A stretch of 64,000 nt of DNA from Planctomycetota bacterium (GTDB lineage: Bacteria > Planctomycetota > Planctomycetia > Pirellulales > PNKZ01). Every line of letters begins with the position of its first letter. Positions within the stretch are counted from its first letter, which is position 1. The stretch covers positions 35,558 through 99,557 of the forward strand of contig JAFEBQ010000004.1 in the NCBI GenBank assembly GCA_018242585.1, read 5' to 3'. Positions 1-64,000 of this stretch are shown one piece after another. Position numbers and translations under genes: made by a program. The notes under the pieces are model-generated. The model did no database searches. It was given only the letters and a program-made list of their open reading frames with translations, and was not told the origin of the DNA.

Positions 1-1
1 G

Positions 2-1096
2 CCGTGGGAGTTCAAGCCGCGCGGCCAGTGCGGCACGATGGTCAGCGATCTGTTCCCCCACGTGGCCGAGTGCGTCGACGAGATGGCCATCGTGCGGTCG
101 ATGGTCTCGAACTTTTCGGAGCACACCGCCGCGAATTACTTCATGCACTCGGGCTCCGGTCTGCAAGGGCGGCCCAGCATGGGAGCCTGGGTCACCTACG
201 GCCTGGGGAGCGAGTGCCAGAACTTGCCCGGCTTTGTCGTACTCGATTGCGCGCAGATTCCCCCCGGCGGCGCCGATCTGTTCAACAGCGGCTTTCTGCC
301 GGCCAGCTATCAGGGTTCGTTCTTCCACGCCAACGCGCACCCGGTTGCGGACCTGAAGCGCGACGAGACAAGCGACGACTTGCAGCGGCGCAAGCTGGCC
401 CTGGCCGCGCGGATGAATCGTAATCTACTCTCCGCCACCGGGCACAATGATGAGGTCGAAGCGGCGCTGGCCAACTACGAGTTGGCTTTCAAAATGCAAA
501 CCACCGTGCCCGAGCTGGTCGACCTCGGCGGCGAAAGCGAGGCCACGCACAAGCTATACGGGCTGGACGAAAAAGAGACCGAGCAATTCGGGCGGCAATG
601 CCTGATGGCGCGGCGGCTGGTCGAGCGCGGCGTCCGGTTCATCGAGCTGCTACCTCCGCGGATCAACGGCGACCGCTGGGACCAGCACGGCAAATTGCGC
701 GACGGACACGAGCAAAACGCCCGCCAGACCGACAAGCCCGTCGCGGCCTTGCTCAAGGATCTGAAGTCTCGCGGCCTGCTGGACAGCACGCTGGTAATCT
801 GGGGTGGCGAGTTCGGCCGCACGCCGATGGCCCAGGGGAGCGACGGGCGCGATCACAACCCGTTCGGCTTCACCATGTGGCTGGCCGGCGGCGGGATCAA
901 GGGAGGAACGGTCTACGGCGCGACCGACGACTATGGCTATTACGCGGTCGAGAACAAGGTCGAGGTCCACGATCTGCACGCCACGATGCTCCACTTGCTG
1001 GGGCTCGACCACAAGCGAAGCACGTACCGCTTTGGCGGCCGCGACATGCGCCTGACCGACGTGCATGGGGAAGTAGTGAAAGGGATTTTGGCATAA
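2..1096 (+). CDS. DUF1501 domain-containing protein (sulfatase-fold family), 5' end cut by window edge
   Basis: Frame is open from nt 2 (PWEFKPRGQCGTMVSDLFPHV...). It is collinear with the C-terminal ~365 aa of the complete paralog at 4737..6179. Shared blocks: SDLFP, SMG.W.TYGLGSE, NLPGFV, FGRQCL.ARR, WGGEFGRTP, HDLHAT.LH, RLTDV.GEVVK. Stop TAA at 1094-1096. Confidence 0.9.
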   Translation, partial: PWEFKPRGQCGTMVSDLFPHVAECVDEMAIVRSMVSNFSEHTAANYFMHSGSGLQGRPSMGAWVTYGLGSECQNLPGFVVLDCAQIPPGGADLFNSGFLPASYQGSFFHANAHPVADLKRDETSDDLQRRKLALAARMNRNLLSATGHNDEVEAALANYELAFKMQTTVPELVDLGGESEATHKLYGLDEKETEQFGRQCLMARRLVERGVRFIELLPPRINGDRWDQHGKLRDGHEQNARQTDKPVAALLKDLKSRGLLDSTLVIWGGEFGRTPMAQGSDGRDHNPFGFTMWLAGGGIKGGTVYGATDDYGYYAVENKVEVHDLHATMLHLLGLDHKRSTYRFGGRDMRLTDVHGEVVKGILA

Positions 1097-1147
1097 CCGG
1101 AATGTTTGTATTGATCTGCCCGAGTTTCCGCCCGCTACAATTCCCGC

Positions 1148-1315
1148 ATGGACACGTTCATTCTCAAATGCCGGAAGTGCGGTCTGACCTTGATCGGCAG
1201 CACCAAAGAGCCACGCACCGGCCAGCTCAAGCCGCAGCCCTGGCTGTGCGCCGAGTGCGCGAAAAAAAAGCCAGGGACCGAGGCCGCGAAGATGCTGTCG
1301 AAACAGAAGCAGTAG
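1148..1315 (+). CDS. small zinc-ribbon-like protein (55 aa), not in ORF track
   Basis: ATG at 1148, TAG at 1313-1315. Product: MDTFILKCRKCGLTLIGSTKEPRTGQLKPQPWLCAECAKKKPGTEAAKMLSKQKQ. It has two CxxC pairs (C8/C11, C34/C37) and a Lys-rich tail. Codon third positions are mostly G/C, as in neighbouring genes. A perfect 23-bp inverted repeat starts 5 nt after the stop. Confidence 0.45.
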   Translation: MDTFILKCRKCGLTLIGSTKEPRTGQLKPQPWLCAECAKKKPGTEAAKMLSKQKQ

Positions 1316-1319
1316 TACC

Positions 1320-1384
1320 CGTAGGTCAGGCCTTGGCCTGACGAATGGTGGCCACAACCATGTCAGGCCAAGGCCTGACCTACG
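1320..1384. terminator. perfect 23-bp inverted repeat (hairpin), probable terminator / REP-like palindrome
   Basis: CGTAGGTCAGGCCTTGGCCTGAC (1320-1342) and its exact reverse complement GTCAGGCCAAGGCCTGACCTACG (1362-1384) are separated by 19 nt containing GTGGCCAC. There is no T-tract, so a terminator role is only inferred from position. Confidence 0.5.
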
Positions 1385-1413
1385 AAACTGACCTCAAATG
1401 AAAAGACCATAGC

Positions 1414-1499
1414 GGGTGCCATGCTCAAGTCAGCAGACTTGAGCATGCGAATCGCCACAACGACATGCTCAAGCCTTGGGGGCCTTGAGCATGGCACCC
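1414..1499. repeat. nested palindromic repeat cluster (ATGCTCAAG / CTTGAGCAT arms)
   Basis: Local hairpins ATGCTCAAGT(1421-1430)/ACTTGAGCAT(1437-1446) and ATGCTCAAG(1465-1473)/CTTGAGCAT(1484-1492) are enclosed by GGGTGCCATGCTCAAG(1414-1429)/CTTGAGCATGGCACCC(1484-1499). A further GC hairpin follows: CCCCCGGCG(1529-1537)/CGCCGGGGG(1541-1549). Confidence 0.55.
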
Positions 1500-1763
1500 G
1501 TTCTGATGGATGGCGCACCGTTGTTCGGCCCCCGGCGGCTCGCCGGGGGCTAAAGTCTCGATGCGACGATTGGCGTAACGTCCTTGGCCAAACGCAATTC
1601 CCGAGCCCCTAATCCCTCGCCCCTAGCCCCTCCTCTCCCCCCCGCCTTAACCTCAATCGCGTTGCAATCTTGGGGCTCCTCGGATAGGCTGTTGAGTGGC
1701 GTCGGGCACCGGCCCGGCGCTCCCGCCCCACTCGGCTTCTATCCCGTCAAACCTGGCCCGCCG

Positions 1764-4679
1764 ATGATGGATCGTCCCTGGCGATTCACCGCTGTCGTTC
1801 TTGGCCTGTTGCTCTCGGCGCTGGCGCTACGCGCCGATGATCCTGAGAAACGTGATCCGAAGCCTAGCGACCCCGCAAAGCATGACGCCGAAGGGCTCGC
1901 CTTCTTCGAGCAGAAGATTCGCCCGGCGCTGGTCACCCACTGTTACGAGTGCCATTCGGCCCAGAGCAAGACGCCCAAGGGGGGCCTGCTGCTCGATAGT
2001 CGCCAAGGGTTGCTGACCGGCGGCGACTCGGGCCCCGCGCTGGTGGTGGGCAAGCCGGCCGAAAGCCTGCTGCTTCAGGCGATCAAGTACGAAGGGATCG
2101 ACATGCCGCCGAAGGCCAAGCTGCCGGCCGAGGTGGTGGCCAACTTCGAACGTTGGATCGCGATGGGGGCTCCCGACCCGCGCGAAGGCAAGGCGCTGAC
2201 CCGCGGACAAATCGACATTGAAGCCGGCCGCAAGTTCTGGTCGTTCCAACCGCCCCAACGTCGCCCCGCGCCGACGGTGCAACAAGCCGACTGGCCGCGC
2301 GGCGAGGTCGATCGCTACATCCTCACCCGACTGGAACAAGCCAAGCTGAAGCCAGTGGCCGACGCCTCGCGCCGGGCGCTGATTCGCCGGCTGTCGTTCG
2401 ATCTGATCGGGCTGCCGCCGACGCCGGCCGAGATCGAAGCCTTTGAACAAGACAAGTCCCCCGACGCGGTCGAACGGCTGGTCGATCGATTGCTGGCGTC
2501 GCCGCAATTTGGCGAACGCTGGGCCCGGCACTGGCTCGACGTGGTCCGCTACGGCGAGTCGCTGACGCTGCGTGGGTTCATTTTGCCCGGCGCTTGGCGG
2601 TACCGCGATTACGTCATTCGGGCCTTCAACGAAGATCGGCCCTACCATCAGTTTGTGCTGGAACAGATCGCCGGCGACCTGCTGCCCGCCAACGATGTCG
2701 ATACGAAGCAGCGGCAACGGGTGGCGGTGTCGTTCCTAGCCTTGGGGAACACCAACCTCGAAGAGCAAAACAAGAAGCAGTTGCGGATGGACGTGGTCGA
2801 CGAGCAGCTCGACACCATCGGCAAGGTCTTCCTGGGCCAGACGCTGGGCTGTGCCCGGTGTCACGATCACAAGTTCGACCCGATTCCGACCCGCGATTAC
2901 TACGCGCTGGCCGGCATTTTGCGCAGCACGCGGACCCTGCACCACGCCAACGTGTCGAAGTGGCTCGAAACGGCCGTGCCGCTGCCGCCGGACCAATCGG
3001 CGCAGTACGACAAGGCCGACGCCGAGATCAACGCCTTTGAGTCGAAGCTGCAAGCGGCGCGCAACAATCTGACCTCCATGATCGCCGTTCACGATGAACA
3101 GGCTTCGCCCAATGACAAGCCCGAGGCGCTTCCGGTCGGGGACTTGCCGGGCGTGGTGGTCGACGATGCGCAAGCCAAGGCGGTGGGCCAGTGGGTTCAG
3201 TCGACCCACTATCGCCGCTTCGTCGGCAGTGGCTACTTGCACGATGGCAACAAGGACAAGGGCAAGAAAACACTCACGTTCGTCCCCGACATCACCAAGG
3301 CCGGAAAGTACGAAGTGCGCCTGGCGTACACGTCGGACCCGAACCGCGCCACGTCGGTCCCGGTGACCATTTTCTGCGCCGACGGCGAAACGACCGTCCG
3401 CGTCAACATGCGCCAGGCCCCTGACCTGGACGGCCGCTTCGTCTCGCTGGGCACCTACCAATTCGAATCGAACGGCCAAGGTTTCGTCATCATCTCGAAC
3501 GAGGGGACCGACGGGTATGTCTGTCCCGACGCGGTGCAGTTCGTGCCGTTCCAGTCGACCGACAACTTGATGAAGCTGGTCAAGACCAAGTTCTCCGACA
3601 ATTCGCCCGAGGACGTTCGCCAGGCGAGCGACCGGTTGCAGTCGATGGAAAAGGAAATGACCAAGCTCCGCAAGGACGCCCCCAAGCGTCCCACGGTGCT
3701 GACGGTCGAGGAAGAGTTCCAGCCCGAGAACGCCCGGATTCACGCCCGTGGCAACGTGGCCACGCTGGGCGATGAAGTGCCTCGCGGGTTTCTGCAAGTG
3801 GCCATGTCCGAGCCGGCAACGGAATTGCCCAGCGACGAAAGCGGCCGCCGGCAGTTGGGCGAGTGGCTGGCCAGCGCCAAAAATCCCCTGACGGCGCGCG
3901 TGATGGTCAACCGGGTTTGGCACTGGCTGTTCGGCGCTGGCCTGGTGCGGACGACTGACAATTTCGGCGCTGCGGGCGAGTTGCCGTCGCACCCTGAACT
4001 GCTCGACTACCTGGCGACGCGTTTTGTCGACGAGGGCTGGTCGATCAAGAAGCTGGTCCGTGAGTTGGTCCTGTCGCACACGTACCAGTTGGCGACGACG
4101 ACGGACAAAGCCGCCTTGGCCGCCGATCCCGAGAACCGGCTGCTGTGGCGGTCGAATCGGCGGCGACTCGACGGCGAGTGCCTGCGCGACGCGATGTTGC
4201 TGGTTAGCGGCCAATTGGACGCGAGCCCCGGCGAATCGCAAATCCCGGCCAGCGCCTCGTCGGACTATGGACTCAAGCTCGAGAACAATCGCCGCAGCAT
4301 CTATCAGCCCATTCTGCGTAACGCCCTGCCCGAGGTGCTCGAAGTGTTTGACCTGGCCGATTCGAGTTCGGTCACCGGCAAGCGAAACGTCAGCACGGTC
4401 GCGCCGCAGGCGCTCTTGATGATGAATCATCCGTTCGTGCTGGCCCAAGCCGAGCACGCGGCCAAGCTGCTGCTGAAAGAACCGGATCGCTCGCGCTCGG
4501 AACGGGTAACGATGATCTTCCAACGGGCGCTGGGCCGCGAGCCGACGCCGCGCGAGTTGGAGTTCAGCGAGAAGTTCGTCGGCCGCTTGCTCGACGAGCA
4601 AAAGGTCGCGCCCGAGGAAGCCTGGAGTCAGGTTTACCAGGCCGTGTTTTCGACGATCGATTTCCGCTATACCGATTGA
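1764..4679 (+). CDS. PSCyt1/PSCyt2(DUF1549)/PSD1(DUF1553) family protein with an inserted CBM-like domain
   Basis: Start moved to ATG 1764 (MMDRPWRFTAVVLGLLLSALALRADD signal peptide). The 60 codons upstream in the track ORF are Pro/Ser-rich and lie in a repeat-rich spacer. Motifs: CYECHSAQSKTPKGGLLLD (planctomycete cytochrome c, PSCyt1); DRYILTRLEQAKLKP...LIRRLSFDLIGLPPTPAEIEAF (DUF1549); CARCHDHKFDPI..DYYALAGIL; C-terminal DUF1553-like NRVWHWLFGAGLVRTTDNFG. Confidence 0.9.
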   Translation: MMDRPWRFTAVVLGLLLSALALRADDPEKRDPKPSDPAKHDAEGLAFFEQKIRPALVTHCYECHSAQSKTPKGGLLLDSRQGLLTGGDSGPALVVGKPAESLLLQAIKYEGIDMPPKAKLPAEVVANFERWIAMGAPDPREGKALTRGQIDIEAGRKFWSFQPPQRRPAPTVQQADWPRGEVDRYILTRLEQAKLKPVADASRRALIRRLSFDLIGLPPTPAEIEAFEQDKSPDAVERLVDRLLASPQFGERWARHWLDVVRYGESLTLRGFILPGAWRYRDYVIRAFNEDRPYHQFVLEQIAGDLLPANDVDTKQRQRVAVSFLALGNTNLEEQNKKQLRMDVVDEQLDTIGKVFLGQTLGCARCHDHKFDPIPTRDYYALAGILRSTRTLHHANVSKWLETAVPLPPDQSAQYDKADAEINAFESKLQAARNNLTSMIAVHDEQASPNDKPEALPVGDLPGVVVDDAQAKAVGQWVQSTHYRRFVGSGYLHDGNKDKGKKTLTFVPDITKAGKYEVRLAYTSDPNRATSVPVTIFCADGETTVRVNMRQAPDLDGRFVSLGTYQFESNGQGFVIISNEGTDGYVCPDAVQFVPFQSTDNLMKLVKTKFSDNSPEDVRQASDRLQSMEKEMTKLRKDAPKRPTVLTVEEEFQPENARIHARGNVATLGDEVPRGFLQVAMSEPATELPSDESGRRQLGEWLASAKNPLTARVMVNRVWHWLFGAGLVRTTDNFGAAGELPSHPELLDYLATRFVDEGWSIKKLVRELVLSHTYQLATTTDKAALAADPENRLLWRSNRRRLDGECLRDAMLLVSGQLDASPGESQIPASASSDYGLKLENNRRSIYQPILRNALPEVLEVFDLADSSSVTGKRNVSTVAPQALLMMNHPFVLAQAEHAAKLLLKEPDRSRSERVTMIFQRALGREPTPRELEFSEKFVGRLLDEQKVAPEEAWSQVYQAVFSTIDFRYTD

Positions 4680-4691
4680 GTGCATATTCTA

Positions 4692-4713
4692 CCCAGGGAT
4701 GGCTATCCCTGGG
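4692..4713 (+). other. intercistronic stem-loop between PSCyt gene and DUF1501 gene
   Basis: CCCAGGGAT(4692-4700) ggct ATCCCTGGG(4705-4713). It lies between the TGA at 4677-4679 and the ATG at 4737. Confidence 0.4.
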
Positions 4714-4736
4714 CTTTCATCGTGGAGCGCTTGCCC

Positions 4737-6179
4737 ATGTTTAATTCGTCATTCTCCCGCCGGCAGATGTTGCTGAACGCCTCGTGCGGCTTTGGCTACA
4801 TGGCGCTGGCCGGCCTGTCGGCCAATCGTTCGTTGGCGGCGACGACGAGCGCGGCGGCAGTCAACCCACTGGCCGCCAAGACGCCCCACTTTCCGGCCAA
4901 GGCCAAGCGCGTGATCTTCTTGTTCATGCAAGGGGGCGTCAGCCAGGTCGACAGCTACGACCACAAGCCCCAACTCGACAAGCTGGAAGGGGAGCTGATG
5001 TCGTTTGACGACGCCCGCGCCTTGGCCAACAAGGGAGTCCGCGGCGTCACGCAACGGGTGATGAAGTCGCGCTGGAACTTCGCGCAACATGGCGAGTGCG
5101 GCCGCTGGGCCTCGGACCTGTTCCCCGAGGTGAACCGGCATGTCGACGACTTGTGCTTCGTCCACTCGATGCACACCGAGGGGATCGCGCACGGGCCGGC
5201 CACGTTGTTCCTGCACTGCGGCGCCACCCAGTTCATTCGCCCGTCGATGGGCTCGTGGATCACCTATGGCCTGGGTTCCGAGAACGAGAACCTGCCCGGC
5301 TTCGTTTCCATTTCTCCCTCGAACGGCAACGGCGGCCCTCGCAACTATGGGACCGCGTTCCTGCCGGCGGTGTACCAGGGGACCGCGCTGGGCAAGGCCG
5401 GCGCGCCGGCCAAGGACGCCACGATCCGCAACCTGACCAACGCCGAGCTTGACCGATCGGCCCAGCGTCGCCAGCTCGACTTCATTCAACAACTCAATGC
5501 CGAGCAAGCGGCCGCCAAGCCGGGTGACAGCGAGCTTGACGCGGTGATCAACTCGTACGAGCTGGCCTGGCGGATGCAGCAGCACGCCCCCGAGCTGCTC
5601 GACCTGACCCAAGAATCTCCCGAGACGCTGGCCCTGTACGGCATTGGCGATAAGGAGACCGACAACTTCGGGCGGCAATGCTTGCTGGCCCGTCGCATGT
5701 GCGAAGCCGGCGTGCGCTACATTCAGGTCAGCTACGGTGACAACAGCGCGAACCCCGCCTGGGACCAGCACTCGAACATCGAAAAGCACGGCACCCACGC
5801 CAAGGCCGTCGATCGCCCGATCGCGGGCTTGCTGGCCGATCTGAAGCGGCGCGGGCTGCTGGAAGACACGATCGTCTGGTGGGGTGGCGAGTTCGGCCGC
5901 ACGCCGTACGCCGAAAAGAACGGCACCGGCCGCGATCATGACTCGGCCGGGTTCACGGTCTGGCTGGCGGGCGGCGGGTTCAAGCCGGGCTTCTCGTACG
6001 GGGCGACCGACGAGTTTGGATTCAAAGCGGTCGAGAACAAGGTCCACATGCACGACCTGCACGCCACGATCCTGCACCAGTTGGGGCTCAACCACGAGCA
6101 ACTGACCTATCGCTACGCCGGCCGCAACTTCCGCCTGACGGATGTGTATGGAGAAGTGGTGAAGGAAATCGTCGCGTAG
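4737..6179 (+). CDS. DUF1501 domain-containing protein with twin-arginine-type signal
   Basis: Start placed at ATG 4737 (MFNSSFSRRQMLLNASCGFGYMALAGLSANRSLAA, Tat-like SRRQML). Conserved DUF1501 blocks are as in the paralog at 2..1096. It sits immediately downstream of a PSCyt/DUF1553 gene, the canonical planctomycetal pair. Confidence 0.9.
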   Translation: MFNSSFSRRQMLLNASCGFGYMALAGLSANRSLAATTSAAAVNPLAAKTPHFPAKAKRVIFLFMQGGVSQVDSYDHKPQLDKLEGELMSFDDARALANKGVRGVTQRVMKSRWNFAQHGECGRWASDLFPEVNRHVDDLCFVHSMHTEGIAHGPATLFLHCGATQFIRPSMGSWITYGLGSENENLPGFVSISPSNGNGGPRNYGTAFLPAVYQGTALGKAGAPAKDATIRNLTNAELDRSAQRRQLDFIQQLNAEQAAAKPGDSELDAVINSYELAWRMQQHAPELLDLTQESPETLALYGIGDKETDNFGRQCLLARRMCEAGVRYIQVSYGDNSANPAWDQHSNIEKHGTHAKAVDRPIAGLLADLKRRGLLEDTIVWWGGEFGRTPYAEKNGTGRDHDSAGFTVWLAGGGFKPGFSYGATDEFGFKAVENKVHMHDLHATILHQLGLNHEQLTYRYAGRNFRLTDVYGEVVKEIVA

Positions 6180-6314
6180 CGACGATTGTCAGTAGTCAGT
6201 TGTCCGTGGTCCGTTGCACTCCATTGGCAACGCGTTTTGCAACTGACAACGGACTACTGACCACGGACATTTGAAGTCACCGCGTCACCACTTCTTGACC
6301 GGCAGGCACGCTCG

Positions 6315-7865
6315 TCAAACCTTCAGCAATTCCTTCGCCTGTGTATAACCTGGTGCCGCCTTGCCGTATTCGCTGGCGGTCACGCGGGCCAGGCCGGCCA
6401 GGTGACGCCAACGGAACGCCGGCCGCGCCAGGGCGAATTCCTCGTTGACGGTGCGGTAATACTTCTCGGCGTGCAGCGCCCCGTCCTCGCTGGTGGCGTA
6501 CTTCAGCAGCAAGTCGAACGCCGGCTGCGCGTCGGTTTGCGTCTGGGCAAAGCGAGCCGCCACGGCGCACGCCCGGAATTGATCCTTGGACGTGATCGCG
6601 TCGTCGAGGGCCTTCAACTGCGACTGCGGATCGCTCTCGGTCACGGCCGCCAACTGCTCGTCGGTCGGATACGGCTCCTTGTTCATCGGACCCGACTGGC
6701 CCGCCGTGTGGTACGCGCCGACGATCATGCTGGCCGCGGTGTTGCGCGGGCTGCTGACCCGGGCGATGTTGCGCCAGGCATTGGCCGAGTCCGAAGCGTG
6801 GACGCCGTACGAATCGCCGTGGACGCTCCCCACCGGCTTGTCGGGACGGGCTTCCTTACGGCCCGGATCGTGCAGCAGCAATCGATTGGCCGCCAGCGAA
6901 AGCGCCTCGGCAATCGCCGTCGGAGCGATGCCGTCGGCCAGGGCCGCCGCCGCCGCGTCGGCCGCCTGGGCCGGGCTGTTGCTAAAGATCGCGAGGCTGA
7001 AGCTTTCGACCCAGGCGTCGTCGGGCACACGTGTGCCGAGCGGCTTGCTGGCGAGTTGATATTGGTCGAACAGCTTGGGCAACTGGTCGCGAATGGCCGA
7101 GGTCTTGTACTTCCGCTCGTACATCCGGTTCTCGACATCCAGGCAGTATCGCAACGACTGCCGCAACAGGGTGTGGGCGAACTCCATGCCCGTCAGGTCC
7201 AGCGTCGACCAGGCCCGCCAGCACAACACCACGCGATGCACGTCGACTTCGTCCTGCATGGCGAATTGCAGGTGGTTGAACGCCTCGCCCGGTTCCTTGC
7301 GCACGTCGGCGGCAAAGGCCCGTTCGGCGGCGGCCACGTCCCGGTTGCGCGACAATTGTTGCAACGTCTCGCCGGCCGAGCGATCGGTCGGCAGATCGTC
7401 ATCGTGGGCGATGATCGTTTGCAGGATGTCCTTGCTCCGGCCGCCGTGGGCCTGAATACGTGTGGCGTTGCGGTGCAGAACCTTCAACACTGGCAAGGGC
7501 TTGAGCGCGGCCGGCAACTGGCGCGACATCTCGTACGCCGGCGCCAAGGCCATGAACGTGTGATAGCCGATGTAATCTTCGCCGCCGAACGTCCGGGCGT
7601 TGGCCAACGCGCCGGCCGCGACCAACGTCTTCAACTCGGTCCCCGAGTTCAGGCGCTCGACCAGTTGGGGCAGCAGTTTGTCAGCCGGCGACTCCTGCAT
7701 GAGGGCCACCAGCGGCTCCAAGCCGCCAAAGTCGAGCGTCCCGGCCGATTCGGCAGCCAGTGCCGGGGACAGCCCCATATCGACGGCCAATGAAGCGCCG
7801 ACGCTGGCCACCAACATGCTCCGCCCCACGTCGGTCAAAAACTCGCGGCGATTGCGCTGGGACAT
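6315..7865 (-). CDS. hypothetical exported protein with twin-arginine signal (516 aa)
   Basis: MSQRNRREFLTDVGRSMLVASVGASLAVDMGLSPALAAE at the N-terminus. Amino-acid composition is balanced, unlike the Arg/Gly/Leu-rich antisense ORF 6402..7793. No family recognised. Confidence 0.75.
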   Translation of the reverse strand: MSQRNRREFLTDVGRSMLVASVGASLAVDMGLSPALAAESAGTLDFGGLEPLVALMQESPADKLLPQLVERLNSGTELKTLVAAGALANARTFGGEDYIGYHTFMALAPAYEMSRQLPAALKPLPVLKVLHRNATRIQAHGGRSKDILQTIIAHDDDLPTDRSAGETLQQLSRNRDVAAAERAFAADVRKEPGEAFNHLQFAMQDEVDVHRVVLCWRAWSTLDLTGMEFAHTLLRQSLRYCLDVENRMYERKYKTSAIRDQLPKLFDQYQLASKPLGTRVPDDAWVESFSLAIFSNSPAQAADAAAAALADGIAPTAIAEALSLAANRLLLHDPGRKEARPDKPVGSVHGDSYGVHASDSANAWRNIARVSSPRNTAASMIVGAYHTAGQSGPMNKEPYPTDEQLAAVTESDPQSQLKALDDAITSKDQFRACAVAARFAQTQTDAQPAFDLLLKYATSEDGALHAEKYYRTVNEEFALARPAFRWRHLAGLARVTASEYGKAAPGYTQAKELLKV

Positions 7866-7946
7866 GGCGACGGTCTCCTAGAGGGAAAGAGTGGCTAGCG
7901 ATGCGGCGTGAAACAGTGATGCGATGCGATTCCAATGACTGGGTAG

Positions 7947-8071
7947 CCCTGACAATTCATTGTCAGGGTCGCGAACGCGACAAGAGGGTTCTGTGGCCGG
8001 CCCGCAAGCCGATTGACGCGGAACTCGACCCCCTCTTGTTGCTACGCAACCCCGACAACTAGTTGTCGGGG
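7947..8071 (+). repeat. structured intergenic element: two CCCYGACAA..TTGTCRGGG hairpins flanking a diverged copy of the 157-nt repeat core
   Basis: Hairpins ccctgacaattcattgtcaggg (7947-7968) and ccccgacaactagttgtcgggg (8050-8071). Long-range arms ACAAGAGGG (7980-7988) / CCCTCTTGT (8031-8039). The 17-mer TCTTGTTGCTACGCAAC (8034-8050) is identical to the minus-strand sequence at 61451-61467. Confidence 0.45.
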
Positions 8072-8140
8072 CCACCCAATTCCTCACTTTACATCTAACG
8101 ACTGGGTGTTACACGCCGGTTGGCCATTTCTGTCCCGGGG

Positions 8141-10075
8141 CTATGCTGGCGGCTTGGCCGCTCCGGCCCGGGCGCGCCCGCGCAGCCAAATCCCTAGCCC
8201 CGACGCGGTCAGCAGCGACCCCGACACGGTCGCCACCAGGATAAACGTCCCCCGCAGGCCGTCCCGCGTCCGGGCGATGTCTTCATCCAACGGGCGGATG
8301 ATCTCCAACACTCCCCCCACTTCCCCTACCTTCCAATTGATTTTGGGGCTTTCCTTGTGGCCGTTGTGGCACTTAACGCAGGCTTCGCCCATTTTGCGCG
8401 CTTTGGCAAACCGGAGCGACGCGCGACCCTGATAGTCTTCGAAGCGGTCGATCGGTTGCTCGGGATTGGCCCGCAGGATCGCTAGCGCGTTCCGCTCGAA
8501 CTCGTCGCGTGGTCCGCCATCTTTGCGCGAGCGGAAGGGGTAATCGCTGTACAGACGCACCTGCATGCCCGAGGCGCTGCGCTGGCTGATCCGCTGGCCC
8601 AGTTCAATGTTCAACGTCGCCGGCAGCGGAATGGCCTTGGGCTTGTTCCGATAGTCGTGCGTTACGTCGATGCCTTGCGAGCTGATCCGATCGACCACTT
8701 CGGTGCTGTACAAGTTGTCGACTTCTTCCAGAATCTCGGCCTGCTGCTTACAGCTTTCCAGTGCCGTCGACCGGACCAGGTAGCTCGACAATCGGGACAG
8801 ATGCGCAAGCCCCAGCGCCGAGCCAAGCGTGATCGCCACCAGCAAACTGGCCGGCAAAGGATTGCGCTGGCACCACCGCCACAGCCGTTCCCCCCGGCCG
8901 ATCGGTCGGGCGCGAATCGGTTCGCCGGCCAGCCAGCGGCGCAAGTCGTCGGCCAACTCGGCCGCCGTGGCGTAACGCCGGCCGGGAGATTTGGACAACA
9001 GCTTGAGCGAAATCGTTTCCAGGTCGCGGGGAATCTTGTCGTTCATCTGCCGCGGCGGTCGCGGCTCGTCTTCGAGCACCTGGAGCAGCAGCATGCGTCG
9101 GTTGCCCCGGAAGGGCCGCTCGCCGGTCAGCAACTCATACAGCACGACACCCAGGCTGTAGAGATCGCTCCGCGAATCGACGCTGCGCGATTCTCCTCGC
9201 GCTTGCTCCGGCGACATATAGGCGGGCGTGCCAAGCACCTGGCCATCGAGCGTCATGGAGGTTTCGTCCCCTTCCCGCTTGGCCAAGCCAAAGTCCATCA
9301 AGTGGGGCTGGCCGCCGGCGTCGAGCATAATGTTCGACGGCTTGATGTCGCGGTGAATCACCCCATGCCGGTGGGCATATTCGAGCGCGTCGGCCACCGC
9401 GGCCACGATCTCGGCCGAGCGGATAAAGTCGAACCGGCCGCTCAGTTTGTTGGCGAGCGTGGTTCCCTCGATGAACTCCTCGACCAGGTAGTACACGCCG
9501 TCGTCGGTCTTCTCGACGCTGAACAGCGACACGATGCCTGGGTGCTTCAACTGGGCGGCAGCCCGGGCTTCGCGCATCAGCCGATCGACGTCCTGGTCGC
9601 TGGCCAGGCTGCCCGAGCGGAGCACCTTGATTGCGACCATCCGCCCCAGTTCGACATCGCGGGCGCGGAACACGTGGCCAAATGAACCGCTGCCGAGTTC
9701 TTCGAGAAGCTCGAACTTGCCCAGTCGGCGCGGCGCGCCATCGGGACCGAGAGTAAAGGCGTTCGACGGTTGTCGCGCGCCGAGGGCTGCCTCCAAGAGC
9801 GTATGCGGCAACGTGTCGGCGGCGCCGGTTCCGTCCCCCCCTGCGGGACGCAGACCGCTGATCAGCGGATCGGCTTCGGCGTCGAGCTCGTTAAGGGTCT
9901 GCTGGCAGGCGGCGCATTGCTCGATGTGCAAGGCCAGGCCGCCCAGGTCGCGCAGCGACAGGTTGCCCAACGCAAAGCGGGATAACTCGGCTCGGCTTGG
10001 ACAGTCAATGGCCATGACGCAATGTTTTGGCTTGCGAAGCGAGTCTTGGTGGATCAGCGGCGCAAACACACTCAT
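8141..10075 (-). CDS. membrane Ser/Thr protein kinase with N-terminal HxxxCxxC (ZAS-like) motif and C-terminal CxxCH heme-type sensor domain (DUF3365-like)
   Basis: Kinase motifs: GSGSFGHVFRA..VAIK, HRDIKPSNIML, DFGLAK, GTPAYMSPE. HIEQCAAC at nt 9905-9928. TM segment ASLLVAITLGSALGLAHL. Periplasmic region ends in ACVKCHNGH (CxxCH at 8366-8380), followed by a second TM FILVATVSGSLLTASGLGIWL. The start could alternatively be Met21 (nt 10015). Confidence 0.9.
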   Translation of the reverse strand: MSVFAPLIHQDSLRKPKHCVMAIDCPSRAELSRFALGNLSLRDLGGLALHIEQCAACQQTLNELDAEADPLISGLRPAGGDGTGAADTLPHTLLEAALGARQPSNAFTLGPDGAPRRLGKFELLEELGSGSFGHVFRARDVELGRMVAIKVLRSGSLASDQDVDRLMREARAAAQLKHPGIVSLFSVEKTDDGVYYLVEEFIEGTTLANKLSGRFDFIRSAEIVAAVADALEYAHRHGVIHRDIKPSNIMLDAGGQPHLMDFGLAKREGDETSMTLDGQVLGTPAYMSPEQARGESRSVDSRSDLYSLGVVLYELLTGERPFRGNRRMLLLQVLEDEPRPPRQMNDKIPRDLETISLKLLSKSPGRRYATAAELADDLRRWLAGEPIRARPIGRGERLWRWCQRNPLPASLLVAITLGSALGLAHLSRLSSYLVRSTALESCKQQAEILEEVDNLYSTEVVDRISSQGIDVTHDYRNKPKAIPLPATLNIELGQRISQRSASGMQVRLYSDYPFRSRKDGGPRDEFERNALAILRANPEQPIDRFEDYQGRASLRFAKARKMGEACVKCHNGHKESPKINWKVGEVGGVLEIIRPLDEDIARTRDGLRGTFILVATVSGSLLTASGLGIWLRGRARAGAAKPPA

Positions 10076-10115
10076 TAGAACGGCCGCGCGTTACAGCCGT
10101 CGCGCGCCCGCCGCG

Positions 10116-10775
10116 TTATTCTTGCAAGTCTCCCAATTCAGCCCGCAGCCGGTGCAACACCCGGGACTTGGCCACGCGAACGGCGCCGGCGCTCATACCC
10201 AAGTCGGCGGCGACGTCTTTGGCGGCGCGCCCTTCGACCGTGGTCTGCCAAAAGGCCTGCCAGGTGCGGGGTTCGAACTCGCCGCGGATCAGCTCGAGCC
10301 CGCGCTGGAAGAGTTGCCGCTCGGCGGTCACATCGTCGGTCGATGGCGTGCTTGAGGACGATGCTTCCCCCGCCGACAAGTCAGCCTGGGCCTCGTCGAC
10401 CAATTGTGCCATTCGTTCGAGCGCCTCGCTGCCCCCAGCGCCGCGAGGTTCGCGCGATTGTTTGCGGAAAAAGTCGTGAATCTTGTTCGAGGTGATCGTC
10501 CGCAGCCAGCCGCGGAAGGTGTCGGATTGCCGGTCGATGCGCAAGGTGGCGACGTGCGACGCCACGGCCTGGAACACGTCCTGCATCACGTCGGCGATGT
10601 CAGCCTCCGACAGCCGCCACCGCCGGCACCAGTGGGCCACCAGCGGCGCATAGAGCGCCACCAGCCGGTCCCAAGCGCCGGCCTCGTCGGTGCGCAACCG
10701 CTCGACCAGGCTGCGTGAAGCGCCGCTCGACGACCAGGAAGCGCGGCTATGACCGATCTCGACGACGTCGTTCAT
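10116..10775 (-). CDS. ECF-type RNA polymerase sigma-70 family factor
   Basis: Region 2-like: LYAPLVAHWCRRWRLSEADIADVMQDVFQAV...FRGWLRTITSNKIHDFFRK. Region 4 HTH: AAKDVAADLGMSAGAVRVAKSRVLHRLRAEL. It lies 40 nt upstream of, and is co-oriented with, the kinase gene. Confidence 0.9.
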   Translation of the reverse strand: MNDVVEIGHSRASWSSSGASRSLVERLRTDEAGAWDRLVALYAPLVAHWCRRWRLSEADIADVMQDVFQAVASHVATLRIDRQSDTFRGWLRTITSNKIHDFFRKQSREPRGAGGSEALERMAQLVDEAQADLSAGEASSSSTPSTDDVTAERQLFQRGLELIRGEFEPRTWQAFWQTTVEGRAAKDVAADLGMSAGAVRVAKSRVLHRLRAELGDLQE

Positions 10776-11022
10776 GAGGTGACGAATGCGTGGCAGGACG
10801 ATGCGCGGCTGGCAGGGCCGACATTTCTCATGCTAGACGGTTTTGGCGATGCTTGCACTACACCGTTGGCAACCACCACGCGGCGCGGCGTTTTACTCGT
10901 GTTTTGGCGAACGGAAGTGACCTTGGAGGGAACTGCTCCAACACGATAAACTTTTAGCCGAAAATCAAGCCGAACATTGCTGGGGTCACCGCCGTTTTTC
11001 ACGTCTGAACGGAATCGACTCT

Positions 11023-11385
11023 TTGACCTCTGAATTGTCGCCACGAACACGAATCGCACTCGGCGCGCTGGTGGGAACCCCCTTCGCACACGTGGTGCTG
11101 GCCGGGGCGTTGTGTCTGGCGCTCCCCTTGTTGGCGGCAGGAGTGCGGGCGAGCTGTCGCGTCTGGAAGCAATCGAGCGCCGACTTGACGCCGGCCTACG
11201 CGACGATTGCCACGCTGTTTTGCATTGTTCAGCCGTGCTCGTACCTGGCTTGGGAAAAGTATGTGCTGCCGGTGTTGCCGGTCGCGGCCATCTGCCTATG
11301 GCGATGTTCAAACAAGCCTGCGGTCGCGCTGTCGACACGCCCGGCAATAGCGGCCGACAAACGCCAACTCGCACGCGCCGCATAA
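11023..11385 (+). CDS. possible small membrane protein (120 aa, TTG start)
   Basis: Hydrophobic segments: ALGALVGTPFAHVVLAGALCLALPLLAAGV, ATIATLFCIVQPCSYLAW, VLPVLPVAAICLW. Codon third positions are mostly G/C. It is convergent with the HlyD gene across a hairpin. No family recognised. Confidence 0.35.
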   Translation: MTSELSPRTRIALGALVGTPFAHVVLAGALCLALPLLAAGVRASCRVWKQSSADLTPAYATIATLFCIVQPCSYLAWEKYVLPVLPVAAICLWRCSNKPAVALSTRPAIAADKRQLARAA

Positions 11386-11388
11386 GAG

Positions 11389-11409
11389 ACGCGTCACCGC
11401 ATGACGCGT
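11389..11409. terminator. hairpin between convergent stop codons (candidate bidirectional terminator)
   Basis: ACGCGTCA(11389-11396) ccgca TGACGCGT(11402-11409). It lies between TAA 11383-11385 (+) and the stop of the minus-strand gene at 11409-11411. Confidence 0.45.
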
Positions 11410-12311
11410 TATTGCTTGGGCGCGGCCAACTCGATCGTCATTTCGGCGTCGAGCCCGGGGCGTAGTTCCCATTGGCCGTCGGTTTGCCGGTTGTCGACTT
11501 CGGCCCACACCTGATAGACGCCCCCCGCCTGAATGCGCGGGTCGACGAACGTGACCTGTCCGGCGAAGGTCACTTGTTGATTCGGACCAATGGCCACGCG
11601 GATTTGCACGGGACGCCCCTGCACGTCGCTGCGACTGTAGCGATCGGCTTTGATGAACGCTTCGACGCGCAGTCGATCGAGCCGCACGATGCGAACCACC
11701 GTGTCCCCCATCTGAACCCATTCGCCGGCGCGATACAGAACCTCGACGACTTCGCCGGCGAGCGGGGCCCGAATTTGGCGGCGTTGGATTTCGTCGTCGG
11801 CCAGCCGAACCTTGATCTGGTTCGCCGCCGCTTCGAGACCGGCCAGCTTTTGATCGTGCTCGGCTTGCTCGATTTGCAACGTAGCCTGATCGATCGAGAG
11901 TTGCAGCTTTTGCATCTCGACAAGCGACTTGGTGCCGGGCACCTTGGCGTTGGCGTCGGCGTTGAGCCGGTATTCGGTCTCGGCGACTTTGCGCACGGCG
12001 CGGGCATAGCGGGCGTTGACGTCGTTCGAGGCTTTTTCGACGGCGATGTCCCGTTCGGCTTCGGCGGCCTGCTTGCGCAGCGAGGCGGAGGTGTCGTTGA
12101 TTCGCCCCAAGATGTCGCTCCGCTTGACTTGTTGACCGGGGCGAGCCGTCAACTCGCTGAGCAGCCCGGGCTCCTGGGCCGGAACTTCGACTTCATCAAT
12201 CGCCGAAACCAGGCAGCGCTCAAACCGCGCGGTGCGCGGAGCGTCGGTGGTGTCGGTCTCGGTGGCCAAGAACGCAACAACCAACATGGGAGCAACCTGC
12301 CACATCGACAT
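11409..12311 (-). CDS. HlyD-family efflux/secretion periplasmic adaptor (membrane fusion protein)
   Basis: N-terminal hydrophobic anchor MSMWQVAPMLVVAFLA. Coiled-coil hairpin region: ASLRKQAAEAERDIAVEKASNDVNARYARAVRKVAETEYRL...LQIEQAEHDQKLAGLEAAANQ. Beta-barrel motif: RRQIRAPLAGEVVEVLYRAGEWVQMGDTVVRIV. Confidence 0.85.
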   Translation of the reverse strand: MSMWQVAPMLVVAFLATETDTTDAPRTARFERCLVSAIDEVEVPAQEPGLLSELTARPGQQVKRSDILGRINDTSASLRKQAAEAERDIAVEKASNDVNARYARAVRKVAETEYRLNADANAKVPGTKSLVEMQKLQLSIDQATLQIEQAEHDQKLAGLEAAANQIKVRLADDEIQRRQIRAPLAGEVVEVLYRAGEWVQMGDTVVRIVRLDRLRVEAFIKADRYSRSDVQGRPVQIRVAIGPNQQVTFAGQVTFVDPRIQAGGVYQVWAEVDNRQTDGQWELRPGLDAEMTIELAAPKQ

Positions 12312-12725
12312 CCCTCGACATTTTTAAGCGATGGAGAGTTCGCCGTGCGCCGTTCATCGTAGCCAGCGCCACCAAGGCCAGCAACGAACATGGGGGTATC
12401 TTGCCGCAGGGCCTGAAAGGGCCCGTGGCGCGGCGTAACGCTTTTACTGGTGGGATGGCTGCGCTCTCCGCGCAGAAGAAACAGGCACGAATTAGGCCGC
12501 ATCGGCGCAATCGTCAATGCCCGCACGGCAATGGGAGTTGGGCCCTAGAAAACCACCTAACTGCAGGTGCCCGTGGGATGAAATCACTTGCTAACCCCCA
12601 GTGGAACCTAGAGTTGTCAAGGAACAGCGGCGAGTTTTCGTCGCGATGAAAGTAACCCTCGCGCGAACCAAGCGCGACTCACACACAGTGCCCCGAGAAG
12701 GGAACTGCTTTACAAGTCCAGGTGG

Positions 12726-13976
12726 ATGATGAAACCAGGATCACGGCGAGTATTGCTGGTCGATAACGACCCGATGTTTCGGCGATTGCTGACGACGCTG
12801 CTGTCGAAAGAAACTGGTTGCGAAGTGCGCCAAGCGCACGGCGGGGCCGAGGCGATCGACGCGGCCGAACTCTGGCGTCCCGATTTGGTGATTCTCGACA
12901 TCTCAATGCCGCGGCTGGACGGCTTTGCCGCCTGCCATGCTTTGAAGCAAGGCAAGTTGAAGCCCGCGCCGCAGGTGATGATGGTCTCGGCCCACTCGAC
13001 GCTGGAAGAGCAAGTCAAGGCGTTCAGCGCCGGAGCCGACGATTACCTGGTCAAGCCGATCGATCATCTGGAGTTTCGTTCGCGGGTCCACCTGCATTTC
13101 CGGCTGCGCGAGGCGCAGGCCGTCGTGAAGCGGTCGCAGCGCAAGCTGCGCAAGCGCCACGCCGAGTTGCAACGGCTGACCAGCGAGCGATCCAGGGAAA
13201 TGCTGGCCACGCAGGACATCGCCATTTTCACCTTGGCCAAGGTGGCCGAGTCACGGGACAACGAGACGGGTATGCATCTGACGCGGATGCGCGAGTATTC
13301 GCAGCTACTGGCCTGCGACTTGCGCGACCGCAGCCCCTATGCGGACCAGATCGACAACACGTTCCTCGACGACTTGTACCGTTCGAGCCCCCTGCACGAC
13401 ATCGGCAAGGTCGGCATTCCCGACGCCGTGCTATTGAAGCCCGGGCGATTGACCGTCGAAGAGTTTGAAATCATGAAGCAGCACGCGTCGATCGGCGCGA
13501 ATATTCTGCAACAAGCCGTCAAGCAGTCGGCCAGTGGCAGCTTTCTGGCCATGGCGGCGTTGATTGCCCAATCACACCACGAGCGGTGGGACGGCACCGG
13601 CTACCCACGTGGGCTGGCCGGGGCTGATATTCCGCTGCCGGGCCGAATCGTGGCCGTGGCCGATGTGTTCGACGCGCTAACGTCCAAGCGGCCCTACAAG
13701 GAACCCTGGCCCGCCGAGAAGGCGGCGCAATATATCGAAGAGCAATCGGGAAGCCACTTTGACCCGGTGATCGTCGACGCCTTCCGTCGCGTGTTGCCGC
13801 GGTTCCTCGACGTGCATCGTTCGTGCGGCGACGACGGCTCGTCGCTGATGAGCATGTTGCAAACCGCCACGGCGTTGAACTCGGCGGACGTGACGACCTA
13901 TATCGAAAGGGCGATGGCATTCACGACCGATGTGCCCGCCTTTATGTCGCGGACTCCGGACATCGTGATGATCTAG
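12726..13976 (+). CDS. response regulator receiver + HD-GYP domain protein (putative c-di-GMP phosphodiesterase, RpfG-like)
   Basis: REC domain: RVLLVDNDPMFRRLL...DLVILDISMPRLDGF...MVSAHS...DDYLVKP. HD-GYP domain: HLTRMREYS...PLHDIGKVGIPDAVLLKPGRLT..EFEIMKQHASIG...HHERWDGTGYPRGL...IVAVADVFDALTSKRPYK. Confidence 0.92.
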   Translation: MMKPGSRRVLLVDNDPMFRRLLTTLLSKETGCEVRQAHGGAEAIDAAELWRPDLVILDISMPRLDGFAACHALKQGKLKPAPQVMMVSAHSTLEEQVKAFSAGADDYLVKPIDHLEFRSRVHLHFRLREAQAVVKRSQRKLRKRHAELQRLTSERSREMLATQDIAIFTLAKVAESRDNETGMHLTRMREYSQLLACDLRDRSPYADQIDNTFLDDLYRSSPLHDIGKVGIPDAVLLKPGRLTVEEFEIMKQHASIGANILQQAVKQSASGSFLAMAALIAQSHHERWDGTGYPRGLAGADIPLPGRIVAVADVFDALTSKRPYKEPWPAEKAAQYIEEQSGSHFDPVIVDAFRRVLPRFLDVHRSCGDDGSSLMSMLQTATALNSADVTTYIERAMAFTTDVPAFMSRTPDIVMI

Positions 13977-14130
13977 AGCAGTTCTCGAAACACTCTCGCA
14001 TGGGTGGCCCAGGTGCTTGCACCTGGGTGGCCGCAGGCCACAAGAAACCTCGGGTGCCGTTCCGCGCGGGTGGCGAGTTTCCCTTTGGGTTGCGCGTGTC
14101 CATCGAGTTTCTTGTTGCTGCGCAACACCG
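13974..14130 (+). repeat. ~157-nt structured repeat, copy A (starts at the TAG stop of the HD-GYP gene)
   Basis: It aligns over its full length with the reverse complement of 61447..61604. Substructures: CCAGGTGC-tt-GCACCTGG; GTGGCC-gca-GGCCAC; long-range ACAAGAAAC...GTTTCTTGT; GTTGC-tgc-GCAAC. It lies between convergent genes. Confidence 0.65.
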
Positions 14131-14209
14131 CATGCTTACGCGCGTTGGCGGCTTAAAGAACCATTCACTCCATCCAGGACGGCGGCGCCGGTGACAACTC
14201 GCGATAAGC

Positions 14210-15565
14210 TCAGGAGTGGGGCTCGTCAATGCTCCATTCCTTGAGCCGGCGTTGCAGCGTGCGAACCGAGATGCCCAGCGTCTCGGCCGTGCGCGAGCGG
14301 TTACCGCTGAACTTTTCCAGCGTCTGGAGAATGGCGGACTTCTCCATGTCGATCAGCGTGGCGTCGTCGGGCAGCGTCCCCAAGCCGGGAGTTGTCGAAA
14401 AGCTCGGCGGCAAGTGCTGTAGCGACAGTTCATCCCCCTCTTGCAGCACGAGCATGCATTCCAGGCAATTGCGCAGCTGCCGGACGTTGCCAGGCCACTC
14501 GTAGCTCTCGAGAAACGTCCGCAGTTCGGGGCTCAGGGCCGGGCGCGGCCGGCGAATGCGCTCGGTCAGGTCGGTGAGGATATGCTCGGCGATCGGCACG
14601 ATGTCCTCGCGATGACTGCGCAGCGGCGGCAACATGATCGTGATCACCTGCAAGCGATAGTACAGGTCTTCGCGGAAGCGCCCCTCGTGCATGAGCGCCG
14701 TCAGGTCTCGACTCGTGGCGGCCACCACGCGCACCTCGACCGAGCGTGGCTCGTTGCCGCCCACGGGCGTGATCATTCGAGTTTCCAAGGCGCGCAGCAG
14801 CTTGGCCTGGGAACTGAGCGGAAAGTCACCGATTTCATCGATGAACAACGTGCCACCGTGGGCCTGGGCAAATCGCCCCTGCCGGTCGACCGTCGCCCCC
14901 GTGAACGAGCCGCGGACATGGCCGAACAACTCACTTTCGACGAGCGACTCGGGAATGGCCGCCATGTTGACGACGACAAACGGCTGATCGTGCCGCGCGC
15001 CTTGCGCGTGAATTCCCTCGGCCACCAACTCCTTGCCGGTTCCTGACTCGCCTTGAATCGTGACGGTGCTGTCTGACTTGGCGGCGCGGGCGATCTGCTC
15101 GCGAACGCGGTCCAGGGCCGGCGAAGTGCCCACCAATTGCCCCGACGGCTTGAACCGTCGGGACGCGGAACGCAGCCGCGGCGTCGGCGGCGGCTGCTTT
15201 TCCTCGTTGCAATAGCTCTCGGCCAGCTTCAGCAACTGGCGCGGGTCGACCGGCTTGGTCAGATAGTCGCGCGCCCCGAGCTTCATGGCGTTGACCGCCG
15301 ACTGCACATCGCCGTAGGCAGTCACCATGATGAACGGCGTGCCTGGCTTGCGCGCCATCCACAGATTGAGCAAATCGACGCCACTTTTTGTGCCCAGGCA
15401 AAGATCGCTCACCACCAGGTCGACCGGACGGTTAATGGTCTCGAGAGCCTCGTCGGGATTGCGCGCGGTCAGGACTTCGTAGCCTTCGATCCGCAGCATC
15501 CGCGATAGGGCTTGCCGCTCGTTGGCGTTGTCTTCCACCACCAGTATGGAATGTTGATTGGCCAC
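14210..15565 (-). CDS. sigma-54-dependent response regulator (NtrC-family enhancer-binding protein)
   Basis: REC: ILVVEDNANERQAL...DLVVSDLCL...MVTAYG...ARDYLTKP. AAA+ sigma-54 activation domain: TIQGESGTGKELVAEGIH, ESELFGHVRGSFTGA, GGTLFIDEIGD, RVVAATSRDL, REDLYYRL. C-terminal Fis-type HTH: RSRTAETLGISVRTLQRRLKEW. Confidence 0.93.
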   Translation of the reverse strand: MANQHSILVVEDNANERQALSRMLRIEGYEVLTARNPDEALETINRPVDLVVSDLCLGTKSGVDLLNLWMARKPGTPFIMVTAYGDVQSAVNAMKLGARDYLTKPVDPRQLLKLAESYCNEEKQPPPTPRLRSASRRFKPSGQLVGTSPALDRVREQIARAAKSDSTVTIQGESGTGKELVAEGIHAQGARHDQPFVVVNMAAIPESLVESELFGHVRGSFTGATVDRQGRFAQAHGGTLFIDEIGDFPLSSQAKLLRALETRMITPVGGNEPRSVEVRVVAATSRDLTALMHEGRFREDLYYRLQVITIMLPPLRSHREDIVPIAEHILTDLTERIRRPRPALSPELRTFLESYEWPGNVRQLRNCLECMLVLQEGDELSLQHLPPSFSTTPGLGTLPDDATLIDMEKSAILQTLEKFSGNRSRTAETLGISVRTLQRRLKEWSIDEPHS

Positions 15566-15580
15566 GATCAGGGTTTCCTG

Positions 15581-17083
15581 TTAGCAGATGGAAATCAGCA
15601 TCGGCACGCTCAGCAATTGAGTGGCTGCGGCCAGCGTCGCCGGACTGACCTGCAGCGGATCGCTGACTTGCTTGGCGTTGGTCGGCAAGTTCACGCAAAA
15701 CTCGGCGCCACCTTCGGCGCTATCTTGGCAATGGATCGTCCCCCACGCTTCCTCGACAAAGCGGCGGACCAGGGCCAATCCCAACCCGGTCCCCAGGTGC
15801 TTGGTCGAGAAGAACGGCTCGAAGATCGCCTCGCGCAACTCCTCCGGCACACCCGGTCCTGTGTCCGAAACCTGGAGTTTCAACGTCTCGCCGTCGGTGG
15901 CGACCGAGATCCGCACTTGCCCGTGCGGCCCAACGGCCTCGGCCGCGTTGGTCAACAGATTGAGCATCACTTGCCGCAAGCGGGTGCGATCGATGAAAGC
16001 CAGCGCAGGCTCGGTGGGCAACGTCGCCGCCAGCTTGATCTCGTCCCGATCCAGCAACGGCCCCATGAAGGTCAACAGCGAACGGACCTCGACGCCAACG
16101 TCAACCAGTTCGGCCCGGGCTTCCTCGGGCTTGGCATATTCCAGTAGCGTGCGGAGCATGCCCTCGACGCGCCCGATTTCTTCGATCGTCTCGGTGACAA
16201 TCTCGGTGGGTTGTGATTCACGAGCGGCATGAGCCAACCATGCCCGTTCGATCACGTGCAGGTTAATGCGGACGGCATTCAGCGGATTGCGGATTTCGTG
16301 CGCGATGCCGCCGGCCACCTGCCCCAACTCGGCCAACTGTTTGACACGGCCAACGGCCAGCGCGGTCTGTAGATCGGAAACACGCTTGGCGATCGAAATC
16401 GCCGAGTAACAAGCCAGGCCCACCACCACGACAATGAGCAACGTGGTCACGATCCAGCGCTGTCGCGTGGTGGCCATCACCTGGGTCAACCGGCGCTCGA
16501 ACCATTCGGTATTCAGCCCCGAGTGATACGTCGCAATCTGTTTGCTTCCCACCAGAACCGGAATTGACAGATCATAGGCGGTGATTCCACCGGTCAATTC
16601 TGGGGAACTGGTCTCGACCACATCCTCGCCGGCGTCGGGCATCTGACGCTGATACCAATTGTGGGCCAGCGCGCCCCCTTCGAGCGACTTGGTGCTGTGC
16701 TTGAGCACCTGCCCCGTCTGGTCAACCACCGCCGCGTAGAGATGCGAATCGTCGGTTGGCAACGTCCGATCCCAATGGCGTCGCAGCCATTCGGCGTCGG
16801 CCTTGTCGAGTCCCTCTTGCGGCGAGGTGATGTGCTGAAATTCGTCCTGAATGCGCATGGTCGTGCGAATGGCGTGCGAGCGCAGCCGATTCACCTCGAC
16901 CTGCAACAGCCCGTTGCGAGTTTCCTTGAAGTCGAGCGTCATGCTCCAGAAAGCGATTCCCGCGATCCCCACCACGCACAGCCCAAAGGCCAGGAACAAC
17001 AATGCCAAATTGCCGCGCAGCATCGCCCGAGAGACTTGCTTGACGCGACCAATGGCTCGAGGCGGGTTCATCAGGTATTCCAC
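15581..17083 (-). CDS. sensor histidine kinase (two TM segments, periplasmic sensor domain)
   Basis: TM1 LALLFLAFGLCVVGIAGIAFW, TM2 WIVTTLLIVVVVGLACYSAI. H-box GGIAHEIRNPLNAV. N/G boxes LLTNAAEAV, DTGPGVP, GTGLGLALV. It lies 15 nt upstream of, and is co-oriented with, the NtrC-family gene. Confidence 0.9.
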   Translation of the reverse strand: MEYLMNPPRAIGRVKQVSRAMLRGNLALLFLAFGLCVVGIAGIAFWSMTLDFKETRNGLLQVEVNRLRSHAIRTTMRIQDEFQHITSPQEGLDKADAEWLRRHWDRTLPTDDSHLYAAVVDQTGQVLKHSTKSLEGGALAHNWYQRQMPDAGEDVVETSSPELTGGITAYDLSIPVLVGSKQIATYHSGLNTEWFERRLTQVMATTRQRWIVTTLLIVVVVGLACYSAISIAKRVSDLQTALAVGRVKQLAELGQVAGGIAHEIRNPLNAVRINLHVIERAWLAHAARESQPTEIVTETIEEIGRVEGMLRTLLEYAKPEEARAELVDVGVEVRSLLTFMGPLLDRDEIKLAATLPTEPALAFIDRTRLRQVMLNLLTNAAEAVGPHGQVRISVATDGETLKLQVSDTGPGVPEELREAIFEPFFSTKHLGTGLGLALVRRFVEEAWGTIHCQDSAEGGAEFCVNLPTNAKQVSDPLQVSPATLAAATQLLSVPMLISIC

Positions 17084-17471
17084 TCAACGAAAGATCGAGA
17101 TAATGCGGCGACGCCAAGCGCGACCACACGCTCCGTCGTGTCACCCCCAAAAGCAATCGGTGCGCCAAAACGTCGCCACGTGGCGAAAGTATGGCCAGTT
17201 AGTCGCTTACGAGATTATTTGCACCATGCCACTAATGAGCAATGCGACAATTTGCCGCCCTCCCCAAATGGCGGAAGACAAATTGTCGCACGCCGCGCGC
17301 GGTCATTGAAATGGGTTTCTAACCCTGTCCGCGCTGGTTCGCGGGGCAACGCCGGTGGCGAATCGATCACGCTCCACGATTCAGGCGCGACGAAACGCAT
17401 ACCCGTGGCACGGCTTAGAAGCCCCGATTCAAAAACCGGGGTTGATGTGAAAAGCGCCGGCGTGTTGAGTG

Positions 17472-17672
17472 CTAGCCACGCGCTACTTCGCGCAGAGATT
17501 CTTCGGCCTCGTGCAACTTTTCGAGCATCTGGCACAGTTCGGTGACGTTGTCCTCGTCGGCTGCGGTCGGCGCGGCGTCGGCGGTCGACGGCTGTTGCCA
17601 GTGGGCGACCTGCTCGCGAATGGTTTCGACCTGTTCTTCTAGCTGCACGATGTCGCGTGATGGGCTCATCAT
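17472..17672 (-). CDS. small acidic coiled-coil protein (66 aa), hypothetical
   Basis: MMSPSRDIVQLEEQVETIREQVAHWQQ...LCQMLEKLHEAEESLREVARG. Codon usage resembles neighbouring genes. AAGGGA lies 5-10 nt upstream of the ATG. Confidence 0.5.
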   Translation of the reverse strand: MMSPSRDIVQLEEQVETIREQVAHWQQPSTADAAPTAADEDNVTELCQMLEKLHEAEESLREVARG

Positions 17673-18116
17673 TGATTCCCTTTGCAGTAGGCTACTGCAA
17701 CATTATCGCTCTTGGCCAAACATGGCAACGATCAATCTCCTGACAAAACCGATGCCGTGATTGTTTGCCTTCAGTTGATCCATTACGGCTCATCACGCGC
17801 CACGATGGGGATGCAGAATACTCAAGCGACGCACGCGAGCGAGATTTGCACAAGCTGGGAAAACCACCGACGATTCACAGCGCCACAACTCACCCGGCAG
17901 TCTATCAGCAATGGCTCGTCTGCATGGTGTCGCGAAATGGATACAGTGCGAGACGATTTCAGTCTTAGTTTGCTTCGATAGCTCGCGTCGTCGAACTCAG
18001 AACGTGAGTTGGTCGCGATCAACCTGATTGCCATCCTGTCATATTTCCCTCGCTTTCTTGGCGATTCTTGCCAACTTCCCTGATGTGGATTGGTTTTCTC
18101 TCCATTCACCACGACT

Positions 18117-18131
18117 TGGCACACCGTTTGC
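18117..18131 (+). promoter_or_regulatory. candidate sigma-54 (-24/-12) promoter
   Basis: TGGCAC(18117-18122)-accgt-TTGC(18128-18131) is an exact match to TGGCAC-N5-TTGC. It is intergenic, 86 nt upstream of and oriented toward the ORF at 18217. Confidence 0.55.
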
Positions 18132-18216
18132 GTTTATCTGGCCACAAGCTCGGTACGAGTCTGGCACAAACAACAATCCACCCCAGTTCAGGTTCCGACC
18201 GCGAAAGGATGCCACC

Positions 18217-18414
18217 ATGGTCAGCCATAACCACGACAGCCGATTGAATCAGCCGTGCCACTTGTCGATTCGGGAAATCCATCACCGCGCCGACCTGATC
18301 CGCGATCAATGGGACTCGCACGAATTGCAGGTGCGCCACGAACGGGCCTTGGAAGCGCAGGCTCGCTTGATACGGATGGCCATCTCGCTCGACGAATCGG
18401 CTTGCGGGCGCTAA
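18217..18414 (+). CDS. small His-rich hypothetical protein (65 aa)
   Basis: MVSHNHDSRLNQPCHLSIREIHHRADLIRDQWDSHELQVRHERALEAQARLIRMAISLDESACGR. GAAAGGA lies upstream of the ATG. Third positions are G/C-rich. It is preceded by the -24/-12 candidate. Confidence 0.45.
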   Translation: MVSHNHDSRLNQPCHLSIREIHHRADLIRDQWDSHELQVRHERALEAQARLIRMAISLDESACGR

Positions 18415-18686
18415 GTCGTCGCGGATTTGCCGTCGAGTGCCGGCGTCGGATTGGCGATTTGCGCCCCACCTGCTTCGGCGGGCGGCTGATCGCCAAGCTC
18501 GACGGCCGTGGTCATCGTTTCGGCCACCACCGAGCCCAAGGCGCTCAAGATGGGTGTCGTATCGCGGAAAAGCCGGCCCACCGCCAGCCGCACATGCCCA
18601 GTCGCCGGCAACACACCATTGGTCGGTTCAAACCCCTTCCAATCGGCGTTCGACAATGGGCAATTGCACCCAGGCGCGCGTGGCAT
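18411..18686 (-). CDS. hypothetical protein (91 aa), last gene of minus-strand operon
   Basis: First ATG after an in-frame stop, 43 nt downstream of the preceding gene. Third positions are strongly G/C. No family recognised. Confidence 0.45.
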   Translation of the reverse strand: MPRAPGCNCPLSNADWKGFEPTNGVLPATGHVRLAVGRLFRDTTPILSALGSVVAETMTTAVELGDQPPAEAGGAQIANPTPALDGKSATT

Positions 18687-18728
18687 TGGCGGGCGCGACG
18701 GTCAACTCGTCGGCGTTGACCAAAACGG

Positions 18729-19073
18729 TTAGCTGCGCCGGCCCAGCCATTGGGTAATCAGCAGCTTGGCGACTTCAACCATCGGTGGCAGCGCGAGCGT
18801 CAGCCACGAGGGAATCGGCGCCGGCGCGGCCTCTCCTTTGGTGGGCCGACTTCGTCGCGTGGTGAACACCATTCGGCCGACCGCAAAGCCGACCAGGCCA
18901 GCGCCGGCGGTCGAGAGCCACGGATGCTGGCCGACGATACGGCGCGGCTCCAGATCATCACCAACGCGCGCGACGATTTCGCCACGGCGACGGCGGATAC
19001 CGGCCTCGGCCAGGGCCAGTTCGCCGGCCAGCGGATCACGCTGGTTCGCTGATGTCGCGGCCAAATTGCTCAC
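18729..19073 (-). CDS. small membrane protein, YqjK-like position (GTG start)
   Basis: Coiled N-terminus, then HPWLSTAGAGLVGFAVGRMVF. It follows DUF883 and holin-family genes, as in the enterobacterial yqjD-yqjE-yqjK arrangement. The assignment rests on context and architecture only. Confidence 0.5.
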   Translation of the reverse strand: MSNLAATSANQRDPLAGELALAEAGIRRRRGEIVARVGDDLEPRRIVGQHPWLSTAGAGLVGFAVGRMVFTTRRSRPTKGEAAPAPIPSWLTLALPPMVEVAKLLITQWLGRRS

Positions 19074-19488
19074 GCTGTTGTTCCCGACGATGCTCGTATT
19101 TTTTGCGCAATTGCGCCCGCCACGCGGCCCTCATTCGCCAGACCACCCCCCCGCCCAGCGTCACCGTGGCCAACAACACCCCCGCGCCGACGCCCACACA
19201 CCCCAGCCAAAGCCGGCCACCGAGCGCCTCGCCCAGCAGCACCGCCGCTCCGATCAACAGCAGCGCCGTGGCCACCATCAACGCGGCAACGACCATCGAC
19301 AGGGCCAAGATCCCGGCGACCCCCAGGATGGCCGCACGGTGCGCGCGATCGCGCCACTGATCGAGGCGAACCGACAGATAGTACCAGACGTACTCGGCCA
19401 ACTCTTGCCCAAGCTGCGCATACGTCGCGTCGGCGTCCGCCTCTGGCGCGGGCGGTTGTTCCGGATCGTCGTGAACCTGGGCGATCAT
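19036..19488 (-). CDS. phage-holin-superfamily-III-like membrane protein (YqjE-like)
   Basis: Two long TM segments (AAILGVAGILALSMVVAALMVATALLLIGAAVLLG; LWLGCVGVGAGVLLATVTLGGGVVW) are followed by the basic tail RAQLRKKYEHRREQQREQ. It lies directly downstream of a DUF883 gene. Confidence 0.65.
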   Translation of the reverse strand: MIAQVHDDPEQPPAPEADADATYAQLGQELAEYVWYYLSVRLDQWRDRAHRAAILGVAGILALSMVVAALMVATALLLIGAAVLLGEALGGRLWLGCVGVGAGVLLATVTLGGGVVWRMRAAWRAQLRKKYEHRREQQREQFGRDISEPA

Positions 19489-19552
19489 GGCGAGTTACTT
19501 TCGGCAGCACCTGCGCACCGCGCCACCATCCCTTGGCACGGTAACGCGAAGA

Positions 19553-19852
19553 TCAGCGACGCGTCCAAATGGCTCCCAATACAAAACCGATTCCCGCCGC
19601 CGTCAGCACCGCGCGGATCGGATGTTCGGTCAAGCACTGCTCGATCGATTGCTCGACCCCGCGGATCTTGGCACGCTGTTCTTCGCGGCACGTCTCGGCT
19701 TCCTGGCGCAAGTCACTGACTTTTTCCCGCGCCGCCGCCTTGGCCGCTTCGGCCAGAGCCTTGATATCTCGTTCCAAATCGGCCAACCGCTGGCGCAGCT
19801 CTGCGGCGGCGCGATGCGTTTGATCCGCTGAGCTGGTGTCACCCGTCGACAT
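19553..19852 (-). CDS. DUF883 family (ElaB/YqjD-like) membrane-anchored protein
   Basis: A helical, charged N-terminal ~70 aa is followed by EHPIRAVLTAAGIGFVLGAIWTRR. This matches the family C-terminal anchor pattern (ENPW..vgiaAgiG.vlG.ll.RR). Confidence 0.8.
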   Translation of the reverse strand: MSTGDTSSADQTHRAAAELRQRLADLERDIKALAEAAKAAAREKVSDLRQEAETCREEQRAKIRGVEQSIEQCLTEHPIRAVLTAAGIGFVLGAIWTRR

Positions 19853-19886
19853 GATCCGACTCTCCTCCGTTCAGGTTCCGAAACGA

Positions 19887-20123
19887 TCAAGGCTGCGGAG
19901 GTTGTCGCGCCTGGTGCTTTTCGATATATGACCGGGCGCGGTCATGATCGATGGCGCGGACCAGCAGCTTGATCTTCATCATTCCCAATCCGACCAGGCC
20001 AGCCTGCGATTCGCCGTCCACTTCGCACTTGATTCCCTCGCCGTGCAAAGCGCCGCGCAACAGCTCGGCTTCGGTCGCGTCGGACGTGGAAAACACCTCT
20101 ACTAAATCGTCACTTTGAAGCAT
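19887..20123 (-). CDS. DUF2007 domain protein (putative signal-transducing, PII-like fold)
   Basis: The 78-aa product LVEVFSTSDATEAELLRGALHGEGIKCEVDGE...IKLLVRAIDHDRARSYIE fits the typical DUF2007 pattern. Confidence 0.7.
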   Translation of the reverse strand: MLQSDDLVEVFSTSDATEAELLRGALHGEGIKCEVDGESQAGLVGLGMMKIKLLVRAIDHDRARSYIEKHQARQPPQP

Positions 20124-20879
20124 GATTCAAGCCTTCCGTTGTTGCAACCGCCTGGAACCGCTCGCGATTCTCCGGCAATCGTCCTTATATCGCAGCATTC
20201 CCGGGCGGAGGCAATCACCTGGGGGCAAATTTCGTCAGACAGGTTGACCTCGTGTTGACCAATGCTCATGCGACAAATCCGCACGATCCGCCACGCTTAA
20301 GAATGGCCAACCAGCAACGCCGACGTTTTTCCGATGGATACGAAGCCCGTCGGTTACCACCGCGATGGGCGAAGCCGTCGATTTGACGCACACGTTGCTG
20401 GCGCGCTAATTGCCCACGAAGCGAAGGTGGCGTCCGTCAGAATCGGACAAGGCGTTGTCGTGCGCGAATTGTCGATTGCCATGAGCATGGTTGTGGTTGA
20501 AATGGCCAACGAAGAGGCCGGACGACACGGTATCCAGGCGACGATGGCCCATTTGCAATTGAGATCCCTGTTGTGAGTCGTCAAGAAGACGGCGCTCGCG
20601 TCCTTGGCAATGAAGCATCGCGCTGGCGGCGCTGATCGGCGACCCGACGACCAACCACGCCGCGCGACGACCGGCAGGAGCCAATGTGTCAGTGACACAG
20701 ATCATCACGGGGACGGTCTGTCACCGGGAAGCGGCAATGGCGCGCGACGAGTGGAAGCCGACGGAACTCGACTAGCTGTTCATCAACACAGCGGCTGAGT
20801 TGAATGCGGCGTCAGCCCACGACCTTCCAGCGCCGTTTAGCATGAAACCTGACGTCGCAACTCGCCAGGGATCGCCGCA

Positions 20880-21287
20880 CTATCGCGAAACGGCCGTCGT
20901 GTCGCCGATCGAGCTGACCGCGTGGACAAGCGACAGAATCGCCGCGCGAACCGAGTCGGGAACCTTGGGCCAAGCCTCTTCGACGAACTGCAAGTCTGGC
21001 TCGTGTCGCGGGTGGTTGTCCGCGCGGTCGTCCGGGTGGTGAATGCCATACTGCGCCGCGGCCAGAATCAGCTCGCGCCGCGAGCGGGCTTTGGTCTTTT
21101 GGCGAATGCGGTGGACAAATACGTTCACCGTGCCAGCCGCTACTCCGATCGTGTCCGCGATTTCCTTGTGGCTATAGCCTTGAACCAGGTACGTCAGGAC
21201 GGACATCTCGCGCTGGCTCAATTCGGGCCAAGCGTGCGGGGATGCTAACACTTTGGTTTCGTTCAGTTCGTGTTCCACGATCGACAT
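20880..21287 (-). CDS. LuxR/GerE-type HTH transcriptional regulator (135 aa)
   Basis: Start placed at ATG 21287 (MSIVEHEL...). HTH: LSQREMSVLTYLVQGYSHKEIADTIGVAAGTVNVFVHRIRQKT. The upstream 91 codons of track ORF 20880..21560 are Cys/Arg/Phe-rich and look non-coding. It is divergent from the giant gene. Confidence 0.75.
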   Translation of the reverse strand: MSIVEHELNETKVLASPHAWPELSQREMSVLTYLVQGYSHKEIADTIGVAAGTVNVFVHRIRQKTKARSRRELILAAAQYGIHHPDDRADNHPRHEPDLQFVEEAWPKVPDSVRAAILSLVHAVSSIGDTTAVSR

Positions 21288-22041
21288 AACTGCGGACTCC
21301 CATCCTGAAATACACCGTCGCCATCCTCGTCGGTCGCCATTCTCAGTTTGGCTGTCGACGGACAACTCCTCGCGGCCGCGCGTCGTAGCGCGGCATCGAA
21401 AAAGGTTAACTTTGTCTGTGTATTGAACGCTGCCTGCGCGTTGGACGCAGGATCGACACCAGCCGACGTAAAGCAAATGGCGTACCCTGGCACGACAAAC
21501 GAGCCCCACCGATGAGGGGAAAACCAGAAAATCGCCGAGAAACACGACAAATAATCGCAAGAAAATAATTTACGTTCTCCGTTGCAAGGGGGGGTGCGCG
21601 GAGCGTCATTACGCCAGCGCGTCGCCGAATCCATGCACTACCCGCCATTCTGTCGTATTTGACAACCACAACACGCATGATTGCGCCGCGCGGCGCCGCG
21701 GACAGCTTGAACGGCGGCTCTCGATGCTCGCAACAGCCTCAAGAAAGTGCTTGGCGCAGCGGTCCGATTTGCTCGTGACGATGAGCGCCGCCGCACATCA
21801 TTCATACTGGCGAGGCAGCAACTTCTTTTGCTTTAACGCAACCCGCGCAATCAATCATTAACGACAGACTGTCGCGAAAGCTTTACAAAACACGCGACTG
21901 CCTGTCGGGGGGCACGACACCCCACCAAGCGTCTTACGCCACTCTTCTTCAAAAAATGCGCGCGCAAAACATTAACGATTCCCGTCATTTTAGCATTTTT
22001 TCTTTACACGCGCGGCGTTCGCTCGCGCGTGGCATGCCTGC

Positions 22042-22056
22042 TGGCATATTTTTTGC
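22042..22056 (+). promoter_or_regulatory. candidate sigma-54 (-24/-12) promoter upstream of the giant gene
   Basis: TGGCAT(22042-22047)-atttt-TTGC(22053-22056), with correct GG/GC spacing. It is on the + strand, 355 nt upstream of ATG 22411. Confidence 0.5.
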
Positions 22057-22410
22057 CTTCTACCTAGTCGCGCGGGCTGTGCGTTGATAACGCGGCTGTT
22101 TTGAAAGCGCTGGCTCGGGAGATGCCAGTCGCATTCGGTACGGCTGTGTGCGACGGCAATTCGCAACGGCATGTCTCAGGGCTGACGCGTGCCACCTGCA
22201 CGGGGCAGTGTATCCGTTTGATTGAGATGCCCGCGAAGGGGGTGCCTTCGTGGGAGTGCGTTGTGCGCTCGGCTTCGGATCGAATTTGGTTGCAAATTTC
22301 GACGGCCTTTCTGGCCAAATCCTGAGACGACCTGTGGTGCGGCGAAGGTTTCCTTCGAACCGGCGGTTGTGCTGCGCCCAGAGTCTCGTTGCTTGACAAG
22401 GTAGGCGGTT

Positions 22411-22497
22411 ATGTACGTAAAGGCTTCGCGCCGCTGGGCGGCCGCGTGGTTGCTGCTCCTTTCGTTTTGCTCGGGGTTCGCGCCGCGCTTGCAGGCC
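22411..22497 (+). other. predicted Sec signal peptide of the giant protein
   Basis: Basic n-region KASRR, hydrophobic core WAAAWLLLLSFCSGF, and LQA-A cleavage-type site. Confidence 0.6.
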
Positions 22498-25400
22498 GCC
22501 CCGCCAGCTAGCGATTCCGTTCCCAACCTCGGCCAGCCGCGAGGGGAAGCGCGTTCCCCGCTAGTCTGGGGCTGGGACCGGCAATCATTGCGACCGATGG
22601 CGCCACAGCCCGCGGCGCCCTTGGCCATTGCCGAGCGCGCCGATTACCGCTATGGCATCGAAGTCGGAGCGCTCGGCATCGCGCGCGAAGCAACTCCGCC
22701 GCCCGCGCGTCGAGCGGCCGATGAAGCCGGCGTATTGACCGAGTCGTTGCTGCCGCTGCGCAGTGGCACGCTCCGCTTCCAAAATGGGCTGTCGCCGATC
22801 TTCACACGCGCGCGGACGCTAACCATCCCGCTGCCCGCTCAATCGCGGCCAGTGCTGTACGTGCCCAATGCCGAAGAATTGCAACAACTGCAACAGCAGG
22901 TGGCGAAGCAACAGGTCAAAGTTGACGCGCTGCGACAAAAAGCCGCACAACGGCGCCAAGCCGAGTTGACGGCGCGCCGCGGCGGTGGCAACGGTTGGTT
23001 CAGCGTCGGCTTCTTCATGCTTGCCGCGCTGGGCGTCGTCGTCATGTGGTGCTGGCTGGCTCGGAGCGCTCGTGTCGGCGGCCCAGCACCGGTCGGCGCA
23101 ATCGAAACCGACCAACTCGATGACGTCTGGGACGAGGAAGCGTTCTTTGAAGAATCGGCTGCGGCCGGTCAGTTCGCGGCTTTGGCCTTGGAGCTCAAGC
23201 GGGCCTTCCTCACCGGACAAGCGCGGATCGACGCCTGGCTCGAACGAGGTGGATTGTTGCGTTGGTGGGACGCGCTGATCGCCGCCTGCGGTTCCATGGC
23301 TCGCGACGCGGTGGATTTGGCGACCGGCACTCGATCAACGCGCCGTCAGATCGCGCGGCGCGTCGGCCACCACGCGCTGGTTTACTGGTGCGTCATCATG
23401 TCGGTGCTCATCGGCCTGCCCCAATCATCACGCGCCGGGACGTTTTACTGGGATCCAAATCAGAACGTGAACAACAGCAATCCCTACAGCCTGGCCACGC
23501 AGATCGGGCTGGGTGGGGCTGGCACGTGGGACAACTTGACCACGATGTGGTGGGATGGCTCGAGTGTTACCGACACCACTTGGAACAACGCCGGCAACGA
23601 CGTGGCGGTGTTCGGCGGGCTGGTCGGCGGGGCCGTCAACTTGCAGGCCGCGGGAATCACCGTCGGCGGCGTGACGTTCAACACCACGGGCTATACGGTC
23701 GGCAGCGCCAACACCCTGACCCTGGGGGGAACGACGGCCACGTTGACGGCCAACGCCAGCGCCACCATTTCGTCGATCCTGGCCGGTTCGGCGAACATGG
23801 TGAAGAACGGCGGTGGCACCTTGACCATCACGGGCGCTTCGACCGGCTTTACCGGCGGCACGACGATCACGGCTGGAACACTGCTGCTCAAACAAGTGAG
23901 CCTGGGCCCCACGGGCACGCCGACGACCATCACCCTGAACAACGGCGGCGTTCTGAACACGTTCGACGCGGCGGCGTTTACGTACACCAACTTGATCAAC
24001 GTCCAAGGGGCGGCCACGATCACCAATGGCGGAAACGTCCCCACCACGATCAGCGGCGGGCTGAACGTGGCCAATTCGCTCTTCACGATTGCTGGCTTTA
24101 GCACCTATACGTTCTCGGGCGCGACGACGCTGGCTGGGCCGATCACGACGTTGAATGTCGGCAACACGGTCTTCCTCTCGGGCAACGTCACCGGCGCGGT
24201 GCTCAACAAGACGGGCGGCGGCCCCTTGGTGCTAAACGGCGGCGCGGGGGTCAACGACAGTTGGTCGTTCACGCCGACGTTCCCCTCGGGCGGCTCGAAC
24301 CCGATGGCCGTGACCAATATCCTGCAAGGCCGCTTGTTATTTCAGGGGGCCAATTCGCAATTACAAGCGGGGACCGTCCTGGTCAATGCCGGCGGTGAAC
24401 TGGAAGTCAGTACTGGCGCGAATCTGAATGCGGGCACGAATATCGTGCTGGCTTCGAGTCTGAATGGCATGGGCGCCCTCGGCTTGAACTCGGCGGTGGA
24501 CATGAGCGCGACGCCGATCGCCAATTTTCAGAACGCGATCGTGGGCGTGTACGGCGGCGCGTTTCAGATCAATAGCTCGACCTATACCTTCCCCATCGAT
24601 CTGTCCAACTTCCTCTGGTCGACCGGGGCTTCGAGCAGCCCGATCTATCTCGGCTCGGCGGCGGGCGGCACGTTAACGGGCACCTTGTCCCCCGACCCGA
24701 CCGGCGCCTATCGCTTGGGTGGGAATCTGTTGAACAACACGCTGACCGTGTCGGGCAACAACACATTTACCAACGCCACGGCCCCGTTGATCATCGGCTC
24801 GCCGATCGGCAACGTGTCAGGCTACAACACCTCGACCGGCGCCACGGTCATCAGCGGCAACAACGCCGGCTACAGCGGCACGGTGACCGTCAACGGCCGC
24901 AGCCAACTGAACCTGGCCGGCACGACCAATCAGAACCCCATCGGCACCGGCGTGATCGATTTGCTCGGCCTGAGCACGTTGAACATCAACGGCAAGTACG
25001 TGGGCACCAGCCCGATGCTGGGTAACACCACCGTCAATGCCTATGCCGGCAGCACGATCCAGTTGAACAACACGGCGTTCACCACCGCCAACACGAACGT
25101 CCGCTTCGATCCGTCAACCGTGCTGAACATGTACGGTTCGACGCTGAATTTCACCGTCTCGTACACGGGTGCCTTGACCACTTCGGCCCAGCAGTTCGCG
25201 ACCTTGAACATGTCGGGCGCGGTCAGCCTTCAGGCCAGCACCACTACCACCAGCGGCACCGGCACGTTGACCTTCTCGGCCTTGAACCGTAACGACAACG
25301 CCACCTTGGCATTCCTGGCGTCGACGACGTCGTACGCCATCATCGGCCGCGCGACCAGCACTGGCAGCGTGCAAATCTTCGCCCCCAATCTCAACGGCAC

Positions 25401-28400
25401 CAGCGCCGCGCCGCCGGTGACCAATGGCATGGTCGCGCCGTGGATGTTTGACCAGACGAACCTGACGTTCATGAATTACGGCGCGACCGGCTTCATCGAC
25501 GCCCCCTGGACATCAACCCTGTCAACGGGCACGATCGGCGCGAATCCCACCGGGCTGGTCGTGGTCACCGCCAACATCAACACCGCCGCCGGCGCGTCGG
25601 CCTGGGCGTTCCGCACGGCCAACAACATCGGCGGTACGACCCTGACCATCGGCTCGGGTGGTTTGATTCAGACCGGCGGCACGATCTCGGCCCCGATCGT
25701 GTTCGGCTCGGTGGGGACGCCCGTCGAGGCGGTGCTTATCAACACAGGCAACGCGACCATCTCGGGGGCCATCACGGCCAACGGACTGACACGCACGGGC
25801 TCCACCGGTACCACGTTGACGATCAGCGGAGCCAACACCAACCTGACCGGCACCATCACCGTCAACGCCGGCACGTTGTCGGGCAGTCAGACCGGCTTGA
25901 ACTACCGGCCCATCTTGCTGAACGGCGGCACGATCGACTTTAACAATGGCACGGTCTTTTATCAGAACAACATCACGGTCAACGGCGACGCGCAGATGAG
26001 CGACTCGAACGGCGGTCAGCCGCGGTTGGGCACGTTGCAAGTAAACGCCCGGCCAAACGATCCGACCGACCCGATCGTGTTGTCGATGGTGAACCAGAAC
26101 TTCGACATCGGCACGACCACGCTCGGCGGCAACACGATCTTCAACGTCACCTCGGGCACCACCCGGATCGACGGGCCGTTGGTGGGCGAGGGCGTCTCGT
26201 TCACCAAGTACGGCGGCTCTTTCCTGTTCATCGACAGCACGACCAGCAGCTTCACCGGCTCGGTCACCGTTAACCAAGGGTTGTTGCTGCTGGCCACGGG
26301 GAACAATGCCGGAGACACACCGCTGGGTACGGCGGGTAGCACGGGGAACCCGATCGTCGTCAACCCGGGGGGCAACCTGGGGATCACCAATACGACCGTC
26401 TCCGGCGTGACGAACGTAACCTTGACCAGCGACACAGGCGGCCTGGCAGGCATCGGTCTGGCCTACTCGGGTAACGCGGGCTTGCCGTTGGCAAGCTCGC
26501 TGTCGTTGACGATCAACTCGGCCAATTACTCGGCGCCGTTTGGTGGCGTGGTGAGCATCAATGCCACCGGCTTCAGCGCGCCAATTGACTTTGGCAACAT
26601 CTTTGGCCAGTCCAATTGGTTCCTCGGCTCGAACTTTGGCGGCAGCTTCACCGGCACGCTCACTCCGGACACCAACGGGGTCTATCGCCTGGGGGGCGGC
26701 GGCAGCACGCTCACCCTGGTGGGCGGCAACAACCAAATCAACAACAGCACCTTCACCGGTGGCGTCACGGTGCAGTTCGGCGCCATCAGCAACTATTACC
26801 AGGCCAGCAGCGTCGCGCTGTTTAATGGCAGCGGCAACGTGCAAATCGCGGTGGCGAACAACTACAGCGGTTCGTCGATCATCAACGCGGGCGAGACCGT
26901 CTTCGCGGCCAACAACAACGCGCTTGGCACGAGCACCATCTTCTTTAACGGCGGTGGGCTGGCGGCCGATTCGTCCTCGGGGCTCCCCACGCTCAGCGCG
27001 CTGCGGACCATCACGAACACCATCGGGTTCTACGGCGACGCGGTGTTCACCAACACGCCCAGCTTGGTGATTGCCGGACAGGTGAACCTGGGCGACGGCA
27101 TCACGGGGGCGAACCGGACCTTGACCATCAACAATGCCGCCACTTCGAGCACGTCGGACGGCATGGTAATCATTACCGGCACGATCTCCGATGGCATCAA
27201 CGGCGCGGCCAACAACAGCCTGACCAAAGGTGGCGCCGGCGTGCTGGCCCTGACCAATACGAACAACAGTTGGACGGGTGCCACCAACATCAACCTCGGC
27301 GAAATCCTGGTCACCAACGACTCGCAAATCTCGTCGCAGTCGTTGATCACGATGAACGGCGGCGGTCTGGCGGCCTGGACAACCTCGTTCACCACCGACC
27401 GGCCTTATGTCCTGTACGGCCTCGGCCTGTTCGACGTGGGGGCGGGTGTCACCCTGACCCAGGCGCTCGACGTGGCCGGCAACAGCAACCTGAGCGGCGC
27501 CGGTGCGCTGAACAAGCTGGGCCTCGGCACGTTGCTGCTCAATGGCGTCAACTCGTACACCGGCATTACCACGATCAGCAACGGCATTCTGGCCGTCAGC
27601 GCCGACGTGAACCTGGGTGACGTGCCGACCAAGCAGTCGGTCACCATTCAGGGTGGCGTGTTGCAGGTGCTCAACACCACCGCGAATTTAGGCTCGTTCA
27701 CCACCTCGCGCAATATCGCCGTCACCACGTCGGGCGGAATCGATATCGCGGCCGGCGCGACCGCAACCGTTGCCGGCGTGGTAAGCGGCACGGGCTTGTT
27801 GACCAAGCTTGGCGGCGGCACGTTGTTCGTCGCGGGCAACAACACCAACACCGCGGTGGCGATCCAAAACGGCGTCCTGCAAGCCAGCGGCAGCCTGCCC
27901 TTCGCGGCCACGGCCACGCTCAGCTTCAACGGCGGCACCCTGTCGCTGAAGAACCTTGCCGCCAATCAAACCGTCACGACTTCGGGAGCTTCGACGTACG
28001 GCGGCGGCGGGCACTTGGAAATCATCGCGGGTGCCACCACGACGAGCACGTTTACCATGTCGGGCGCGCTGACTCGATCGGGCTTCGGCACGTTGATCCT
28101 CAACCCGGGGAGCACCAACACCCTGGGCGTGACGACGGCCGGCGGCGTGCGCTGGTTGCAGACGGGCAACATCAACGGCGTGGCCGCGGCGTCGGCCAAT
28201 GTGAGCGGCGTCGGCATCTTGCCCGCCAGCATCATCGTCGAGACCAATGGCATTGGAAACTTCGCGGTCTCCAGCGGCGGCACGGTGGGCGTCAGGTCGT
28301 ACTCGGGCGCCGTGGTGACCGATCTGGTGAGCACGCCGCTCCAGCCAACGGCCATCGCCTCGATCAGCGCGACCCAGAACCTGACCGGCACCAGCAGCAT

Positions 28401-31400
28401 TTACGCTCTGGCCACGTCGGCCGATATCACCGGCGGCACGCTGCTGGTCGAAAGTTTGTCCAACACCAATCAAGGTGGCATCCTCGTCAATGGCAACGTG
28501 ACCATCGGCGCGAACTTGATCGCTGACGCCACCTATGCCACCGGAACCACCACATCGGGCGAAGTCCTGCTGTACGTCGCGCCGGGCTTTACGGCCTCGG
28601 TCACCGGCAACGTGGTCGCCAACAGCTTCACCAAATTCGGCACGGGCACGCTCAACTTGAGCAGCGCTGATTTTTCCGTGCTGGGCGCCGTGACGGTCCA
28701 AGAGGGAACGCTGCGCATCGGAGCGGGCGCTGGCAATTTGTTCTCTCCCGGACAGACGCAGTTGTTCTTGAACAACCAGGGCACGTTGGATTTGAATGGC
28801 CAATCGCTGATGGTTGCCGGCCTGGGTAACACGGCGGCCGTCACCGGTGGCATCGCCGGCGGCATCGTCGGTAACAGCAGCAACACCAACGCCACGCTCC
28901 GCGTCAACAGCCCCAACGGCGCCGTCACCACCTTTGGCGGCGTGATTCAGGACAACCTGGGGTCGGGCACCGGCAAGGTCACGCTCAACAAGAACGGCCA
29001 GGGGACGTTGGTGCTGTCGAACTTCTCGACCAGCAACGACCAAGCCAGCCAGAACAGCTTTACCGGCGGCGTGAACCTGACGGCCGGCACGTTGACGATT
29101 CAAGACCCGCAGGCCCTCGGCGGCGCCAATGGCACGACGCCTGGCGCGGTCAACCTGTATGGCGGCACGCTGAACCTGAACAGCAACGGCGGCGGCTTCA
29201 ACAGCGCGATCATCCTGGGCAATCCGACGACCACGGGGCTGACGCTGAATCTGCTCGGCTCGGCGGCGATCAACGTCGATCGCACCACGGCCTCGACCAG
29301 CTACACGGGAAACTACTTCCAAATCGGCACGCTGAACCTGGGTGAGAACACCCTGTCGGTGACCGGCGCCGACAGTTATGGCCTGCAAGTGCAGGACGCC
29401 GTGAACATTCTGGGCAACTACGCCGTGATCGCGCCAGGGACCGGATATCCCAGCGGCACCCTCAGCCTGGCAGGCGTCATCAGCGGCGGCGCGCTCGACA
29501 TCAAAGCCCTCGGCAACTACACCTTCACGACGGTCATCGCCGGCAATAGCAACACCTACACCGGCGGCACCAACATCCTGACCGGCGCGCTGCAGATCGT
29601 CCCGACCAGCGGCACGCCGCTGGGCAGCGGGCGCGTCGAGGTGTTTCCGGGGGCGGTGTTGCGGTTGTCGAGCACCTTTGGCAACGACGGCACGATTGGC
29701 GGCGCGGCGCTGCAAGTGCTGAGCACCAAGAGCACGATGGGGGTGGTGGCCCTCGACACGAGCATTGATCCCTCGACGCTCCTGACATCCAGCAATTTCA
29801 ATAGCGCTTATAGTGTTTTGCTGGGCATCTCGACGCCGTACTTTTCCCAACCGCTCGACATGTCGACCATCGGCAATGGCCGCGCGTTCCTGGGCGGAGC
29901 GCTGAACCAGGAAGTCGACTACACCGCCGCGACGCTCGGCGCGGGCGCCGCCGAGCCGATCATCACGACGCTGACCGGCGTCAGCACCCCGGTTTATCGA
30001 CTGGGGGGCGGCGTCAACAGCCTGGCCCTGGTCGGGCCCGACAACCTGCTGACCGACAAGGGGGGCGTGCCGACCTTCGTTCAGTTTGGCAACCCGAACA
30101 GCAATGTCGCCTCGGTCACGCTGGGTGGTGGCACGATCTACATTCGTGAATCAAACAACTACACCGGCGGCACCCAGATCGCCAAGTCAACCACCGTCGA
30201 AATCGACGTCGGTTCCGGCCCGGCCGGACAGACGCCGCTGGGAACTGGCACCGTTGAGGTGTATGGCACGCTGCAAGCGGGCCTGCCGGGGGGCTATAAC
30301 GGCGTGGCTTCGTTCTTCAATGCCGCCACGGGCACCAACTCGGTCAACATCCAGATGCGGCCGGGCGGTTCGTTGCTGATCTTCGACGCGCCGGGGAACG
30401 TGCCCGGGGGCCAGGGCCGCTGGGGCGACAATGTTCCGCTTGACTTGAACGGCGGCACCTTCCGTTTCTTGGGCGCTTCGTCGTACGACTCGTCCGAGAC
30501 GATCGGCGTGATCACCGTTAACAAAGGCTCGACCTTGTTCGTCAACCGCGGCGCGGCCGGCAACGCGGCTTTGACGATCGGCGGCACCAATGCCACGACG
30601 GCCGGCCTGGTGCGCGGGACCGGTGGCACCTTGCAGATTCAGGTGTCGACCAGCTCGTTCCATGCCTTGGGCCAGGCCGACGGTGTCGGCACTTTGTCTG
30701 GTCAATCGGATCGCTTGATCGTCAACGGTGGCATCAGCGGGATTGGTGGATTGAGCGGCGTGACCAACACCGGCAGCGGCGTGATCGCCGGCGGCGTCGG
30801 TATGGCCGCGCCGTGGATCGTCGACCTGACCAACCTGACGTACGTCACCTATGACCCGTCGGGCCTGGGGACCGGCTTCCAGGATGTGTTGCCCAATAAC
30901 GCCTCACCGGCGGCAGGCCAAGTCGGCTATAGCCAGATTGTCAATGGCGCGGTCTTTGGCGCCGGCGCGAGCCCGGGCCAGGACACGATCGATGTCGAAG
31001 TCGCCGCCACGACCTTGTCGTCGAACATCGACGCCTGGGCCATGCGCATCGGCGCCCAGACCACCATCAACCCCAACGGTGCGTTCAATCAAATCACGCT
31101 TGAGAGCGGTGGTTTGTTGGTGGCCGCGGCCTCCACGCTGGGGGCCGCGACGACATCGACCGGTATGTTGGGTTTGCCGGCGCCGATGACTCTCTACTTT
31201 GGCAACAGCAGCACGAGCACCCCGACCGAAGCCATCATCTACAACAGCACGACCGTGACGATCAACGCCCAGATCGTCGCCAACGGCCTGACCAAGTTTG
31301 GCGCAGGCCAACTCGATATCTTCTCGAGCAACCCGTCGTTGTCCGGGACGATCACGATCAATCAGGGCAACCTCATGGTGTTGAACTCGATTAGCGGTAT

Positions 31401-34400
31401 CGGCACCACCGTGGCCGGCGCGCTCAACGGCCAGAATGTGGTGCTCAATGGCGGCGGCTTGGTGATCGATGCCTTTGTCGGCAACGCCTCGACCGCCACC
31501 CAGGCGTCGAATATCCGCGCGACAAGCTACCTGGGGAGCAATGTCACCGTCAACGGCGACGCCGCGATCACCAACAATGGCCAGTCGACGCTGCAGCGAA
31601 TCAACGCCCTGACACTGGCCGATCTTGGCCCGCACAGCCCGATCAATCTGACGATTCAGGGCATCGCCGTCATGGGCCCGGTGACCTTGGGGGCCAATAA
31701 CAACAACATCATCGCGTCGTTCGCCGGCATGGCGAATGAAATCTTCTATGGCCAGGTCAGCGGCGGCATGCTCAGCAAGTGGGGCAATGGCACCCTGACC
31801 TTGGTGAACCCCACCAACAACTACTCGGGGGGCACGATCGTCAACGGCGACGCGCAAGGCACGGCGACCAGCGTGCTGGCCAGCATGACCAAGACCGGGA
31901 CGCCGTTCGGCACCGGGCCGATCTCCGTCAACCCGGGCGGCATGTTGCGGATCATGGACCCCAGCAACATCGCCAACCAGACCGTCACGTTGAACAGCGA
32001 CGGCATCGGGCTGGCCGGCCTGGCGCTGGCCTATAACGGTCCCGCGCCGACGATCACCACGTCGGGCACGGCCCAGAACGGCCAGGTGCTGGTCCAGTCG
32101 AGCGGCGACTTTGGCGGCGTGCTGGCCTTGGACATCAACTTCTACACCCAAGCGATCAACCAGGCCACGTTGGGCAACGGCAAGATGTTCCTGGGAACGT
32201 CGACCAGCAACACATACTTCAACGCCACGCTCACTCCCGGCGCGCCGGACAGCGGAACCACGCCGGTCTATCGTCTGGCCAGCGGCGGCAATCAGGGTAC
32301 CCTCAGCCTGGGTGGCGGCTTCTTCGAGAACGTCTTGACCGCGGCCAGCAGCCCGACCGGCACGGTCAGCGTGCAGATCGGCGCCGCCACCGGCGCCGAT
32401 CCGACCAGCACCCTGGCCACCTACGTGAACGGCAACGGCTCGTTGGCCTTGAACAATCGGAACAACCTGACGGCCGGCAGCATCGTGCAAATCAACGGCG
32501 GCGCGGTGCCGGTCATCAGTCAGAACAACACCAACGGCGCGAACCTGAACCTGGGCAACAACCTGGCCCTGGGCCAGGCGACGCTGGTCTTCAACGGCGG
32601 CAACCTGACCGACTCGACGTCGATTGTCTTGCCGGCGGTCAACAACCTCGTCCTGCTGGCCGACACCATGACCGCCAGCAACGGCTCGGAGATCGACATC
32701 CTGGGGAACGTGAACATGTCGCCGTCGGGCGTCGGCGCCACGCGAACCTGGAACATGACCAGCTCGACCTTGGCCATCGACGGCGTCGTCAGCGGCGTCG
32801 CCGGCTCGGACCTGATCAAGACCGGCAACGGCTTGTTGCTGTTGGGTGGGCAGAACACGTACCTCGGCACCACGACGATCAACGCGGGCACGGTGCTGGT
32901 CAGTACGAACGTGCTTGCCAACCAGAACGGCGCGCTGGGGAACAGCGACACGCCGGTCATCCTGGGCAATGCCGGCACCAACACCGCCGGCAGCATGGGC
33001 TTGGCCGGGCAGGTCACGTTTGGCCGCGACATCCAGACCACGCCCAACGGCACCGCGTCCAACAATCTGTATGGCCAGGCGCTCGCCTATGCGAACATCA
33101 CCGGCGGCATCAACTTGACGGGCACGATGAGCGTGCTGCAATTCAGCTCGACGACCAACACCGGCGGGATTCTTGATCTGCAAGGGGCGATCAGCGGCAC
33201 GGGGGCCCTGAGCCTGGGCGCCCAGGTGAGCACCCAATCGGGCACGGTGCGCATCTCGGGTAGCACCAACGGGCTAAGCGGCAACAACTTTACCGGCGGC
33301 GTAACGCTGGCGGGCGGGCGGCTGCAGATCGGCGCCGACACTTATTACACCGGTTCCACCAATTCGGGCACGATCCTGAGCGGCCCGTTGGGAACCGGCA
33401 CATTGACGCTCAGCGGGACCGGCGTCGTGCTCGAAGCGTACGGCGCGGCGCGGCTGATCATGAACCCGCTCGGCGCGCTGTCTTCGACCAGCGCCACCAC
33501 GGTCGCTTTTGGCGGACACAACAGCTTGACCTTTGCCAACTCCACGGCCTTCAACATCAACAGCTCGGCGTCCAGTCTAGCGCGCACGTTCAACGTGCAG
33601 ACCACGCAAGGCGTCGTCACCATCATGGCGCCGCTTACCCAGACCGGCACCACGTCGCTGACCAAGACGGGGGCCGGCACGTTGGTGCTGTCCGGCGCGA
33701 ATGCCTTCTCGGGCGGAATCACCATCTCGCAAGGCACGTTGGAAGTCTTTGCCGACAACAACCTGGGCGCGGTCACCTCGACGTCGAACAACATGACGCT
33801 CGGTTCCGCCAATAACTATGCCCAATTGATGCTGGGCGGCGGCTCGTCGCTCGTCTGGAACTCGGGCCTTGGCAATAGCAACCGCGTCTTGACGTTGGCT
33901 GGGCCGTCGTCGTTGAACTTGCTGGCCGGCAGCAGCTTGAACATCAACACCAAGGTCACGGCCGCGGCGGCGAACCCGCTCAGCGTGATCGGCCCGGGCA
34001 CGTTGTCCTTGAACAACACCACGAACGCCATCGTCAACCTGATCGTCGGTGGCGACCCGTCCGGGGGCGGCATTGTCCAGACGACGGCCACCTTGGGCAC
34101 TCCGTTTACCACGGGCGCGGGCAACAACGTGACGCTCTACTCGGGCGAGTTGTTCGTCAACAATTCCGCCGGAGCGGCGGCTCAGTCGATTACCATCGGC
34201 GCGCTGAACTACGCCGGCGGCGGTTATGTGGCAATGGCCATGGGGTCTGTCGCCACCACCACTTCGACGTTGATCGCGACGGCGCTGACGCGCCAAGCGC
34301 AAGGCACGATCATCATCTCGCCGTCGGCGCTGGCGAATCTGGGACTCACGGAAAAGTTCGCCACCGGCACGGCACAGTCGGTTACCAACGGCATGCTGAC

Positions 34401-37400
34401 CTTGCCATCGATCGTCGTGCAAGACGTGACCGCCAGCCCCGTGACGGCCGGCGGCATTGTCTACGGCGACCTGAACTTCGCCGCCTACAACGCCAGTTCA
34501 GGCAGCTTTGTCGTCAACACGACGAGCACGACGAGCTCGCTCGACGCGAGCAACGCGACCAGCCTGGCGGCCCTGATCGCCAGCACCACCGTCGGCACCG
34601 CGGCGGGCCAGACGATTGACATCTATGCCGTGCAGACCAGCGCGAACATCAGCCCGTTCGATCCGACCAACGTGCTGCGCATCAACAACGGCGGTTTGAT
34701 TCTGAACGGCACGACGAGCGCGCCCTTGGTGAGCGCGAACCTGTTCTTTGGCACCTCGTCCAGCGCCACCGAGGCGCTGGTCTACGTGCGCGGCGGCCAG
34801 ACCGGCTTCTCGACCATCTCGGGCAATATCACCGCGACCAACTTCACCAAGGCGGGGGCCGGCAGCCTGGTGCTGAGTGGCACGAGCAACTTGCTCACCT
34901 CGTCCACCACGACCAGCGTCGCCACCGTGGCCATCGACCAGGGCGTATTGCAGTTCGCCGGCCAGAGCGCCGTGTTCAGCAGCACGTTCTCCTCGGGCGC
35001 GAGCGCGTCGGGGCTGGTCAATATCGCGCCGGTTGACCAGGGGACGTTGGACCTGAACGGTCAGAACCTGACGTTTGCCGGCCTGGGCTTCGCCAACTCG
35101 TCGACCTCGACGGGCATCGTCACCAACTCGGCCGGCACGACCGCCTCGCTGACCCTGAACGGGTACAACCAGACGACCACGTTCAACGGCGCGCTGAGCG
35201 GCAACCTGAACCTGAACAAGACCGGCAGCGGCACGCTGGTCCTGGGCAATAACAGCAGTTACAGCGGCACCACGACGATCTATGCCGGACAGATTTTCAG
35301 CGCCAGCAGCAGCTACTCGGCGAACGGCGCCGTGCAGATTCAAGGCGTCACCAGTCTGGGCACGGGCCCCATCGTGCTCGCCGGCGGCGCCTTGACGATT
35401 AGCGCCGTCCTCGGCGCCACGGCCATCGCGGGCAACGAGGTGGAGGACAACATCAGCGTGCTTCAAATCGGGCCCAACAACGGTTACGACGTCACCGTGG
35501 CCGCGTTGAACAACTACGGCGCGCCAAACACCACCAGCAATATCTCCGCCACGGGCGCCGCCGCCTGGCAGGTCATCAACTCGCTGAACGTGTTGGCGCC
35601 GGTGGTGTCCTTTGGCGGCAGCGGCTCGAATATCTTGGTCCGCGGCGGCGCCACCTTCAGCGGCACCGTGGCCGGCATGAATGTGGTGATGACCGACGGG
35701 GCGGGCGGCACGGTGACAAGCAATAGCGCGGTCATCAACGTCGTCAACCAGGTGGTCTTGGGTGGCCCGGTGTCCGCCCCTGGCAGCGTGATTACCAAGA
35801 TCGGTGGGAGCACGTTGTTCTTGACCAATACGGGTGACCAGGGCAACGCGGCCAATAACGTCGGTGCCTGGCAGGTGGAGGTCGGCACGATCGAAACACG
35901 CGTCACGGGGGGGGGCGTCAGCCCGCTCGGCCCCAACGCGACCTTGATTCTCAACGGCGCGTCGTGGAACCTGCGCGACGATGGCGACAACACCAACAAT
36001 TCACAACTGTTGACCGAGTTCCAGAACAACACGATCCAGATCGGCTCGCTCGGCTCGATCACCAGCATGAACTATCAGTCGAGCGCCAATGCGACGATCG
36101 ACTCGCGCACGCTTTCGCTCGGCAATAACAAGACGGTCCTCATCAACAACCTCGTCTTTGGCGGGCCTTTGGGAACCGCTTTCCTGTCCCCCACCGGCGC
36201 GAACAACTACTCGTACCAGATCAACAACCTTTCGCTGCAGGGGCGTGACGCGGCCTTGAGCATGGGCCTCAGCATGACCGTCAACAACCTGAGTGGAAAC
36301 GGCACCCTGTTCCGCCAAGGCGGAGCCACGTTGTACATCAATGGGAACAACAGCACGACCGGCAACACGGGCGGCACGGTCATGGCGGGGGGCACCTTGG
36401 CGTTTGGCTCGCTGATGGGCACCAACCTGATCCAACTTAACAACAGCGCGACCCTCGGCCCCGGCAACATCACGATTCAGCCCGGCGCGATCGTCCGCTT
36501 CAACAGCCCCACGAACCTGGCCAACGCCGGGCAGTTGGTCGATGTCCGCAGCAACCTCTCGAACCTGGGCATCCTGGGCATCGGCGACAACTCGCCCATC
36601 GCCAGCTACAACCTCCGCACGCCCATGGCCGCCGGCGCCTATAACAGCAGCATGGTGCTGTCGCTGGGAACCGGCGGCGGCATTTTGGCGATCAACACCC
36701 AGAACTACTCCCAGGCCATCGACCTGTCGCGCATTGGCGACGGCAGTTGGTACTTGGGTTCGACCAGCAACGGCGTCGGTCTGAACGGCAGCTACGACGC
36801 CACTTCGTTGGGCGTCGGCGCCGCCTACAACTTTGGCACCAGCAGCAGCCCGATCAACCAGGCGGCTTATCGCCTGGGTGGCGGCGGCGCGTCGCTGTTG
36901 ATCAACAACTCGGTGCTGGTCGGCAACGCCGGCGTGGTGGTCGGCTTGCCGCGCACCAATGCGGCCAACGCCGTCGGCAATGGCACCGGCACGGTGATTC
37001 TCGGCAGCGCGCAAAGCTACACGGGGCCAACCGAAGTTTACAGCGGCAGCACGCTCGAGTTCCGCGGCCAACTGAGCACCAGCCAGATCGAGACGTTCGG
37101 CCTGGTCACGGCCGGCGGCGCGGGGGGAACTTTCGTCAATTCGACCGGCACCGGCAACATCGCGGTCCTGGCCCGCCCGGGAAGTGAAATCCGCCTCGAC
37201 AACCAATTCGACCTGTTGCCCAACTCGGCCACGAACGGCCGCTGGTTCGACACCGCGCCGGTCAACTTGGACAGCACCATCCTCCGCTTGATCGGCAATT
37301 TCACCACGGACATCCGGGAAACCGTCGGCCAGGTCACCGTCACCGGCGGCTCGTTGATCATCGCCAATCGCAGCTTCAACGGCCGCGCCACCGAACTGGA

Positions 37401-40400
37401 CATCGCGGGCGTCACGCGGTCGACGAATGTCGCGGTCACCGGTTCGAGCGGCGTGTACACGATCGCCGGCAACAACGCCATGTTGTCGATCGAAGGGGCG
37501 GCGAACACACTGGGCGCCGACGAGCGCGTGATCATCACCACTCCGGCCAACGTGCCCACCGTGACCAATGGCATGGTCGCGCCGTGGATGGTCGACCGCA
37601 ACAATAGCCAGTTCCTCACCTACAGCACCACGGACCTGGGCTTTATCGACGCCGGCTTCACGTTGTCGATGAGCGGCGGGCTGGCCGGCGGGATCACCGG
37701 CGGCACCGATCGGGCCTATTTCACGGCCTCCACGACGTTCTCGGGCGGGAGCACGATCGATGTCTACGCGGCGCGCGTCGACGCCTCGCTCAGCCTGTCG
37801 TCCTCGTTCAACGGCGAACAATTGATCCTGGAAAGCGGTGGCTTGCTGGTCGGCGGCGCCGCGGCTCCGACCATCTTGCCGCAATTGGTCTTTGGCACGC
37901 CGACCGCGTCGACCGAAGCGATGATTAGCATCGGCAACAGCGGCAGCGCCAACTTGACGCTCGGTGACATCACCAATCCAAACAGCGGCGCCGGCCAGCT
38001 CTTGGCCACCAGCATTTCCAAGTTCGGCGACGGCGTGCTGACCTTGGTGGCGAACCAGCCGAACTTCACCGGCAACATCGCCGTCGATCGCGGCACGGTG
38101 TCGCTCCAGTCGGTCGCCGGCGGCGCTTCCACCGCCGGTGGCAGCAACGTGGCCCCGTCCTTCACCGCCGGCGCCGTCGTGCTGAACGGCTTCAACACCA
38201 CGCTCAGTTTGGGCCTGGGCGGAGCCAACGGCACGGCCAGCACGTTTAGCAATTCGATCGTCCTGGGACCAAACAACCCGCTGGCCACCTTGGCCGTGCT
38301 GAGCGCCGTCGGCCAGACCACCACCACCAGCACGGCGTTTCTGACGGGTGGTTTGCTGTTCGGTGGCGCGCCGGGCGAACAAGGACAGACGCTGCAGGTC
38401 ACCAATCCATCGGGCACCACCAACTCGATCCAGATCAACGGGTTGGTCGATTTGGGCACCGGCGGCAACGTGACCGTCGCCACGACAACCACGGCCACCC
38501 TGACCTTGGCCGGACAAGTCGTCGGTAGTTCGACCCTCATCAAGAACGGCGCGGGCTTTGGCAGCACCGGTGTGCTGGCGTTGTTGAACACGGCCAACTT
38601 GAACACCTACACCGGCGGCACGGTGCTCGTGTCCGGCACGATGTTCGTGTATGGCTCGAATAGCGCCAACACGGCCACCTATTCGGCGCTGGCGACCGGC
38701 GGCCTGGGCTCGGGCGCGGTCACGCTGGACGGCGGCACGCTAAGCCTGAGGATCGCGGCTGACGCCACGACGACGTTCAAGACCATCACCTTCGCCAACG
38801 ATCTGGTCGTGAATGGAAACTCCACGATTGTCGTCGATCGCGGAGGGACCGGTATCGACACCACCAGCACCACCAAGAACCTGGCTTTCAATAGCCTGTC
38901 GATCGGCTCGCAGAACCTGACATTGCTGGGCGCTAACGCCTTCTCGTTGGGCGTGATGGGCACGACCACGTTGTCAGGCTCGCCGATTCTCACTCTGGCC
39001 AGTTCCGACCTGGTTCTCAACGGCTCGGTGACCGACAACGGCTCGAACCAGGCCTTGATCAAGAACGGCCCGAACAACTTGTGGCTTAACAACGGGACGG
39101 CGACGTTCACCGGCACCTACAGCAGCGGCACCACGATGAACGTGTCGTCGACCTTGGGCTTGTACGTTGGCCAAACGATCAGCGGTGGCACCTTGCCCGC
39201 CGGCGAGGTGATCACGGCGATTGGCACCAACACGATTACGCTGGCCATCGCCCCCTCGGGAGCGTTCTCGGGCCAGTCGATGTCGGCCACCAACGGCGCG
39301 AGCTACACCGCCTCGGGGGGCATTGATGTCAACATGGGCTTCCTCCGCTTTGGCAACAGCTCGGCCAGCGGCGGCAATCCGAATCCCTTCGCCACCGCGG
39401 GAACGGGCACGCTGACCATCAACCCCGGCGCCGGGATCATCATCGAAGGGCTTGGCAACCTGAACAGCGGCCAGGTGGTCGACGTGCGCAGCATCGCTTC
39501 GAGCTTGGCGCAGTTCGTCATTCACGGCAACTTCGACCCCACCTCGTACATCAGCAACACATCGAGCGGCGTGCTGGCCCTCTATAGCACGACCTTTACG
39601 ACGGCCACTGGCACCACGGCGTTGAATATGTCGGCCATTGGCGACGGCACGTTCTACCTGGGGGCCAGCCAGGGAGGCTCGGTCTACTCACTCAGCGGCT
39701 TGCTCCCAGGACGCAACACCGATGGGCAAAGCGACATCTATCGCCTGGGGGGTGGCGGCACGACCTTGACGCTGTCGGGCGGCATCGCGGGGCCGTTGCT
39801 GGCCGATCAGTCGGTTGGCATTCCGCCCGTCCAGGTTGTCATCGGCTCGTTGGCCACCAACGGCACCGGCACCGTCGTCTTGAACCAAACCAACGCTTAT
39901 ACCGGCGGAACGATCATTTCGCGCGGCTCGGGGGCGATCATCGTGTCGGGCGGCGCGAATGGCATGCCGTTCGGCGGCGCGGTCGCGCCGTCGTTCACGG
40001 CCACGTACGATGGCAATTTCTCCAGCTTGGTGGCGGTTTCGTCGGGCGTTGGCCTGACGCAGAACCAGGTTCTGAACGGCGCGGGCTTGGACCCGAATAC
40101 ATCGATTGTTACCTTCTCGGGCTTGAGTCTGGCGACGACCACCGCGACCGGCTCGATCAACGCCTTTAACATTACGGTCGGCTCGACCGCCGGCTTGTAT
40201 CCTGGCATGTTGCTCACCTCGGGCGCGGGCGTCCCGGCCGACACCACGATCGTCGCCATCTCGGGAACGACCGTCACGTTAAGCAATCAGTTGACCGCGG
40301 CCTTATCCTCGGCGTCGATTAGCGTCTCGCCGACGATTGTCTTAAGCACCATGCCGTCGGGCGGCGCCTTTACCGGGGCACTGACGGCGGGTGGCTATAC

Positions 40401-43400
40401 CGCCACGTCGGACGGTTCGATCACGTTGACGGTGTCGTCAACCTTGGGGCTGGCGGTGGGGCAAACCATCGTCGGACCAGGTATTCCGACCGGCGACACC
40501 ATTACGGCCATCGGCGCTGGCACCGTCACTCTGGCCGTCGCCCCCTCGGCCCCCTTCACAAGCCAGTCGGTCTCGACCGGCGGCACGGGCAACGTCGATC
40601 TGTTTGGCACGCTGACCTTGCAGGGAACGGGCTTCACCGGCGGCAGCTTGGAAAACAGCACCGGCACCGCCAACTCGAACAATCTGATTCTCCACCCCGG
40701 CGCGCAGCTCAGCTTTAACAACGGCACCAGCGGCAACATCGTCTCGACGTCGAGCGTGAGCGACCGGTTCAACGCCAACGCGTCGCTGGCGCTGTATGGC
40801 ACCACCGTCTCGATTAGCAGCCCGAGCAATGCGTCGTCGTCGATGTACATTGGCGGGGTCTCGTTCCTGGGCGGCTCGCGGATGGCGGCTATCTCGTCCG
40901 GCACCGGTTCGGCCACCTTGACCATCAGCGGCACGAACACCTTTACCCGGGTCGGCAACGGCACCATGGTGTTCCTCGACACCGCTGCCGGACGGTTGGG
41001 GAACACCACCGGCAACAACCGCGAGCAGATCATCGTCAACGGCGGTGTCACCAACATCAGCGGCACGGTCGTGAACGGCATGTTGCCGGCCTATTACATC
41101 GCCGGCAACGACAATACGTTCGTCACGTACGGCGCTGGCGGGTTCACCCGGGCCGCGTACAGCAATACCGTCCCGGCAGGCACGTTTACCCTTGGCGCCA
41201 ATGAGTTCGCCGGCACCGCCGTGGCCAACGTCACGGGTAGCGTCACGCTGTCCGACAACCCGGTGCTGTACGCAATGGCCATGGGCGCTGTCACGATCAA
41301 TAGCGGGGCCGGCCAGTTGAACACGATTCAATTGAACGGCACGACGGCTTCACCGCAGTCCGGCGGCGGCTTGCTCAGCTATGGCAGCGGCACGATCAAC
41401 GCCAATCTGAACTTCAACAATCAAGAAGCTCTGATCTACAACGCGGCGGGCGCCACGTTGACGATGAATGGCGTCATTCAAGGCGCCAGCACCATCACCA
41501 AGTTCGGCACGGGCACGTTGCTGGTAAACGCCGATCAAAGCAGCGCGGCCCTGGGCCCCGGCAACGGCTACGCCAACGGCTGGGTGGTGAACGAAGGCAC
41601 ATTGCAAGCCAACCAGTACGGCGCGCTGGGTGACGCGGTCCCGACCAATACCGTGCAACTGATTGGCAGCGCCAGCGGCGCCGCGACCTTGAGCTTGCAG
41701 TTGAACGTCAACGGCTTCCAGAACGCCACCTATTCGTCGGGCACGATCATCGCGGTCGACAACGCCGCCATCAACTGGCAATCAAACGGCAACGACCGCG
41801 TCAGCACGGTCGCGGATATCACCATTCAATCGACCGGCGGCGCGTTGGAGCCGGCCCAGTTCCAGTTGCAAATGAACAACCGTCTGCGCTCGATCCTGCA
41901 GGCGGGCGTCCTGACCATTCAAGCCATCGACACCAACGGCGCGGTGATTCCCAACGGCACGGCCAGCGCCATCGTCACCGTCTCGTACAGCACCACCTTG
42001 CCGGGCTCGACGACGACCACGCTGACCGCCGGGGTCGGGGCCACGGGCATGTCGGTGGCCAGCCTGGCCGGCGGCGCCAACACCACGTTGATGAAGTGGG
42101 GATCTGGCGAACTGTTCATCCGTGGCGACAGCAGCAGCGCCTTTAGCGGCAGCGTGCTGATCCAAGAAGGCGCTATTCAGGTCAACAGCAACGGCGCCTT
42201 GGGCACCGGCGCGGTAACCGTCAGCCGCTACGGCACCCTCGACATCAACGTGGCCAACTGGACACCCACGAATTCGTCGATCACCTACTCGACCGGCTCG
42301 CTGGTCCGCTTGTCGGCCGACGGCGCGCTGGCCGGCGCGTCGAGTTGGAGCCTGGGCGGCGCGACGCTGCAGGTCAACAACGACCAAGGCGTCGCCAGCC
42401 CGAACCTGTACGCCTCGCCGGTCACGATTCGTTTGAACGGCGGCTCGATCGAAGGGTTCATCCCCTATGAATCGAACATCATCCAGAGCAATCTCAGCCA
42501 GGGGATGGTCTACCGGACGTTGGGCTCGAACCTGACCATCGCGCTCGATGGTAACTCGTTCATCGGCCAGAACAACTCGCAAGGGGTCAACGGCCTGGAC
42601 AATGGCGCCCAGGCGAACGCGACGAGCCCGTTCACGCAAGCCGGCGCGGGCGCGATCCTGGTGGTCAATGGCGCGATCACCGATGGCAGCTTCGGTGGGG
42701 CCTCGTTGACCAAACAGGGCTTCGACACGGTGATCCTGGCGGGGCTCAACACCTACTCGGGCGGCACGTTCATCAACAACGGCATGTTGCGAATCGGCCA
42801 GACGAACGCGCTCTCGACGCTCGGCAACTTGTATACCACGTCCACCGGCGTGTTTGACTTGAATGGCTTCGACCAGACGGTCGCCATGCTCAGCAGCCAA
42901 ACGACGCCCACCACCGGCGTCAATCCCAACGGCGCCAATGGCTTTGTCTTCAACTCGGCGACGACGATCAACACCTTGACCATCGGCTTGTCGCCGTCGA
43001 CCTCGGCGACGTATGCCGGCCTCATTCAAGGCAACATCGCCCTGAATATCACCGCTGGCGAGACGGTGCTGGCCAACGCCAACACCTACGTCGGCGGCAC
43101 CACGATCAGCGGCGGCATCTTGACGGTGACGAATACTTCGGGATCGGGCGCCGGCACCGGCCCGGTCACGATCACTTCGGGCGCCCTGCAAGGGACCGGC
43201 ATCATCACGGGTCCGGTCACCTTGGGTGCCGCGGGCTCGATCAATCCTGGCACGTCCGCCTTCACCGGCGCGGGCCACCTGACCGTGAGCAGCCTGATTA
43301 GCAATGGCGGCACGCTGAACTTCCGCCTGAACGACACCTCGGCCAGTAGCGACCAGTTGATCATTGCCGGCGGCGTCGCGGCGCTGACGTTTAGCGCGCT

Positions 43401-46400
43401 GACCACGATTGGTCTCTCGAACCCCAACGGTCTGGCGGGCGGAAAAACCTACGCGCTGATCAACTACGGTGGTGGCGCGCTGGACCCGGCGCAATTCAAC
43501 ATGCTGCAACTGCAAAGCAGCACGCTGCTCATCAACACCACCAACTACAACGCCACCCTCGTCAACGACACGGCCAACCACTCGATTGACGTCTTGTTGT
43601 CCGCGCCGACCAATCTTACCTGGTACGGCGTCGGCACCTTGTCATCGAGCACCCAATTGGGAACGCCCGGCGTGTGGGATATCAACACGTCGAACAACTT
43701 CTACCAGGGGACGCTCTCGGGCGGTTCGGTCGTTTACCAGGATCCCAACGTCAATGACGTCACCTTCGATGACCACGCGGTATCGATCAGCGGCCTGACG
43801 ACGGTCACCCTGATCGGAAACGTCACGCCGCTGACCGTGACCTTCAACAACAACGCCAACAACTACGTGCTGACCGGCACGGGCAGCATCATCGGCATTA
43901 CCAGTGGTGGCCCTTTGACCAAACAAGGGTTGGGAAGTGCCACGATCGGCACCGCCAACACCTTTAACAGTGGCGCCTCGATCGAGAAGGGGACGCTGCT
44001 CGTCGCGGCCAGCACATCCCTCGACGGCGGCTCGACGGTGATTCAATCGGGCCCGCTGGGCACCGGGACCATCACGCTGGCGTCGGGAGCGGCCATCGGC
44101 GCCGACAACAGCAGCACCCAGACTCTGGCCAACAACATCGTTGCCAGGGGCGCCATTACGATCACCGGCAGCGGCAACCTGGTCTTCGACCAACAAGGGT
44201 TGACGGGGGTGAATCAGAATTACTTCTACCTGGGCGACAACACCACGCTGACCGTCAATAGCACCGCCACGATCAGCGACATCATTACCGATCAGGCATA
44301 CGGCACGGCGGGTAGCGGCGGCGCGAACCAAGGCTTCGCGCTGACCATTGCCGGCAGCAGCACGCTGAACCTGGGGGCGACGCCCAGCTACACCGGCGGC
44401 ACCGTGGTCAATGGCGGCACGCTCAACGTCCTGGCCAGCGGCAGCTTGCCCAGCGCGTCCAACCTGACGGTCGGCGCGTCCGGCACGGTGGTCCTCAACA
44501 ACATCGGTCAGTCACTGGCGACCGTCGCCAGCGATGGCGCCTTGACGTTTGCCGCCACCTCGGGCGTCAATACGATGGCCTCGCTCAGCGGCGCCGGCAC
44601 GACCAATCTGGCCGCGAACACGATCATCACTTCGCTGAACAGCTCGGGAATCATCGCCGTCAACTCGGGCACGACCACCACCGTGACGGTCAGCAATGGC
44701 ATCTTCTCGGGGGCGTTGAACGGCAATACCAATCTGTACAAGGGGGGGGCCGCGAGCGACCTGCTCACCATCTCGGGCACTGGCAACTATTCCGGCATCA
44801 CGACCATCGCCGCTGGCACGCTGAACGTGACCTCGCTGGCCGATGGTGGGCAAGTGAGTTCGGTGGGCGCGTCGGGCAACCAGTCGAACAACCTGGTCAT
44901 CAATAACAACGCGGCGCTGCAATACACCGGCACGTCCAATTCGAGCACCGACCGGCTATTCACCATCGCGGGCGCGAACGCCACGCTCGACGCCTCGGGA
45001 GCCGGAGCGGTGGTCTTCTCGAACGCCGGCAGTCTGAACTTCAGCAACAACGGCGCGACCGTTTTGAACCTGACCGGGAATAGCGCGCAGTTGAACGTGC
45101 TGACCCCGATCATCACAAACCCCACGAGCGGCCTCACCTCGGTGATGAAATCGGGCCTTGGCACGTGGGAACTGGCCGGCCTGAACACCTATGGCGGCGT
45201 CACGACCATCAGCAGCGGCATCCTGGCCGTCACCACGATGTCGGCCGGAGGCTTGGCCAGCAGCGTCGGCGCGTCGTCCAACGCGGCCGCCAGCTTGGTC
45301 ATTGGCGGCGCCACGTCGGCCGGCACGTTGCAATACTTGGGCAACGGCGACTCGACCGACCGCTTGTTCACCATCGGCGCCAGCAGCGGCACGATCGACG
45401 CCTCGGGCGCGGGCTTGCTTAACTTCACGAGCGGCGGGGCCATTGTATTTCAAGGAGCCGCGAACTCGACGCACACCATCACCTTGACCGGCACGGGCAG
45501 CGGCGCGCTGTCGCCGGTGATTGGCAACTTTGGCAGCGGCGCAACGGCCGTCACCAAGAACGGCGCCGGCCAATGGGCCCTCGCGGCGTTGAACACCTAC
45601 ACCGGTGTCACGTCGATCAACGGTGGCACGCTGAGCGTGAGCGTCCTGGCCAACGGCGGCGCGAACAGCAACATCGGCGCTTCGTCCAACGCGGCGGGCA
45701 ACCTGGTCATCGGCAGCGGCGGCGCATTGCAGTTCATTGGCTCGTCCGGAGGCTCGACCGACCGGTTGTTGACCGTCAATCCTGGCAACGCCGTGCTCGA
45801 CGCGTCGGGCTCGGTGGCCTTGCAATTCACCAACAGCGGAGCAGTCGCTCTGAGCGGCACCAATACCGCCCGGACGATCACCTTCACGGGCACGTCGGTC
45901 GGCAGCTTGATCAACACCTTTGCCCCGACCATTGGCAACAACGGCACCGGCGCCACGTCGGTCACCAAGGACGGCACGAACCTTTGGGCGCTGACCGGTT
46001 CAAACAGCTATACCGGCGTGACCCGGATTCTCAACGGCACGTTGAGCATGAGCGTCGTCGCCAACGGTGGCACGAGCAGCCCCCTGGGCGCCGCTTCCAA
46101 CGCATCGACGAACCTGGTCATCGACGGCGGCGCGCTGCAATACACGGGCGGCGCGGCATTCACCGACCGCCTGTTTACCATCGGCACCGGCGGCGCGACG
46201 CTCGACGCCTCGGGCAGCGGCCTACTTAATTTGAACAACGGCAGCGCGTTGACCTTGCTGGGCGCCAACACGCAGCGGACGTTGACCTTGACCGGCGCCG
46301 GCTCGGGGTTGCTGGCGGCGATCATTCCCGACAATGGCACCGGCACCACGCCGCAACTGTCGATTTACAAGGACGGCATTGGTTCGTGGGCACTGACCTC

Positions 46401-49400
46401 GAACGGCAGCACCTACACGGGCACCGTCACGATCAATGCTGGCACGCTGAGCGTGTCGACGTTGGCCAACGGTGGCGTGGCGAGCAGCCTGGGCAAATCG
46501 AGCAACGCAGCCAGCAACCTGCTGATTGGCAACAATGCCGCGCTGCAATACACCGGCGGCAACATCACCACCGACCGGCTGTTCACGATTGCCGGCGCGA
46601 CGGCCATCGTCGACGCCTCGGGCTCGGGAACCTTGACCTTCAGCAATGCCGGCGCGGTCGCCTTTGGCACGGTCGATCAAGCCGCCACGCTGCAAATCAC
46701 CGGTACCGGCAATGCCGTGTTCAGCACTGGTTTGAATGACAACGGCGCGGGCTCGGTCTCGCTGCTCAAGGCCGGCACGGGCACTTGGACCCTGCTGGGC
46801 AACAATGGCTATTCGGGCACCACGACGATCAGCGGCGGCACGCTGCAGATCGGTAACGGCGGCGTGACGGGAACCCTCAGCGGCACCAGCGGCGTCACCG
46901 GCACGGGAGGCACGCTGACCTTCAACCGTTCCGGAAGCATCGAGTTCGACGCGCCCATCGGCGGCGCGGTCAATGTCGTGCAAGCCAACGCCGGAACCCT
47001 GATTCTGACCGGCGCCAACGGCTACACCGGCACGACGACGATTACCTCGGGCACCCTGCAAATCGGCAACGGCGGCGCCTCGGGCTCGATCGCCAACACA
47101 AGCGCCGTGACCGACAACGGCACCCTGGTGTTCAACACCTCGGGCGACACCTCGCTGGCGGCGGCTATCAGTGGCACGGGCGCGGTGATTCAAAATGGCT
47201 CGGGCACCGTCACGCTCAGCGGCGCAAATACTTACTCGGGCATCACGACGATCAATGGTGGCACGCTGAGCGTGGCGTCGTTGGCGGTCGGGGGCCTGGC
47301 CAGCGGCATCGGACGCTCGGGCAGCCAATCGGGCAATCTGGTCATCAACGGCGGCGCGCTGCAGTACACCGGCAACGGGGGCATCACCGACCGATTGTTC
47401 ACCGTCGGTACCGCGGGCGCAACCCTTGACGCCTCGGGCCCGGGACTGTTGCAGATCGCCAACCCCGGCGCGATCGCTTACGCAGGCACGGGCACGAACG
47501 TGACGCTGACCTTGACCGGCAGCGGCACCGCCGCGCTGGCCGCGGCCATCAACGACATCGCCGGCGCTCAAACCGCGGTGAACGTGGCCGGCGGCTCGTG
47601 GACGTTGTCGTCGAACACCAGCGCCTATTCGGGCGGCACCACGATTGGCGGCAACGTGTACGTCACCAACACCAGCGGCTCGGCCCTGGGGTCGGGCGCG
47701 GTCACGATCAATGCCGGTGGCAATCTTTCGGGAACGGGCATCGTGAGCGGCGCCGTCACGCTGAATGCCGGCGGAACCATCGCGGCCGGCATCCTGGGCA
47801 CGCCGGGCACCTTGACCCTCGGTTCGCTGGCCACGGGCTCGACGGGAGTGGTGAACATCAACTTCGCATTGCACGACTATCAGGGCGTGCAGGGCGCGAA
47901 CAGCTTGCTGGCGATTACCTCGGCCACCTTGCCGGTGTTCAGCACCACCACGTCGGTCAACATTACCGGACTGTCTGGGTTTGGCCTGGGAACCTATCAG
48001 CTGTTCAGCTATGCCGCCAGCGGGCTGTTGAGCGCCGGCAGCATGGCGAACCTGCAGATCGGCAACGTCACCGGCGCTGGCAGTTTCTCGTATGCGTTCC
48101 AGAACGTGGCCAATCAGATCGATCTGGTCGTGTCGGCCGCGGTTCTCAATCTGACATGGACCGGCGCCGACACGCCGGCTCAATGGGATCTGACCACGAC
48201 GAATAACTGGCTCAATGGGGCCAGCCCAGCCACCTACATCGATGGCGCGAACGTCACGTTTGCCGACAGCCCAACCACGACATCGGTGACGGTCGCGACC
48301 ACGGTGACCCCGGGCTCGATCACGTTCACCAACACCACGACCGCTTACACGATCACGGGCACGGGCACGATCGCCGGTGCCACGACGGCCCTGCAAGCGA
48401 ACGGTAGCGGGATGATCACGATCAACAACTTGAACACTTACGGCGGTGGCACGACGGTCAACGGCGGCACGATGGTCGTCGGTTCGAGCACGCAAGTCAC
48501 CAGTGGCACGCTGGCGTCGGGCCCATTGGGCCTTGGCACGATCACCCTCTCCGATGGCGTAAGCTTGGGCGGTGACGGCCAGACCTTGGCCAACGCGCTG
48601 GCCATCGCCGGCGGCGTGACCTTCACCGGCAGCGGCAATCTCACCTTCGACCCACAATCACTCTCCGCGGCAAACACGGTCACGTTGCTGGGCAATGCCA
48701 CGCTCACGGTCAGCAACTTGACCACCACGATCAACGACGTGATTACCGACCTGGGCAACTCCCGATCGCTGACCAAGGCAGGGAGCGGCACTTTGGAGAT
48801 CGGCGCGATCGCCCAATACACCGGCGCGACGATCGTCAATGCCGGCACCCTGAGCGTCCTGAGCACCGGCGGCCTCGCCTCGGGCAACAACTTAACCGTG
48901 GCGGCCTCGGCCGCGGCTCAGTTCGCGAACGCGAATCAAACCCTCGGCACCGCCAATATCAGCGGAGCTCTGACCTTCTCGGCGGCCGGCGCAAGCACGA
49001 TCGGCAGCCTGACTGGCAGTGGCACCGTGACGGTGACCAACGCCTCGGCCATCTCGCTGGCGGTGAACGGCGGCAGCTTCGGCGGCGCGATCAATGGCTC
49101 GGGCGCCTTGGTGTTCACTGGCGACACTACGCTGTCGGGTGCTAGCGGCTACACGGGCGGCACGACGGTCAGTGGCGGCGTGCTGAACGTGCTGAGCACG
49201 GGCAGCCTGGCCAGCACGGGTAACCTGACGCTGACGGGGACGGCGGCGGCGATCTTCGCCAACGTGGGCCAGCAACTGGCGATTGTGAACAACGGCAGCT
49301 CGACGGCGGGAGCCTTGAGCTTCTCGGCCACGAGCGGCACGATCACGCTGACCCAGTTGACCGGCTCGGGCAACACGCTGTTTGCCAGCAACGCCAACGT

Positions 49401-52400
49401 AACCACGTTCGACACGGGTTCGGCCACCGTGGCCGGCAACGGCACGTTCACCACCGTGAACAGCGGCACGTTGACGGTCTCGGGCGTGGCGACCATCGGC
49501 ACCATCGCCGGCGGCACCGTCCGCCTGGGCGGCGCGACGGCGGCGATCACCACCCAGAGCGGCGGCCTGGTCACCATCCTCGGCAGCGGCACGTTGACCA
49601 CCTTCTCGGGCGGCACGTTGACGTTCGCCGGGGCTTCGACCACCAACGCGATCAGCAACCTGACGGCCTCGGGGACCGTGGTCGCCTCGACTTCGAGCAC
49701 GATCTTGAACGTGAGTGGCGGCAGCTTCGCCGGCACGATTACCGGCAGCGGTTCGGTCGCGGTGCTGGGCAGCTTCCGCCTGGGCGGCAGCACCCAGAGC
49801 TATACCGGCACGACCACTGTGTCGGGAACTGGCACCTTGAACCTGACCTTGTCGAGCGCCATGAGCGGCACGACGGTCAACGTGAACAACGGCGGCGTGC
49901 TGAACGTGCTGAACGGCACGTCGCTGGCGAGCGGCACGAACCTGACGGCCGACGGCACGGTCAGCTTCAGCGCCGATCAGACGCTGGCCTCGTTGACTGG
50001 TTCGACCGGCATCGTGAGCATCAGCGGCACGACGCTGACGATTGGCGGCGGCAGCTACGCCGGCCAGATCAACGGCGTCAGCGGCAACCTGGCGGTTACC
50101 GGCACAACGACCCTCAGCGGTGCGTTGGGATACGATGGCGCCACGACCGTTTCGGGCACCTTGGATCTGAACCTGGCCAGCGTGATGAGCAGCACCAGCG
50201 TCACCGTCTCGAATAGCGGCGTCCTGAACGTGCTAACCGCGAACTCGCTGGCTTCGACCACCGCCCTGACGAACAACGGCACGGTCAGCTTCAGCGCCTC
50301 GCAGGCCCTGGCCAGCTTGGACGGCGGCAGCAGCGCTACCTTGAGCCTGGGCGGCAACACGCTGACCATCTCGGGCGCGGGCGGCAGCTTTGGCGGCGCG
50401 ATCAACGGCACGGGCGTGGTGGCGATGAACAGCGCCAGCGGCGTGCAGACCTTGTCGGGCACGAGCAACTACACGGGCGGCACCAACCTGGTGGCCGGCA
50501 CGCTGGTCATCGTCGGCGCCAACGCCCTGGGGACCGGCACGTTGTCGTTCAACGGCGGCGTGCTCCGCTCGTACAATGACGTGGCGCTGACCAATCCGAT
50601 TAACATCAGCACCTCGAACGGTGGCTTCGACGTGGTTAACTCGGGCGAGAATGTCACGCTGAGCGGGACGATCTATGGCTCGGCCCAGTTGACCAAGTTG
50701 GGGGATGGCACCTTGTGGCTGACTGGCGCCAGTAACTCGACCGCCACCACGTCGGTCCAAAGCGGCACCGTCAGCGGCAACGCCAGCAACGCCGGCACGT
50801 CCGTGGAGGTCACCAGCGGCGCGACCTTCTCGTTCAACCAGACCGCGCCGGGCGCTTACACCGGCACGATCACCGGCACCGGTAACATCCAGGTCACCGG
50901 CGGCAGCACCCTGACCCTGTCGGGAGTCGGCAGCAGCTACAGCGGCACCACCGCCGTCAGCGGCGCCACGTTGTACGTCGGCAACGCCGGCAACCTGGGC
51001 ACGGGCGGTCTGGTGATCACCGACGGCACGCTGAGCGGCAACCTGACCGGCGCGATCATCTATCCGTCGCCGGTCACCTTGTCGGGGAGCAGCAACCTGG
51101 TGGTGCCGAACACCGGCGTCACCATCTCGCTGACCGGCACCGTGACCGGCAGCGGCAGCTTCAACTACACCGGCACCGGCAGCACGCTGGTCTTGGCCAA
51201 CAATAACATCGGAGCGTTGACCGCTTCGCTGGCCGTCACGGCTGGCACGCTGCAAGTCACCAACGCCGGCGGCTTGGGCACCGGCACCGTAACGGTGAGC
51301 GCCAACGGCCAGTTGGCGTTCTCGAACCTGGGCACGATCAGCACGTCGAACAACATCACGGTCTTCAGCACGACTTTGAACAGCGCTCCGGCCCTGTCGT
51401 TCTCGGGCAACAACACCTTCAACGGCAACTTGACGGTGGGTGGTTCGGCCGGCAGCGTGGCGGTCGTCGGCCTGGATTCGGGCAGCTTCACGACTTTGAG
51501 TGGCACGCTGACCAAGACCGACACGATCTTCGAGTTCAAGAACACCGGTTCGAGCGTCGCCAATCTGTTCATCAGCGGCACGCTGGTCAGCGTCAACCCG
51601 GGCGGCGCCTACGACAGCGACGTGATCTTCAACGGCAATAACCAAGGCCTGAACGTCACGCTCTCCAGTGCCCAGAGCTACTCGGGGCCGACCTACGTCA
51701 CCAATGGCAGCACCCTGGCCCTGGCCGCCAGTAACGTGTTGCCCACGCCGACCAATGGCGGCGCTTACACGGACATGACGTTGACCACTTCGGCCTCGGT
51801 CACGACGTTCGATCTGGCCGGCAACAGCGATACGGTTCGCAGCCTGTCGAGCTTGAACAGCGGCACCTCGACCTCGGGCAGCAACATCGTCACTGACTCG
51901 GTGGCGACGGCCAGCACGCTGACCATCGCCATGACCAACACCACCTTGGCCAACGGCGCCACGGGCCTGGCCACGTTCAACGGCGTGGTCAGTGGCAGCA
52001 ATCTGAGCATGGTGATGGCCGGCGCCAGCGGCACCGCCCAGGTAATGACCGGCGTGAACACCTACGGCGGTTCGACCACGATCTCGGGTGGCGCTTACGT
52101 GGTGAACGGCTCGATCGGCACGGGCAACGTCACGGTGATGAGCGGCTCGAACGGCGCGATCCTGTCGGGCAACGGCACCGTGAACGGCGCCGTGGTCGTG
52201 CAGCACGGCGCCACCAGCGCTCAGGACGGTGTCATCAGCCCGGGCCTGAATGGTGTGAATGGCGCGACGGCCGCTCAGCAGACCGGCGTCTTGACGGTCG
52301 CCAACAACCTGACGATCAACGGCACCTACCTGTGGGATGTCAACCCGAACACGAGTTCGACGAACATCGGCACGGCCGGCACGAACTACGACCAGATCCA

Positions 52401-52839
52401 GCTCACCGGTGGCTCGAATGCCTTGACGGTGGGGGGCGCCTCGACCTTCGCCCTGAACTTCCTGAACAGCTCAGCTCCGCAGACCAGCGGCTTGCAAACC
52501 GCCGCCTTCTGGCAACAGTCGGAATCCTGGCACGTCGTGACCACGTCGAACTCCTCGGGGGTCTCGGGCTCGTTCTTCTCATCGATCACGGGCTACGGCA
52601 CCAACGGCTCGATCGCTGGCGTAGGCGGCTTCGCCTTCTCGACGACTGGCAACGACCTGGTCCTCACCTGGACGCCGGTGCCCGAACCGGGCAGCTTGAG
52701 TTTGGCGGCCCTGGCTGGCTTGGGTCTGGGCGCTTACGGCTGGCGTCGTCGCCGCCGCGCGGCCGACGAAGCCGCCAAGCCGGCGGTTGACGATGCGGCC
52801 ACGGCCGGCGAAGTGGTTGATCCGACGATGGACGCTTAG
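22411..52839 (+). CDS. giant (10,142 aa) secreted PATR-type beta-strand-repeat protein with C-terminal PEP-CTERM anchor
   Basis: Single uninterrupted ORF of 30,429 nt. N-terminal signal MYVKASRRWAAAWLLLLSFCSGFAPRLQA/A. More than 9,700 aa of G/T/N/S/A/L/V-rich repeats follow, with recurring K.G.GTL.L.G.N.Y.G.T.I..GTL units (autotransporter-associated beta strand repeat, PF12951/TIGR02601-like). The C-terminus is VPEPGSLSLAALAGLGLGAYGWRRRRR. Confidence 0.9.
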   Translation: MYVKASRRWAAAWLLLLSFCSGFAPRLQAAPPASDSVPNLGQPRGEARSPLVWGWDRQSLRPMAPQPAAPLAIAERADYRYGIEVGALGIAREATPPPARRAADEAGVLTESLLPLRSGTLRFQNGLSPIFTRARTLTIPLPAQSRPVLYVPNAEELQQLQQQVAKQQVKVDALRQKAAQRRQAELTARRGGGNGWFSVGFFMLAALGVVVMWCWLARSARVGGPAPVGAIETDQLDDVWDEEAFFEESAAAGQFAALALELKRAFLTGQARIDAWLERGGLLRWWDALIAACGSMARDAVDLATGTRSTRRQIARRVGHHALVYWCVIMSVLIGLPQSSRAGTFYWDPNQNVNNSNPYSLATQIGLGGAGTWDNLTTMWWDGSSVTDTTWNNAGNDVAVFGGLVGGAVNLQAAGITVGGVTFNTTGYTVGSANTLTLGGTTATLTANASATISSILAGSANMVKNGGGTLTITGASTGFTGGTTITAGTLLLKQVSLGPTGTPTTITLNNGGVLNTFDAAAFTYTNLINVQGAATITNGGNVPTTISGGLNVANSLFTIAGFSTYTFSGATTLAGPITTLNVGNTVFLSGNVTGAVLNKTGGGPLVLNGGAGVNDSWSFTPTFPSGGSNPMAVTNILQGRLLFQGANSQLQAGTVLVNAGGELEVSTGANLNAGTNIVLASSLNGMGALGLNSAVDMSATPIANFQNAIVGVYGGAFQINSSTYTFPIDLSNFLWSTGASSSPIYLGSAAGGTLTGTLSPDPTGAYRLGGNLLNNTLTVSGNNTFTNATAPLIIGSPIGNVSGYNTSTGATVISGNNAGYSGTVTVNGRSQLNLAGTTNQNPIGTGVIDLLGLSTLNINGKYVGTSPMLGNTTVNAYAGSTIQLNNTAFTTANTNVRFDPSTVLNMYGSTLNFTVSYTGALTTSAQQFATLNMSGAVSLQASTTTTSGTGTLTFSALNRNDNATLAFLASTTSYAIIGRATSTGSVQIFAPNLNGTSAAPPVTNGMVAPWMFDQTNLTFMNYGATGFIDAPWTSTLSTGTIGANPTGLVVVTANINTAAGASAWAFRTANNIGGTTLTIGSGGLIQTGGTISAPIVFGSVGTPVEAVLINTGNATISGAITANGLTRTGSTGTTLTISGANTNLTGTITVNAGTLSGSQTGLNYRPILLNGGTIDFNNGTVFYQNNITVNGDAQMSDSNGGQPRLGTLQVNARPNDPTDPIVLSMVNQNFDIGTTTLGGNTIFNVTSGTTRIDGPLVGEGVSFTKYGGSFLFIDSTTSSFTGSVTVNQGLLLLATGNNAGDTPLGTAGSTGNPIVVNPGGNLGITNTTVSGVTNVTLTSDTGGLAGIGLAYSGNAGLPLASSLSLTINSANYSAPFGGVVSINATGFSAPIDFGNIFGQSNWFLGSNFGGSFTGTLTPDTNGVYRLGGGGSTLTLVGGNNQINNSTFTGGVTVQFGAISNYYQASSVALFNGSGNVQIAVANNYSGSSIINAGETVFAANNNALGTSTIFFNGGGLAADSSSGLPTLSALRTITNTIGFYGDAVFTNTPSLVIAGQVNLGDGITGANRTLTINNAATSSTSDGMVIITGTISDGINGAANNSLTKGGAGVLALTNTNNSWTGATNINLGEILVTNDSQISSQSLITMNGGGLAAWTTSFTTDRPYVLYGLGLFDVGAGVTLTQALDVAGNSNLSGAGALNKLGLGTLLLNGVNSYTGITTISNGILAVSADVNLGDVPTKQSVTIQGGVLQVLNTTANLGSFTTSRNIAVTTSGGIDIAAGATATVAGVVSGTGLLTKLGGGTLFVAGNNTNTAVAIQNGVLQASGSLPFAATATLSFNGGTLSLKNLAANQTVTTSGASTYGGGGHLEIIAGATTTSTFTMSGALTRSGFGTLILNPGSTNTLGVTTAGGVRWLQTGNINGVAAASANVSGVGILPASIIVETNGIGNFAVSSGGTVGVRSYSGAVVTDLVSTPLQPTAIASISATQNLTGTSSIYALATSADITGGTLLVESLSNTNQGGILVNGNVTIGANLIADATYATGTTTSGEVLLYVAPGFTASVTGNVVANSFTKFGTGTLNLSSADFSVLGAVTVQEGTLRIGAGAGNLFSPGQTQLFLNNQGTLDLNGQSLMVAGLGNTAAVTGGIAGGIVGNSSNTNATLRVNSPNGAVTTFGGVIQDNLGSGTGKVTLNKNGQGTLVLSNFSTSNDQASQNSFTGGVNLTAGTLTIQDPQALGGANGTTPGAVNLYGGTLNLNSNGGGFNSAIILGNPTTTGLTLNLLGSAAINVDRTTASTSYTGNYFQIGTLNLGENTLSVTGADSYGLQVQDAVNILGNYAVIAPGTGYPSGTLSLAGVISGGALDIKALGNYTFTTVIAGNSNTYTGGTNILTGALQIVPTSGTPLGSGRVEVFPGAVLRLSSTFGNDGTIGGAALQVLSTKSTMGVVALDTSIDPSTLLTSSNFNSAYSVLLGISTPYFSQPLDMSTIGNGRAFLGGALNQEVDYTAATLGAGAAEPIITTLTGVSTPVYRLGGGVNSLALVGPDNLLTDKGGVPTFVQFGNPNSNVASVTLGGGTIYIRESNNYTGGTQIAKSTTVEIDVGSGPAGQTPLGTGTVEVYGTLQAGLPGGYNGVASFFNAATGTNSVNIQMRPGGSLLIFDAPGNVPGGQGRWGDNVPLDLNGGTFRFLGASSYDSSETIGVITVNKGSTLFVNRGAAGNAALTIGGTNATTAGLVRGTGGTLQIQVSTSSFHALGQADGVGTLSGQSDRLIVNGGISGIGGLSGVTNTGSGVIAGGVGMAAPWIVDLTNLTYVTYDPSGLGTGFQDVLPNNASPAAGQVGYSQIVNGAVFGAGASPGQDTIDVEVAATTLSSNIDAWAMRIGAQTTINPNGAFNQITLESGGLLVAAASTLGAATTSTGMLGLPAPMTLYFGNSSTSTPTEAIIYNSTTVTINAQIVANGLTKFGAGQLDIFSSNPSLSGTITINQGNLMVLNSISGIGTTVAGALNGQNVVLNGGGLVIDAFVGNASTATQASNIRATSYLGSNVTVNGDAAITNNGQSTLQRINALTLADLGPHSPINLTIQGIAVMGPVTLGANNNNIIASFAGMANEIFYGQVSGGMLSKWGNGTLTLVNPTNNYSGGTIVNGDAQGTATSVLASMTKTGTPFGTGPISVNPGGMLRIMDPSNIANQTVTLNSDGIGLAGLALAYNGPAPTITTSGTAQNGQVLVQSSGDFGGVLALDINFYTQAINQATLGNGKMFLGTSTSNTYFNATLTPGAPDSGTTPVYRLASGGNQGTLSLGGGFFENVLTAASSPTGTVSVQIGAATGADPTSTLATYVNGNGSLALNNRNNLTAGSIVQINGGAVPVISQNNTNGANLNLGNNLALGQATLVFNGGNLTDSTSIVLPAVNNLVLLADTMTASNGSEIDILGNVNMSPSGVGATRTWNMTSSTLAIDGVVSGVAGSDLIKTGNGLLLLGGQNTYLGTTTINAGTVLVSTNVLANQNGALGNSDTPVILGNAGTNTAGSMGLAGQVTFGRDIQTTPNGTASNNLYGQALAYANITGGINLTGTMSVLQFSSTTNTGGILDLQGAISGTGALSLGAQVSTQSGTVRISGSTNGLSGNNFTGGVTLAGGRLQIGADTYYTGSTNSGTILSGPLGTGTLTLSGTGVVLEAYGAARLIMNPLGALSSTSATTVAFGGHNSLTFANSTAFNINSSASSLARTFNVQTTQGVVTIMAPLTQTGTTSLTKTGAGTLVLSGANAFSGGITISQGTLEVFADNNLGAVTSTSNNMTLGSANNYAQLMLGGGSSLVWNSGLGNSNRVLTLAGPSSLNLLAGSSLNINTKVTAAAANPLSVIGPGTLSLNNTTNAIVNLIVGGDPSGGGIVQTTATLGTPFTTGAGNNVTLYSGELFVNNSAGAAAQSITIGALNYAGGGYVAMAMGSVATTTSTLIATALTRQAQGTIIISPSALANLGLTEKFATGTAQSVTNGMLTLPSIVVQDVTASPVTAGGIVYGDLNFAAYNASSGSFVVNTTSTTSSLDASNATSLAALIASTTVGTAAGQTIDIYAVQTSANISPFDPTNVLRINNGGLILNGTTSAPLVSANLFFGTSSSATEALVYVRGGQTGFSTISGNITATNFTKAGAGSLVLSGTSNLLTSSTTTSVATVAIDQGVLQFAGQSAVFSSTFSSGASASGLVNIAPVDQGTLDLNGQNLTFAGLGFANSSTSTGIVTNSAGTTASLTLNGYNQTTTFNGALSGNLNLNKTGSGTLVLGNNSSYSGTTTIYAGQIFSASSSYSANGAVQIQGVTSLGTGPIVLAGGALTISAVLGATAIAGNEVEDNISVLQIGPNNGYDVTVAALNNYGAPNTTSNISATGAAAWQVINSLNVLAPVVSFGGSGSNILVRGGATFSGTVAGMNVVMTDGAGGTVTSNSAVINVVNQVVLGGPVSAPGSVITKIGGSTLFLTNTGDQGNAANNVGAWQVEVGTIETRVTGGGVSPLGPNATLILNGASWNLRDDGDNTNNSQLLTEFQNNTIQIGSLGSITSMNYQSSANATIDSRTLSLGNNKTVLINNLVFGGPLGTAFLSPTGANNYSYQINNLSLQGRDAALSMGLSMTVNNLSGNGTLFRQGGATLYINGNNSTTGNTGGTVMAGGTLAFGSLMGTNLIQLNNSATLGPGNITIQPGAIVRFNSPTNLANAGQLVDVRSNLSNLGILGIGDNSPIASYNLRTPMAAGAYNSSMVLSLGTGGGILAINTQNYSQAIDLSRIGDGSWYLGSTSNGVGLNGSYDATSLGVGAAYNFGTSSSPINQAAYRLGGGGASLLINNSVLVGNAGVVVGLPRTNAANAVGNGTGTVILGSAQSYTGPTEVYSGSTLEFRGQLSTSQIETFGLVTAGGAGGTFVNSTGTGNIAVLARPGSEIRLDNQFDLLPNSATNGRWFDTAPVNLDSTILRLIGNFTTDIRETVGQVTVTGGSLIIANRSFNGRATELDIAGVTRSTNVAVTGSSGVYTIAGNNAMLSIEGAANTLGADERVIITTPANVPTVTNGMVAPWMVDRNNSQFLTYSTTDLGFIDAGFTLSMSGGLAGGITGGTDRAYFTASTTFSGGSTIDVYAARVDASLSLSSSFNGEQLILESGGLLVGGAAAPTILPQLVFGTPTASTEAMISIGNSGSANLTLGDITNPNSGAGQLLATSISKFGDGVLTLVANQPNFTGNIAVDRGTVSLQSVAGGASTAGGSNVAPSFTAGAVVLNGFNTTLSLGLGGANGTASTFSNSIVLGPNNPLATLAVLSAVGQTTTTSTAFLTGGLLFGGAPGEQGQTLQVTNPSGTTNSIQINGLVDLGTGGNVTVATTTTATLTLAGQVVGSSTLIKNGAGFGSTGVLALLNTANLNTYTGGTVLVSGTMFVYGSNSANTATYSALATGGLGSGAVTLDGGTLSLRIAADATTTFKTITFANDLVVNGNSTIVVDRGGTGIDTTSTTKNLAFNSLSIGSQNLTLLGANAFSLGVMGTTTLSGSPILTLASSDLVLNGSVTDNGSNQALIKNGPNNLWLNNGTATFTGTYSSGTTMNVSSTLGLYVGQTISGGTLPAGEVITAIGTNTITLAIAPSGAFSGQSMSATNGASYTASGGIDVNMGFLRFGNSSASGGNPNPFATAGTGTLTINPGAGIIIEGLGNLNSGQVVDVRSIASSLAQFVIHGNFDPTSYISNTSSGVLALYSTTFTTATGTTALNMSAIGDGTFYLGASQGGSVYSLSGLLPGRNTDGQSDIYRLGGGGTTLTLSGGIAGPLLADQSVGIPPVQVVIGSLATNGTGTVVLNQTNAYTGGTIISRGSGAIIVSGGANGMPFGGAVAPSFTATYDGNFSSLVAVSSGVGLTQNQVLNGAGLDPNTSIVTFSGLSLATTTATGSINAFNITVGSTAGLYPGMLLTSGAGVPADTTIVAISGTTVTLSNQLTAALSSASISVSPTIVLSTMPSGGAFTGALTAGGYTATSDGSITLTVSSTLGLAVGQTIVGPGIPTGDTITAIGAGTVTLAVAPSAPFTSQSVSTGGTGNVDLFGTLTLQGTGFTGGSLENSTGTANSNNLILHPGAQLSFNNGTSGNIVSTSSVSDRFNANASLALYGTTVSISSPSNASSSMYIGGVSFLGGSRMAAISSGTGSATLTISGTNTFTRVGNGTMVFLDTAAGRLGNTTGNNREQIIVNGGVTNISGTVVNGMLPAYYIAGNDNTFVTYGAGGFTRAAYSNTVPAGTFTLGANEFAGTAVANVTGSVTLSDNPVLYAMAMGAVTINSGAGQLNTIQLNGTTASPQSGGGLLSYGSGTINANLNFNNQEALIYNAAGATLTMNGVIQGASTITKFGTGTLLVNADQSSAALGPGNGYANGWVVNEGTLQANQYGALGDAVPTNTVQLIGSASGAATLSLQLNVNGFQNATYSSGTIIAVDNAAINWQSNGNDRVSTVADITIQSTGGALEPAQFQLQMNNRLRSILQAGVLTIQAIDTNGAVIPNGTASAIVTVSYSTTLPGSTTTTLTAGVGATGMSVASLAGGANTTLMKWGSGELFIRGDSSSAFSGSVLIQEGAIQVNSNGALGTGAVTVSRYGTLDINVANWTPTNSSITYSTGSLVRLSADGALAGASSWSLGGATLQVNNDQGVASPNLYASPVTIRLNGGSIEGFIPYESNIIQSNLSQGMVYRTLGSNLTIALDGNSFIGQNNSQGVNGLDNGAQANATSPFTQAGAGAILVVNGAITDGSFGGASLTKQGFDTVILAGLNTYSGGTFINNGMLRIGQTNALSTLGNLYTTSTGVFDLNGFDQTVAMLSSQTTPTTGVNPNGANGFVFNSATTINTLTIGLSPSTSATYAGLIQGNIALNITAGETVLANANTYVGGTTISGGILTVTNTSGSGAGTGPVTITSGALQGTGIITGPVTLGAAGSINPGTSAFTGAGHLTVSSLISNGGTLNFRLNDTSASSDQLIIAGGVAALTFSALTTIGLSNPNGLAGGKTYALINYGGGALDPAQFNMLQLQSSTLLINTTNYNATLVNDTANHSIDVLLSAPTNLTWYGVGTLSSSTQLGTPGVWDINTSNNFYQGTLSGGSVVYQDPNVNDVTFDDHAVSISGLTTVTLIGNVTPLTVTFNNNANNYVLTGTGSIIGITSGGPLTKQGLGSATIGTANTFNSGASIEKGTLLVAASTSLDGGSTVIQSGPLGTGTITLASGAAIGADNSSTQTLANNIVARGAITITGSGNLVFDQQGLTGVNQNYFYLGDNTTLTVNSTATISDIITDQAYGTAGSGGANQGFALTIAGSSTLNLGATPSYTGGTVVNGGTLNVLASGSLPSASNLTVGASGTVVLNNIGQSLATVASDGALTFAATSGVNTMASLSGAGTTNLAANTIITSLNSSGIIAVNSGTTTTVTVSNGIFSGALNGNTNLYKGGAASDLLTISGTGNYSGITTIAAGTLNVTSLADGGQVSSVGASGNQSNNLVINNNAALQYTGTSNSSTDRLFTIAGANATLDASGAGAVVFSNAGSLNFSNNGATVLNLTGNSAQLNVLTPIITNPTSGLTSVMKSGLGTWELAGLNTYGGVTTISSGILAVTTMSAGGLASSVGASSNAAASLVIGGATSAGTLQYLGNGDSTDRLFTIGASSGTIDASGAGLLNFTSGGAIVFQGAANSTHTITLTGTGSGALSPVIGNFGSGATAVTKNGAGQWALAALNTYTGVTSINGGTLSVSVLANGGANSNIGASSNAAGNLVIGSGGALQFIGSSGGSTDRLLTVNPGNAVLDASGSVALQFTNSGAVALSGTNTARTITFTGTSVGSLINTFAPTIGNNGTGATSVTKDGTNLWALTGSNSYTGVTRILNGTLSMSVVANGGTSSPLGAASNASTNLVIDGGALQYTGGAAFTDRLFTIGTGGATLDASGSGLLNLNNGSALTLLGANTQRTLTLTGAGSGLLAAIIPDNGTGTTPQLSIYKDGIGSWALTSNGSTYTGTVTINAGTLSVSTLANGGVASSLGKSSNAASNLLIGNNAALQYTGGNITTDRLFTIAGATAIVDASGSGTLTFSNAGAVAFGTVDQAATLQITGTGNAVFSTGLNDNGAGSVSLLKAGTGTWTLLGNNGYSGTTTISGGTLQIGNGGVTGTLSGTSGVTGTGGTLTFNRSGSIEFDAPIGGAVNVVQANAGTLILTGANGYTGTTTITSGTLQIGNGGASGSIANTSAVTDNGTLVFNTSGDTSLAAAISGTGAVIQNGSGTVTLSGANTYSGITTINGGTLSVASLAVGGLASGIGRSGSQSGNLVINGGALQYTGNGGITDRLFTVGTAGATLDASGPGLLQIANPGAIAYAGTGTNVTLTLTGSGTAALAAAINDIAGAQTAVNVAGGSWTLSSNTSAYSGGTTIGGNVYVTNTSGSALGSGAVTINAGGNLSGTGIVSGAVTLNAGGTIAAGILGTPGTLTLGSLATGSTGVVNINFALHDYQGVQGANSLLAITSATLPVFSTTTSVNITGLSGFGLGTYQLFSYAASGLLSAGSMANLQIGNVTGAGSFSYAFQNVANQIDLVVSAAVLNLTWTGADTPAQWDLTTTNNWLNGASPATYIDGANVTFADSPTTTSVTVATTVTPGSITFTNTTTAYTITGTGTIAGATTALQANGSGMITINNLNTYGGGTTVNGGTMVVGSSTQVTSGTLASGPLGLGTITLSDGVSLGGDGQTLANALAIAGGVTFTGSGNLTFDPQSLSAANTVTLLGNATLTVSNLTTTINDVITDLGNSRSLTKAGSGTLEIGAIAQYTGATIVNAGTLSVLSTGGLASGNNLTVAASAAAQFANANQTLGTANISGALTFSAAGASTIGSLTGSGTVTVTNASAISLAVNGGSFGGAINGSGALVFTGDTTLSGASGYTGGTTVSGGVLNVLSTGSLASTGNLTLTGTAAAIFANVGQQLAIVNNGSSTAGALSFSATSGTITLTQLTGSGNTLFASNANVTTFDTGSATVAGNGTFTTVNSGTLTVSGVATIGTIAGGTVRLGGATAAITTQSGGLVTILGSGTLTTFSGGTLTFAGASTTNAISNLTASGTVVASTSSTILNVSGGSFAGTITGSGSVAVLGSFRLGGSTQSYTGTTTVSGTGTLNLTLSSAMSGTTVNVNNGGVLNVLNGTSLASGTNLTADGTVSFSADQTLASLTGSTGIVSISGTTLTIGGGSYAGQINGVSGNLAVTGTTTLSGALGYDGATTVSGTLDLNLASVMSSTSVTVSNSGVLNVLTANSLASTTALTNNGTVSFSASQALASLDGGSSATLSLGGNTLTISGAGGSFGGAINGTGVVAMNSASGVQTLSGTSNYTGGTNLVAGTLVIVGANALGTGTLSFNGGVLRSYNDVALTNPINISTSNGGFDVVNSGENVTLSGTIYGSAQLTKLGDGTLWLTGASNSTATTSVQSGTVSGNASNAGTSVEVTSGATFSFNQTAPGAYTGTITGTGNIQVTGGSTLTLSGVGSSYSGTTAVSGATLYVGNAGNLGTGGLVITDGTLSGNLTGAIIYPSPVTLSGSSNLVVPNTGVTISLTGTVTGSGSFNYTGTGSTLVLANNNIGALTASLAVTAGTLQVTNAGGLGTGTVTVSANGQLAFSNLGTISTSNNITVFSTTLNSAPALSFSGNNTFNGNLTVGGSAGSVAVVGLDSGSFTTLSGTLTKTDTIFEFKNTGSSVANLFISGTLVSVNPGGAYDSDVIFNGNNQGLNVTLSSAQSYSGPTYVTNGSTLALAASNVLPTPTNGGAYTDMTLTTSASVTTFDLAGNSDTVRSLSSLNSGTSTSGSNIVTDSVATASTLTIAMTNTTLANGATGLATFNGVVSGSNLSMVMAGASGTAQVMTGVNTYGGSTTISGGAYVVNGSIGTGNVTVMSGSNGAILSGNGTVNGAVVVQHGATSAQDGVISPGLNGVNGATAAQQTGVLTVANNLTINGTYLWDVNPNTSSTNIGTAGTNYDQIQLTGGSNALTVGGASTFALNFLNSSAPQTSGLQTAAFWQQSESWHVVTTSNSSGVSGSFFSSITGYGTNGSIAGVGGFAFSTTGNDLVLTWTPVPEPGSLSLAALAGLGLGAYGWRRRRRAADEAAKPAVDDAATAGEVVDPTMDA
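39115..40575 (+). repeat. intragenic island of four ~55-60-aa non-PATR repeats (S.[LA]GL.VGQ.I.G.G.P.G..ITAI....[IV]TL)
   Basis: Copies start at ~39115, ~39995, ~40147 and ~40396. Example: VSSTLGLYVGQTISGGTLPAGEVITAIGTNTITLAIAPSGAFSGQSMS versus VSSTLGLAVGQTIVGPGIPTGDTITAIGAGTVTLAVAPSAPFTSQSVS. Confidence 0.7.
44785..47650 (+). repeat. intragenic tandem array of ~400-410-nt (~135-aa) units
   Basis: Unit starts (N.Y.G[VI]T.I..GTL.V..LA.GG...S..G.SSNAA.NLVI...ALQY.G....TDRLFT......LDASG.G.L.F) are at ~44785, 45186, 45595, 46006 and 46411, with a variant GTLQIGNGG unit at 46804, then 47227. Copies are diverged at the nucleotide level. Confidence 0.8.
52675..52758 (+). other. PEP-CTERM sorting motif (PVPEP + TM helix + RRRRR)
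   Basis: ccg gtg ccc gaa ccg at 52675-52689, hydrophobic GSLSLAALAGLGLGAYGW, RRRRR at 52744-52758, followed by a 26-aa acidic tail. Confidence 0.8.
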
Positions 52840-53080
52840 AGCAGTTCTCGAATCTCGGTAGCGAGCGTGTCTACCAAGCCGGTGGCTTTGCCACCGATCT
52901 CGGCGGCAAAGCCGCGTATAGCGAATCGGCACGCGATGCCCTGAGCTAGGCGACCAGAGTTCACATCTGCCAGGTCGCCATCAAGGCGTGAAAGATTTGA
53001 CTCGGTCCGCGCACTAGCTGATATTGGGCCGGCTCTCGCCTCGTACGCCCATCTAGCCCCAACCTTGCCAAGGCCCCGCC

Positions 53081-54766
53081 ATGCGCCGCACGTTGTCTCT
53101 CGCTGGCTCGCTTCGCTACGCCCAATGGTCCTTTGGCGCGATGTGCGCGATCCTATCATGTGGCTTGCTAGTGTCGCTGAGCCCGGTGTTGGCGGCTGCC
53201 GCGACACCCAAGCAAAACCGGCCGAGCATTGTTTACATCCTGTGCGACGACTTGGGTTACGGCGATCTCAAGTGCCTGAACCCAGATGGCAAGATCGCCA
53301 CGCCGCGCTGCGACCAGATGGCCCGCGACGGCATGCGCTTCACCGACGCTCACTCAGGATCGGCGGTTTGCACCCCCACGCGCTACGGCGTGATGACGGG
53401 GCGCTATAGCTGGCGCACTCCGCTGCAAAGCGGCGTGCTCGGCGGCCTGAGCCCGCGACTGATCGAGCCCGGTCGGGTGACCGTCGCGTCGTACCTGAAG
53501 CAGCACGGCTACCACACTTGTTGCGTTGGCAAGTGGCACCTGGGCATGGACTGGACAGTCTTGCCGGGCAAGGAGATCACCAAGCTCAACATCGAGACTC
53601 CCGATCAGGTTCACAACGTCGACTATGCCAAGGGGACGACCAACGGCCCCACCTCAGTAGGCTTTGATCGGTACTTTGGCATCGCCAGCTCACTCGACAT
53701 GGTTCCTTACGCATTCATCGAGAACAACCACCTGACCCAGCCGATCGCCACCGACAAAAGTTTTGCCATGATGCTCGGCCGTGAAGGGCGCGCCACGCGT
53801 CTTGGCCCCGCGGCGGCCGATTTCGACGCCGTCGACGTGCTGCCGACGCTGACGCGCGAGGCGGTGGCCTACATCGACCAGTGCGCCGCCGACGCCCGGG
53901 ATGGCAAGCCGTTCTTCCTGTACTTGCCACTGGCCTCGCCCCATACTCCGATCCATCCAGCCAAGCAGTGGCGTGAAAAGAGCGGCCTGAACCCTTACGC
54001 CGATTTCGTCATGCAAACCGACGCCACGGTCGGAGCGGTCTTCGACACTCTTGACAAGCATGGTCTCACGCGCGACACGCTGGTCATCCTGACCAGCGAC
54101 AATGGCTGCTCGCCCCAAGCGGACTTTCCCGAACTGCTGGCCAAGCAGCACAACCCCAGCTACCACTTCCGCGGCACCAAAGCCGACATCTACGAGGGGG
54201 GGCATCGCGTTCCGCTGCTGGTCCACTGGCCGGCGCGGGTGAAGGCCGGCAGCGCGAGCGACCGGATCACATGCCTGACCGATTTGCTGGCCACATGTGC
54301 CGAGATCGTCGGCACGCCGCTGCCGGCCAGCGCCGGCGAGGACAGCGAGAGCATGCTCGCCGCCATGACGGGCGAGTCGGCCGGCGCCCAGCGGCAAGCC
54401 GCCGTGGTCCATCACTCGATCAACGGCTCGTTCGCCATCCGCGACGGCAAATGGAAACTCTGCTTGTGCCCGGGCTCGGGTGGCTGGAGCGCGCCGCGCC
54501 CCAACATCGACGACGCCAGCAAGCTACCGCTGGTGCAACTGTTCGATCTGTCGACCGACATCGGCGAACGGAACAACTTGGAAGGCGAGCAGCCTGACCA
54601 GGTGAAGCGCCTAACTACGTTGCTTGAAGACTTCGTCGCTCAGGGGCGCAGCACGCCGGGCACGGCTCAGCTCAACACCTTTGAACCCGACATCTGGGCA
54701 GCCGGCAAGAAAGCACATCAGCCGTTGCCCCCCAAGCCCAAGCAACGGAAGCCACAAGCGTCATGA
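53081..54766 (+). CDS. arylsulfatase-family sulfatase (formylglycine-dependent)
   Basis: Signal peptide, PSIVYILCDDLGYGD, FGly motif SAVCTPTRYGVMTGR, GKWHLG, TSDNG. Confidence 0.93.
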   Translation: MRRTLSLAGSLRYAQWSFGAMCAILSCGLLVSLSPVLAAAATPKQNRPSIVYILCDDLGYGDLKCLNPDGKIATPRCDQMARDGMRFTDAHSGSAVCTPTRYGVMTGRYSWRTPLQSGVLGGLSPRLIEPGRVTVASYLKQHGYHTCCVGKWHLGMDWTVLPGKEITKLNIETPDQVHNVDYAKGTTNGPTSVGFDRYFGIASSLDMVPYAFIENNHLTQPIATDKSFAMMLGREGRATRLGPAAADFDAVDVLPTLTREAVAYIDQCAADARDGKPFFLYLPLASPHTPIHPAKQWREKSGLNPYADFVMQTDATVGAVFDTLDKHGLTRDTLVILTSDNGCSPQADFPELLAKQHNPSYHFRGTKADIYEGGHRVPLLVHWPARVKAGSASDRITCLTDLLATCAEIVGTPLPASAGEDSESMLAAMTGESAGAQRQAAVVHHSINGSFAIRDGKWKLCLCPGSGGWSAPRPNIDDASKLPLVQLFDLSTDIGERNNLEGEQPDQVKRLTTLLEDFVAQGRSTPGTAQLNTFEPDIWAAGKKAHQPLPPKPKQRKPQAS

Positions 54767-56262
54767 TTTCTAACGCATCGTTCGTCCGCGCCGCGGTGAT
54801 TGCTGGCGTGTTTTGCCTGGGCCTGGGCGCGCACGCGGCCACCATCATCGACGCGCGGCCGAATGTTTTGTTCTGCATTGCGGACGATTGGGGCTGGCCG
54901 CACGCCGGCGCTTATGGCGACCCGGTGGTCAAGACGCCGACGTTCGACCGGATGGCCCGCGAAGGGGTGCTGTTCGCCAACGCCTTCGTCTCGTCCCCGT
55001 CGTGTACGCCGTCGCGCTCGGCGCTGATGACGGGCCAGTACCACTGGCGGCTGGCCGAGGCGGCCAACTTGCACAGCACGCTCCAGACGCGCTTCCGCTC
55101 CTATAGCGAGATGCTCCGCGACAATGGCTACGCCATCGGTCACAGCCGCAAGGCCTGGGGCCCCGGCAAGCTGGAACCGGGCGGGCGCACGGAAGACCCG
55201 TCGGGGCCGCAGTTTAAGAACTTCGACGCCTTTCTGGCCCAGCGCCCCAAAGGAACCCCCTTCTGCTATTGGTTCGGCTCCCCCGATCCGCATCGCCCTT
55301 ACGAGCCAGGGACCGGCGTCGGACGCGGCATGAAGCTGGCCGATGTTCGAGTGCCAAGCTGCTTCCCCGACAACGAGTTGGTCCGCAGCGATGTGGCGGA
55401 CTATTACTTTGAAGTCGAGCGTTTCGACCGCGAAGTCGGCGAGGCGATTTCACAGCTTGAAGCGACGGGCGAATTGGACAACACGATCATCGTCATGACC
55501 GGCGACCACGGCATGCCCTTTCCGCGCGGCAAGAGCAACCTATACGACCTGGGTTGCCATGTCCCCTTGGTGCTGCGCTGGGGCGCCAAGGTCAAGCCGG
55601 GACGCGTGCTCGAGGACTTTGTCAGCCTCACCGATTTAGCGCCGACGTTTTTGGAAGCGGCCGGCGTCGCGCCACTGGCCGAGATGACCGGTCATAGCTT
55701 GCTGCCGACTCTCCTTTCGGATCGCGCCGGCTGGATCGAGCCGCGACGCCATCACGTGATCTACGGCAAGGAACGTCACGTCCCGTCGCAGGAAAAAGGA
55801 AACCTGGGGGGCTATCCGTCGCGGGCCATTCGCACCGCCGATCACCTTTACATTCGCAACTTCGCGCCGGAGCGTTGGCCCAATGGCATTGCCGACGGCG
55901 AGCAGTCGTTCATCGGCAACTCCTACGCCGATTGCGACGACGGCCCGACCAAAACATTCTTGATCCAGCACCAGTCCGATCCCGCGGTGCGCAAGTTCTT
56001 TGATCTGGCCTTTGCCAAGCGCCCTGCCGAGGAACTTTACGACTTGAAGAACGATCCGCAGCAATTGGTGAACGTCGCCGACCAGCCGGCATACCACAAA
56101 CTCAAAACTGGCTTGTCTGGAGCGTTGATGGAAGAACTGCGCGCCTCGGGCGACCCGCGCATTGTCGGTGGCGGCGAGAAGTTCGACGCGTATCCGTACT
56201 ACGGCGCTACGATGGCTACCAAGAAGCAAAAGAACAAAAAAGCAACTGACCCTAGCTCCTGA
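54763..56262 (+). CDS. sulfatase-family protein (formylglycine-dependent)
   Basis: Signal peptide, [21 protein letters not shown], FGly motif [28 protein letters not shown]. The ATGA overlap (54763-54766) with the upstream sulfatase suggests translational coupling. Confidence 0.93.
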
Positions 56263-56282
56263 TCGAAAGGCGTCTGCCGCGC

Positions 56283-57839
56283 ATGAGCATCCCACGCACC
56301 GTTCTGGCTCTGATTCTGTCGCTTGCCCCGCTGACGGCCGGTCTGGCCGCCGAGGCCAAGCGACCGAACATCGTCTTTATCTTCTCGGACGATCACGCCT
56401 ATCAGGCGATCAGCGCCTATGGCGACTCGCGGCGGTTGTTGCAGACGCCGAACATCGACCGCCTGGGCGTTGAAGGCATGCGCTTCGATCGCTGCCTGGT
56501 CACCAATTCGATCTGCGGGCCATGCCGCGCCGTGATCCTGACCGGCAAGTACAGCCATTTGAACGGCTTTTACAACAACTCGAACAGCACCTTCGATAGC
56601 TCACAGACCACGTTTCCCAAGCTACTGCAAAAGGTCGGCTACCAGACAGCCGTCATTGGCAAGTGGCACCTGATGAGCGATCCGACTGGCTTCGATCACT
56701 GGGAAATCCTGCCTGGCCAGGGGGTCTATTACAACCCGCCGATGATTCGCAAAGGGGAACGAGTCAAGCACACCGGCTACACGACCGACATCATCACTGA
56801 TCTGAGTCTCGATTGGCTCAAGCAGCGCGATGCGTCGCGGCCGTTTTTGTTGATGATGCAGCACAAGGCCCCGCACCGCGAATGGTCGCCGCCGTTGCGG
56901 CACCTGGGCCACGACAACGATCGCCAGTACGAACCGCCGGCCACGCTGTTTGACGATTACTCGGGCCGCGGGCTGGCGGTGCGCGACCAGGACATGACGA
57001 TTGCCAATACGTTCACGCCGCTCGATGCCAAGCTGGCCGCGCCCAATAGCCTGAACCCTGAACAACTCGCCGAGTGGAACAAGTATTACGAGCCGCGCAA
57101 CGAGAAGTTCCGCGCCGCCAACCCGCAAGGCAAAGACTTGGTCCGCTGGCGGTATAACCGGTACATGCACGATTACCTAGGCTGCGTCAAAGCGGTCGAT
57201 GAATCGGTCGGCCGGATGCTGAAGTTCTTGGACGACAACGGCCTGACCGAGAACACCATTGTCGTCTACTCGGCTGACCAGGGGTTCTACCTGGGCGAAC
57301 ACGGCTGGTTCGACAAGCGGTGGATCTTTGAAGAGTCGCTGCGCACGCCGCTGTTGGTCCGCTGGCCCGGGGCGACGAAGCCCGGCAGCGTGAACTCGCA
57401 ACTGGTCAGCAACCTGGACTTTGCCCAGACATTCCTGGCCGCCGCCGGCGTCGATGCCCCGTCGGACATGCAAGGCAACAGCCTGGTTCCCTTGCTGCGT
57501 GGCGAGCAAGCGGCCAACTGGCGCAAGAGCTTTTACTATCACTACTATGAATACCCGGCGCCGCATCACGTGCGGCCCCACCGTGGCGTGGTGACGGATC
57601 GCTACAAGTTGGTCCACTTCTACAAGCCCGACGTCGATTACTGGGAGTTGTACGATCGCCAGCAAGACCCGTTGGAACTGCGCAACGTGCTTGACGAGCC
57701 GGCGTCGCAATCGGTCGTGACTGAGTTAAAGGCCGAGCTATCACGATTGGAGAAAGAGCTAAAGGTTCCCGCCGAAGCGCCGGCCTGGGCCTATGGGGGC
57801 AAACGCAATCAAGTCCCCAAAATCGATCGCACGAATTGA
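56283..57839 (+). CDS. sulfatase-family protein with DUF4976-like C-terminus
   Basis: Signal peptide, [22 protein letters not shown]-x-P-x-R motif [34 protein letters not shown]-terminal YKLVHFY....[15 protein letters not shown]. Confidence 0.93.
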
Positions 57840-57884
57840 GCGCGCACTCCTGACCGAAACAGCGTCGCTCCGTTATCCTACAAG

Positions 57885-57916
57885 CCCAGGGGTTCCACCC
57901 CCTGGGTTTTTCTTTT
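57885..57916 (+). terminator. Rho-independent terminator after the sulfatase operon
   Basis: CCCAGGGG(57885-57892) ttccac CCCCTGGG(57899-57906), followed by TTTTTCTTTT (57907-57916). Confidence 0.75.
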
Positions 57917-57948
57917 GGCGTTCGATTTTGCAGTAAGAGCCTGCTCCT

Positions 57949-59241
57949 TTGTCCAATCCAGAGCACAGCGACGTGATCGTCATCGGCGCCGGGGCCGCAG
58001 GATTGCTGGCCGCGTGCCGCGGCGCCGAGCGCGGCCGGCCGACGCTGCTACTGGAAAAGAACCGCAAGCCGGGCGTGAAGATCCTGATCTCCGGCGGCAC
58101 GCGGTGCAATCTGACCCACGATTGCGACGAGCGGGGGATCATCGCCGCCTTTGGCTCGGCCGGCAGCTTTCTGCATTCGCCCCTGGCGGCCCTGGGCCCG
58201 CGCGAACTGGTCGAGCTGTTCCACGCCGAAGGGGTGCCAACCTACGTCGAGCCAGGGACCGGCAAGGTCTTCCCCCGTAGCGACCGGGCGCTCGACGTGG
58301 TGCGGGCGCTGATGGCCCGCCTGGAACGGAGCGGAGCAAAGCTGCTGCTAGGGCAAGCGGTCGAGCGGATCGAACGCGACGGCGCGCGATTCGTGATCTC
58401 GACCAGCGAGCGGACGTTCACCTGTGACAAGCTGATCGTCGCCGTCGGCGGGCGCAGCTACCCGGGCTGTGGCACCACGGGTGACGGCTACCGTTGGCTG
58501 GCCGCGTGGGGGCATACCATTCGCCCGCCCCGCCCTGCCCTGGTGCCACTGACCAGTGACGAACCCTGGGTGCGCGAGCTGTCGGGCATTACGGCGGTCG
58601 ATTGCCTGGTCCGCGTCGTCGAGTGCGCCAAGGAAAACGAGGCACCGCCGCAGGCCAAGAAGCGCGTCAAAGGCTTGCCCGCGGGTGTGTTGATCGAACG
58701 CCGCGGCGCGCTCCTATTCACTCATTTCGGCCTGTCGGGGCCGGTGGCTCTCGATGTCAGTCGCGCCGTGACCGGCGCCGCGCGGCCCAGCGATGTCGAA
58801 CTGCGGGTCGATTTTCTGCCCGAGCTGTCGGCCGAGGCGCTCGATGATCACTTGCGCGCCGCCGCGGCCAGCGATGGCAAGAAGCTGATCGTGGGGCTCG
58901 TGCCCGAGGCGCTGTCACGCCGGCTGGTCGAAGCGTTGGCCCGACAGGCGGGCTTACCGCTCGACCGGCGCGCGGCCGAGCTGAGCAAAGCGGAAAGGGC
59001 CGGCTGGGTCGATGCGCTCAAGCGCGCGCCGATTCATGTCTCGGGAACGCGCGGCTTTGACAAGGCCGAGGTCACCGCCGGCGGCGTGGCGCTCGACGAG
59101 GTCGACTCGCGGACCATGCAAAGCAAGCTCGTGCCGAACTTGTACCTGGTGGGCGAGATTCTAGACCTCGACGGGTTCATAGGCGGCTACAACTTTCAGG
59201 CGGCGTTCAGCACTGGCTGGTTGGCCGCGTCGAGTGTTTAA
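57949..59241 (+). CDS. HI0933/BaiN-like NAD(P)/FAD-dependent flavoprotein (TTG start)
   Basis: DVIVIGAGAAGLLAA dinucleotide-binding motif, LLLEKNRKPGVKILISGGTRCNLTH, and C-terminal GEILDLDGFIGGYNFQAAFSTGWLAA. Confidence 0.88.
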   Translation: MSNPEHSDVIVIGAGAAGLLAACRGAERGRPTLLLEKNRKPGVKILISGGTRCNLTHDCDERGIIAAFGSAGSFLHSPLAALGPRELVELFHAEGVPTYVEPGTGKVFPRSDRALDVVRALMARLERSGAKLLLGQAVERIERDGARFVISTSERTFTCDKLIVAVGGRSYPGCGTTGDGYRWLAAWGHTIRPPRPALVPLTSDEPWVRELSGITAVDCLVRVVECAKENEAPPQAKKRVKGLPAGVLIERRGALLFTHFGLSGPVALDVSRAVTGAARPSDVELRVDFLPELSAEALDDHLRAAAASDGKKLIVGLVPEALSRRLVEALARQAGLPLDRRAAELSKAERAGWVDALKRAPIHVSGTRGFDKAEVTAGGVALDEVDSRTMQSKLVPNLYLVGEILDLDGFIGGYNFQAAFSTGWLAASSV

Positions 59242-59346
59242 GATTCGTATGCTTCTTAATGAATGAAGCGCCGGGCTTGGACGGCAAGTTACGCGCTTCC
59301 AGCTTGCCTCGGGATGGTTTAATCTGAATACGGCTCAGCGCTAAAC

Positions 59347-59454
59347 CCTTCTCCTCCCGTGAGAAGGTGGCGGCGCAAGCCGCCGGATGGAGGTCGCGCG
59401 TCAATCTCGTGCGGCGCACTCACCCTCCCCCTGCCCCTCCCTGCCAGGGAGGGG
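59347..59454. repeat. REP-like GC-rich multi-hairpin element
   Basis: CTTCTC..GAGAAG, GGCGGCgcaaGCCGCC, and CCCCTCCCTG(59434-59443)/CAGGGAGGGG(59445-59454). It lies in the spacer upstream of ATG 59515. Confidence 0.4.
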
Positions 59455-59514
59455 TGTTTACGGTTTCCGCTCCTGACATTTTCACTTGCACCAAGCCGCC
59501 AGCGAGTTCCGTCT

Positions 59515-60930
59515 ATGCGTATGACCGCCTTTGCCGCAGCACTATTCACAATCGTGGCGTCAAATCTCCAGTCCGCCGAGAACCTCTCCTACTTCCGCGC
59601 CGATCGGGGCCTGGCGGCCAACGATTCGCAGCCGCTGCCTGACACGCTTTCCGAAGGGGAACTCGAATGGCGCGTGCCGGTGGCGCCGGGGCACTCGACG
59701 CCGTGCGTGGCGGGCGATCTGATCGTGGTGACCACGTTCGAGAATGACAAGTTGGCTACCGTGGCGTTCGATCGGGCCAGCGGCGCCGAGCGCTGGCGTC
59801 AGTCGGCACCAGCCGCAAAGATCGAAGAGTTCCACAAGACCAGCAGCCCCGCCGCGGCCACGGCCGCCAGCGACGGCCAGCGGATCTATGTCTTCTTTGG
59901 CAGCTATGGCCTGCTCTGCTATGACTTGTCGGGCAAGCTGCTCTGGTCCAAGCCGATGGGCCCGTTCCAGGATGAATTCGGCTCGTCCAGTTCGCCGCTG
60001 TTGATCGACGGCAAGCTGGTCTTGAACGAAGATCACGACCTGAACAGCTTTCTGATCGCCATCAACTGCGCCGATGGCAAGACCATTTGGCAAACGCCGC
60101 GCGAAGGCTTCACGCGCAGCTACGCCACGCCCATCGTCTGGAACGTCGCTGGTCGCGAGCAACTGATCGTGGCCGGCGCGCTGCAAGTGACCAGCTACGC
60201 CGTCGACTCGGGACGGCCGCTCTGGTCGCTCGACGGTTTCGCGCGGATCGTCAATACCACGCCGGTGGCGGCTGATGACTTGCTGCTGGTGGCAACATGG
60301 AGTCCTGGCGGCGACAAGGAATCGCGGATCGCGATGGAGCCGTGGGACGCGACGGTCAAACAGTTCGATAAGAACGGCGACCAGAAGCTGGCGCGCGAAG
60401 AGGTCACCAACCCCGACGTGCTTGATCGGTTCTTTCGCATCGATTTGAACCAGGACCAGGGGCTTGACCAGCAGGAGTGGGAAAGGTACGCCAGCGTGTT
60501 TGAACGGGCCCGCAACGTGCTGCAGGCGATTCGCTTGAAGCAAACATCCGAGGGTACGTTGGTGCCCGAGGTGGCTTGGACCTATGAGAAGGGACTGCCG
60601 TACGTGGCCAGCCCGCTGGTTTATCGGGGCGTGGTCTACCTGGTGAAGGACGGGGGTATTCTGTCGACGCTCGATCTACAGACCGGCAAGCTGTTGAAGC
60701 AAGGCCGGTTGCGCGGCACTGGCTCGTACTACGCTTCGCCGGTGGCCGGCGACGGCAAGGTATACCTGGCCAGCGACCCGGGCGTGGTCACGATACTCGA
60801 GGCGGACGGACATTGGCAGCCCGGCGACATGCGCGAATTGTTCGAGCGAATCGTCGCCACGCCGGTGATCAGCGACGGTCGCATTTACGTCCGTTCCGAA
60901 AAGGCGATGTATTGCTTTGTGAAGAAGTAA
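59515..60930 (+). CDS. PQQ-like beta-propeller repeat protein (BamB-like fold) with an internal EF-hand pair
   Basis: Start moved to ATG 59515 (MRMTAFAAALFTIVASNLQSAE signal). Repeated W-containing blades: LEWRVPV, AERWRQS, KLLWSKPM, KTIWQTPR, RPLWSLDG. EF-hand-like FDKNGDQKLAREEV and IDLNQDQGLDQQEW. Confidence 0.85.
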   Translation: MRMTAFAAALFTIVASNLQSAENLSYFRADRGLAANDSQPLPDTLSEGELEWRVPVAPGHSTPCVAGDLIVVTTFENDKLATVAFDRASGAERWRQSAPAAKIEEFHKTSSPAAATAASDGQRIYVFFGSYGLLCYDLSGKLLWSKPMGPFQDEFGSSSSPLLIDGKLVLNEDHDLNSFLIAINCADGKTIWQTPREGFTRSYATPIVWNVAGREQLIVAGALQVTSYAVDSGRPLWSLDGFARIVNTTPVAADDLLLVATWSPGGDKESRIAMEPWDATVKQFDKNGDQKLAREEVTNPDVLDRFFRIDLNQDQGLDQQEWERYASVFERARNVLQAIRLKQTSEGTLVPEVAWTYEKGLPYVASPLVYRGVVYLVKDGGILSTLDLQTGKLLKQGRLRGTGSYYASPVAGDGKVYLASDPGVVTILEADGHWQPGDMRELFERIVATPVISDGRIYVRSEKAMYCFVKK

Positions 60931-60958
60931 CTAGCTGAGTTCCGCAGCGAGGAAAATC

Positions 60959-61384
60959 ATGAAGACCAAATCGGGGCTGTTGTTGGTGGTTGGTGCGGCG
61001 CTGTTTCTGGCGGCGTCGGCGTCGGTGGCTTTTCCGCCCGACAAGCCCGCGGCGGCGACCAGCGAGCTGAGTCTGCGCGTCGAAGAAGCCCAGGCCTACG
61101 TCCGGCTGTACGAGATACGCCTGCTTAACGCCAAGGTGATCGCCGAACAGGAAGGGCTGAAGTGGGACAACGTCAACGCCACGTTCGCACAACTGGAAAG
61201 GGCCTTCGAGAAAGGGGCCATTTCCGACAAGAGCTTCCGCGAGGGGAAGGAACAATTCGAGTGGTATCGCTTGCAAGACAAGATTCAGGACTGGCAGGAG
61301 ATCGAAGAGGAACTGAACATCGCGAAAATCAGGCTGCGCATGGTCGAGCGCGGCATGGTGGTCTACGGCGGCGACAAGCCATGA
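60959..61384 (+). CDS. secreted coiled-coil hypothetical protein (141 aa)
   Basis: Signal MKTKSGLLLVVGAALFLAASASVA. AGGAAA lies upstream of the ATG. Codon usage resembles neighbouring genes. No family recognised. Confidence 0.65.
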   Translation: MKTKSGLLLVVGAALFLAASASVAFPPDKPAAATSELSLRVEEAQAYVRLYEIRLLNAKVIAEQEGLKWDNVNATFAQLERAFEKGAISDKSFREGKEQFEWYRLQDKIQDWQEIEEELNIAKIRLRMVERGMVVYGGDKP

Positions 61385-61446
61385 GGGGCGATTGAGCTTT
61401 GCCGAAAGCGGCAATCAGAATCGGGTAGCACCAGTTGCTCGTCAAC

Positions 61447-61604
61447 CGGTGTTGCGTAGCAACAAGAAACTCGATGGGCACGCGCAACCCATATGGAAAC
61501 TCGCCACCCGTGAGGGACGGCGCTCGAGGTTTCTTGTGGCCTTCGGCCACCCAGGTGCAAGCACCTGGTCCACCCCCCGCTACGGTCTCTTAAGAGCTGT
61601 TCTA
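61447..61604 (-). repeat. ~157-nt structured repeat, copy B (starts at the TAG stop of the SDR gene)
   Basis: Its reverse complement aligns end to end with 13974..14130. It has the same four stem elements, with changes confined to loops (GCA/GAA, TGC/TAC) and one ~16-nt variable segment. It lies between convergent genes. Confidence 0.65.
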
Positions 61605-62375
61605 ATGTGCCGTCCAGCCGCCGTCGACGGTTAGCAGGCTGCCGGTCACGTAGCTGGCCGCGTCGCTGGCCAGGAAAATGGCCGCCCCTTGAATCTCTTC
61701 CATGCGGCCCCAGCGTTTCAGCGCGGTTGCGCCGACGATGTTCTTGAGCGCGTCTTCGTTGTTGGCGATCGGCTCGTTCATCGGCGTCAGGAACGGCCCC
61801 GGGCAAATCGCGTTGCAGGTGATCTTGAACGGCGCGAGCTCCAGCCCCAGCCCGCGGGTCATAATTGAGACGGCTCCTTTGCTGGCGTTGTATGGCGTGC
61901 GATTGGCCAGCCCGACCACGCCAAGCGTGCTTGACAGATTGACGATCCGCCCGTAGTTGCGCTGCTTCATGTGGGGGACCACGGCCCGAGCCATCAGCCA
62001 CAGGCCGGTCACGTTGACGTTTTGCACCTCCAGGAATTGCTCAAGCGTCAGTTCATCGATCGATCCGCGGATGTTGATGCCGGCGTTGTTGATCAGAATG
62101 TCGATCTGGCCGAACTCCTTGATCGCCCTGTCGGCCACTTCCTTGACCTCGTTGGGCTTGGTCACGTCAGCCGCCATGCCCAGCGCGCGACGGCCGTAGT
62201 CCTTGGCAATCTGCTCGGCCGTGGCAACGGCTTCCTGTTCATGCCGGCTGATCAACAGCAGGTTCGCCCCGGCCGAAGCCAAACCTTCGGCCATCGCTCG
62301 GCCGAGTCCCTTGGACCCGCCGGTGACGATCGCGACCCGGCCCGTCAGATCGAACTGCTTGATCCCTGGCAACAT
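61602..62375 (-). CDS. SDR-family oxidoreductase (FabG/gluconate-5-dehydrogenase-like)
   Basis: TGGSKGLGRAMA (TGxxxGxG), NNAGI, and catalytic S...YNASK, PGPF. Confidence 0.93.
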   Translation of the reverse strand: MLPGIKQFDLTGRVAIVTGGSKGLGRAMAEGLASAGANLLLISRHEQEAVATAEQIAKDYGRRALGMAADVTKPNEVKEVADRAIKEFGQIDILINNAGINIRGSIDELTLEQFLEVQNVNVTGLWLMARAVVPHMKQRNYGRIVNLSSTLGVVGLANRTPYNASKGAVSIMTRGLGLELAPFKITCNAICPGPFLTPMNEPIANNEDALKNIVGATALKRWGRMEEIQGAAIFLASDAASYVTGSLLTVDGGWTAH

Positions 62376-62429
62376 GTGGCAGATTCCTTATGCGATGCGT
62401 GAGTTGGGTAATTTGTGAGCCGCGCCCGT

Positions 62430-62957
62430 TTATGACTTGGCCGGCTCGTCGAGCGTTTTCATCAGCACGACGCTCTGATAGTTCGTCTCGGGCCAACAAA
62501 CTTTGTCGACCGGCTGGAAACCAAGCCGCGCGTACCAGGCGATCAGATGCGTCGCCTGCTCAGCGGTGTCGAGGGCCAGATGCGTGGCCTGGCACTTTCG
62601 CGCCCGCTGCTCCATCAGCTTGATCATCCGCAGCCCGATCCCCCGCCGCTGCAACGAAGGCTGCACAGCGAATTGGCCGAACTTATAGATGCCCGGCCGG
62701 CGATAGGTTTCGCAGATCGAATCGGCGCACGGCGCATAGAGCGTGACCGTGCCGACGATCTTGCCGTGCAGTTCAGCGACGACCGATTCGCCTTCGTCCA
62801 GCCGATTGCGCGTGGTCGCTTCGTCCTGGTACGAAGCTTGGTAGCGCAACCCCTGGGCCGCGTGCGGCCGGTAGGCTTCGTGCAGCAGCTCGGTGATTTC
62901 GGCCACCGAATCGCTGGAGCGGAGATCGCGATAAACAATTCGTTCAGCGCTAGCCAA
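62430..62957 (-). CDS. GNAT-family N-acetyltransferase
   Basis: Acetyl-CoA binding motif QPSLQRRGIGLRMIKLMEQRA. 175 aa, a typical GNAT length. Confidence 0.88.
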   Translation of the reverse strand: MASAERIVYRDLRSSDSVAEITELLHEAYRPHAAQGLRYQASYQDEATTRNRLDEGESVVAELHGKIVGTVTLYAPCADSICETYRRPGIYKFGQFAVQPSLQRRGIGLRMIKLMEQRARKCQATHLALDTAEQATHLIAWYARLGFQPVDKVCWPETNYQSVVLMKTLDEPAKS

Positions 62958-63164
62958 GCGGGCCTCGGAACCAATGCCATGCCGGCGACACGCCGGGCCT
63001 CGTAACGATCGACGCTTCTATTGTTGCGCGATCGGGCAAGCCATCGCAACCGGCGCGCGTTACTATCGTAACGCGATCAATCGGGTACGCAATTGGCGCG
63101 GGGCTAACCGGCGGGAAACATAACCGCGAAAAACTCGAACGGACGCCGGTCGCGAGGAGGCCGA

Positions 63165-64000
63165 TCACTGCCCCGGCGCCGCGGTCGGCTGTACAGCGGG
63201 AGCGACCCCCAGGGCCTGGGCTCGCAGCAGATTGCCCAGGTGTTGTGGCCCGGTGGCGGCGCGAAACTGCTTGGCCGCCTCGACGTTGTTTCCTTGCGTC
63301 TCGTAGACCCGGCCCAAGTTGTAATGGGCCGCGCTCGTCCAAGGGCCTTTCGGCGTCGCGATCAACGTGCGGGTCAGCAGATAGTCGATCGCCGAGTCGA
63401 AATTGTCCCGCTCCCACGAGATCAGCCCCAGCCAGTAGCTGGCCTGTTCTTTCATCCGGCGATACATCGCGAGCTTGTCAGGGGGTAATTGCTGGGACTG
63501 GGTGGCGGCGGCCAGGTCTTCCTCGGCGATGCGACATTCGATGTAGTAATGGATCGCGCCGCGCTCGCCGGTGTATCGGCCCAACAAGTGGCGAATCCGT
63601 CCGTGCCAGAGGGGCTTGCCCGGCACCTCGCGAAACGGCGTCAGCTCGGCCGATGCGGCCGCTCGCTCGACCTGGGCCAAGGCCCGCCGCGCCGCGAGTG
63701 GCCGCGTCCAAAGCTGCACGCCAATCAAGCCTGCGCTTTGCGGCAACTGCTTAGCGATGACGCTAGGGGCCACGGTCAGTTCCAGCCGTTGAGCGCCGGC
63801 CAAACGCTGTTCGACAATCCGCGCCCTGCTGGACAAATAGAGAGGCGTCGCTTCAATCAGCGCGACGACGTGATCCAAGTCGGCCGGCGCCAGTGGATAG
63901 GCCTCACCCTCGATGCCAAGCGCCGACAATCGCTCGCGATCGGCGCGCAGTTGGGCCAGCGTCATCACGCCGCGGCCGTCGCGAGGGCGGATGGGCAGCC
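63165..64000 (-). CDS. hypothetical protein, C-terminal part (ORF open to window edge), TPR-like helical C-terminus
   Basis: The frame stays open upstream of the GTG at 63968 to nt 64000 (..LPIRPRDGRGV-MTLAQL). The C-terminal AHYNLGRVYETQGNNVEAAKQF resembles a TPR unit. Confidence 0.7.
   Translation of the reverse strand, partial: LPIRPRDGRGVMTLAQLRADRERLSALGIEGEAYPLAPADLDHVVALIEATPLYLSSRARIVEQRLAGAQRLELTVAPSVIAKQLPQSAGLIGVQLWTRPLAARRALAQVERAAASAELTPFREVPGKPLWHGRIRHLLGRYTGERGAIHYYIECRIAEEDLAAATQSQQLPPDKLAMYRRMKEQASYWLGLISWERDNFDSAIDYLLTRTLIATPKGPWTSAAHYNLGRVYETQGNNVEAAKQFRAATGPQHLGNLLRAQALGVAPAVQPTAAPGQ

Follow-up and report, generated by a model that had tools for sequence, protein, structure and literature searches.

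In the 64-kb window (the whole stretch of 64,000 nucleotides that was analysed) we found three repeats that are, with a probability of roughly 85%, REPINs, that is, REP doublets acting as non-autonomous partners of a RAYT (REP-associated tyrosine transposase, HUH/Y1 family), the latter being known here from contigs of relatives. The assignment follows from two observations: halves of the element or full elements bracket a RAYT gene in at least ten related contigs, and one of the window copies (D) is absent from the syntenic contig L004. Thus, of the roles originally proposed for the repeat, that of a MITE/REP-like mobile palindrome was right in substance, the element being a doublet of REP hairpins tagged with GT[AG]G. 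We suggest that the three window repeats and at least about 130 repeats in related metagenome contigs be labelled as REPINs and not as terminators or RNA gene candidates. In Planctomycetota, REPINs have received little study.

The REP unit of this family is composite. It opens at the 5' end with the tag GGGT(G/A)GC, which includes GT[AG]G; a hairpin formed by an imperfect palindrome follows, and then a smaller hairpin whose loop is C-GNA-G and the box AAGAGG. The element contains two of these units in opposite orientation, with their tags at the outer ends and 40–100 nt of variable sequence between them, so that it is as a whole a long imperfect inverted repeat of ~135–200 nt.

Three probable REPIN copies in the window

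The original prediction described two copies, A (13974–14130, plus strand) and B (61447–61604, minus strand), aligned end to end. The alignment was confirmed, with 85% identity over ~157 nt, growing to 91% over the 129 nt of the core (14002–14130 and 61447–61575); this pair is the sole long inverted repeat within the window. Both blocks of similarity do open with TAGARCAGYTCT, the TAG being the stop codon of an HD-GYP gene in one case and of a dehydrogenase gene in the other, and all stems named earlier were found in both copies. The boundaries and the number of copies had to be revised. The family-conserved part begins not at the TAG but 28 nt past it, at 14002 and 61575, the intervening 28 nt being only ~59% identical between A and B. 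At its other end copy B is 24 nt longer than proposed, and a third, complete copy (D) is present at 7941–8077. Folds computed between the original boundaries are no better than those of shuffled sequences (z = −1.3 and −0.9), whereas DNA folds of the corrected elements beat the shuffles, with z = −5.7 for D and −3.9 for B.

Copy A (14002..14130, plus strand), delimited by the alignment to B and scored at 50.8 bits by model R1 (E = 2e-11), comprises the tag GGGTGGC (14002–14008), the REP hairpin CCAGGTGC-TT-GCACCTGG (14009–14026), the small hairpin GTGGCC-GCA-GGCCAC (14027–14041) and the inner box AAGAAAC (14042–14048). Next to the variable centre that follows are GTTTCTT (14107–14113), the small hairpin GTTGC-TGC-GCAAC (14114–14126) and ACCG (14127–14130), where the homology with B ends. 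The 3' REP arm is missing from this copy; model R1 places it only as a 5-bp stem with a 58-nt loop.

Copy B (61423..61575, minus strand; 79 bits on the minus and 53 bits on the plus strand with model R1) is complete. Read along the minus strand, it contains the tag GGGTGGA (61575–61569), the first REP hairpin (61568–61551), the small hairpin GTGGCC-GAA-GGCCAC (61550–61536), AAGAAAC (61535–61529), the variable centre, GTTTCTT (61470–61464) and the small hairpin GTTGC-TAC-GCAAC (61463–61451). The arm that A lacks is formed by the second REP hairpin ACCGGTTG-ACGAG-CAACTGGT(G) (61450–61429) and the closing CTACCC (61428–61423). Given that the variable centres of A and B are 91% identical, the two appear to be recent copies of one master element; copy A has since lost its 3' arm.

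Copy D (7941..8077, plus strand) scores 93.3 bits on the plus strand and 87.9 bits on the minus strand. Its 5' half is composed of GGGTAGC, CCCTGACAAT-TC-ATTGTCAGGG, TCGC-GAAC-GCGA and CAAGAGGG, and its 3' half, of CCCTCTTG, TTGC-TAC-GCAA, CCCCGACAAC-TA-GTTGTCGGGG and CCACCC. The inner stem ACAAGAGGG/CCCTCTTGT of this copy is a compensatory variant of the stem ACAAGAAAC/GTTTCTTGT of A and B. A tag of the GT[AG]G type directly 5' of an 8–10-bp hairpin was observed at 7941(+), 8077(−), 14002(+), 61575(−) and 61423(+). All three copies are intergenic, and a search of the window for further REP singlets (a tag with a hairpin) yielded none beyond these elements.

As originally stated, A and B are located in gaps between convergent genes; they lie 25–90 nt from the stop codons. 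Copy A follows a response regulator/HD-GYP gene (12726..13976, plus strand) and faces a gene at 14210..15565 on the minus strand. One protein of the window has a sigma-54-interaction domain according to the Pfam scan, and a 36% match with the L004 sigma-54 regulator assigns it to this gene. Copy B begins 39 nt past the stop of a gene for 141 aa (60959..61384, plus strand), and on its other side is the convergent short-chain dehydrogenase gene (61602..62375, minus strand). In one comparison, that with the closest relative, L004, the collinear intergenic region has no copy D, a difference that fits insertion as well as deletion. Copy A coincides with a synteny break relative to the nearest relative, and the inverted 129-nt repeats A and B are separated by 47 kb that include a gene for a surface protein of 10,142 aa; hence REPINs may matter in local rearrangements.

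Several other interpretations of the window copies were considered and set aside. Coding by read-through was dismissed given that the frame after the TAG is open for 59 codons in A and closed after 3 in B. The copies are not the ends of a 47-kb transposon, as they lack a target duplication and the genes beside them are two distinct, complete and convergent ones. Integron attC sites are also unlikely, the copies being neither arrayed nor co-oriented with cassettes.

The family and its RAYT genes in related contigs

The search for the core motif TCTTGTTGCTNCGCAACNCCG retrieved at least 120 metagenome stretches, compared to ~7 expected by chance according to a rough estimate. Among the matches listed, the REP hairpin sequences are diverse and the layout is common: tag, REP hairpin, small hairpin, AAGAGG ... 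CCTCTT, small hairpin, REP hairpin, tag. Of the 71 non-redundant metagenome elements listed, by far the most have the tag GGGTGGC or GGGTAGC directly ahead of the hairpin, and a minority have a degenerate tag. The search motif lies inside the module formed by the small hairpin and AAGAGG, and thus the sampled family is biased towards elements that keep this module. Model R1 produced 225 + 39 matches with both strands counted; nearly every element scores on both strands, reflecting the symmetry of the element. Additional copies occur in tandem clusters, with up to six copies within 1.7 kb in related contigs. BLAST of the element against a plasmid collection gave no match, and the flanks gave unrelated short matches only. 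A three-anchor pattern derived from A and B, too specific for the A/B subfamily, had three chance matches in unrelated taxa of a genome collection.

The stems covary: in a model-fitted alignment that pools the two strands and many related population variants, paired cells make up 94.5%, compared to 82.3% after shuffling, with 669 double changes versus 219; none of 500 shuffles reached the observed values, and slid controls have ~40–47% of cells paired. The covariation spans six helices. Such strong covariation, as well as a conserved 21-nt core common to many contigs, is what one would expect of a free-standing structured ncRNA gene or a riboswitch-like cis-regulator, the small ncRNA having been one of the proposed roles. 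Nevertheless, we regard this explanation as extremely improbable. The window and 12 related loci had no match at gathering score in Rfam 15, and around copy A nothing above chance level was obtained at E ≤ 10. The model matches both strands, there are several copies and tandem arrays, and the orientation relative to neighbouring genes is not fixed. Moreover, the two arms show opposite ratios of G.T to A.C mismatches (13:2 for the 5' hairpin, 6:15 for the 3' hairpin); these low, non-independent counts fit folding of each arm on its own tag strand and not of one RNA strand.

Another proposed role was that of a 3'-end RNA element in convergent-gene gaps, either a bidirectional terminator or a 3'-UTR stabiliser. 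The positions of A and B close to convergent stops agree with it, as do the very stable hairpin folds and the known ability of E. coli REPs to stabilise upstream mRNA, a point also discussed in PMC3733652. However, the signal of a hairpin followed by a T run does not exceed chance: the intrinsic-terminator search gave a single weak match inside each region, which is not above the number in shuffled sequences, and the terminal hairpins have no T run after them. Besides, 14 of the 66 classified family members (~21%) are located between divergent genes, and orientation is random: among copies flanked by tandem genes, 20 run with the genes and 18 against them. Finally, the association with RAYT explains the origin and spread of the family with no RNA role. 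A primary function of this kind is therefore quite unlikely; if the copies in the two gaps between convergent genes do act as mRNA 3' hairpins, such an effect would be secondary.

In relatives, a cognate RAYT gene is flanked by the same repeats. Such a gene was sought in the 64-kb window and none was found, but at least ten independent contigs have it between the halves or flanked by full elements (L014, L028, L032, L071, L087, L094, L095, L108, L125 and L126), and in the first eight of these the gene adjoins the elements. The RAYT reading frame lies exactly between the 5' half and the 3' half in L087, L032, L108, L071 and L094, the 3' half in L094 being degenerate. The last two contigs come from the reverse test, which started from RAYT homologues. 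In L126 (a Pirellulales MAG, GCA_035656635.1) the gene is flanked by 2 + 3 elements scoring 42–75 bits, and in L125 it is embedded within one pair of halves. The RAYTs have the HUH motif (DHVH) and Y(M/I)HxNP. Four of them were tested; they match Pfam Y1_Tnp and score 105–117 bits on NCBIfam NF047646 'REP-associated tyrosine transposase' (cut-off 80) and 30–36 bits on NF033573 transpos_IS200, which is below the cut-off of 55.

The bracketing of the Y1 gene by a single pair of inverted ends in L087, L032, L108 and L125 resembles an insertion sequence, and the short elements resemble internal deletions of the bracketed unit. One could therefore consider them to be non-autonomous derivatives of a true IS200/IS605 element (PATEs) or MITEs of a DDE transposon, not depending on a RAYT. 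We find this highly unlikely. The enzymes score above the equivalog cut-off for RAYT and below the one for IS200; their tyrosine motif is of the TnpA-REP class and not the IS200 type Y(I/V)ENQ (table in PMC6006769); the ends bear the GT[AG]G tag; and L126 has the multi-REPIN layout of a 'REPtron'. The DDE variant is at odds with the lack of target-site duplication: flanking direct repeats of at least 2 bp are absent from 70 of the 79 elements, compared to 71.5 in the shuffled control.

Under the REPIN interpretation, the family displays the relation between transposase and repeat, as the same composite halves surround either a RAYT gene or a short variable filler, and the short elements resemble a RAYT unit devoid of its gene. 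By analogy with known RAYT and IS200/IS605 enzymes, the following mechanism is likely. One RAYT gene, or a small number of them, located elsewhere in the genome would supply the enzyme, which would recognise the tagged hairpins in single-stranded DNA, cutting and rejoining them. The doublets might thus be copied or moved to new intergenic sites without target duplication, and in this sense we infer transposition of these elements. The inner module (the small hairpin with AAGAGG) is kept across lineages with differing REP hairpins. Such conservation exceeds what a plain REP spacer needs and counts against a simple REPIN model. As it remains constant while the REP hairpins diverge, the module is a good candidate for the region of recognition or cleavage by this RAYT lineage.

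The motif at TAG stop codons

Three sites in the window carry the 12–16-mer TAGAGCAGTTCT(CGAA), all of them with the TAG serving as a gene's stop codon. At 13974..13989 (plus strand) TAGAGCAGTTCTCGAA covers the HD-GYP stop codon and 13 nt after it; the motif is window-specific and lies outside the family-conserved REPIN. At 61593..61604 (minus strand) the same motif, TAGAACAGCTCT, covers the dehydrogenase stop codon and 9 nt. The third site, at 52837..52852 (plus strand), matches TAGAGCAGTTCTCGAA of the 13974 site at 16 of 16 positions, its TAG terminating the open reading frame of 10,142 aa (22411..52839); it is followed by GGTAGC-8 nt-CTACC and no REPIN.

The palindrome had been suggested to target or create stop codons, the mobile unit itself beginning with TAG. 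Three occurrences of TAGARCAGYTCT in the window compared to 0.15 expected, all at true stops, make chance coincidence extremely unlikely, and a REPIN starts 28 nt after the motif at two of the three sites. The family as a whole does not follow this pattern, though. The motif is absent from 124 related loci (~0.8 Mb), from copy D and, conversely, has no REPIN at its third site. Distances of family copies from stop codons vary from ~0 to more than 900 nt, with some copies between divergent genes, and the low identity of the 28 nt separating the TAG from the tag contrasts with that of the core. In addition, the HD-GYP gene and its closest homologue have tails of equal length, both ending in TAG, and so this stop codon was not created by the element. 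We thus assign little probability to a unit that specifically targets or creates stop codons.

The motif beside A and B is not accounted for by the REPIN model. It could be a preferred docking site of REPINs in this genome, overlapping the TAG stops of unrelated genes, or a separate stop-coupled element, but we think either unlikely. If true, this would tie the RAYT/REPIN system to gene ends in a sequence-specific manner, e.g. via recognition of YTAG. A model for such recognition is provided by IS200/IS605 enzymes, which recognise a tetranucleotide target.

Comparison with known systems

REPtrons and REPINs are defined in PMC6006769, according to which REPIN/RAYT systems were described in Pseudomonas fluorescens SBW25 (Bertels & Rainey 2011) and, as BIME/REPtron, in E. 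coli (Ton-Hoang et al. 2012). The repeats studied here share with these systems inverted REP hairpins, GT[AG]G tags, extragenic location and presence in several copies (within the window and related contigs), lack of target-site duplication, and, in relatives, a RAYT gene flanked by the same repeats. They differ in that the REP unit in the Planctomycetota host phylum is composite (REP hairpin, small C-GNA-G hairpin and AAGAGG box), the inner module is constant across lineages with differing REP hairpins, the elements are longer (135–200 nt), and in several contigs the RAYT lies inside a single pair of halves.

Similar GTAG-tagged REP 'head-head' dimers, including GTAG-20/21 of Rhodopirellula baltica, were described by Di Nocera et al. 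2013 (PMC3733652), along with R. baltica RAYT genes flanked by repeats. Like the elements considered here, these dimers have outward tags and spacers of 20–100 bp, some of the spacers being conserved and having complementary ends or small stem-loops; heterodimers of two REPs occur, and most dimers are close to gene 3' ends. Flanking repeats also accompany the numerous tyrosine transposase genes of R. baltica. The sequences of REPs and spacers differ from those of R. baltica, as far as the peptide read-outs in the supplement of PMC3733652 represent the latter.

With IS200/IS605 elements and PATEs the family has in common a Y1 HUH enzyme, subterminal hairpins at both ends, lack of target duplication, and short non-autonomous derivatives. 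In contrast to them, its enzyme scores as a RAYT and its ends are GT[AG]G-tagged inverted repeats. MITEs, which are derivatives of DDE transposons, produce target-site duplications. Those such as the Neisseria Correia elements are also intergenic inverted repeats of ~150 nt, often beside gene ends, whereas the elements of this family show no target-site duplication beyond chance and the associated enzyme is a tyrosine HUH (Y1) transposase.

Element copies in the window

The original prediction described two full copies of a structured repeat, each beginning at the TAG stop codon of a gene. The two blocks indeed match end to end with 85% identity over ~157 nt, and their gap-free core (14002-14130 in copy A vs 61447-61575 in copy B) is the sole long inverted repeat in the window. 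Both blocks open with TAGARCAGYTCT, the TAG of which is the stop of a real gene: a response regulator with an HD-GYP domain (ORF 12726..13976, + strand) on the copy A side, and a short-chain dehydrogenase (ORF 61602..62375, − strand) on the copy B side. Every predicted stem was found to be present. Sensitive self-comparison of the window yielded a third occurrence of both the 3' motif TTGTTGCTRCGCAACMCCG (at 8036) and the 5' motif TAGAGCAGTTCTCGAA (at 52837). The 8036 site is part of a third element, copy D (7941-8077), which is complete and in which the long-range stem ACAAGAGGG/CCCTCTTGT replaces ACAAGAAAC/GTTTCTTGT as a compensatory variant. Both similarity blocks are real, but they are not the only copies, and copy A lacks the 3' arm.

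The element boundaries had to be corrected as well. The conserved element opens not at the TAG but at GGGTGGC, 28 nt past it in both blocks. Copy B extends 24 nt past the predicted end, via a second hairpin and CTACCC; this arm is missing from copy A, whose homology to B ends at 14130. With the predicted ends the sequences fold no better than shuffled ones (z = -1.3 and -0.9), whereas with the corrected ends they fold better (z = -5.7 and -3.9). The covariance model R1, built on 22 family members, assigned 93 bits (+) and 88 bits (-) to copy D, 79 bits (-) and 53 bits (+) to copy B (61423-61575), and 51 bits (+) to copy A (14002-14200). The cores of A and B form 129-nt inverted repeats with 91% identity, located 47 kb apart on either side of a segment with the giant surface-protein gene and a sulfatase cluster; if they recombined, this segment would be inverted.

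The family in related contigs and its structure

The best relatives of the HD-GYP protein are from Pirellulales. A search of the genome collection with the pattern derived from copies A and B gave three chance matches only. The second pattern, TCTTGTTGCTNCGCAACNCCG, is the part common to all three window copies; it matches at least 120 stretches of the metagenome collection, where by our estimate a handful would be expected by chance. All matches listed have the same layout. The 5' half consists of GGGT(G/A)GC, a REP hairpin, a small hairpin with a C-GNA-G loop and AAGAGG; it is followed by a variable region of 40-100 nt, and then by CCTCTT, GTTGC-TNC-GCAAC, a second REP hairpin and GC(C/T)ACCC. 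The REP hairpins vary widely among contigs (ACGTnnnACGT, ACGATTTTCCG..., CCGGTTG..CAACCGG, GACAA..TTGTC, CAGGTGC..GCACCTG), whereas the inner module is constant. In the 120 loci listed R1 produced 225 + 39 matches, both strands counted, many of them copies without the exact search motif. Almost all elements score on both strands, so the element is a long imperfect inverted repeat, and the predicted "long-range stem" is its inner part. Copies tend to cluster, with up to six within 1.7 kb of one contig (L087). A c-di-GMP-I riboswitch (64 bits) found at 9356-9448 of another contig, L117, is unrelated to the element.

The structure of the element is under constraint. The alignment was fitted to the model, includes both strands and has many rows representing population variants of the same locus. 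In this alignment pairing covers 94.5% of cells, compared to 82.3% in column shuffles, and 669 cells vs 219 are changed on both sides; none of 500 shuffles reached the observed values of pairing and double changes. When the partners were slid by 1-3 columns, pairing fell to about 40-47%. Among forward rows the ratio of G.T to A.C mismatches is 13:2 in the 5' hairpin and 6:15 in the 3' hairpin; the counts are small, and a skew of this kind is expected from REPs that each fold on their own tag-bearing strand. Every family member has C-GNA-G loops in both of its small inner hairpins (window 14027-14041 and 14114-14126, for example). One of the loops is read directly; its counterpart lies on the complementary strand and shows up as TNC in the forward sequence. 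GNA triloops of the d(GCGAAGC) type give DNA mini-hairpins of exceptional stability, consistent with a role in single-stranded DNA.

Genomic context and the stop-codon motif

Genes around 119 elements, non-redundant by flanks, were predicted by a crude GC3-based caller, and 66 elements could be classified as intergenic. Of these, 20 are co-directional with flanking tandem genes and 18 are opposite to them, while 14 lie between convergent and 14 between divergent genes. The nearest stop codon is from ~0 to more than 900 nt away. Hence the family shows no preferred orientation, nor is it generally linked to stop codons. Direct repeats in the flanks were not more common than in the shuffled control. 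The signal of intrinsic terminators around A or B did not exceed chance, which speaks against the proposed terminator role, and the Rfam check gave no family matches. E. coli REPs make it plausible, by analogy, that A and B affect mRNA 3' ends in their convergent gaps.

L004, the contig that carries the closest homologue of the HD-GYP protein, is collinear with window region 6315-13976 (69-81% protein identity). The intergenic region of copy D is ~155 nt shorter in L004: both sides align and the element is absent. Synteny breaks right past the HD-GYP gene, at copy A (window 13977-17100 vs L004 6652-7990), where the window has copy A and two regulator genes (14210-17083), and L004, a single GerE-type gene. 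The matches of these regulators in L004 are a sigma-54 regulator (36% identity) and a histidine kinase (29% identity). Collinearity resumes 3 kb further, at window position 17472.

Within the window, TAGARCAGYTCT occurs three times with 0.15 expected by chance, and in all three cases its TAG is a stop codon, the third gene encoding a 10,142-aa PATR/PEP-CTERM protein. The motif lies outside the family-conserved element, and 124 related loci do not contain it. The longer TAGAGCAGTTCTCGAA is identical (16/16) at 52837-52852 and 13974-13989, the stops of two unrelated genes, and has a variant at the third stop, 61593-61604. The site at 52837 is followed only by GGTAGC-8 nt-CTACC, possibly a REP remnant. 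The TAG of the HD-GYP gene appears to be native: the closest homologue has a tail of equal length, and it too ends with TAG. In one metagenome lineage at least 55 nt are conserved 5' of the GGGTGGC tag (TCACGGCGAGGAGCAAC..CCTGTCCGAAGTCA...CTTCTGA; L019 3914-4110 and 8370-8565, also L007, L020, L039, L092 and L100); this stretch extends the repeat unit in a lineage-specific way and is comparable to the TAG motif of the window. Given this lineage, TAGARCAGYTCT may possibly be a lineage-specific 5' extension too; it could also reflect a target preference of the REPIN/RAYT system of this genome or be an independent 3'-end signal. Targeting or creation of stop codons does not hold for the family and is left as a local curiosity.

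The single ORF encoding the 10,142-aa protein (22411-52839) is full of PATR (passenger-associated transport) repeats and ends with a PEP-CTERM sorting motif and an unusual extra acidic tail of 25 aa before the TAG. In the ~5 kb upstream of it (17100-22400) the only ORFs are short, and their third-position GC signal is weak; this stretch may be regulatory, degraded or non-coding.

RAYT genes and the nature of the repeat

ORFs between neighbouring elements encode Y1 HUH transposases with the motifs DHVH and Y(M/I)HxNPVRAGLV. Four enzymes tested match Pfam Y1_Tnp and reach 105-117 bits with NCBIfam NF047646 "REP-associated tyrosine transposase" (RAYT; cut-off 80). With the model of the IS200 transposase they reach only 30-36 bits (cut-off 55). 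RAYT genes were found by tblastn in 8 of the 120 loci listed, which had been chosen by the DNA motif alone, and each gene adjoins an element. In L087, L032, L108 and L071 the gene lies exactly between the 5' half (tag, REP, small hairpin, AAGAGG) and the 3' half (CCTCTT, small hairpin, REP, tag); the same holds for L094, where the 3' half is degenerate, while in L028 and L095 complete short elements flank the gene. The RAYT ORF of L071 (4383-4925, − strand) runs into the 3' half-element and has its TAA stop in the REP hairpin loop, which shows that overlap between the end of a gene and REP sequence is possible in this family. The reverse test started from database homologues of the L071 enzyme, named as Pirellulales, Planctomycetaceae, Isosphaeraceae and Planctomycetota, with a few Desulfobacterota. 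A Pirellulales MAG (GCA_035656635.1, L126) has a RAYT gene with two elements upstream and three downstream, and in L125 the gene is embedded between one pair of halves.

The repeat is a REPIN family of Planctomycetota, that is, a known kind of element, formed by doublets of inverted GT[AG]G-tagged REP hairpins; it is not listed in Rfam, and literature searches did not find it in this form. The suggestion of a REP-like mobile palindrome was right, on the basis of the tagged inverted REP hairpins and the RAYT genes between or adjoining elements. The composite inverted-repeat anatomy, covariation, multicopy intergenic spread, lack of target duplication and RAYT proximity were seen directly, as was one pair of occupied and empty sites (the copy D region, window vs L004). 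Judging from what is known about RAYTs and IS200/IS605, the enzyme would recognise the tagged hairpins as single-stranded DNA, cut and join them, and doublets without a RAYT gene would be moved or copied in trans (PMC6006769). Copies A and B, sharing even the variable centre at 91%, are probably recent copies of one master, the 3' arm of A having presumably been lost later. A RAYT gene plus repeats, as found here, is the arrangement that defines REP/REPIN systems (PMC6006769; PMC3733652).

Follow-up and report, generated by a model that had tools for sequence, protein, structure and literature searches.

A candidate sigma-54 two-component circuit with conserved operators beside a giant PEP-CTERM gene in a Planctomycetota bacterium

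Introduction

At the glnAp2 promoter, NtrC binds a 17-bp dyad, TGCACCA-N3-TGGTGCA (7-N3-7), at tandem sites that lie ~32 bp apart, at about -108 and -140. In E. coli and Salmonella, ZraR controls the sigma-54 promoters of its own operon and of an adjacent divergent target from shared intergenic sites (PMC4987338), and in Planctomycetota, too, predicted sigma-54 promoters have been reported for ZraR-like genes (PMC12316311). PrsK and PrsR are a kinase and an NtrC-type activator that are associated with PEP-CTERM protein genes. In Proteobacteria, these genes are single-gene units with long non-coding upstream regions, in which an activator motif is followed by a -24/-12 motif; the motif was found only in Proteobacteria, and the regulators elsewhere were still to be found (Haft et al. 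2006, PMC1569441). In Planctomycetota, the binding sites of few transcription factors are known, and expression of the giant genes is costly. Planctomycete genomes hold tens of such genes, and a paper on them mentions no promoter or sigma factor (PMC5177795).

Here, we analyse a 64-kb stretch of DNA from a Planctomycetota bacterium (the window) that contains a kinase, a sigma-54 activator, a LuxR-type gene and a giant gene. A preliminary description of this DNA had proposed that the kinase and activator switch on a small His-rich protein and the giant surface protein, with the LuxR-type protein as an independent co-regulator. The link to the giant gene is strengthened below, whereas the link to the small ORF and the proposed role of LuxR are not upheld.

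Results

The activator gene (14210-15565, minus strand) encodes an NtrC-type sigma-54 enhancer-binding response regulator with receiver, AAA+ and Fis-type HTH domains (Pfam Response_reg, Sigma54_activat, AAA_lid_14 and HTH_8), which fits the definition of an NtrC-class bEBP (PF00072, 2.4e-24; PF00158, 8.5e-68; PF02954, 4.5e-13). As described before, it contains the sole sigma-54 AAA+ domain of the window (tblastn). Its putative sigma-54 contact loop reads GSFTGA instead of GAFTGA; this variant is a natural one, shared by 35 of 120 close homologues. Homologues also have an almost invariant HTH segment, GNRTxAAExLGISVRTLQRxLKxW. The kinase gene (15581-17083, minus) lies on the same strand, 15 bp upstream of the activator gene, in agreement with the single operon proposed earlier. 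It encodes a sensor histidine kinase with HisKA and HATPase_c domains, in which hydrophobic segments at about residues 24-46 (TM1) and 208-232 (TM2) flank an outward-facing domain of ~160 aa (Pfam and hydrophobicity), and it has a weak match to sCache_3_2. Residues 30-467 are 42-49% identical to the kinases encoded directly upstream of the activator in relatives. We propose that the two proteins form a two-component system.

A 17-bp palindrome, tGCGACA-N3-TGTCGCa (7-N3-7), was first noticed in the window as two pairs with spacings of 31 and 33 bp, and was then tested on relatives. As the pattern came from the window, its high scores there are partly circular, and the independent evidence is that from the relatives. 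With at most one mismatch, the palindrome was found in 27 of 40 kinase-upstream regions, with 39 sites in total, whereas 1.2 were expected from shuffled sequences, which gave 5 at most. It was the commonest of all 5-mer inverted repeats that have a spacing of 0-8, present in 25 of 60 kinase-upstream regions versus 6 for the next unrelated repeat. In 80 genome loci, 69% of 119 palindromes had an outward-pointing sigma-54-like site at 40-300 bp, compared with 8.6% of random positions, and this distance was mostly 60-140 bp. An independent set of 80 metagenome loci gave very similar values (71% versus 7.9%). The palindrome occurred upstream of the kinase gene in 44 of 60 kinase-activator loci, and a sigma-54 site was found beside the operator in 35 of these 60, divergent in 20 and kinase-directed in 15. 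In 32 loci without an adjacent kinase gene, the palindrome and a sigma-54 site directly followed the activator gene, which is the constant neighbour of the palindrome across related loci. These sequence patterns suggest that the palindrome is most likely the binding site of the activator. Among activators with usable flanks, scans of genomes and metagenomes yielded none above 61% identity, which makes close phylogenetic footprinting impossible; exact look-up of the source activator and of a 64%-identical relative (P0004) returned no contigs. The operator-linked genes of the relatives encode small proteins as well as glycosyltransferases, a TolC-like protein, UspA and CsbD, the latter group pointing to envelope and stress functions.

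Sigma-54 promoters were predicted where GG and GC lie exactly 10 bp apart in TGGCAC-N5-TTGC, at an intergenic, gene-facing position. Raw counts of consensus sites in the window were not above chance (4 observed versus 7.4 expected with at most one mismatch; 1 versus 0.3 for exact sites), so a matrix derived from relatives was applied to the whole window instead. Its four top-scoring sites, 18117(+) at 19.3, 17167(-) at 18.3, 21487(-) at 16.4 and 22042(+) at 14.7, are all intergenic, correctly oriented and in line with the sequence criterion, and are here treated as predicted promoters; the next site scored 12.6. Any significance of these sites derives from position, orientation and linked operators rather than from their count. 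It had been stated that 18117 and 22042 are the only two good -24/-12 matches. The former does have an exact core and the latter one mismatch, but 17153-17167(-) and 20399(+) also have one mismatch, and the matrix ranks four sites clearly on top, including 17167(-) and 21487(-), which makes the earlier list incomplete. The site at 20399(+) was rejected as a promoter (score 11.1, no operator at enhancer distance, aimed into the 3' end of the LuxR-type gene). No sigma-70 consensus promoter and no Rfam match were found in 16900-22600, and no sigma-54 site was found upstream of the DUF2007/DUF883 operon.

The four best palindrome scores of the window all fall within two intergenic regions, upstream of the kinase gene and between the LuxR-type and giant genes. 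Three of the four candidate promoters have these palindromes at 80-180 bp on their upstream side, and there is none near 18117. Pairs of an operator and a sigma-54 site occur four times in the window, versus 0.06 expected per 64 kb.

The candidate promoter of the kinase-activator operon (17153-17167, minus; TGGCGCACCGATTGC) is the second-best site in the window and lies ~70 nt upstream of the GTG start of the kinase gene. It is of the TGGCGC type, and such sites recur next to operators in relatives. The best palindrome of the window, O1 (17243-17259; TGCGACAATTTGCCGCC; score 19.6), lies ~110 bp upstream of the predicted start of this promoter, and O2 (17274-17290; GAAGACAAATTGTCGCA; 16.7) lies 31 bp from O1, at about -141. 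This arrangement suggests that the activator probably autoregulates. The preliminary description had omitted this promoter and its two operators.

The giant gene (22411-52839, plus) encodes a 10,142-aa protein with PATR repeats, an N-terminus that resembles a signal peptide, and, at the C-terminus, a PEP-CTERM motif (PF07589, 21.5 versus a cut-off of 20.7; VPEPGSLSLAALAGLGLGAYGWRRRRR), which is atypical in that 25 further residues follow the signal. Its candidate sigma-54 promoter (22042-22056, plus; TGGCATATTTTTTGC) ranks fourth in the window and would give a leader of ~343 nt (folding z = -3.39). Upstream of it are O4 (21862-21874; CGACAGACTGTCG; exact core, score 17.5), at 174 bp, and the operator-like O5 (21895-21907; CGACTGCCTGTCG), which has one core mismatch and a matrix score of only 5.2 and lies 33 bp from O4. 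The proposed link of the kinase and activator to the giant gene thus extends beyond proximity, with the palindrome 141-174 bp upstream of the 22042 site. In the closest retrievable relative (L081, activator 61% identical), a PATR giant gene lies 4.3 kb from the kinase gene, and a palindrome (18.0) precedes the start of this 9,584-aa gene by 180 bp; no sigma-54-like site was found adjoining that palindrome. No orthologue of the N-terminus of the giant gene was found, so the 22042 promoter cannot be compared for conservation. From the operator arrangement, the activator probably drives the giant gene.

It is also conceivable, but unlikely, that the activator regulates only its own operon and distant targets, that the palindromes between the LuxR-type and giant genes serve LuxR alone or are non-functional, and that the giant gene uses another promoter and is adjacent by coincidence in a genome rich in such genes. 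Of the four sites, 22042 is the weakest; its distance from the ATG, 355 nt, is larger than usual, and it overlaps a weak hairpin (22034-22056) that is followed by a T-run. Moreover, the L081 giant gene lacks a sigma-54 site, no giant gene is found near 160 other related loci, and giant genes number in the tens per planctomycete genome (PMC5177795). However, O4 has an exact core and is paired with O5 upstream of a correctly oriented site, an arrangement rarely expected by chance (0.06 per 64 kb, as above), and both closest lineages have the palindrome ahead of a PATR giant gene beside the system, while the intervening genes differ. The hairpin itself was rejected as a terminator, as there is no upstream gene on that strand.

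The LuxR-type gene (20880-21287, minus) encodes a stand-alone LuxR/GerE-type HTH regulator of 135 aa (PF00196, 6.8e-16), in which no receiver or autoinducer domain was found (Pfam/NCBIfam). As previously described, it is divergent from the giant ORF, with 1,123 bp between the two. The third-best sigma-54-like site of the window (21473-21487, minus; GGGTACGCCATTTGC) faces this gene, ~175 nt ahead of its ATG. Operator O3 (21643-21655; CGCCATTCTGTCG; 15.0) lies 162 bp upstream of that site, and a weaker copy of the palindrome is present at 21545 (11.7). Both the site and the operator were absent from the preliminary description. With an operator and a sigma-54-like site to itself, LuxR is likelier to be a target within the circuit than the independent co-regulator that had been suggested, and judging from these elements the activator probably drives it. 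The sole LuxR homologue found (P0122, 56% identical) is on a 1.66-kb contig, L083, where a similar site, TGGTACGTGATTTGC, faces the homologue; sigma-54-like sites are present in this locus, and the palindrome was not found there. The intergenic alignment was uninformative.

The 18117 site (18117-18131, plus; TGGCACACCGTTTGC) is the best sigma-54 match in the window. The predicted start of its promoter lies ~74 nt upstream of a 65-aa ORF (18217-18414, plus) with 7 His and a coding-like composition (GC1/2/3 of 0.64/0.39/0.76), for which an exhaustive search of 1.84 billion representative proteins recovered only itself. It is doubtful that the activator drives both this small gene and the giant gene while LuxR acts independently, as first proposed. 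The intergenic 18117 site is well placed before the ORF, and small proteins are recurrent targets of the family in relatives (L013, L034 and a zinc-ribbon protein in Phycisphaerae). Enhancers are able to act across ~1 kb, and O1 and O2 lie 830-870 bp from 18117, within this reach. However, no family palindrome scoring at least 5 was found in 17673-18117, no operator lies within 830 bp, and in relatives operators are mostly 60-140 bp, and no more than 300 bp, away from the promoter. The opposite strand carries a 66-aa ORF (17472-17672) in between, a different inverted repeat, AACTCA-N5-TGAGTT, is found at about -140 of the 18117 promoter, and the His-rich ORF is an orphan; the LuxR-type gene, for its part, is target-like. 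The link of the activator to the small ORF is thus unsupported, and the 18117 promoter probably depends on another activator or receives weak input from afar.

That another protein, such as the LuxR-type regulator or a global factor, binds the palindrome is improbable: we infer its assignment to the activator, and it lacks a sigma-54 partner in 12 of 44 kinase-upstream cases and at the L081 giant gene, but LuxR homologues are absent from all other palindrome-bearing related loci, the palindrome tracks the activator gene, be it upstream of the kinase gene or downstream of kinase-less activator genes, ~70% of palindromes are paired with sigma-54-like sites at enhancer distances, and the 7-N3-7 geometry and ~32-bp tandem spacing are as in NtrC-type sites.

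Discussion

Our preferred reading, to which we assign a probability of roughly 55%, is that the activator acts through the palindromes on its own operon, on the giant gene and probably on the LuxR-type gene. An outside or envelope signal would lead the kinase to phosphorylate the activator, which would assemble on palindrome pairs ~80-180 bp upstream of -24/-12 promoters and spend ATP to open sigma-54 RNA polymerase complexes. Its own operon would be switched on from 17167(-) via the operators at 17243-17290, in positive autoregulation, the giant PATR/PEP-CTERM gene from 22042(+) via those at 21862-21907, and the LuxR-type gene, probably, from 21487(-) via the operator at 21643. In this circuit, we infer the sensed signal, the presence of rpoN in the genome, the activator as the protein bound to the palindrome and the firing of the promoters. 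The mechanism itself is standard, as two-component sigma-54 activation is an ordinary kind of circuit. The neighbourhood of small ORF, LuxR-type gene and this giant gene is absent from all other 160 related loci, which makes the wiring lineage-specific.

More tentatively, a Planctomycetota-wide family of kinases and sigma-54 activators, whose conserved 7-N3-7 operator has not been described so far, may in this lineage have taken on the task of turning on a PEP-CTERM surface protein of 10,142 aa, together with a relay of the LuxR type. If true, the system would be a counterpart of PrsKR outside Proteobacteria, and its on-switch the first to be predicted for any giant gene of planctomycetes. As the operator sequence, the regulator and the positions of four candidate promoters are specified, the circuit is testable, and the operator permits regulon prediction for this activator family in any planctomycete genome.

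The activator scores below all NCBIfam equivalog cut-offs, the best-scoring model being that of NtrC (TIGR01818, 395.7 versus 558.6), and ZraS and ZraR are among the best matches. The positions of O1 (about -110) and O2 (about -141), their 31-bp spacing and the 7-N3-7 dyad resemble NtrC sites at glnAp2. However, the half-sites have another sequence, no nitrogen genes occur nearby in the window, and the kinase, unlike the cytoplasmic NtrB, sits in the membrane and has a domain that faces outward. As in ZraSR, a periplasm-sensing kinase and a REC-AAA+-HTH_8 activator share an operon, and the layout is similar, with 17167(-) next to O1 and O2 here and, in 35 of 60 related loci, a sigma-54 site adjoining the operator. 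Scores are nevertheless far below the ZraR and ZraS equivalog cut-offs (NF007689, 362 versus 760; NF007688, 156 versus 479), a zraP homologue is absent here and a zinc signal is not implied. The targets also differ, being the giant PEP-CTERM protein and LuxR here and the operator-linked genes listed above in relatives.

Compared with PrsKR, the activator and kinase again score below the cut-offs (PrsR, TIGR02915, 335 versus 502.6; PrsK, TIGR02916, 82.5 versus 300, with only the kinase core matched), and the kinase differs from PrsK in its two TM segments and outward-facing domain. The upstream motif is unlike the proteobacterial ones in sequence and spacing (PMC1569441), and in most relatives this activator family regulates non-PEP-CTERM genes. 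The layout is nonetheless PrsKR-like: a giant PEP-CTERM gene is preceded by a 1.1-kb upstream region in which the operators at 21862-21907 are followed by the sigma-54-like site at 22042. This comparison starts to address PEP-CTERM regulation outside Proteobacteria, the gap left by Haft et al. (2006).

Gene content of the kinase-activator region

The sigma-54 activator is encoded at 14210-15565(-), where receiver, sigma-54-interaction AAA+, lid and Fis-type HTH domains were matched. A tblastn search of the 64 kb with its AAA+ core returned no other match, so this is the sole such activator in the window, as the preliminary description had stated. A 15-bp gap separates it from the histidine kinase ORF (15581-17083(-); HisKA and HATPase_c), whose product has an outward-facing domain of ~160 aa, flanked by two hydrophobic segments and weakly matching sCache_3_2. 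The LuxR gene (20880-21287(-)) encodes a stand-alone GerE/LuxR HTH protein, and 1,123 bp separate it from the giant ORF with PATR repeats (22411-52839(+); 10,142 aa). Domain matches thus agree with the earlier calls of all four genes. The giant protein carries the PEP-CTERM motif VPEPGSLSLAALAGLGLGAYGWRRRRR at its C-terminus, followed by 25 further residues beyond the arginine cluster (52765-52839(+)), so the motif is not terminal. The 65-aa His-rich small ORF (18217-18414(+)) has a coding-like composition, and a homologue search with it was empty.

Further signalling genes flank the kinase-activator pair: at 8141-10775(-), a Ser/Thr kinase that has a Tll0287-like domain adjoins an ECF-type sigma factor, and at 12726-13976(+), a response regulator of receiver/HD-GYP type (HD_5) runs convergently to the activator gene. 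Three tandem sulfatase paralogues lie downstream of the giant gene (53081-57839(+)). In the related locus L029, a 69% identical homologue of the third sulfatase is found at a distance of 7 kb from the kinase-activator pair, probably by coincidence, as such genomes are rich in sulfatases.

A putative palindromic operator shared with relatives

Repeat searches uncovered a 13-bp palindrome, CGACA-N3-TGTCG, that forms two pairs in the window. The first (17245 and 17276, 31 bp apart) lies at about -110 and -141 relative to the candidate kinase promoter, and the second (21862 and 21895, 33 bp apart) lies 141-174 bp upstream of the sigma-54 site at 22042; a fifth copy is found at 21643. With the palindrome matrix of the relatives, the best four window scores are those of 17245, 21862, 17276 and 21643, and five window sites score at least 14 where 0.68 are expected. 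This scoring is circular in part, the pattern having been discovered in the window itself. The independent evidence is the behaviour of the palindrome in relatives.

Using the activator protein, we retrieved 80 genome loci at 48-56% identity, plus L081/L082 of the closest lineage at 61%. The kinase-activator pairing is kept in relatives. The palindrome (at most one mismatch) was found in 27 of 40 kinase-upstream regions, with 39 sites versus 1.2 in shuffles (maximum 5). When all 5-mer inverted repeats with a spacing of 0-8 were ranked in 60 kinase-upstream regions, without any window sequence, CGACA-N3-TGTCG came first with 25 regions, and the runner-up unrelated repeat reached 6. The extended consensus, tGCGACA-N3-TGTCGCa, has the 7-N3-7 geometry of NtrC sites, and the activator HTH segment shows nearly no variation across homologues. 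A targeted text search turned up no account of this operator.

The putative operator is also tied to sigma-54-like sites. Of its 119 occurrences in the genome loci, 69% are accompanied by an outward-pointing sigma-54-like site at 40-300 bp, most often at 60-140 bp, compared with 8.6% of random positions; for 80 metagenome loci analysed as an independent set, the figures are 71% and 7.9%. Of the 60 loci in which a kinase gene immediately precedes the activator gene, 44 carry an operator in front of the kinase gene. Within these 44, the sigma-54 site is oriented toward the kinase gene in 15 loci (autoregulation) and toward a divergent gene in 20. In 32 loci that lack an adjacent kinase gene, operator and sigma-54 site lie directly 3' of the activator gene.

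Sigma-54 promoter candidates in the window

TGGCAC-N5-TTGC has one exact match in the window, at 18117(+), and one-mismatch matches at 17167(-), 20399(+) and 22042(+); as shuffles yield 0.3 exact matches, and 7.4 when up to one mismatch is allowed, the consensus count alone carries no meaning. A matrix trained on 78 sites adjoining operators in relatives ranks 18117(+) first (19.3), followed by 17167(-) (18.3), 21487(-) (16.4) and 22042(+) (14.7). All four are intergenic and gene-facing: 18117(+) is directed at the small ORF, 17167(-) at the kinase operon, 21487(-) at LuxR and 22042(+) at the giant gene. The fifth-ranked site (12.6) falls within the giant ORF. The preliminary description had recognised 18117 and 22042 as the only two good -24/-12 matches: both are among the top four, but so are 17167(-) and 21487(-). 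The overlooked site at 17153-17167(-), TGGCGCACCGATTGC, lies ~70 nt upstream of the kinase start.

The window holds four operator/sigma-54 pairs, where 0.06 would be expected in 64 kb. In front of the kinase operon, and likewise of the giant gene and of LuxR, a putative operator lies at enhancer distance from a correctly oriented sigma-54-like site. Of the four candidates, the one before the giant gene scores lowest and is overlapped by a weak hairpin. The predicted 343-nt giant-gene leader (22068-22420(+)) folds much more strongly than its shuffles (-159.8 vs -141.5 kcal/mol; z = -3.39) and matched no Rfam family. No copy of the operator palindrome occurs within 830 bp of the 18117 promoter; with the nearest family operator beyond that distance and a small ORF without homologues, the earlier assignment of this ORF to the activator is unsupported.

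An inverted repeat, AACTCA-N5-TGAGTT, is exact at 17994-18010, about -140 of the 18117 promoter, and has a one-mismatch copy at 20785-20801, in the gap that separates LuxR from the DUF2007 operon (4 matches vs 0.8 expected). It could be the site of a different regulator. A 66-aa coiled-coil-like ORF (17472-17672(-)) with coding-like composition (GC3 0.75) and no homologue in any retrieved locus separates the promoter region of the kinase operon from the 18117 promoter. Its 3' end is faced by TGGCACGG (17405-17421(+)), which is oriented away from the kinase gene, 123 bp from the operator copy at 17276 (O2), exactly at the position of the divergent sigma-54 promoter in relatives, with its -12 GC displaced 2 bp too far. 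This site may be a remnant of a lost divergent target, or may be due to chance.

Predicted targets and neighbourhood in relatives

The proposed neighbourhood is not conserved: the small ORF, LuxR and the window's giant gene are missing from every other related locus. Among 163 loci, only L081/L082 have a PATR-type giant gene near the kinase-activator system. This 9,584-aa gene is 4.3 kb away from the kinase gene, in the divergent orientation also seen in the window, and a palindrome scoring 18.0 is located 180 bp upstream of its start; a sigma-54-like site was looked for there and not found. Its N-terminus is unrelated to that of the window's giant gene, for which no orthologues were found.

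The sole LuxR homologue is found in L083, a locus from outside the window, divergent from a DUF883 gene homologous to window 19553-19852. Sigma-54-like sites face both genes there, and the palindrome is absent. For the DUF883-like homologue (L083 1-159), a 6/7 sigma-54-like site is located 110 bp upstream of the start, suggesting that the connection between LuxR and the DUF883-like gene is conserved. In the window, an operon just downstream of LuxR (18411-20123(-)) comprises DUF2007, the DUF883-like protein (its Pfam match, to the C-terminal region of DUF883, is weak), a 150-aa hydrophobic protein and two further small ORFs; no sigma-54 site was found upstream of it.

The predicted targets differ among relatives. 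They include GT2-TPR and PMT-like glycosyltransferases, a TolC-like protein and baeRF proteins, as well as UspA- and CsbD-like proteins, a cyanophycin-synthetase-like protein and small proteins, these latter names being assigned by eye from sequence, without a profile search. Some 50-250 bp past the activator gene, Phycisphaerae/Tepidisphaerales relatives carry the palindrome, a sigma-54-like site and the gene of a conserved 75-96-aa protein with a zinc-ribbon pattern, CxxC...CPKC (MSISMERFAS...QCRSCGFEPED...CPKCHG; L055, L057, L059, L063, L065, L067, L068, L070, L073, L076, L077 and L080). This protein, which has no Pfam family, is likely a core target of the activator family.

Comparison with known two-component sigma-54 systems

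Judged from sequence, the kinase-activator pair is most likely a standard two-component sigma-54 switch. It would autoregulate and, in the window's lineage, would drive the giant PEP-CTERM surface protein and the LuxR-type regulator. Upstream sigma-54 promoters were predicted earlier for Planctomycetota ZraR-like genes (PMC12316311). All scores with the ZraR, ZraS, PrsR, PrsK, NtrC and AtoC models are far under the cut-offs, which places the window pair outside both the ZraSR and the PrsKR families. The layout resembles ZraSR/zraP, in which a shared region controls divergent sigma-54 promoters (PMC4987338). It also resembles PrsKR, described in Proteobacteria only, in which PEP-CTERM genes are preceded by long regions where an activator motif comes before a -24/-12 motif (PMC1569441); upstream of the giant PEP-CTERM gene here, putative operators are likewise followed by a sigma-54-like site.

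Follow-up and report, generated by a model that had tools for sequence, protein, structure and literature searches.

A hallmark of Planctomycetes is the presence of 30-kb giant genes, and to our knowledge almost nothing has been established about how such genes are switched on. The 64-kb stretch of planctomycete DNA analysed here, which we call the window, contains one of them, and the question that it raises is what controls the transcription of this gene. An intergenic region of 1,123 bp separates the giant gene from a divergent regulator gene (Table 1). The initial annotation had placed a sigma-54-type promoter, preceded by palindromes and followed by a long leader, within this region. Judging from the nucleotide sequence and its conservation, we consider it likely that this is a promoter region for the giant PEP-CTERM gene that depends on sigma-54 and on an enhancer-binding protein (bEBP).

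Table 1. Features that bear on control of the giant gene. Coordinates are those of the window.
Feature	Coordinates	Strand	Remarks
NtrC-family bEBP, proposed activator	14210..15565	-	REC, sigma-54 interaction AAA+ domain, HTH_8; GSFTGA loop
Cognate sensor histidine kinase	15581..17083	-	Weak sCache-like match in the N-terminal, presumed sensor, region
Sigma-54-like element TGGCGCACCGATTGCT	17152..17167	-	13.3 bits; ~70 nt upstream of kinase start
Second enhancer pair, candidate: CGACAATTTGCCG and AGACAAATTGTCG	17245..17288	.	31 bp apart; 160-205 nt upstream of kinase start codon
Divergent LuxR/GerE-type regulator gene	20880..21287	-	Probable start ATG 21287
Enhancer (UAS) site 1, candidate: CGACAGACTGTCG	21862..21874	.	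Rank 1 in window with relatives-only matrix
Enhancer (UAS) site 2, candidate: CGACTGCCTGTCG	21895..21907	.	13.3 bits; rank 7 in window
Enhancer-promoter spacer	21908..22041	.	Lower GC, A/T tracts
Sigma-54-type -24/-12 element TGGCATATTTTTTGCC	22042..22057	+	GG-N10-GC spacing; matrix score 14.2, rank 3 in window
Predicted 5' leader, ~343 nt	22068..22410	+	Structured; putative start at 22068
Giant gene	22411..52839	+	10,142 aa; autotransporter-associated beta-strand repeats; PEP-CTERM near C-terminus

The 10,142-codon frame of the giant gene has its first start codon at ATG 22411. AAGGTAGG lies before this codon, a signal-peptide-like N-terminus comes after it, and coding-type GC periodicity sets in at the same point. 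The product contains PATR repeats and matches PEP-CTERM (PF07589) with 23.8 bits (cut-off 20.7), its C-terminal sequence being VPEPGSLSLAALAGLGLGAYGWRRRRR; TIGR02595 gave no match in the protein at E <=0.001. No relative of the N-terminal 340 residues was found in GTDB species genomes or among 5.8 billion proteins, and residues 341-1040 match one partial verrucomicrobial protein only, with 35% identity.

The candidate promoter reads TGGCAT-ATTTT-TTGC from 22042 to 22056. Its GG (22043-44) and GC (22055-56) are separated by exactly 10 nt, and the coordinates bear out the exact -24/-12 spacing that had been assigned to TGGCAT-N5-TTGC. This spacing is that of TGGCAC-N5-TTGCW; across the 12 specified positions of the extended consensus, the element through 22057 has 3 mismatches, including C in place of A/T after TTGC. 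We observed two matches to TGGCAY-N5-TTGC in the window where 0.60 are expected, and 12 of 100 dinucleotide-preserving shuffles yield at least two; the chance rate of about 0.24 that had been given for TGGCA[CT]N5TTGC was too optimistic. When up to 3 mismatches to the extended consensus are allowed, there is no enrichment, with 121 matches against 135 expected, and a rough position weight matrix returns 3 matches that score at least as high as the 22042 site, compared with 1.2 expected. These counts indicate that the promoter motif by itself is within chance. The palindromes, rather than the -24/-12 motif alone, carry the case. Both pattern matches had been described as intergenic and correctly oriented; the second, at 18117, is intergenic, but its orientation is only provisional, since it faces a short unannotated ORF (ATG 18217). 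The gene for sigma-54, rpoN, is absent from the 64-kb window.

The two related 13-mers that had been reported upstream of this element are present as described, 33 bp apart start-to-start. This distance is about three helical turns, which places the two sites on the same face of the helix. They lie 175 and 142 nt before the GG of the -24/-12 element, within the range of ~80-300 bp for upstream activator sites. The site at 21862-21874 has 6-bp arms with perfect complementarity about a central A. An overlapping inverted GTCGCG..N16..CGCGAC (21871-21898) had also been noted; it exists, but it is part of a longer inverted repeat with 15 nt per arm (21862-21876 and 21893-21907), 87% complementarity and a 16-nt gap. 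A perfect 6-1-6 palindrome is unremarkable in itself. What rises above chance is the identity of this palindrome, since its exact form, CGACA-N3-TGTCG, occurs only once in the window, at 21862-21874, and matches a motif that is conserved in relatives. Scored with a weight matrix built from relatives only, this site reaches 18.7 bits, the top score of the 64-kb window, while matches of at least 18.7 bits are expected 0.1 times per 64 kb, 0.0013 times per 850 nt and about 0.001 times in this intergenic region. For matches of at least 13.3 bits, the score of the site at 21895-21907, the expectation is about 0.003 per 100 nt. The spacer downstream of the sites has a GC content of 0.545, compared with 0.635 for the window, and includes A/T tracts at 21951, 21966, 21988 and 21996. 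A palindrome-like site at 21545 scores 13.2 bits with the same matrix. We also asked whether the palindromes might be a dispersed repeat of the REP type or a terminator, and discarded both readings: strong copies occur only in two regulatory regions, and no T-run follows them.

The relatives were compared at the orthologous operon that encodes the histidine kinase and the bEBP (the HK-bEBP operon), for which a search of metagenomes with an alignment of the kinase sensor supplied at least one locus. CGACA-N3-TGTCG is found upstream of this operon in 11 of 11 relatives, at distances of ~95-330 nt that are mostly ~100 nt. The palindrome is usually duplicated, with copies 21-82 bp apart, and the spacings of the paired sites (21, 21, 22, 30, 31, 32, 33, 43 at four loci, 81 and 82 bp) correspond to approximately whole helical turns. 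The sites used to train the matrix had first been spotted in the relatives by means of a pattern derived from the window, a circularity that is mitigated by an alignment, by held-out loci and by unbiased enumeration. The enumeration took in all 5-mer palindromes with a gap of 0-8 and covered, in the 11 relatives, the 350 nt that precede the kinase gene. Its winner was CGACA-N3-TGTCG (11/11), the runners-up were shifted versions of the same motif, and the in-gene control gave 1/11. In a MAFFT alignment of nine upstream regions, few columns are invariant and nearly all of these fall within the palindrome. At each of the held-out loci L012-L015, the top match in 11-21 kb is located upstream of the kinase gene.

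The enhancer-promoter layout is likewise shared with relatives. In L001 and L006 a conserved GGCACGTC(G/A)ATTGCC has the palindrome pair upstream of it, at 119 and 140 nt from its GG. This motif lies ~80 nt before a divergent gene for a 674-aa membrane protein and is separated from it by poorly conserved sequence. In L012, L013 and L015, -24/-12-like motifs are found 100-300 nt from the palindrome pair, and the enhancer-linked motifs of all these loci have the form YGGC-N7-TTGC of the 22042 element. The predicted leader of 343 nt is, however, much longer than the 18-100 nt at such motifs in the relatives, which speaks against the same arrangement here. A -24/-12 motif of at least 14.2 bits is expected ~0.004 times on the correct strand of the 150-nt zone downstream of the enhancer, and the expected joint occurrence of sites of at least 18.7 and 13.3 bits within 50 nt with a 14.2-bit motif in that zone is ~1e-8, a figure that applies to this one region. 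Thus, the conserved palindrome, its first rank in the window with the relatives-only matrix and the shared layout support the proposal that the 13-mers are candidate sites for the bEBP encoded at 14210-15565 and feed a sigma-54 promoter. The palindromes are not always paired with a sigma-54 promoter, since in L003 and L007-L011 they lie upstream of a seemingly conserved sigma-70-type promoter (GGGTTG...CACAAT) and not of a -24/-12 motif. Also against the proposal, the surroundings of the HK-bEBP pair lack a giant gene in most relatives. In its favour, a homologous giant gene of 9,584 aa is located 4.4 kb from the orthologous pair in L001; this gene, though, has no sigma-54 motif upstream and, by eye, a sigma-70-like TTGCAA-N16-TATAGT. 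The 674-aa protein and a 258-aa protein of L001 were considered as possible kin of the giant protein's N-terminus and proved unrelated on comparison. High-scoring -24/-12 matches also occur inside the bEBP genes of L001 (11064) and L006 (3858); we do not read them as promoters, since they are apparently a by-product of a conserved coding stretch that reads LAREL.

The proposed activator has the features expected of a protein that would act at such sites. It matches Sigma54_activat (PF00158) with an E-value of 8.5e-68, and REC and HTH_8 are present as well, an architecture that together with the adjacent histidine kinase is that of an NtrC-family two-component bEBP. The loop of its AAA+ domain, GSFTGA, is among the variants compatible with activation (PMC4641369). 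It carries the annotation of a Fis-family regulator that depends on sigma-54, from a Planctomycetes MAG. The protein falls under every NCBIfam equivalog cut-off for NtrC (396 bits, cut-off 559), AtoC (377 bits, cut-off 714), ZraR (362 bits, cut-off 760) and LuxO. The string RTLQRRLKEW in the C-terminal HTH region is identical in this bEBP and in those of the relatives P0005, P0006 and P0008, which fits a shared DNA site. From its co-localisation with the bEBP genes, the palindrome is probably the recognition site of this bEBP.

A second set of sites lies before the kinase gene. With the relatives-only matrix, the sites at 17276 and 17245 rank 2 and 4 in the window, and the position of the pair is equivalent to that of the conserved sites in the relatives. 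In L013 and L015, -24/-12-like motifs precede the kinase gene, as at 17152-17167. The second pair and the -24/-12-like motif suggest that the kinase-activator operon may be positively autoregulated.

These features can be combined into a circuit. The membrane sensor kinase (15581-17083) would phosphorylate the NtrC-type activator, and the Fis-type HTH of the latter would bind the CGACA-N3-TGTCG sites at 21862-21874 and 21895-21907. The activator would then oligomerise and the lower-GC, A/T-tract spacer would loop, as in the known NtrC-type mechanism, such that the GSFTGA loop of the AAA+ ring could touch RNA polymerase-sigma-54 held in a closed complex on TGGCAT-N5-TTGC. ATP hydrolysis would open the promoter, transcription would start near 22068, and the transcript would run through a structured leader into the 30.4-kb ORF. 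An activator-gated promoter is an ordinary kind of bacterial switch, and its mechanism is textbook.

Several other explanations of the same features have to be weighed against this circuit. The palindromes could be real bEBP sites that act on another promoter, either on that of the LuxR-type gene by way of GGGTACGCCATTTGCT (21487-21472, minus strand) or, in the role of an operator, on a sigma-70 or ECF promoter of the giant gene that escaped recognition, with the 22042 motif being a chance match. The enhancer does lie between two divergent genes, the minus-strand motif (11.6 bits) faces the LuxR gene, and there is the palindrome-like site at 21545. However, this motif is only rank 10 and is 375-420 nt from the strong sites, where relatives have 100-300 nt, whereas the plus-strand motif scores higher and its distances of 142 and 175 nt match the 119 and 140 nt seen in L001 and L006. 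For an operator role one can cite the sigma-70-type promoters next to the palindromes in L003 and L007-L011, the ECF-type sigma gene within the window at 10116-10775 and the agreement of the -24/-12 core with chance; on the other side, a scan of 20700-22700 revealed no sigma-70-like promoter, and the plus-strand arrangement as a whole is improbable by chance. We regard the use of another promoter as unlikely.

It is still harder to credit that 22034-22056 is a small hairpin (ATGCC-TGCT-GGCAT) with a T-run that serves an upstream transcript as a terminator or attenuator, or that it is a protein operator. A terminator-like scan does report ATGCCTGCTGGCAT and then ATTTTTTGCC on the plus strand, and TGGCAT is repeated 12 bp apart, at 22030 and 22042, as an operator might be. 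But just 5 bp make up the stem, 3 of them G-C pairs, weak matches of this kind number seven in 2 kb where 2.9 are expected, no plus-strand gene or RNA family lies upstream to be terminated, and the conserved upstream enhancer sites would be left unexplained. We assign an equally slight probability to the view that the whole arrangement is without function, a product of the short palindromes and GG-N10-GC matches that a GC-rich genome yields. A rough estimate puts the expected number of perfect 6-1-6 palindromes at about two dozen in 64 kb, and the count of TGGCAY-N5-TTGC is not significant; what chance does not account for is a specific motif conserved beside orthologous regulator genes in all 11 relatives, a best site in the window at 21862-21874 by a matrix that contains no window sequence, and the joint expectation calculated above for this one region. 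A bEBP-dependent sigma-54 promoter is the reading that we prefer.

In Proteobacteria, PEP-CTERM genes form single-gene units with long upstream regions that contain an activator site and a sigma-54 motif, and the DNA motifs of the PrsK/PrsR system are common to Proteobacteria only (PMC1569441). The present locus resembles that system in having a lone PEP-CTERM target gene behind a long non-coding region with an activator site and then a -24/-12 motif, as well as a transmembrane histidine kinase in tandem with a REC-AAA+-Fis-type response regulator of the NtrC family. It differs in its host, a planctomycete, and in its activator site, which is a two-copy 13-bp palindrome 142-175 nt from the GG, whereas PrsR motif 1 is a 17-nt motif that ends in TTTACA and precedes the sigma-54 motif by 32-92 nt, the spacer being 63 nt on average (PMC1569441). 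The mean leader in that system is 71 nt (PMC1569441), compared with 343 nt here. The bEBP scores 335.1 bits against the TIGR02915 cut-off of 502.6 and the kinase 82.5 bits against the TIGR02916 cut-off of 300, and therefore the pair in the window is not PrsR and PrsK. Near the pair we saw no TPR gene of the PrsT type. The window has TTTACA at 21882-21887 and again at 22003-22008, where 33 nt separate it from TGGCAT, a weak match of the bare hexamer, as opposed to the full motif logo, in a lower-GC stretch.

NtrB/NtrC-type promoters such as glnAp2 combine a two-component kinase and a REC-AAA+-HTH activator with dyad-symmetric sites that are arranged in tandem on one face of the helix, ~100-180 bp before GG-N10-GC, and the regulator operon has sites of its own. 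The window has such a kinase and activator, tandem sites and a copy of the sites at the regulator operon. It differs in that CGACA-N3-TGTCG is not the NtrC site, the loop is GSFTGA and not GAFTGA, and the target is a giant surface protein rather than a nitrogen-assimilation gene. Among planctomycetes, a study of Pirellula sp. strain 1 reportedly predicted a sigma-54 regulon. In the passages compared from a further study, sigma-54 and many bEBPs are reported for Planctomycetes, promoter predictions are aided by the proximity of bEBP genes, and NtrC/ZraR-like (COG2204) genes of Planctomycetota have predicted sigma-54 promoters before them; the same passages mention neither a giant or PEP-CTERM gene nor a CGACA-N3-TGTCG enhancer (PMC12316311). 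In the papers retrieved by a literature search and judged by titles and abstracts, CGACA/TGTCG strings together with sigma-54 are apparently incidental only.

If the proposed circuit is correct, one giant gene would have a concrete control system that consists of a kinase, an activator, a 13-bp operator and a promoter. It would also extend sigma-54 control of PEP-CTERM proteins, described in 2006, beyond Proteobacteria, by way of a pair that is not orthologous to PrsK/PrsR. CGACA-N3-TGTCG is the probable recognition motif of a two-component system present in every planctomycete relative examined, and it could be used for regulon prediction in other genomes.

A broader conjecture, which we offer as speculative and improbable in its full form, is that an HK-bEBP family of Pirellula-like and other planctomycete MAGs recognises CGACA-N3-TGTCG and is a non-orthologous counterpart of PrsK/PrsR that gates genes for costly giant PEP-CTERM surface proteins as well as envelope genes, with the unusually long, structured 343-nt leader as a second checkpoint for the 30-kb transcript (for example through processivity, antitermination or riboregulation). 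The initial annotation had put this leader at ~340 nt before ATG 22411, and a start near 22068, as predicted here, would make it ~343 nt. Rfam gave no family at gathering thresholds in the whole window, and at E <=1 the region 21250-22500 returned only two chance matches to eukaryotic lncRNAs. A 74-codon ORF within the leader (22101-22325) had no small-protein homologue among 1.84 billion representatives, and we rejected it as a gene on the basis of marginal multi-stretch matches to long repetitive proteins and weak codon periodicity. The leader itself has a minimum free energy of -159.8 kcal/mol, with z = -2.88.

Among the products encoded in the window (GC 63.5%, planctomycete origin) are DUF1501, PSD1/PSCyt and sulfatase proteins, and an NCBI entry from a 'Planctomycetes bacterium' MAG matches its NtrC-family activator (bEBP) at 100% identity. 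The bEBP gene and its sensor histidine kinase partner (the HK-bEBP pair) lie 5.3 kb upstream of the giant gene on the opposite strand, the bEBP gene itself being 6.8 kb away. The giant gene product carries autotransporter-associated beta-strand repeats and a PEP-CTERM motif close to its C-terminus. ATG 22411 is the earliest possible start in its frame and has a Shine-Dalgarno-like AAGGTAGG; coding-type GC periodicity from this ATG on backs coding throughout 22411-23430.

Features of the giant-gene upstream region and of the regulator genes
Feature	Position	Strand	Description
bEBP gene	14210-15565	opposite giant gene	NtrC-type; REC + Sigma54_activat + HTH_8
Sensor kinase gene	15581-17083	opposite giant gene	
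-24/-12-like motif TGGCGCACCGATTGCT	17152-17167	-	70 nt ahead of kinase start
Enhancer-type pair	17245-17288		85 and 116 nt upstream of TGGCGCACCGATTGCT; within 21-nt inverted repeat 17243-17263 / 17270-17290
66-aa ORF	17472-17672	-	immediately upstream of kinase gene
LuxR/GerE-type gene	probable start ATG 21287	-	divergent
Intergenic region			1,123 bp non-coding, between LuxR/GerE-type gene and giant ORF
Palindromic 13-mers	21862-21874, 21895-21907		CGACA-N3-TGTCG type; exact at 21862-21874 only
Promoter motif	22042-22056		TGGCAT-N5-TTGC
Giant ORF	22411-52839	+	10,142 codons

The initial annotation proposed an activator-gated sigma-54 promoter for the giant gene, and all of the sequence elements that it named are present at the positions it gave. 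Its chance estimate for the promoter pattern (~0.24 matches expected, two found) was too low: shuffles give an expectation of 0.60 for TGGCAY-N5-TTGC, and two matches were reached in 12/100 of them. Looser matches to the sigma-54 consensus are not enriched in the window, and a rough weight matrix finds three matches at the score of the 22042 site versus 1.2 expected. Taken alone, the -24/-12 motif is no proof of a promoter.

Because the giant protein has no usable orthologue in the databases searched, we approached relatives through the regulators. Loci L001-L015, from several distinct planctomycete MAGs and metagenomes, were obtained from bEBP homologues (55-64% identity) and an alignment of the kinase sensor domain (A1). 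The L001 kinase is 49% identical to the window kinase over the sensor domain, and thus the pairs are orthologous; the gene neighbourhoods of the L001-L015 pairs differ widely. The interval that separates the kinase gene from a divergent 674-aa membrane-protein gene contains CGACAAACTGTCG-N8-CGTCAGACAGTCG in L001 and CGTCAAAGTGTCG-N8-CGTCAGGGAGTCG in L006, both nearly the window's 13-mers. In these two loci the distances from the palindrome pair to the downstream GG in (C/T)GGCACGTC(G/A)ATTGCC are 119 and 140 nt. This motif is ~80 nt ahead of the start codon of the 674-aa gene, and the pairwise alignment of the two loci conserves the palindromes, the -24/-12 block and a short leader element, but not the intervening spacer. 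The leaders of the 674-aa genes (L001 8190-8270, L006 1009-1095, minus strand) have a common palindrome, CCGGTGTCCGG, amid diverged sequence. In all other orthologous loci CGACA-N3-TGTCG precedes the kinase start by ~95-330 nt (mostly ~100 nt) and is usually present twice, and the few invariant columns in a MAFFT alignment of nine upstream regions lie nearly all within the palindrome.

To counter the bias of a search that starts from the window's sequence, every 5-mer palindrome (gaps 0-8) in the 350 nt preceding the kinase gene was enumerated in 11 relatives. CGACA-N3-TGTCG ranked first (11/11 relatives, with shifted forms of it as runners-up); it occurs in 1/11 in-gene control stretches. At the loci outside the training set (L012-L015), the best matrix match is upstream of the kinase gene in 4/4. 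Paired sites are spaced by 21, 21, 22, 30, 31, 32, 33, 43 (at four loci), 81 and 82 bp. These values approximate whole helical turns, the geometry to be expected if an activator oligomerises on one face of the DNA.

When the 64-kb window was scanned with a matrix built from the relatives' sites only, the palindrome at 21862-21874 ranked first (18.7 bits) and that at 21895-21907 seventh, and the second- and fourth-ranked sites (17276 and 17245) both lie upstream of the window's kinase gene, as orthology predicts. A Markov null predicts 0.1 matches of at least 18.7 bits per 64 kb and 0.0013 in the giant-gene intergenic region; for a second site of at least 13.3 bits it predicts 0.003 per 100 nt. 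With the enhancer taken as given, the expectation for a -24/-12 match of at least 14.2 bits within the 150 nt downstream, on the strand facing the gene, is 0.004. The whole arrangement is therefore far beyond chance, while the promoter motif alone is not. The palindrome centres lie 142 and 175 nt from the GG, similar to the distances in L001 and L006, and the spacer (21908-22041) is less GC-rich (0.545) and contains several tracts of A or T.

Conservation of the palindrome beside orthologous HK-bEBP genes supports the reading of the initial annotation: it is likely, judging from sequence, that an NtrC-type enhancer-dependent sigma-54 promoter drives the giant PEP-CTERM gene, with the bEBP very probably its activator. 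The mechanism of this proposed circuit is unsurprising. The main rival is that the enhancer acts on another promoter, either that of the divergent LuxR gene or a non-sigma-54 promoter of the giant gene. In its favor, a weaker -24/-12-like GGGTACGCCATTTGCT (21472-21487, minus) faces the LuxR-type gene, with a palindrome-like CGACAAATAATCG (21545-21557, 13.2 bits) 58-70 nt upstream. L001 has a homologous 9,584-aa giant gene (1-4269, minus; 34% protein identity over 473 aa) 4.4 kb from its orthologous pair, with no -24/-12 motif seen in the upstream region (4270-4602), and most other relatives examined have no giant gene near the pair; thus, a general link between system and giant gene is not established. 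The L001 region is AT-rich and contains a sigma-70-like TTGCAA-N16-TATAGT. The predicted sigma-54 promoter offers a handle on giant-gene regulation, and CGACA-N3-TGTCG is predicted to be the operator of a two-component system present in every planctomycete relative examined.

We assign the palindrome to the bEBP because, by standard logic, the conserved site adjoins the only conserved regulator genes, a location likely owing to autoregulation. RTLQRRLKEW, in the C-terminal HTH region, is identical in the window bEBP and three relatives, which would fit one DNA site in common. The bEBP loop is GSFTGA where GAFTGA is usual; GSFTGA is listed among the activation-retaining variants, with two Desulfovibrio examples that have assigned regulons (PMC4641369). 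The enhancer-type pair and TGGCGCACCGATTGCT suggest that the window's kinase-activator operon may be positively autoregulated. A -24/-12-like motif lies between enhancer sites and kinase gene in the window, L013 and L015, and L003 and L007-L011 (A2, the alignment of upstream regions) have conserved GGGTTG and CACAAT blocks downstream of the palindromes that resemble a sigma-70-type -35/-10 pair. Promoter type seems to vary by lineage in this operon, with the operator constant.

PEP-CTERM genes are mostly single-gene units with long non-coding regions ahead (Haft et al. 2006, PMC1569441). An activator motif with a sigma-54 motif in their upstream regions was found in Proteobacteria only, with the phyletic profile of the kinase PrsK, the NtrC-type regulator PrsR and the TPR protein PrsT (PMC1569441). 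The window system would work alike but lies outside that family: its regulators score well under the TIGR02915 and TIGR02916 cut-offs, its activator site differs and its host is a planctomycete. TTTACA, the 3' end of the proteobacterial PrsR 'motif 1', occurs between the palindromes (21882-21887) and 33 nt before TGGCAT (22003-22008); a hexamer match in a lower-GC stretch is weak evidence. For Planctomycetota, PMC12316311 reports sigma-54 and bEBPs, as well as sigma-54 promoters predicted ahead of NtrC/ZraR-like genes.

Given the predicted start near 22068, the leader is ~343 nt, far longer than the -12-to-start-codon distance at the relatives' enhancer-linked motifs (18-100 nt). Its predicted fold is more stable than that of shuffled sequence (z = -2.88, equalled by 1/100 shuffles). 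It matches no Rfam family, and a search of 1.84 billion representatives gave no small-protein homologue of its longest ORF. The leader might add a second layer of regulation, though this idea is unsupported. A direct repeat at its end, GGCGGTTGTG (22362-22371) and GGCGGTTATG (22404-22413), 42 nt apart, overlaps the start codon with its second copy.

Residues 1-340 of the giant protein (22411-23430, plus) comprise a signal-peptide-like start, a glutamine-rich coiled-coil-like stretch and a hydrophobic segment, with no homologue among 5.8 billion proteins. Another signal-peptide-like segment, ALVYWCVIMSVLIGLPQSSRA, directly precedes the beta-strand repeats; the N-terminus may represent either an upstream ORF that became fused or an N-terminal extension. 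At the other end (52660-52839, plus), ~27 more residues follow the PEP-CTERM motif VPEPGSLSLAALAGLGLGAYGWRRRRR, which is thus not terminal, and TIGR02595 gives no match at E ≤ 0.001.

The second TGGCAY-N5-TTGC match, TTGGCACACCGTTTGCG (18117-18132, plus), has the window's top -24/-12 score (14.7 bits, above the 22042 site) and lies in low-GC non-coding surroundings, 86 nt ahead of an unannotated 65-codon ORF (18217-18414, plus) with ATG 18217, an AAGGA Shine-Dalgarno, coding-like GC3 and no Pfam match. No CGACA-N3-TGTCG is close to it; a separate inverted repeat, CGTCGAACTCA-N5-TGAGTTGGTCG, is nearby at 17989-18015. Very good matches, TGGCACGCGAGTTGC, inside bEBP genes at identical codon positions (L001 11064-11079, L006 3858-3873) were rejected as promoters, being apparently the product of a conserved peptide (LAREL, our own frame reading), and caution that GC-rich coding DNA can yield false-positive sigma-54 predictions. 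In the kinase-LuxR gap, the long ORFs listed on the plus strand look spurious. Minus-strand small genes occupy this gap (17472-17672, 18729-20123), among them the 66-aa ORF, a cluster of three genes with a DUF883-like protein below threshold, and one DUF2007 protein (5.9e-10).
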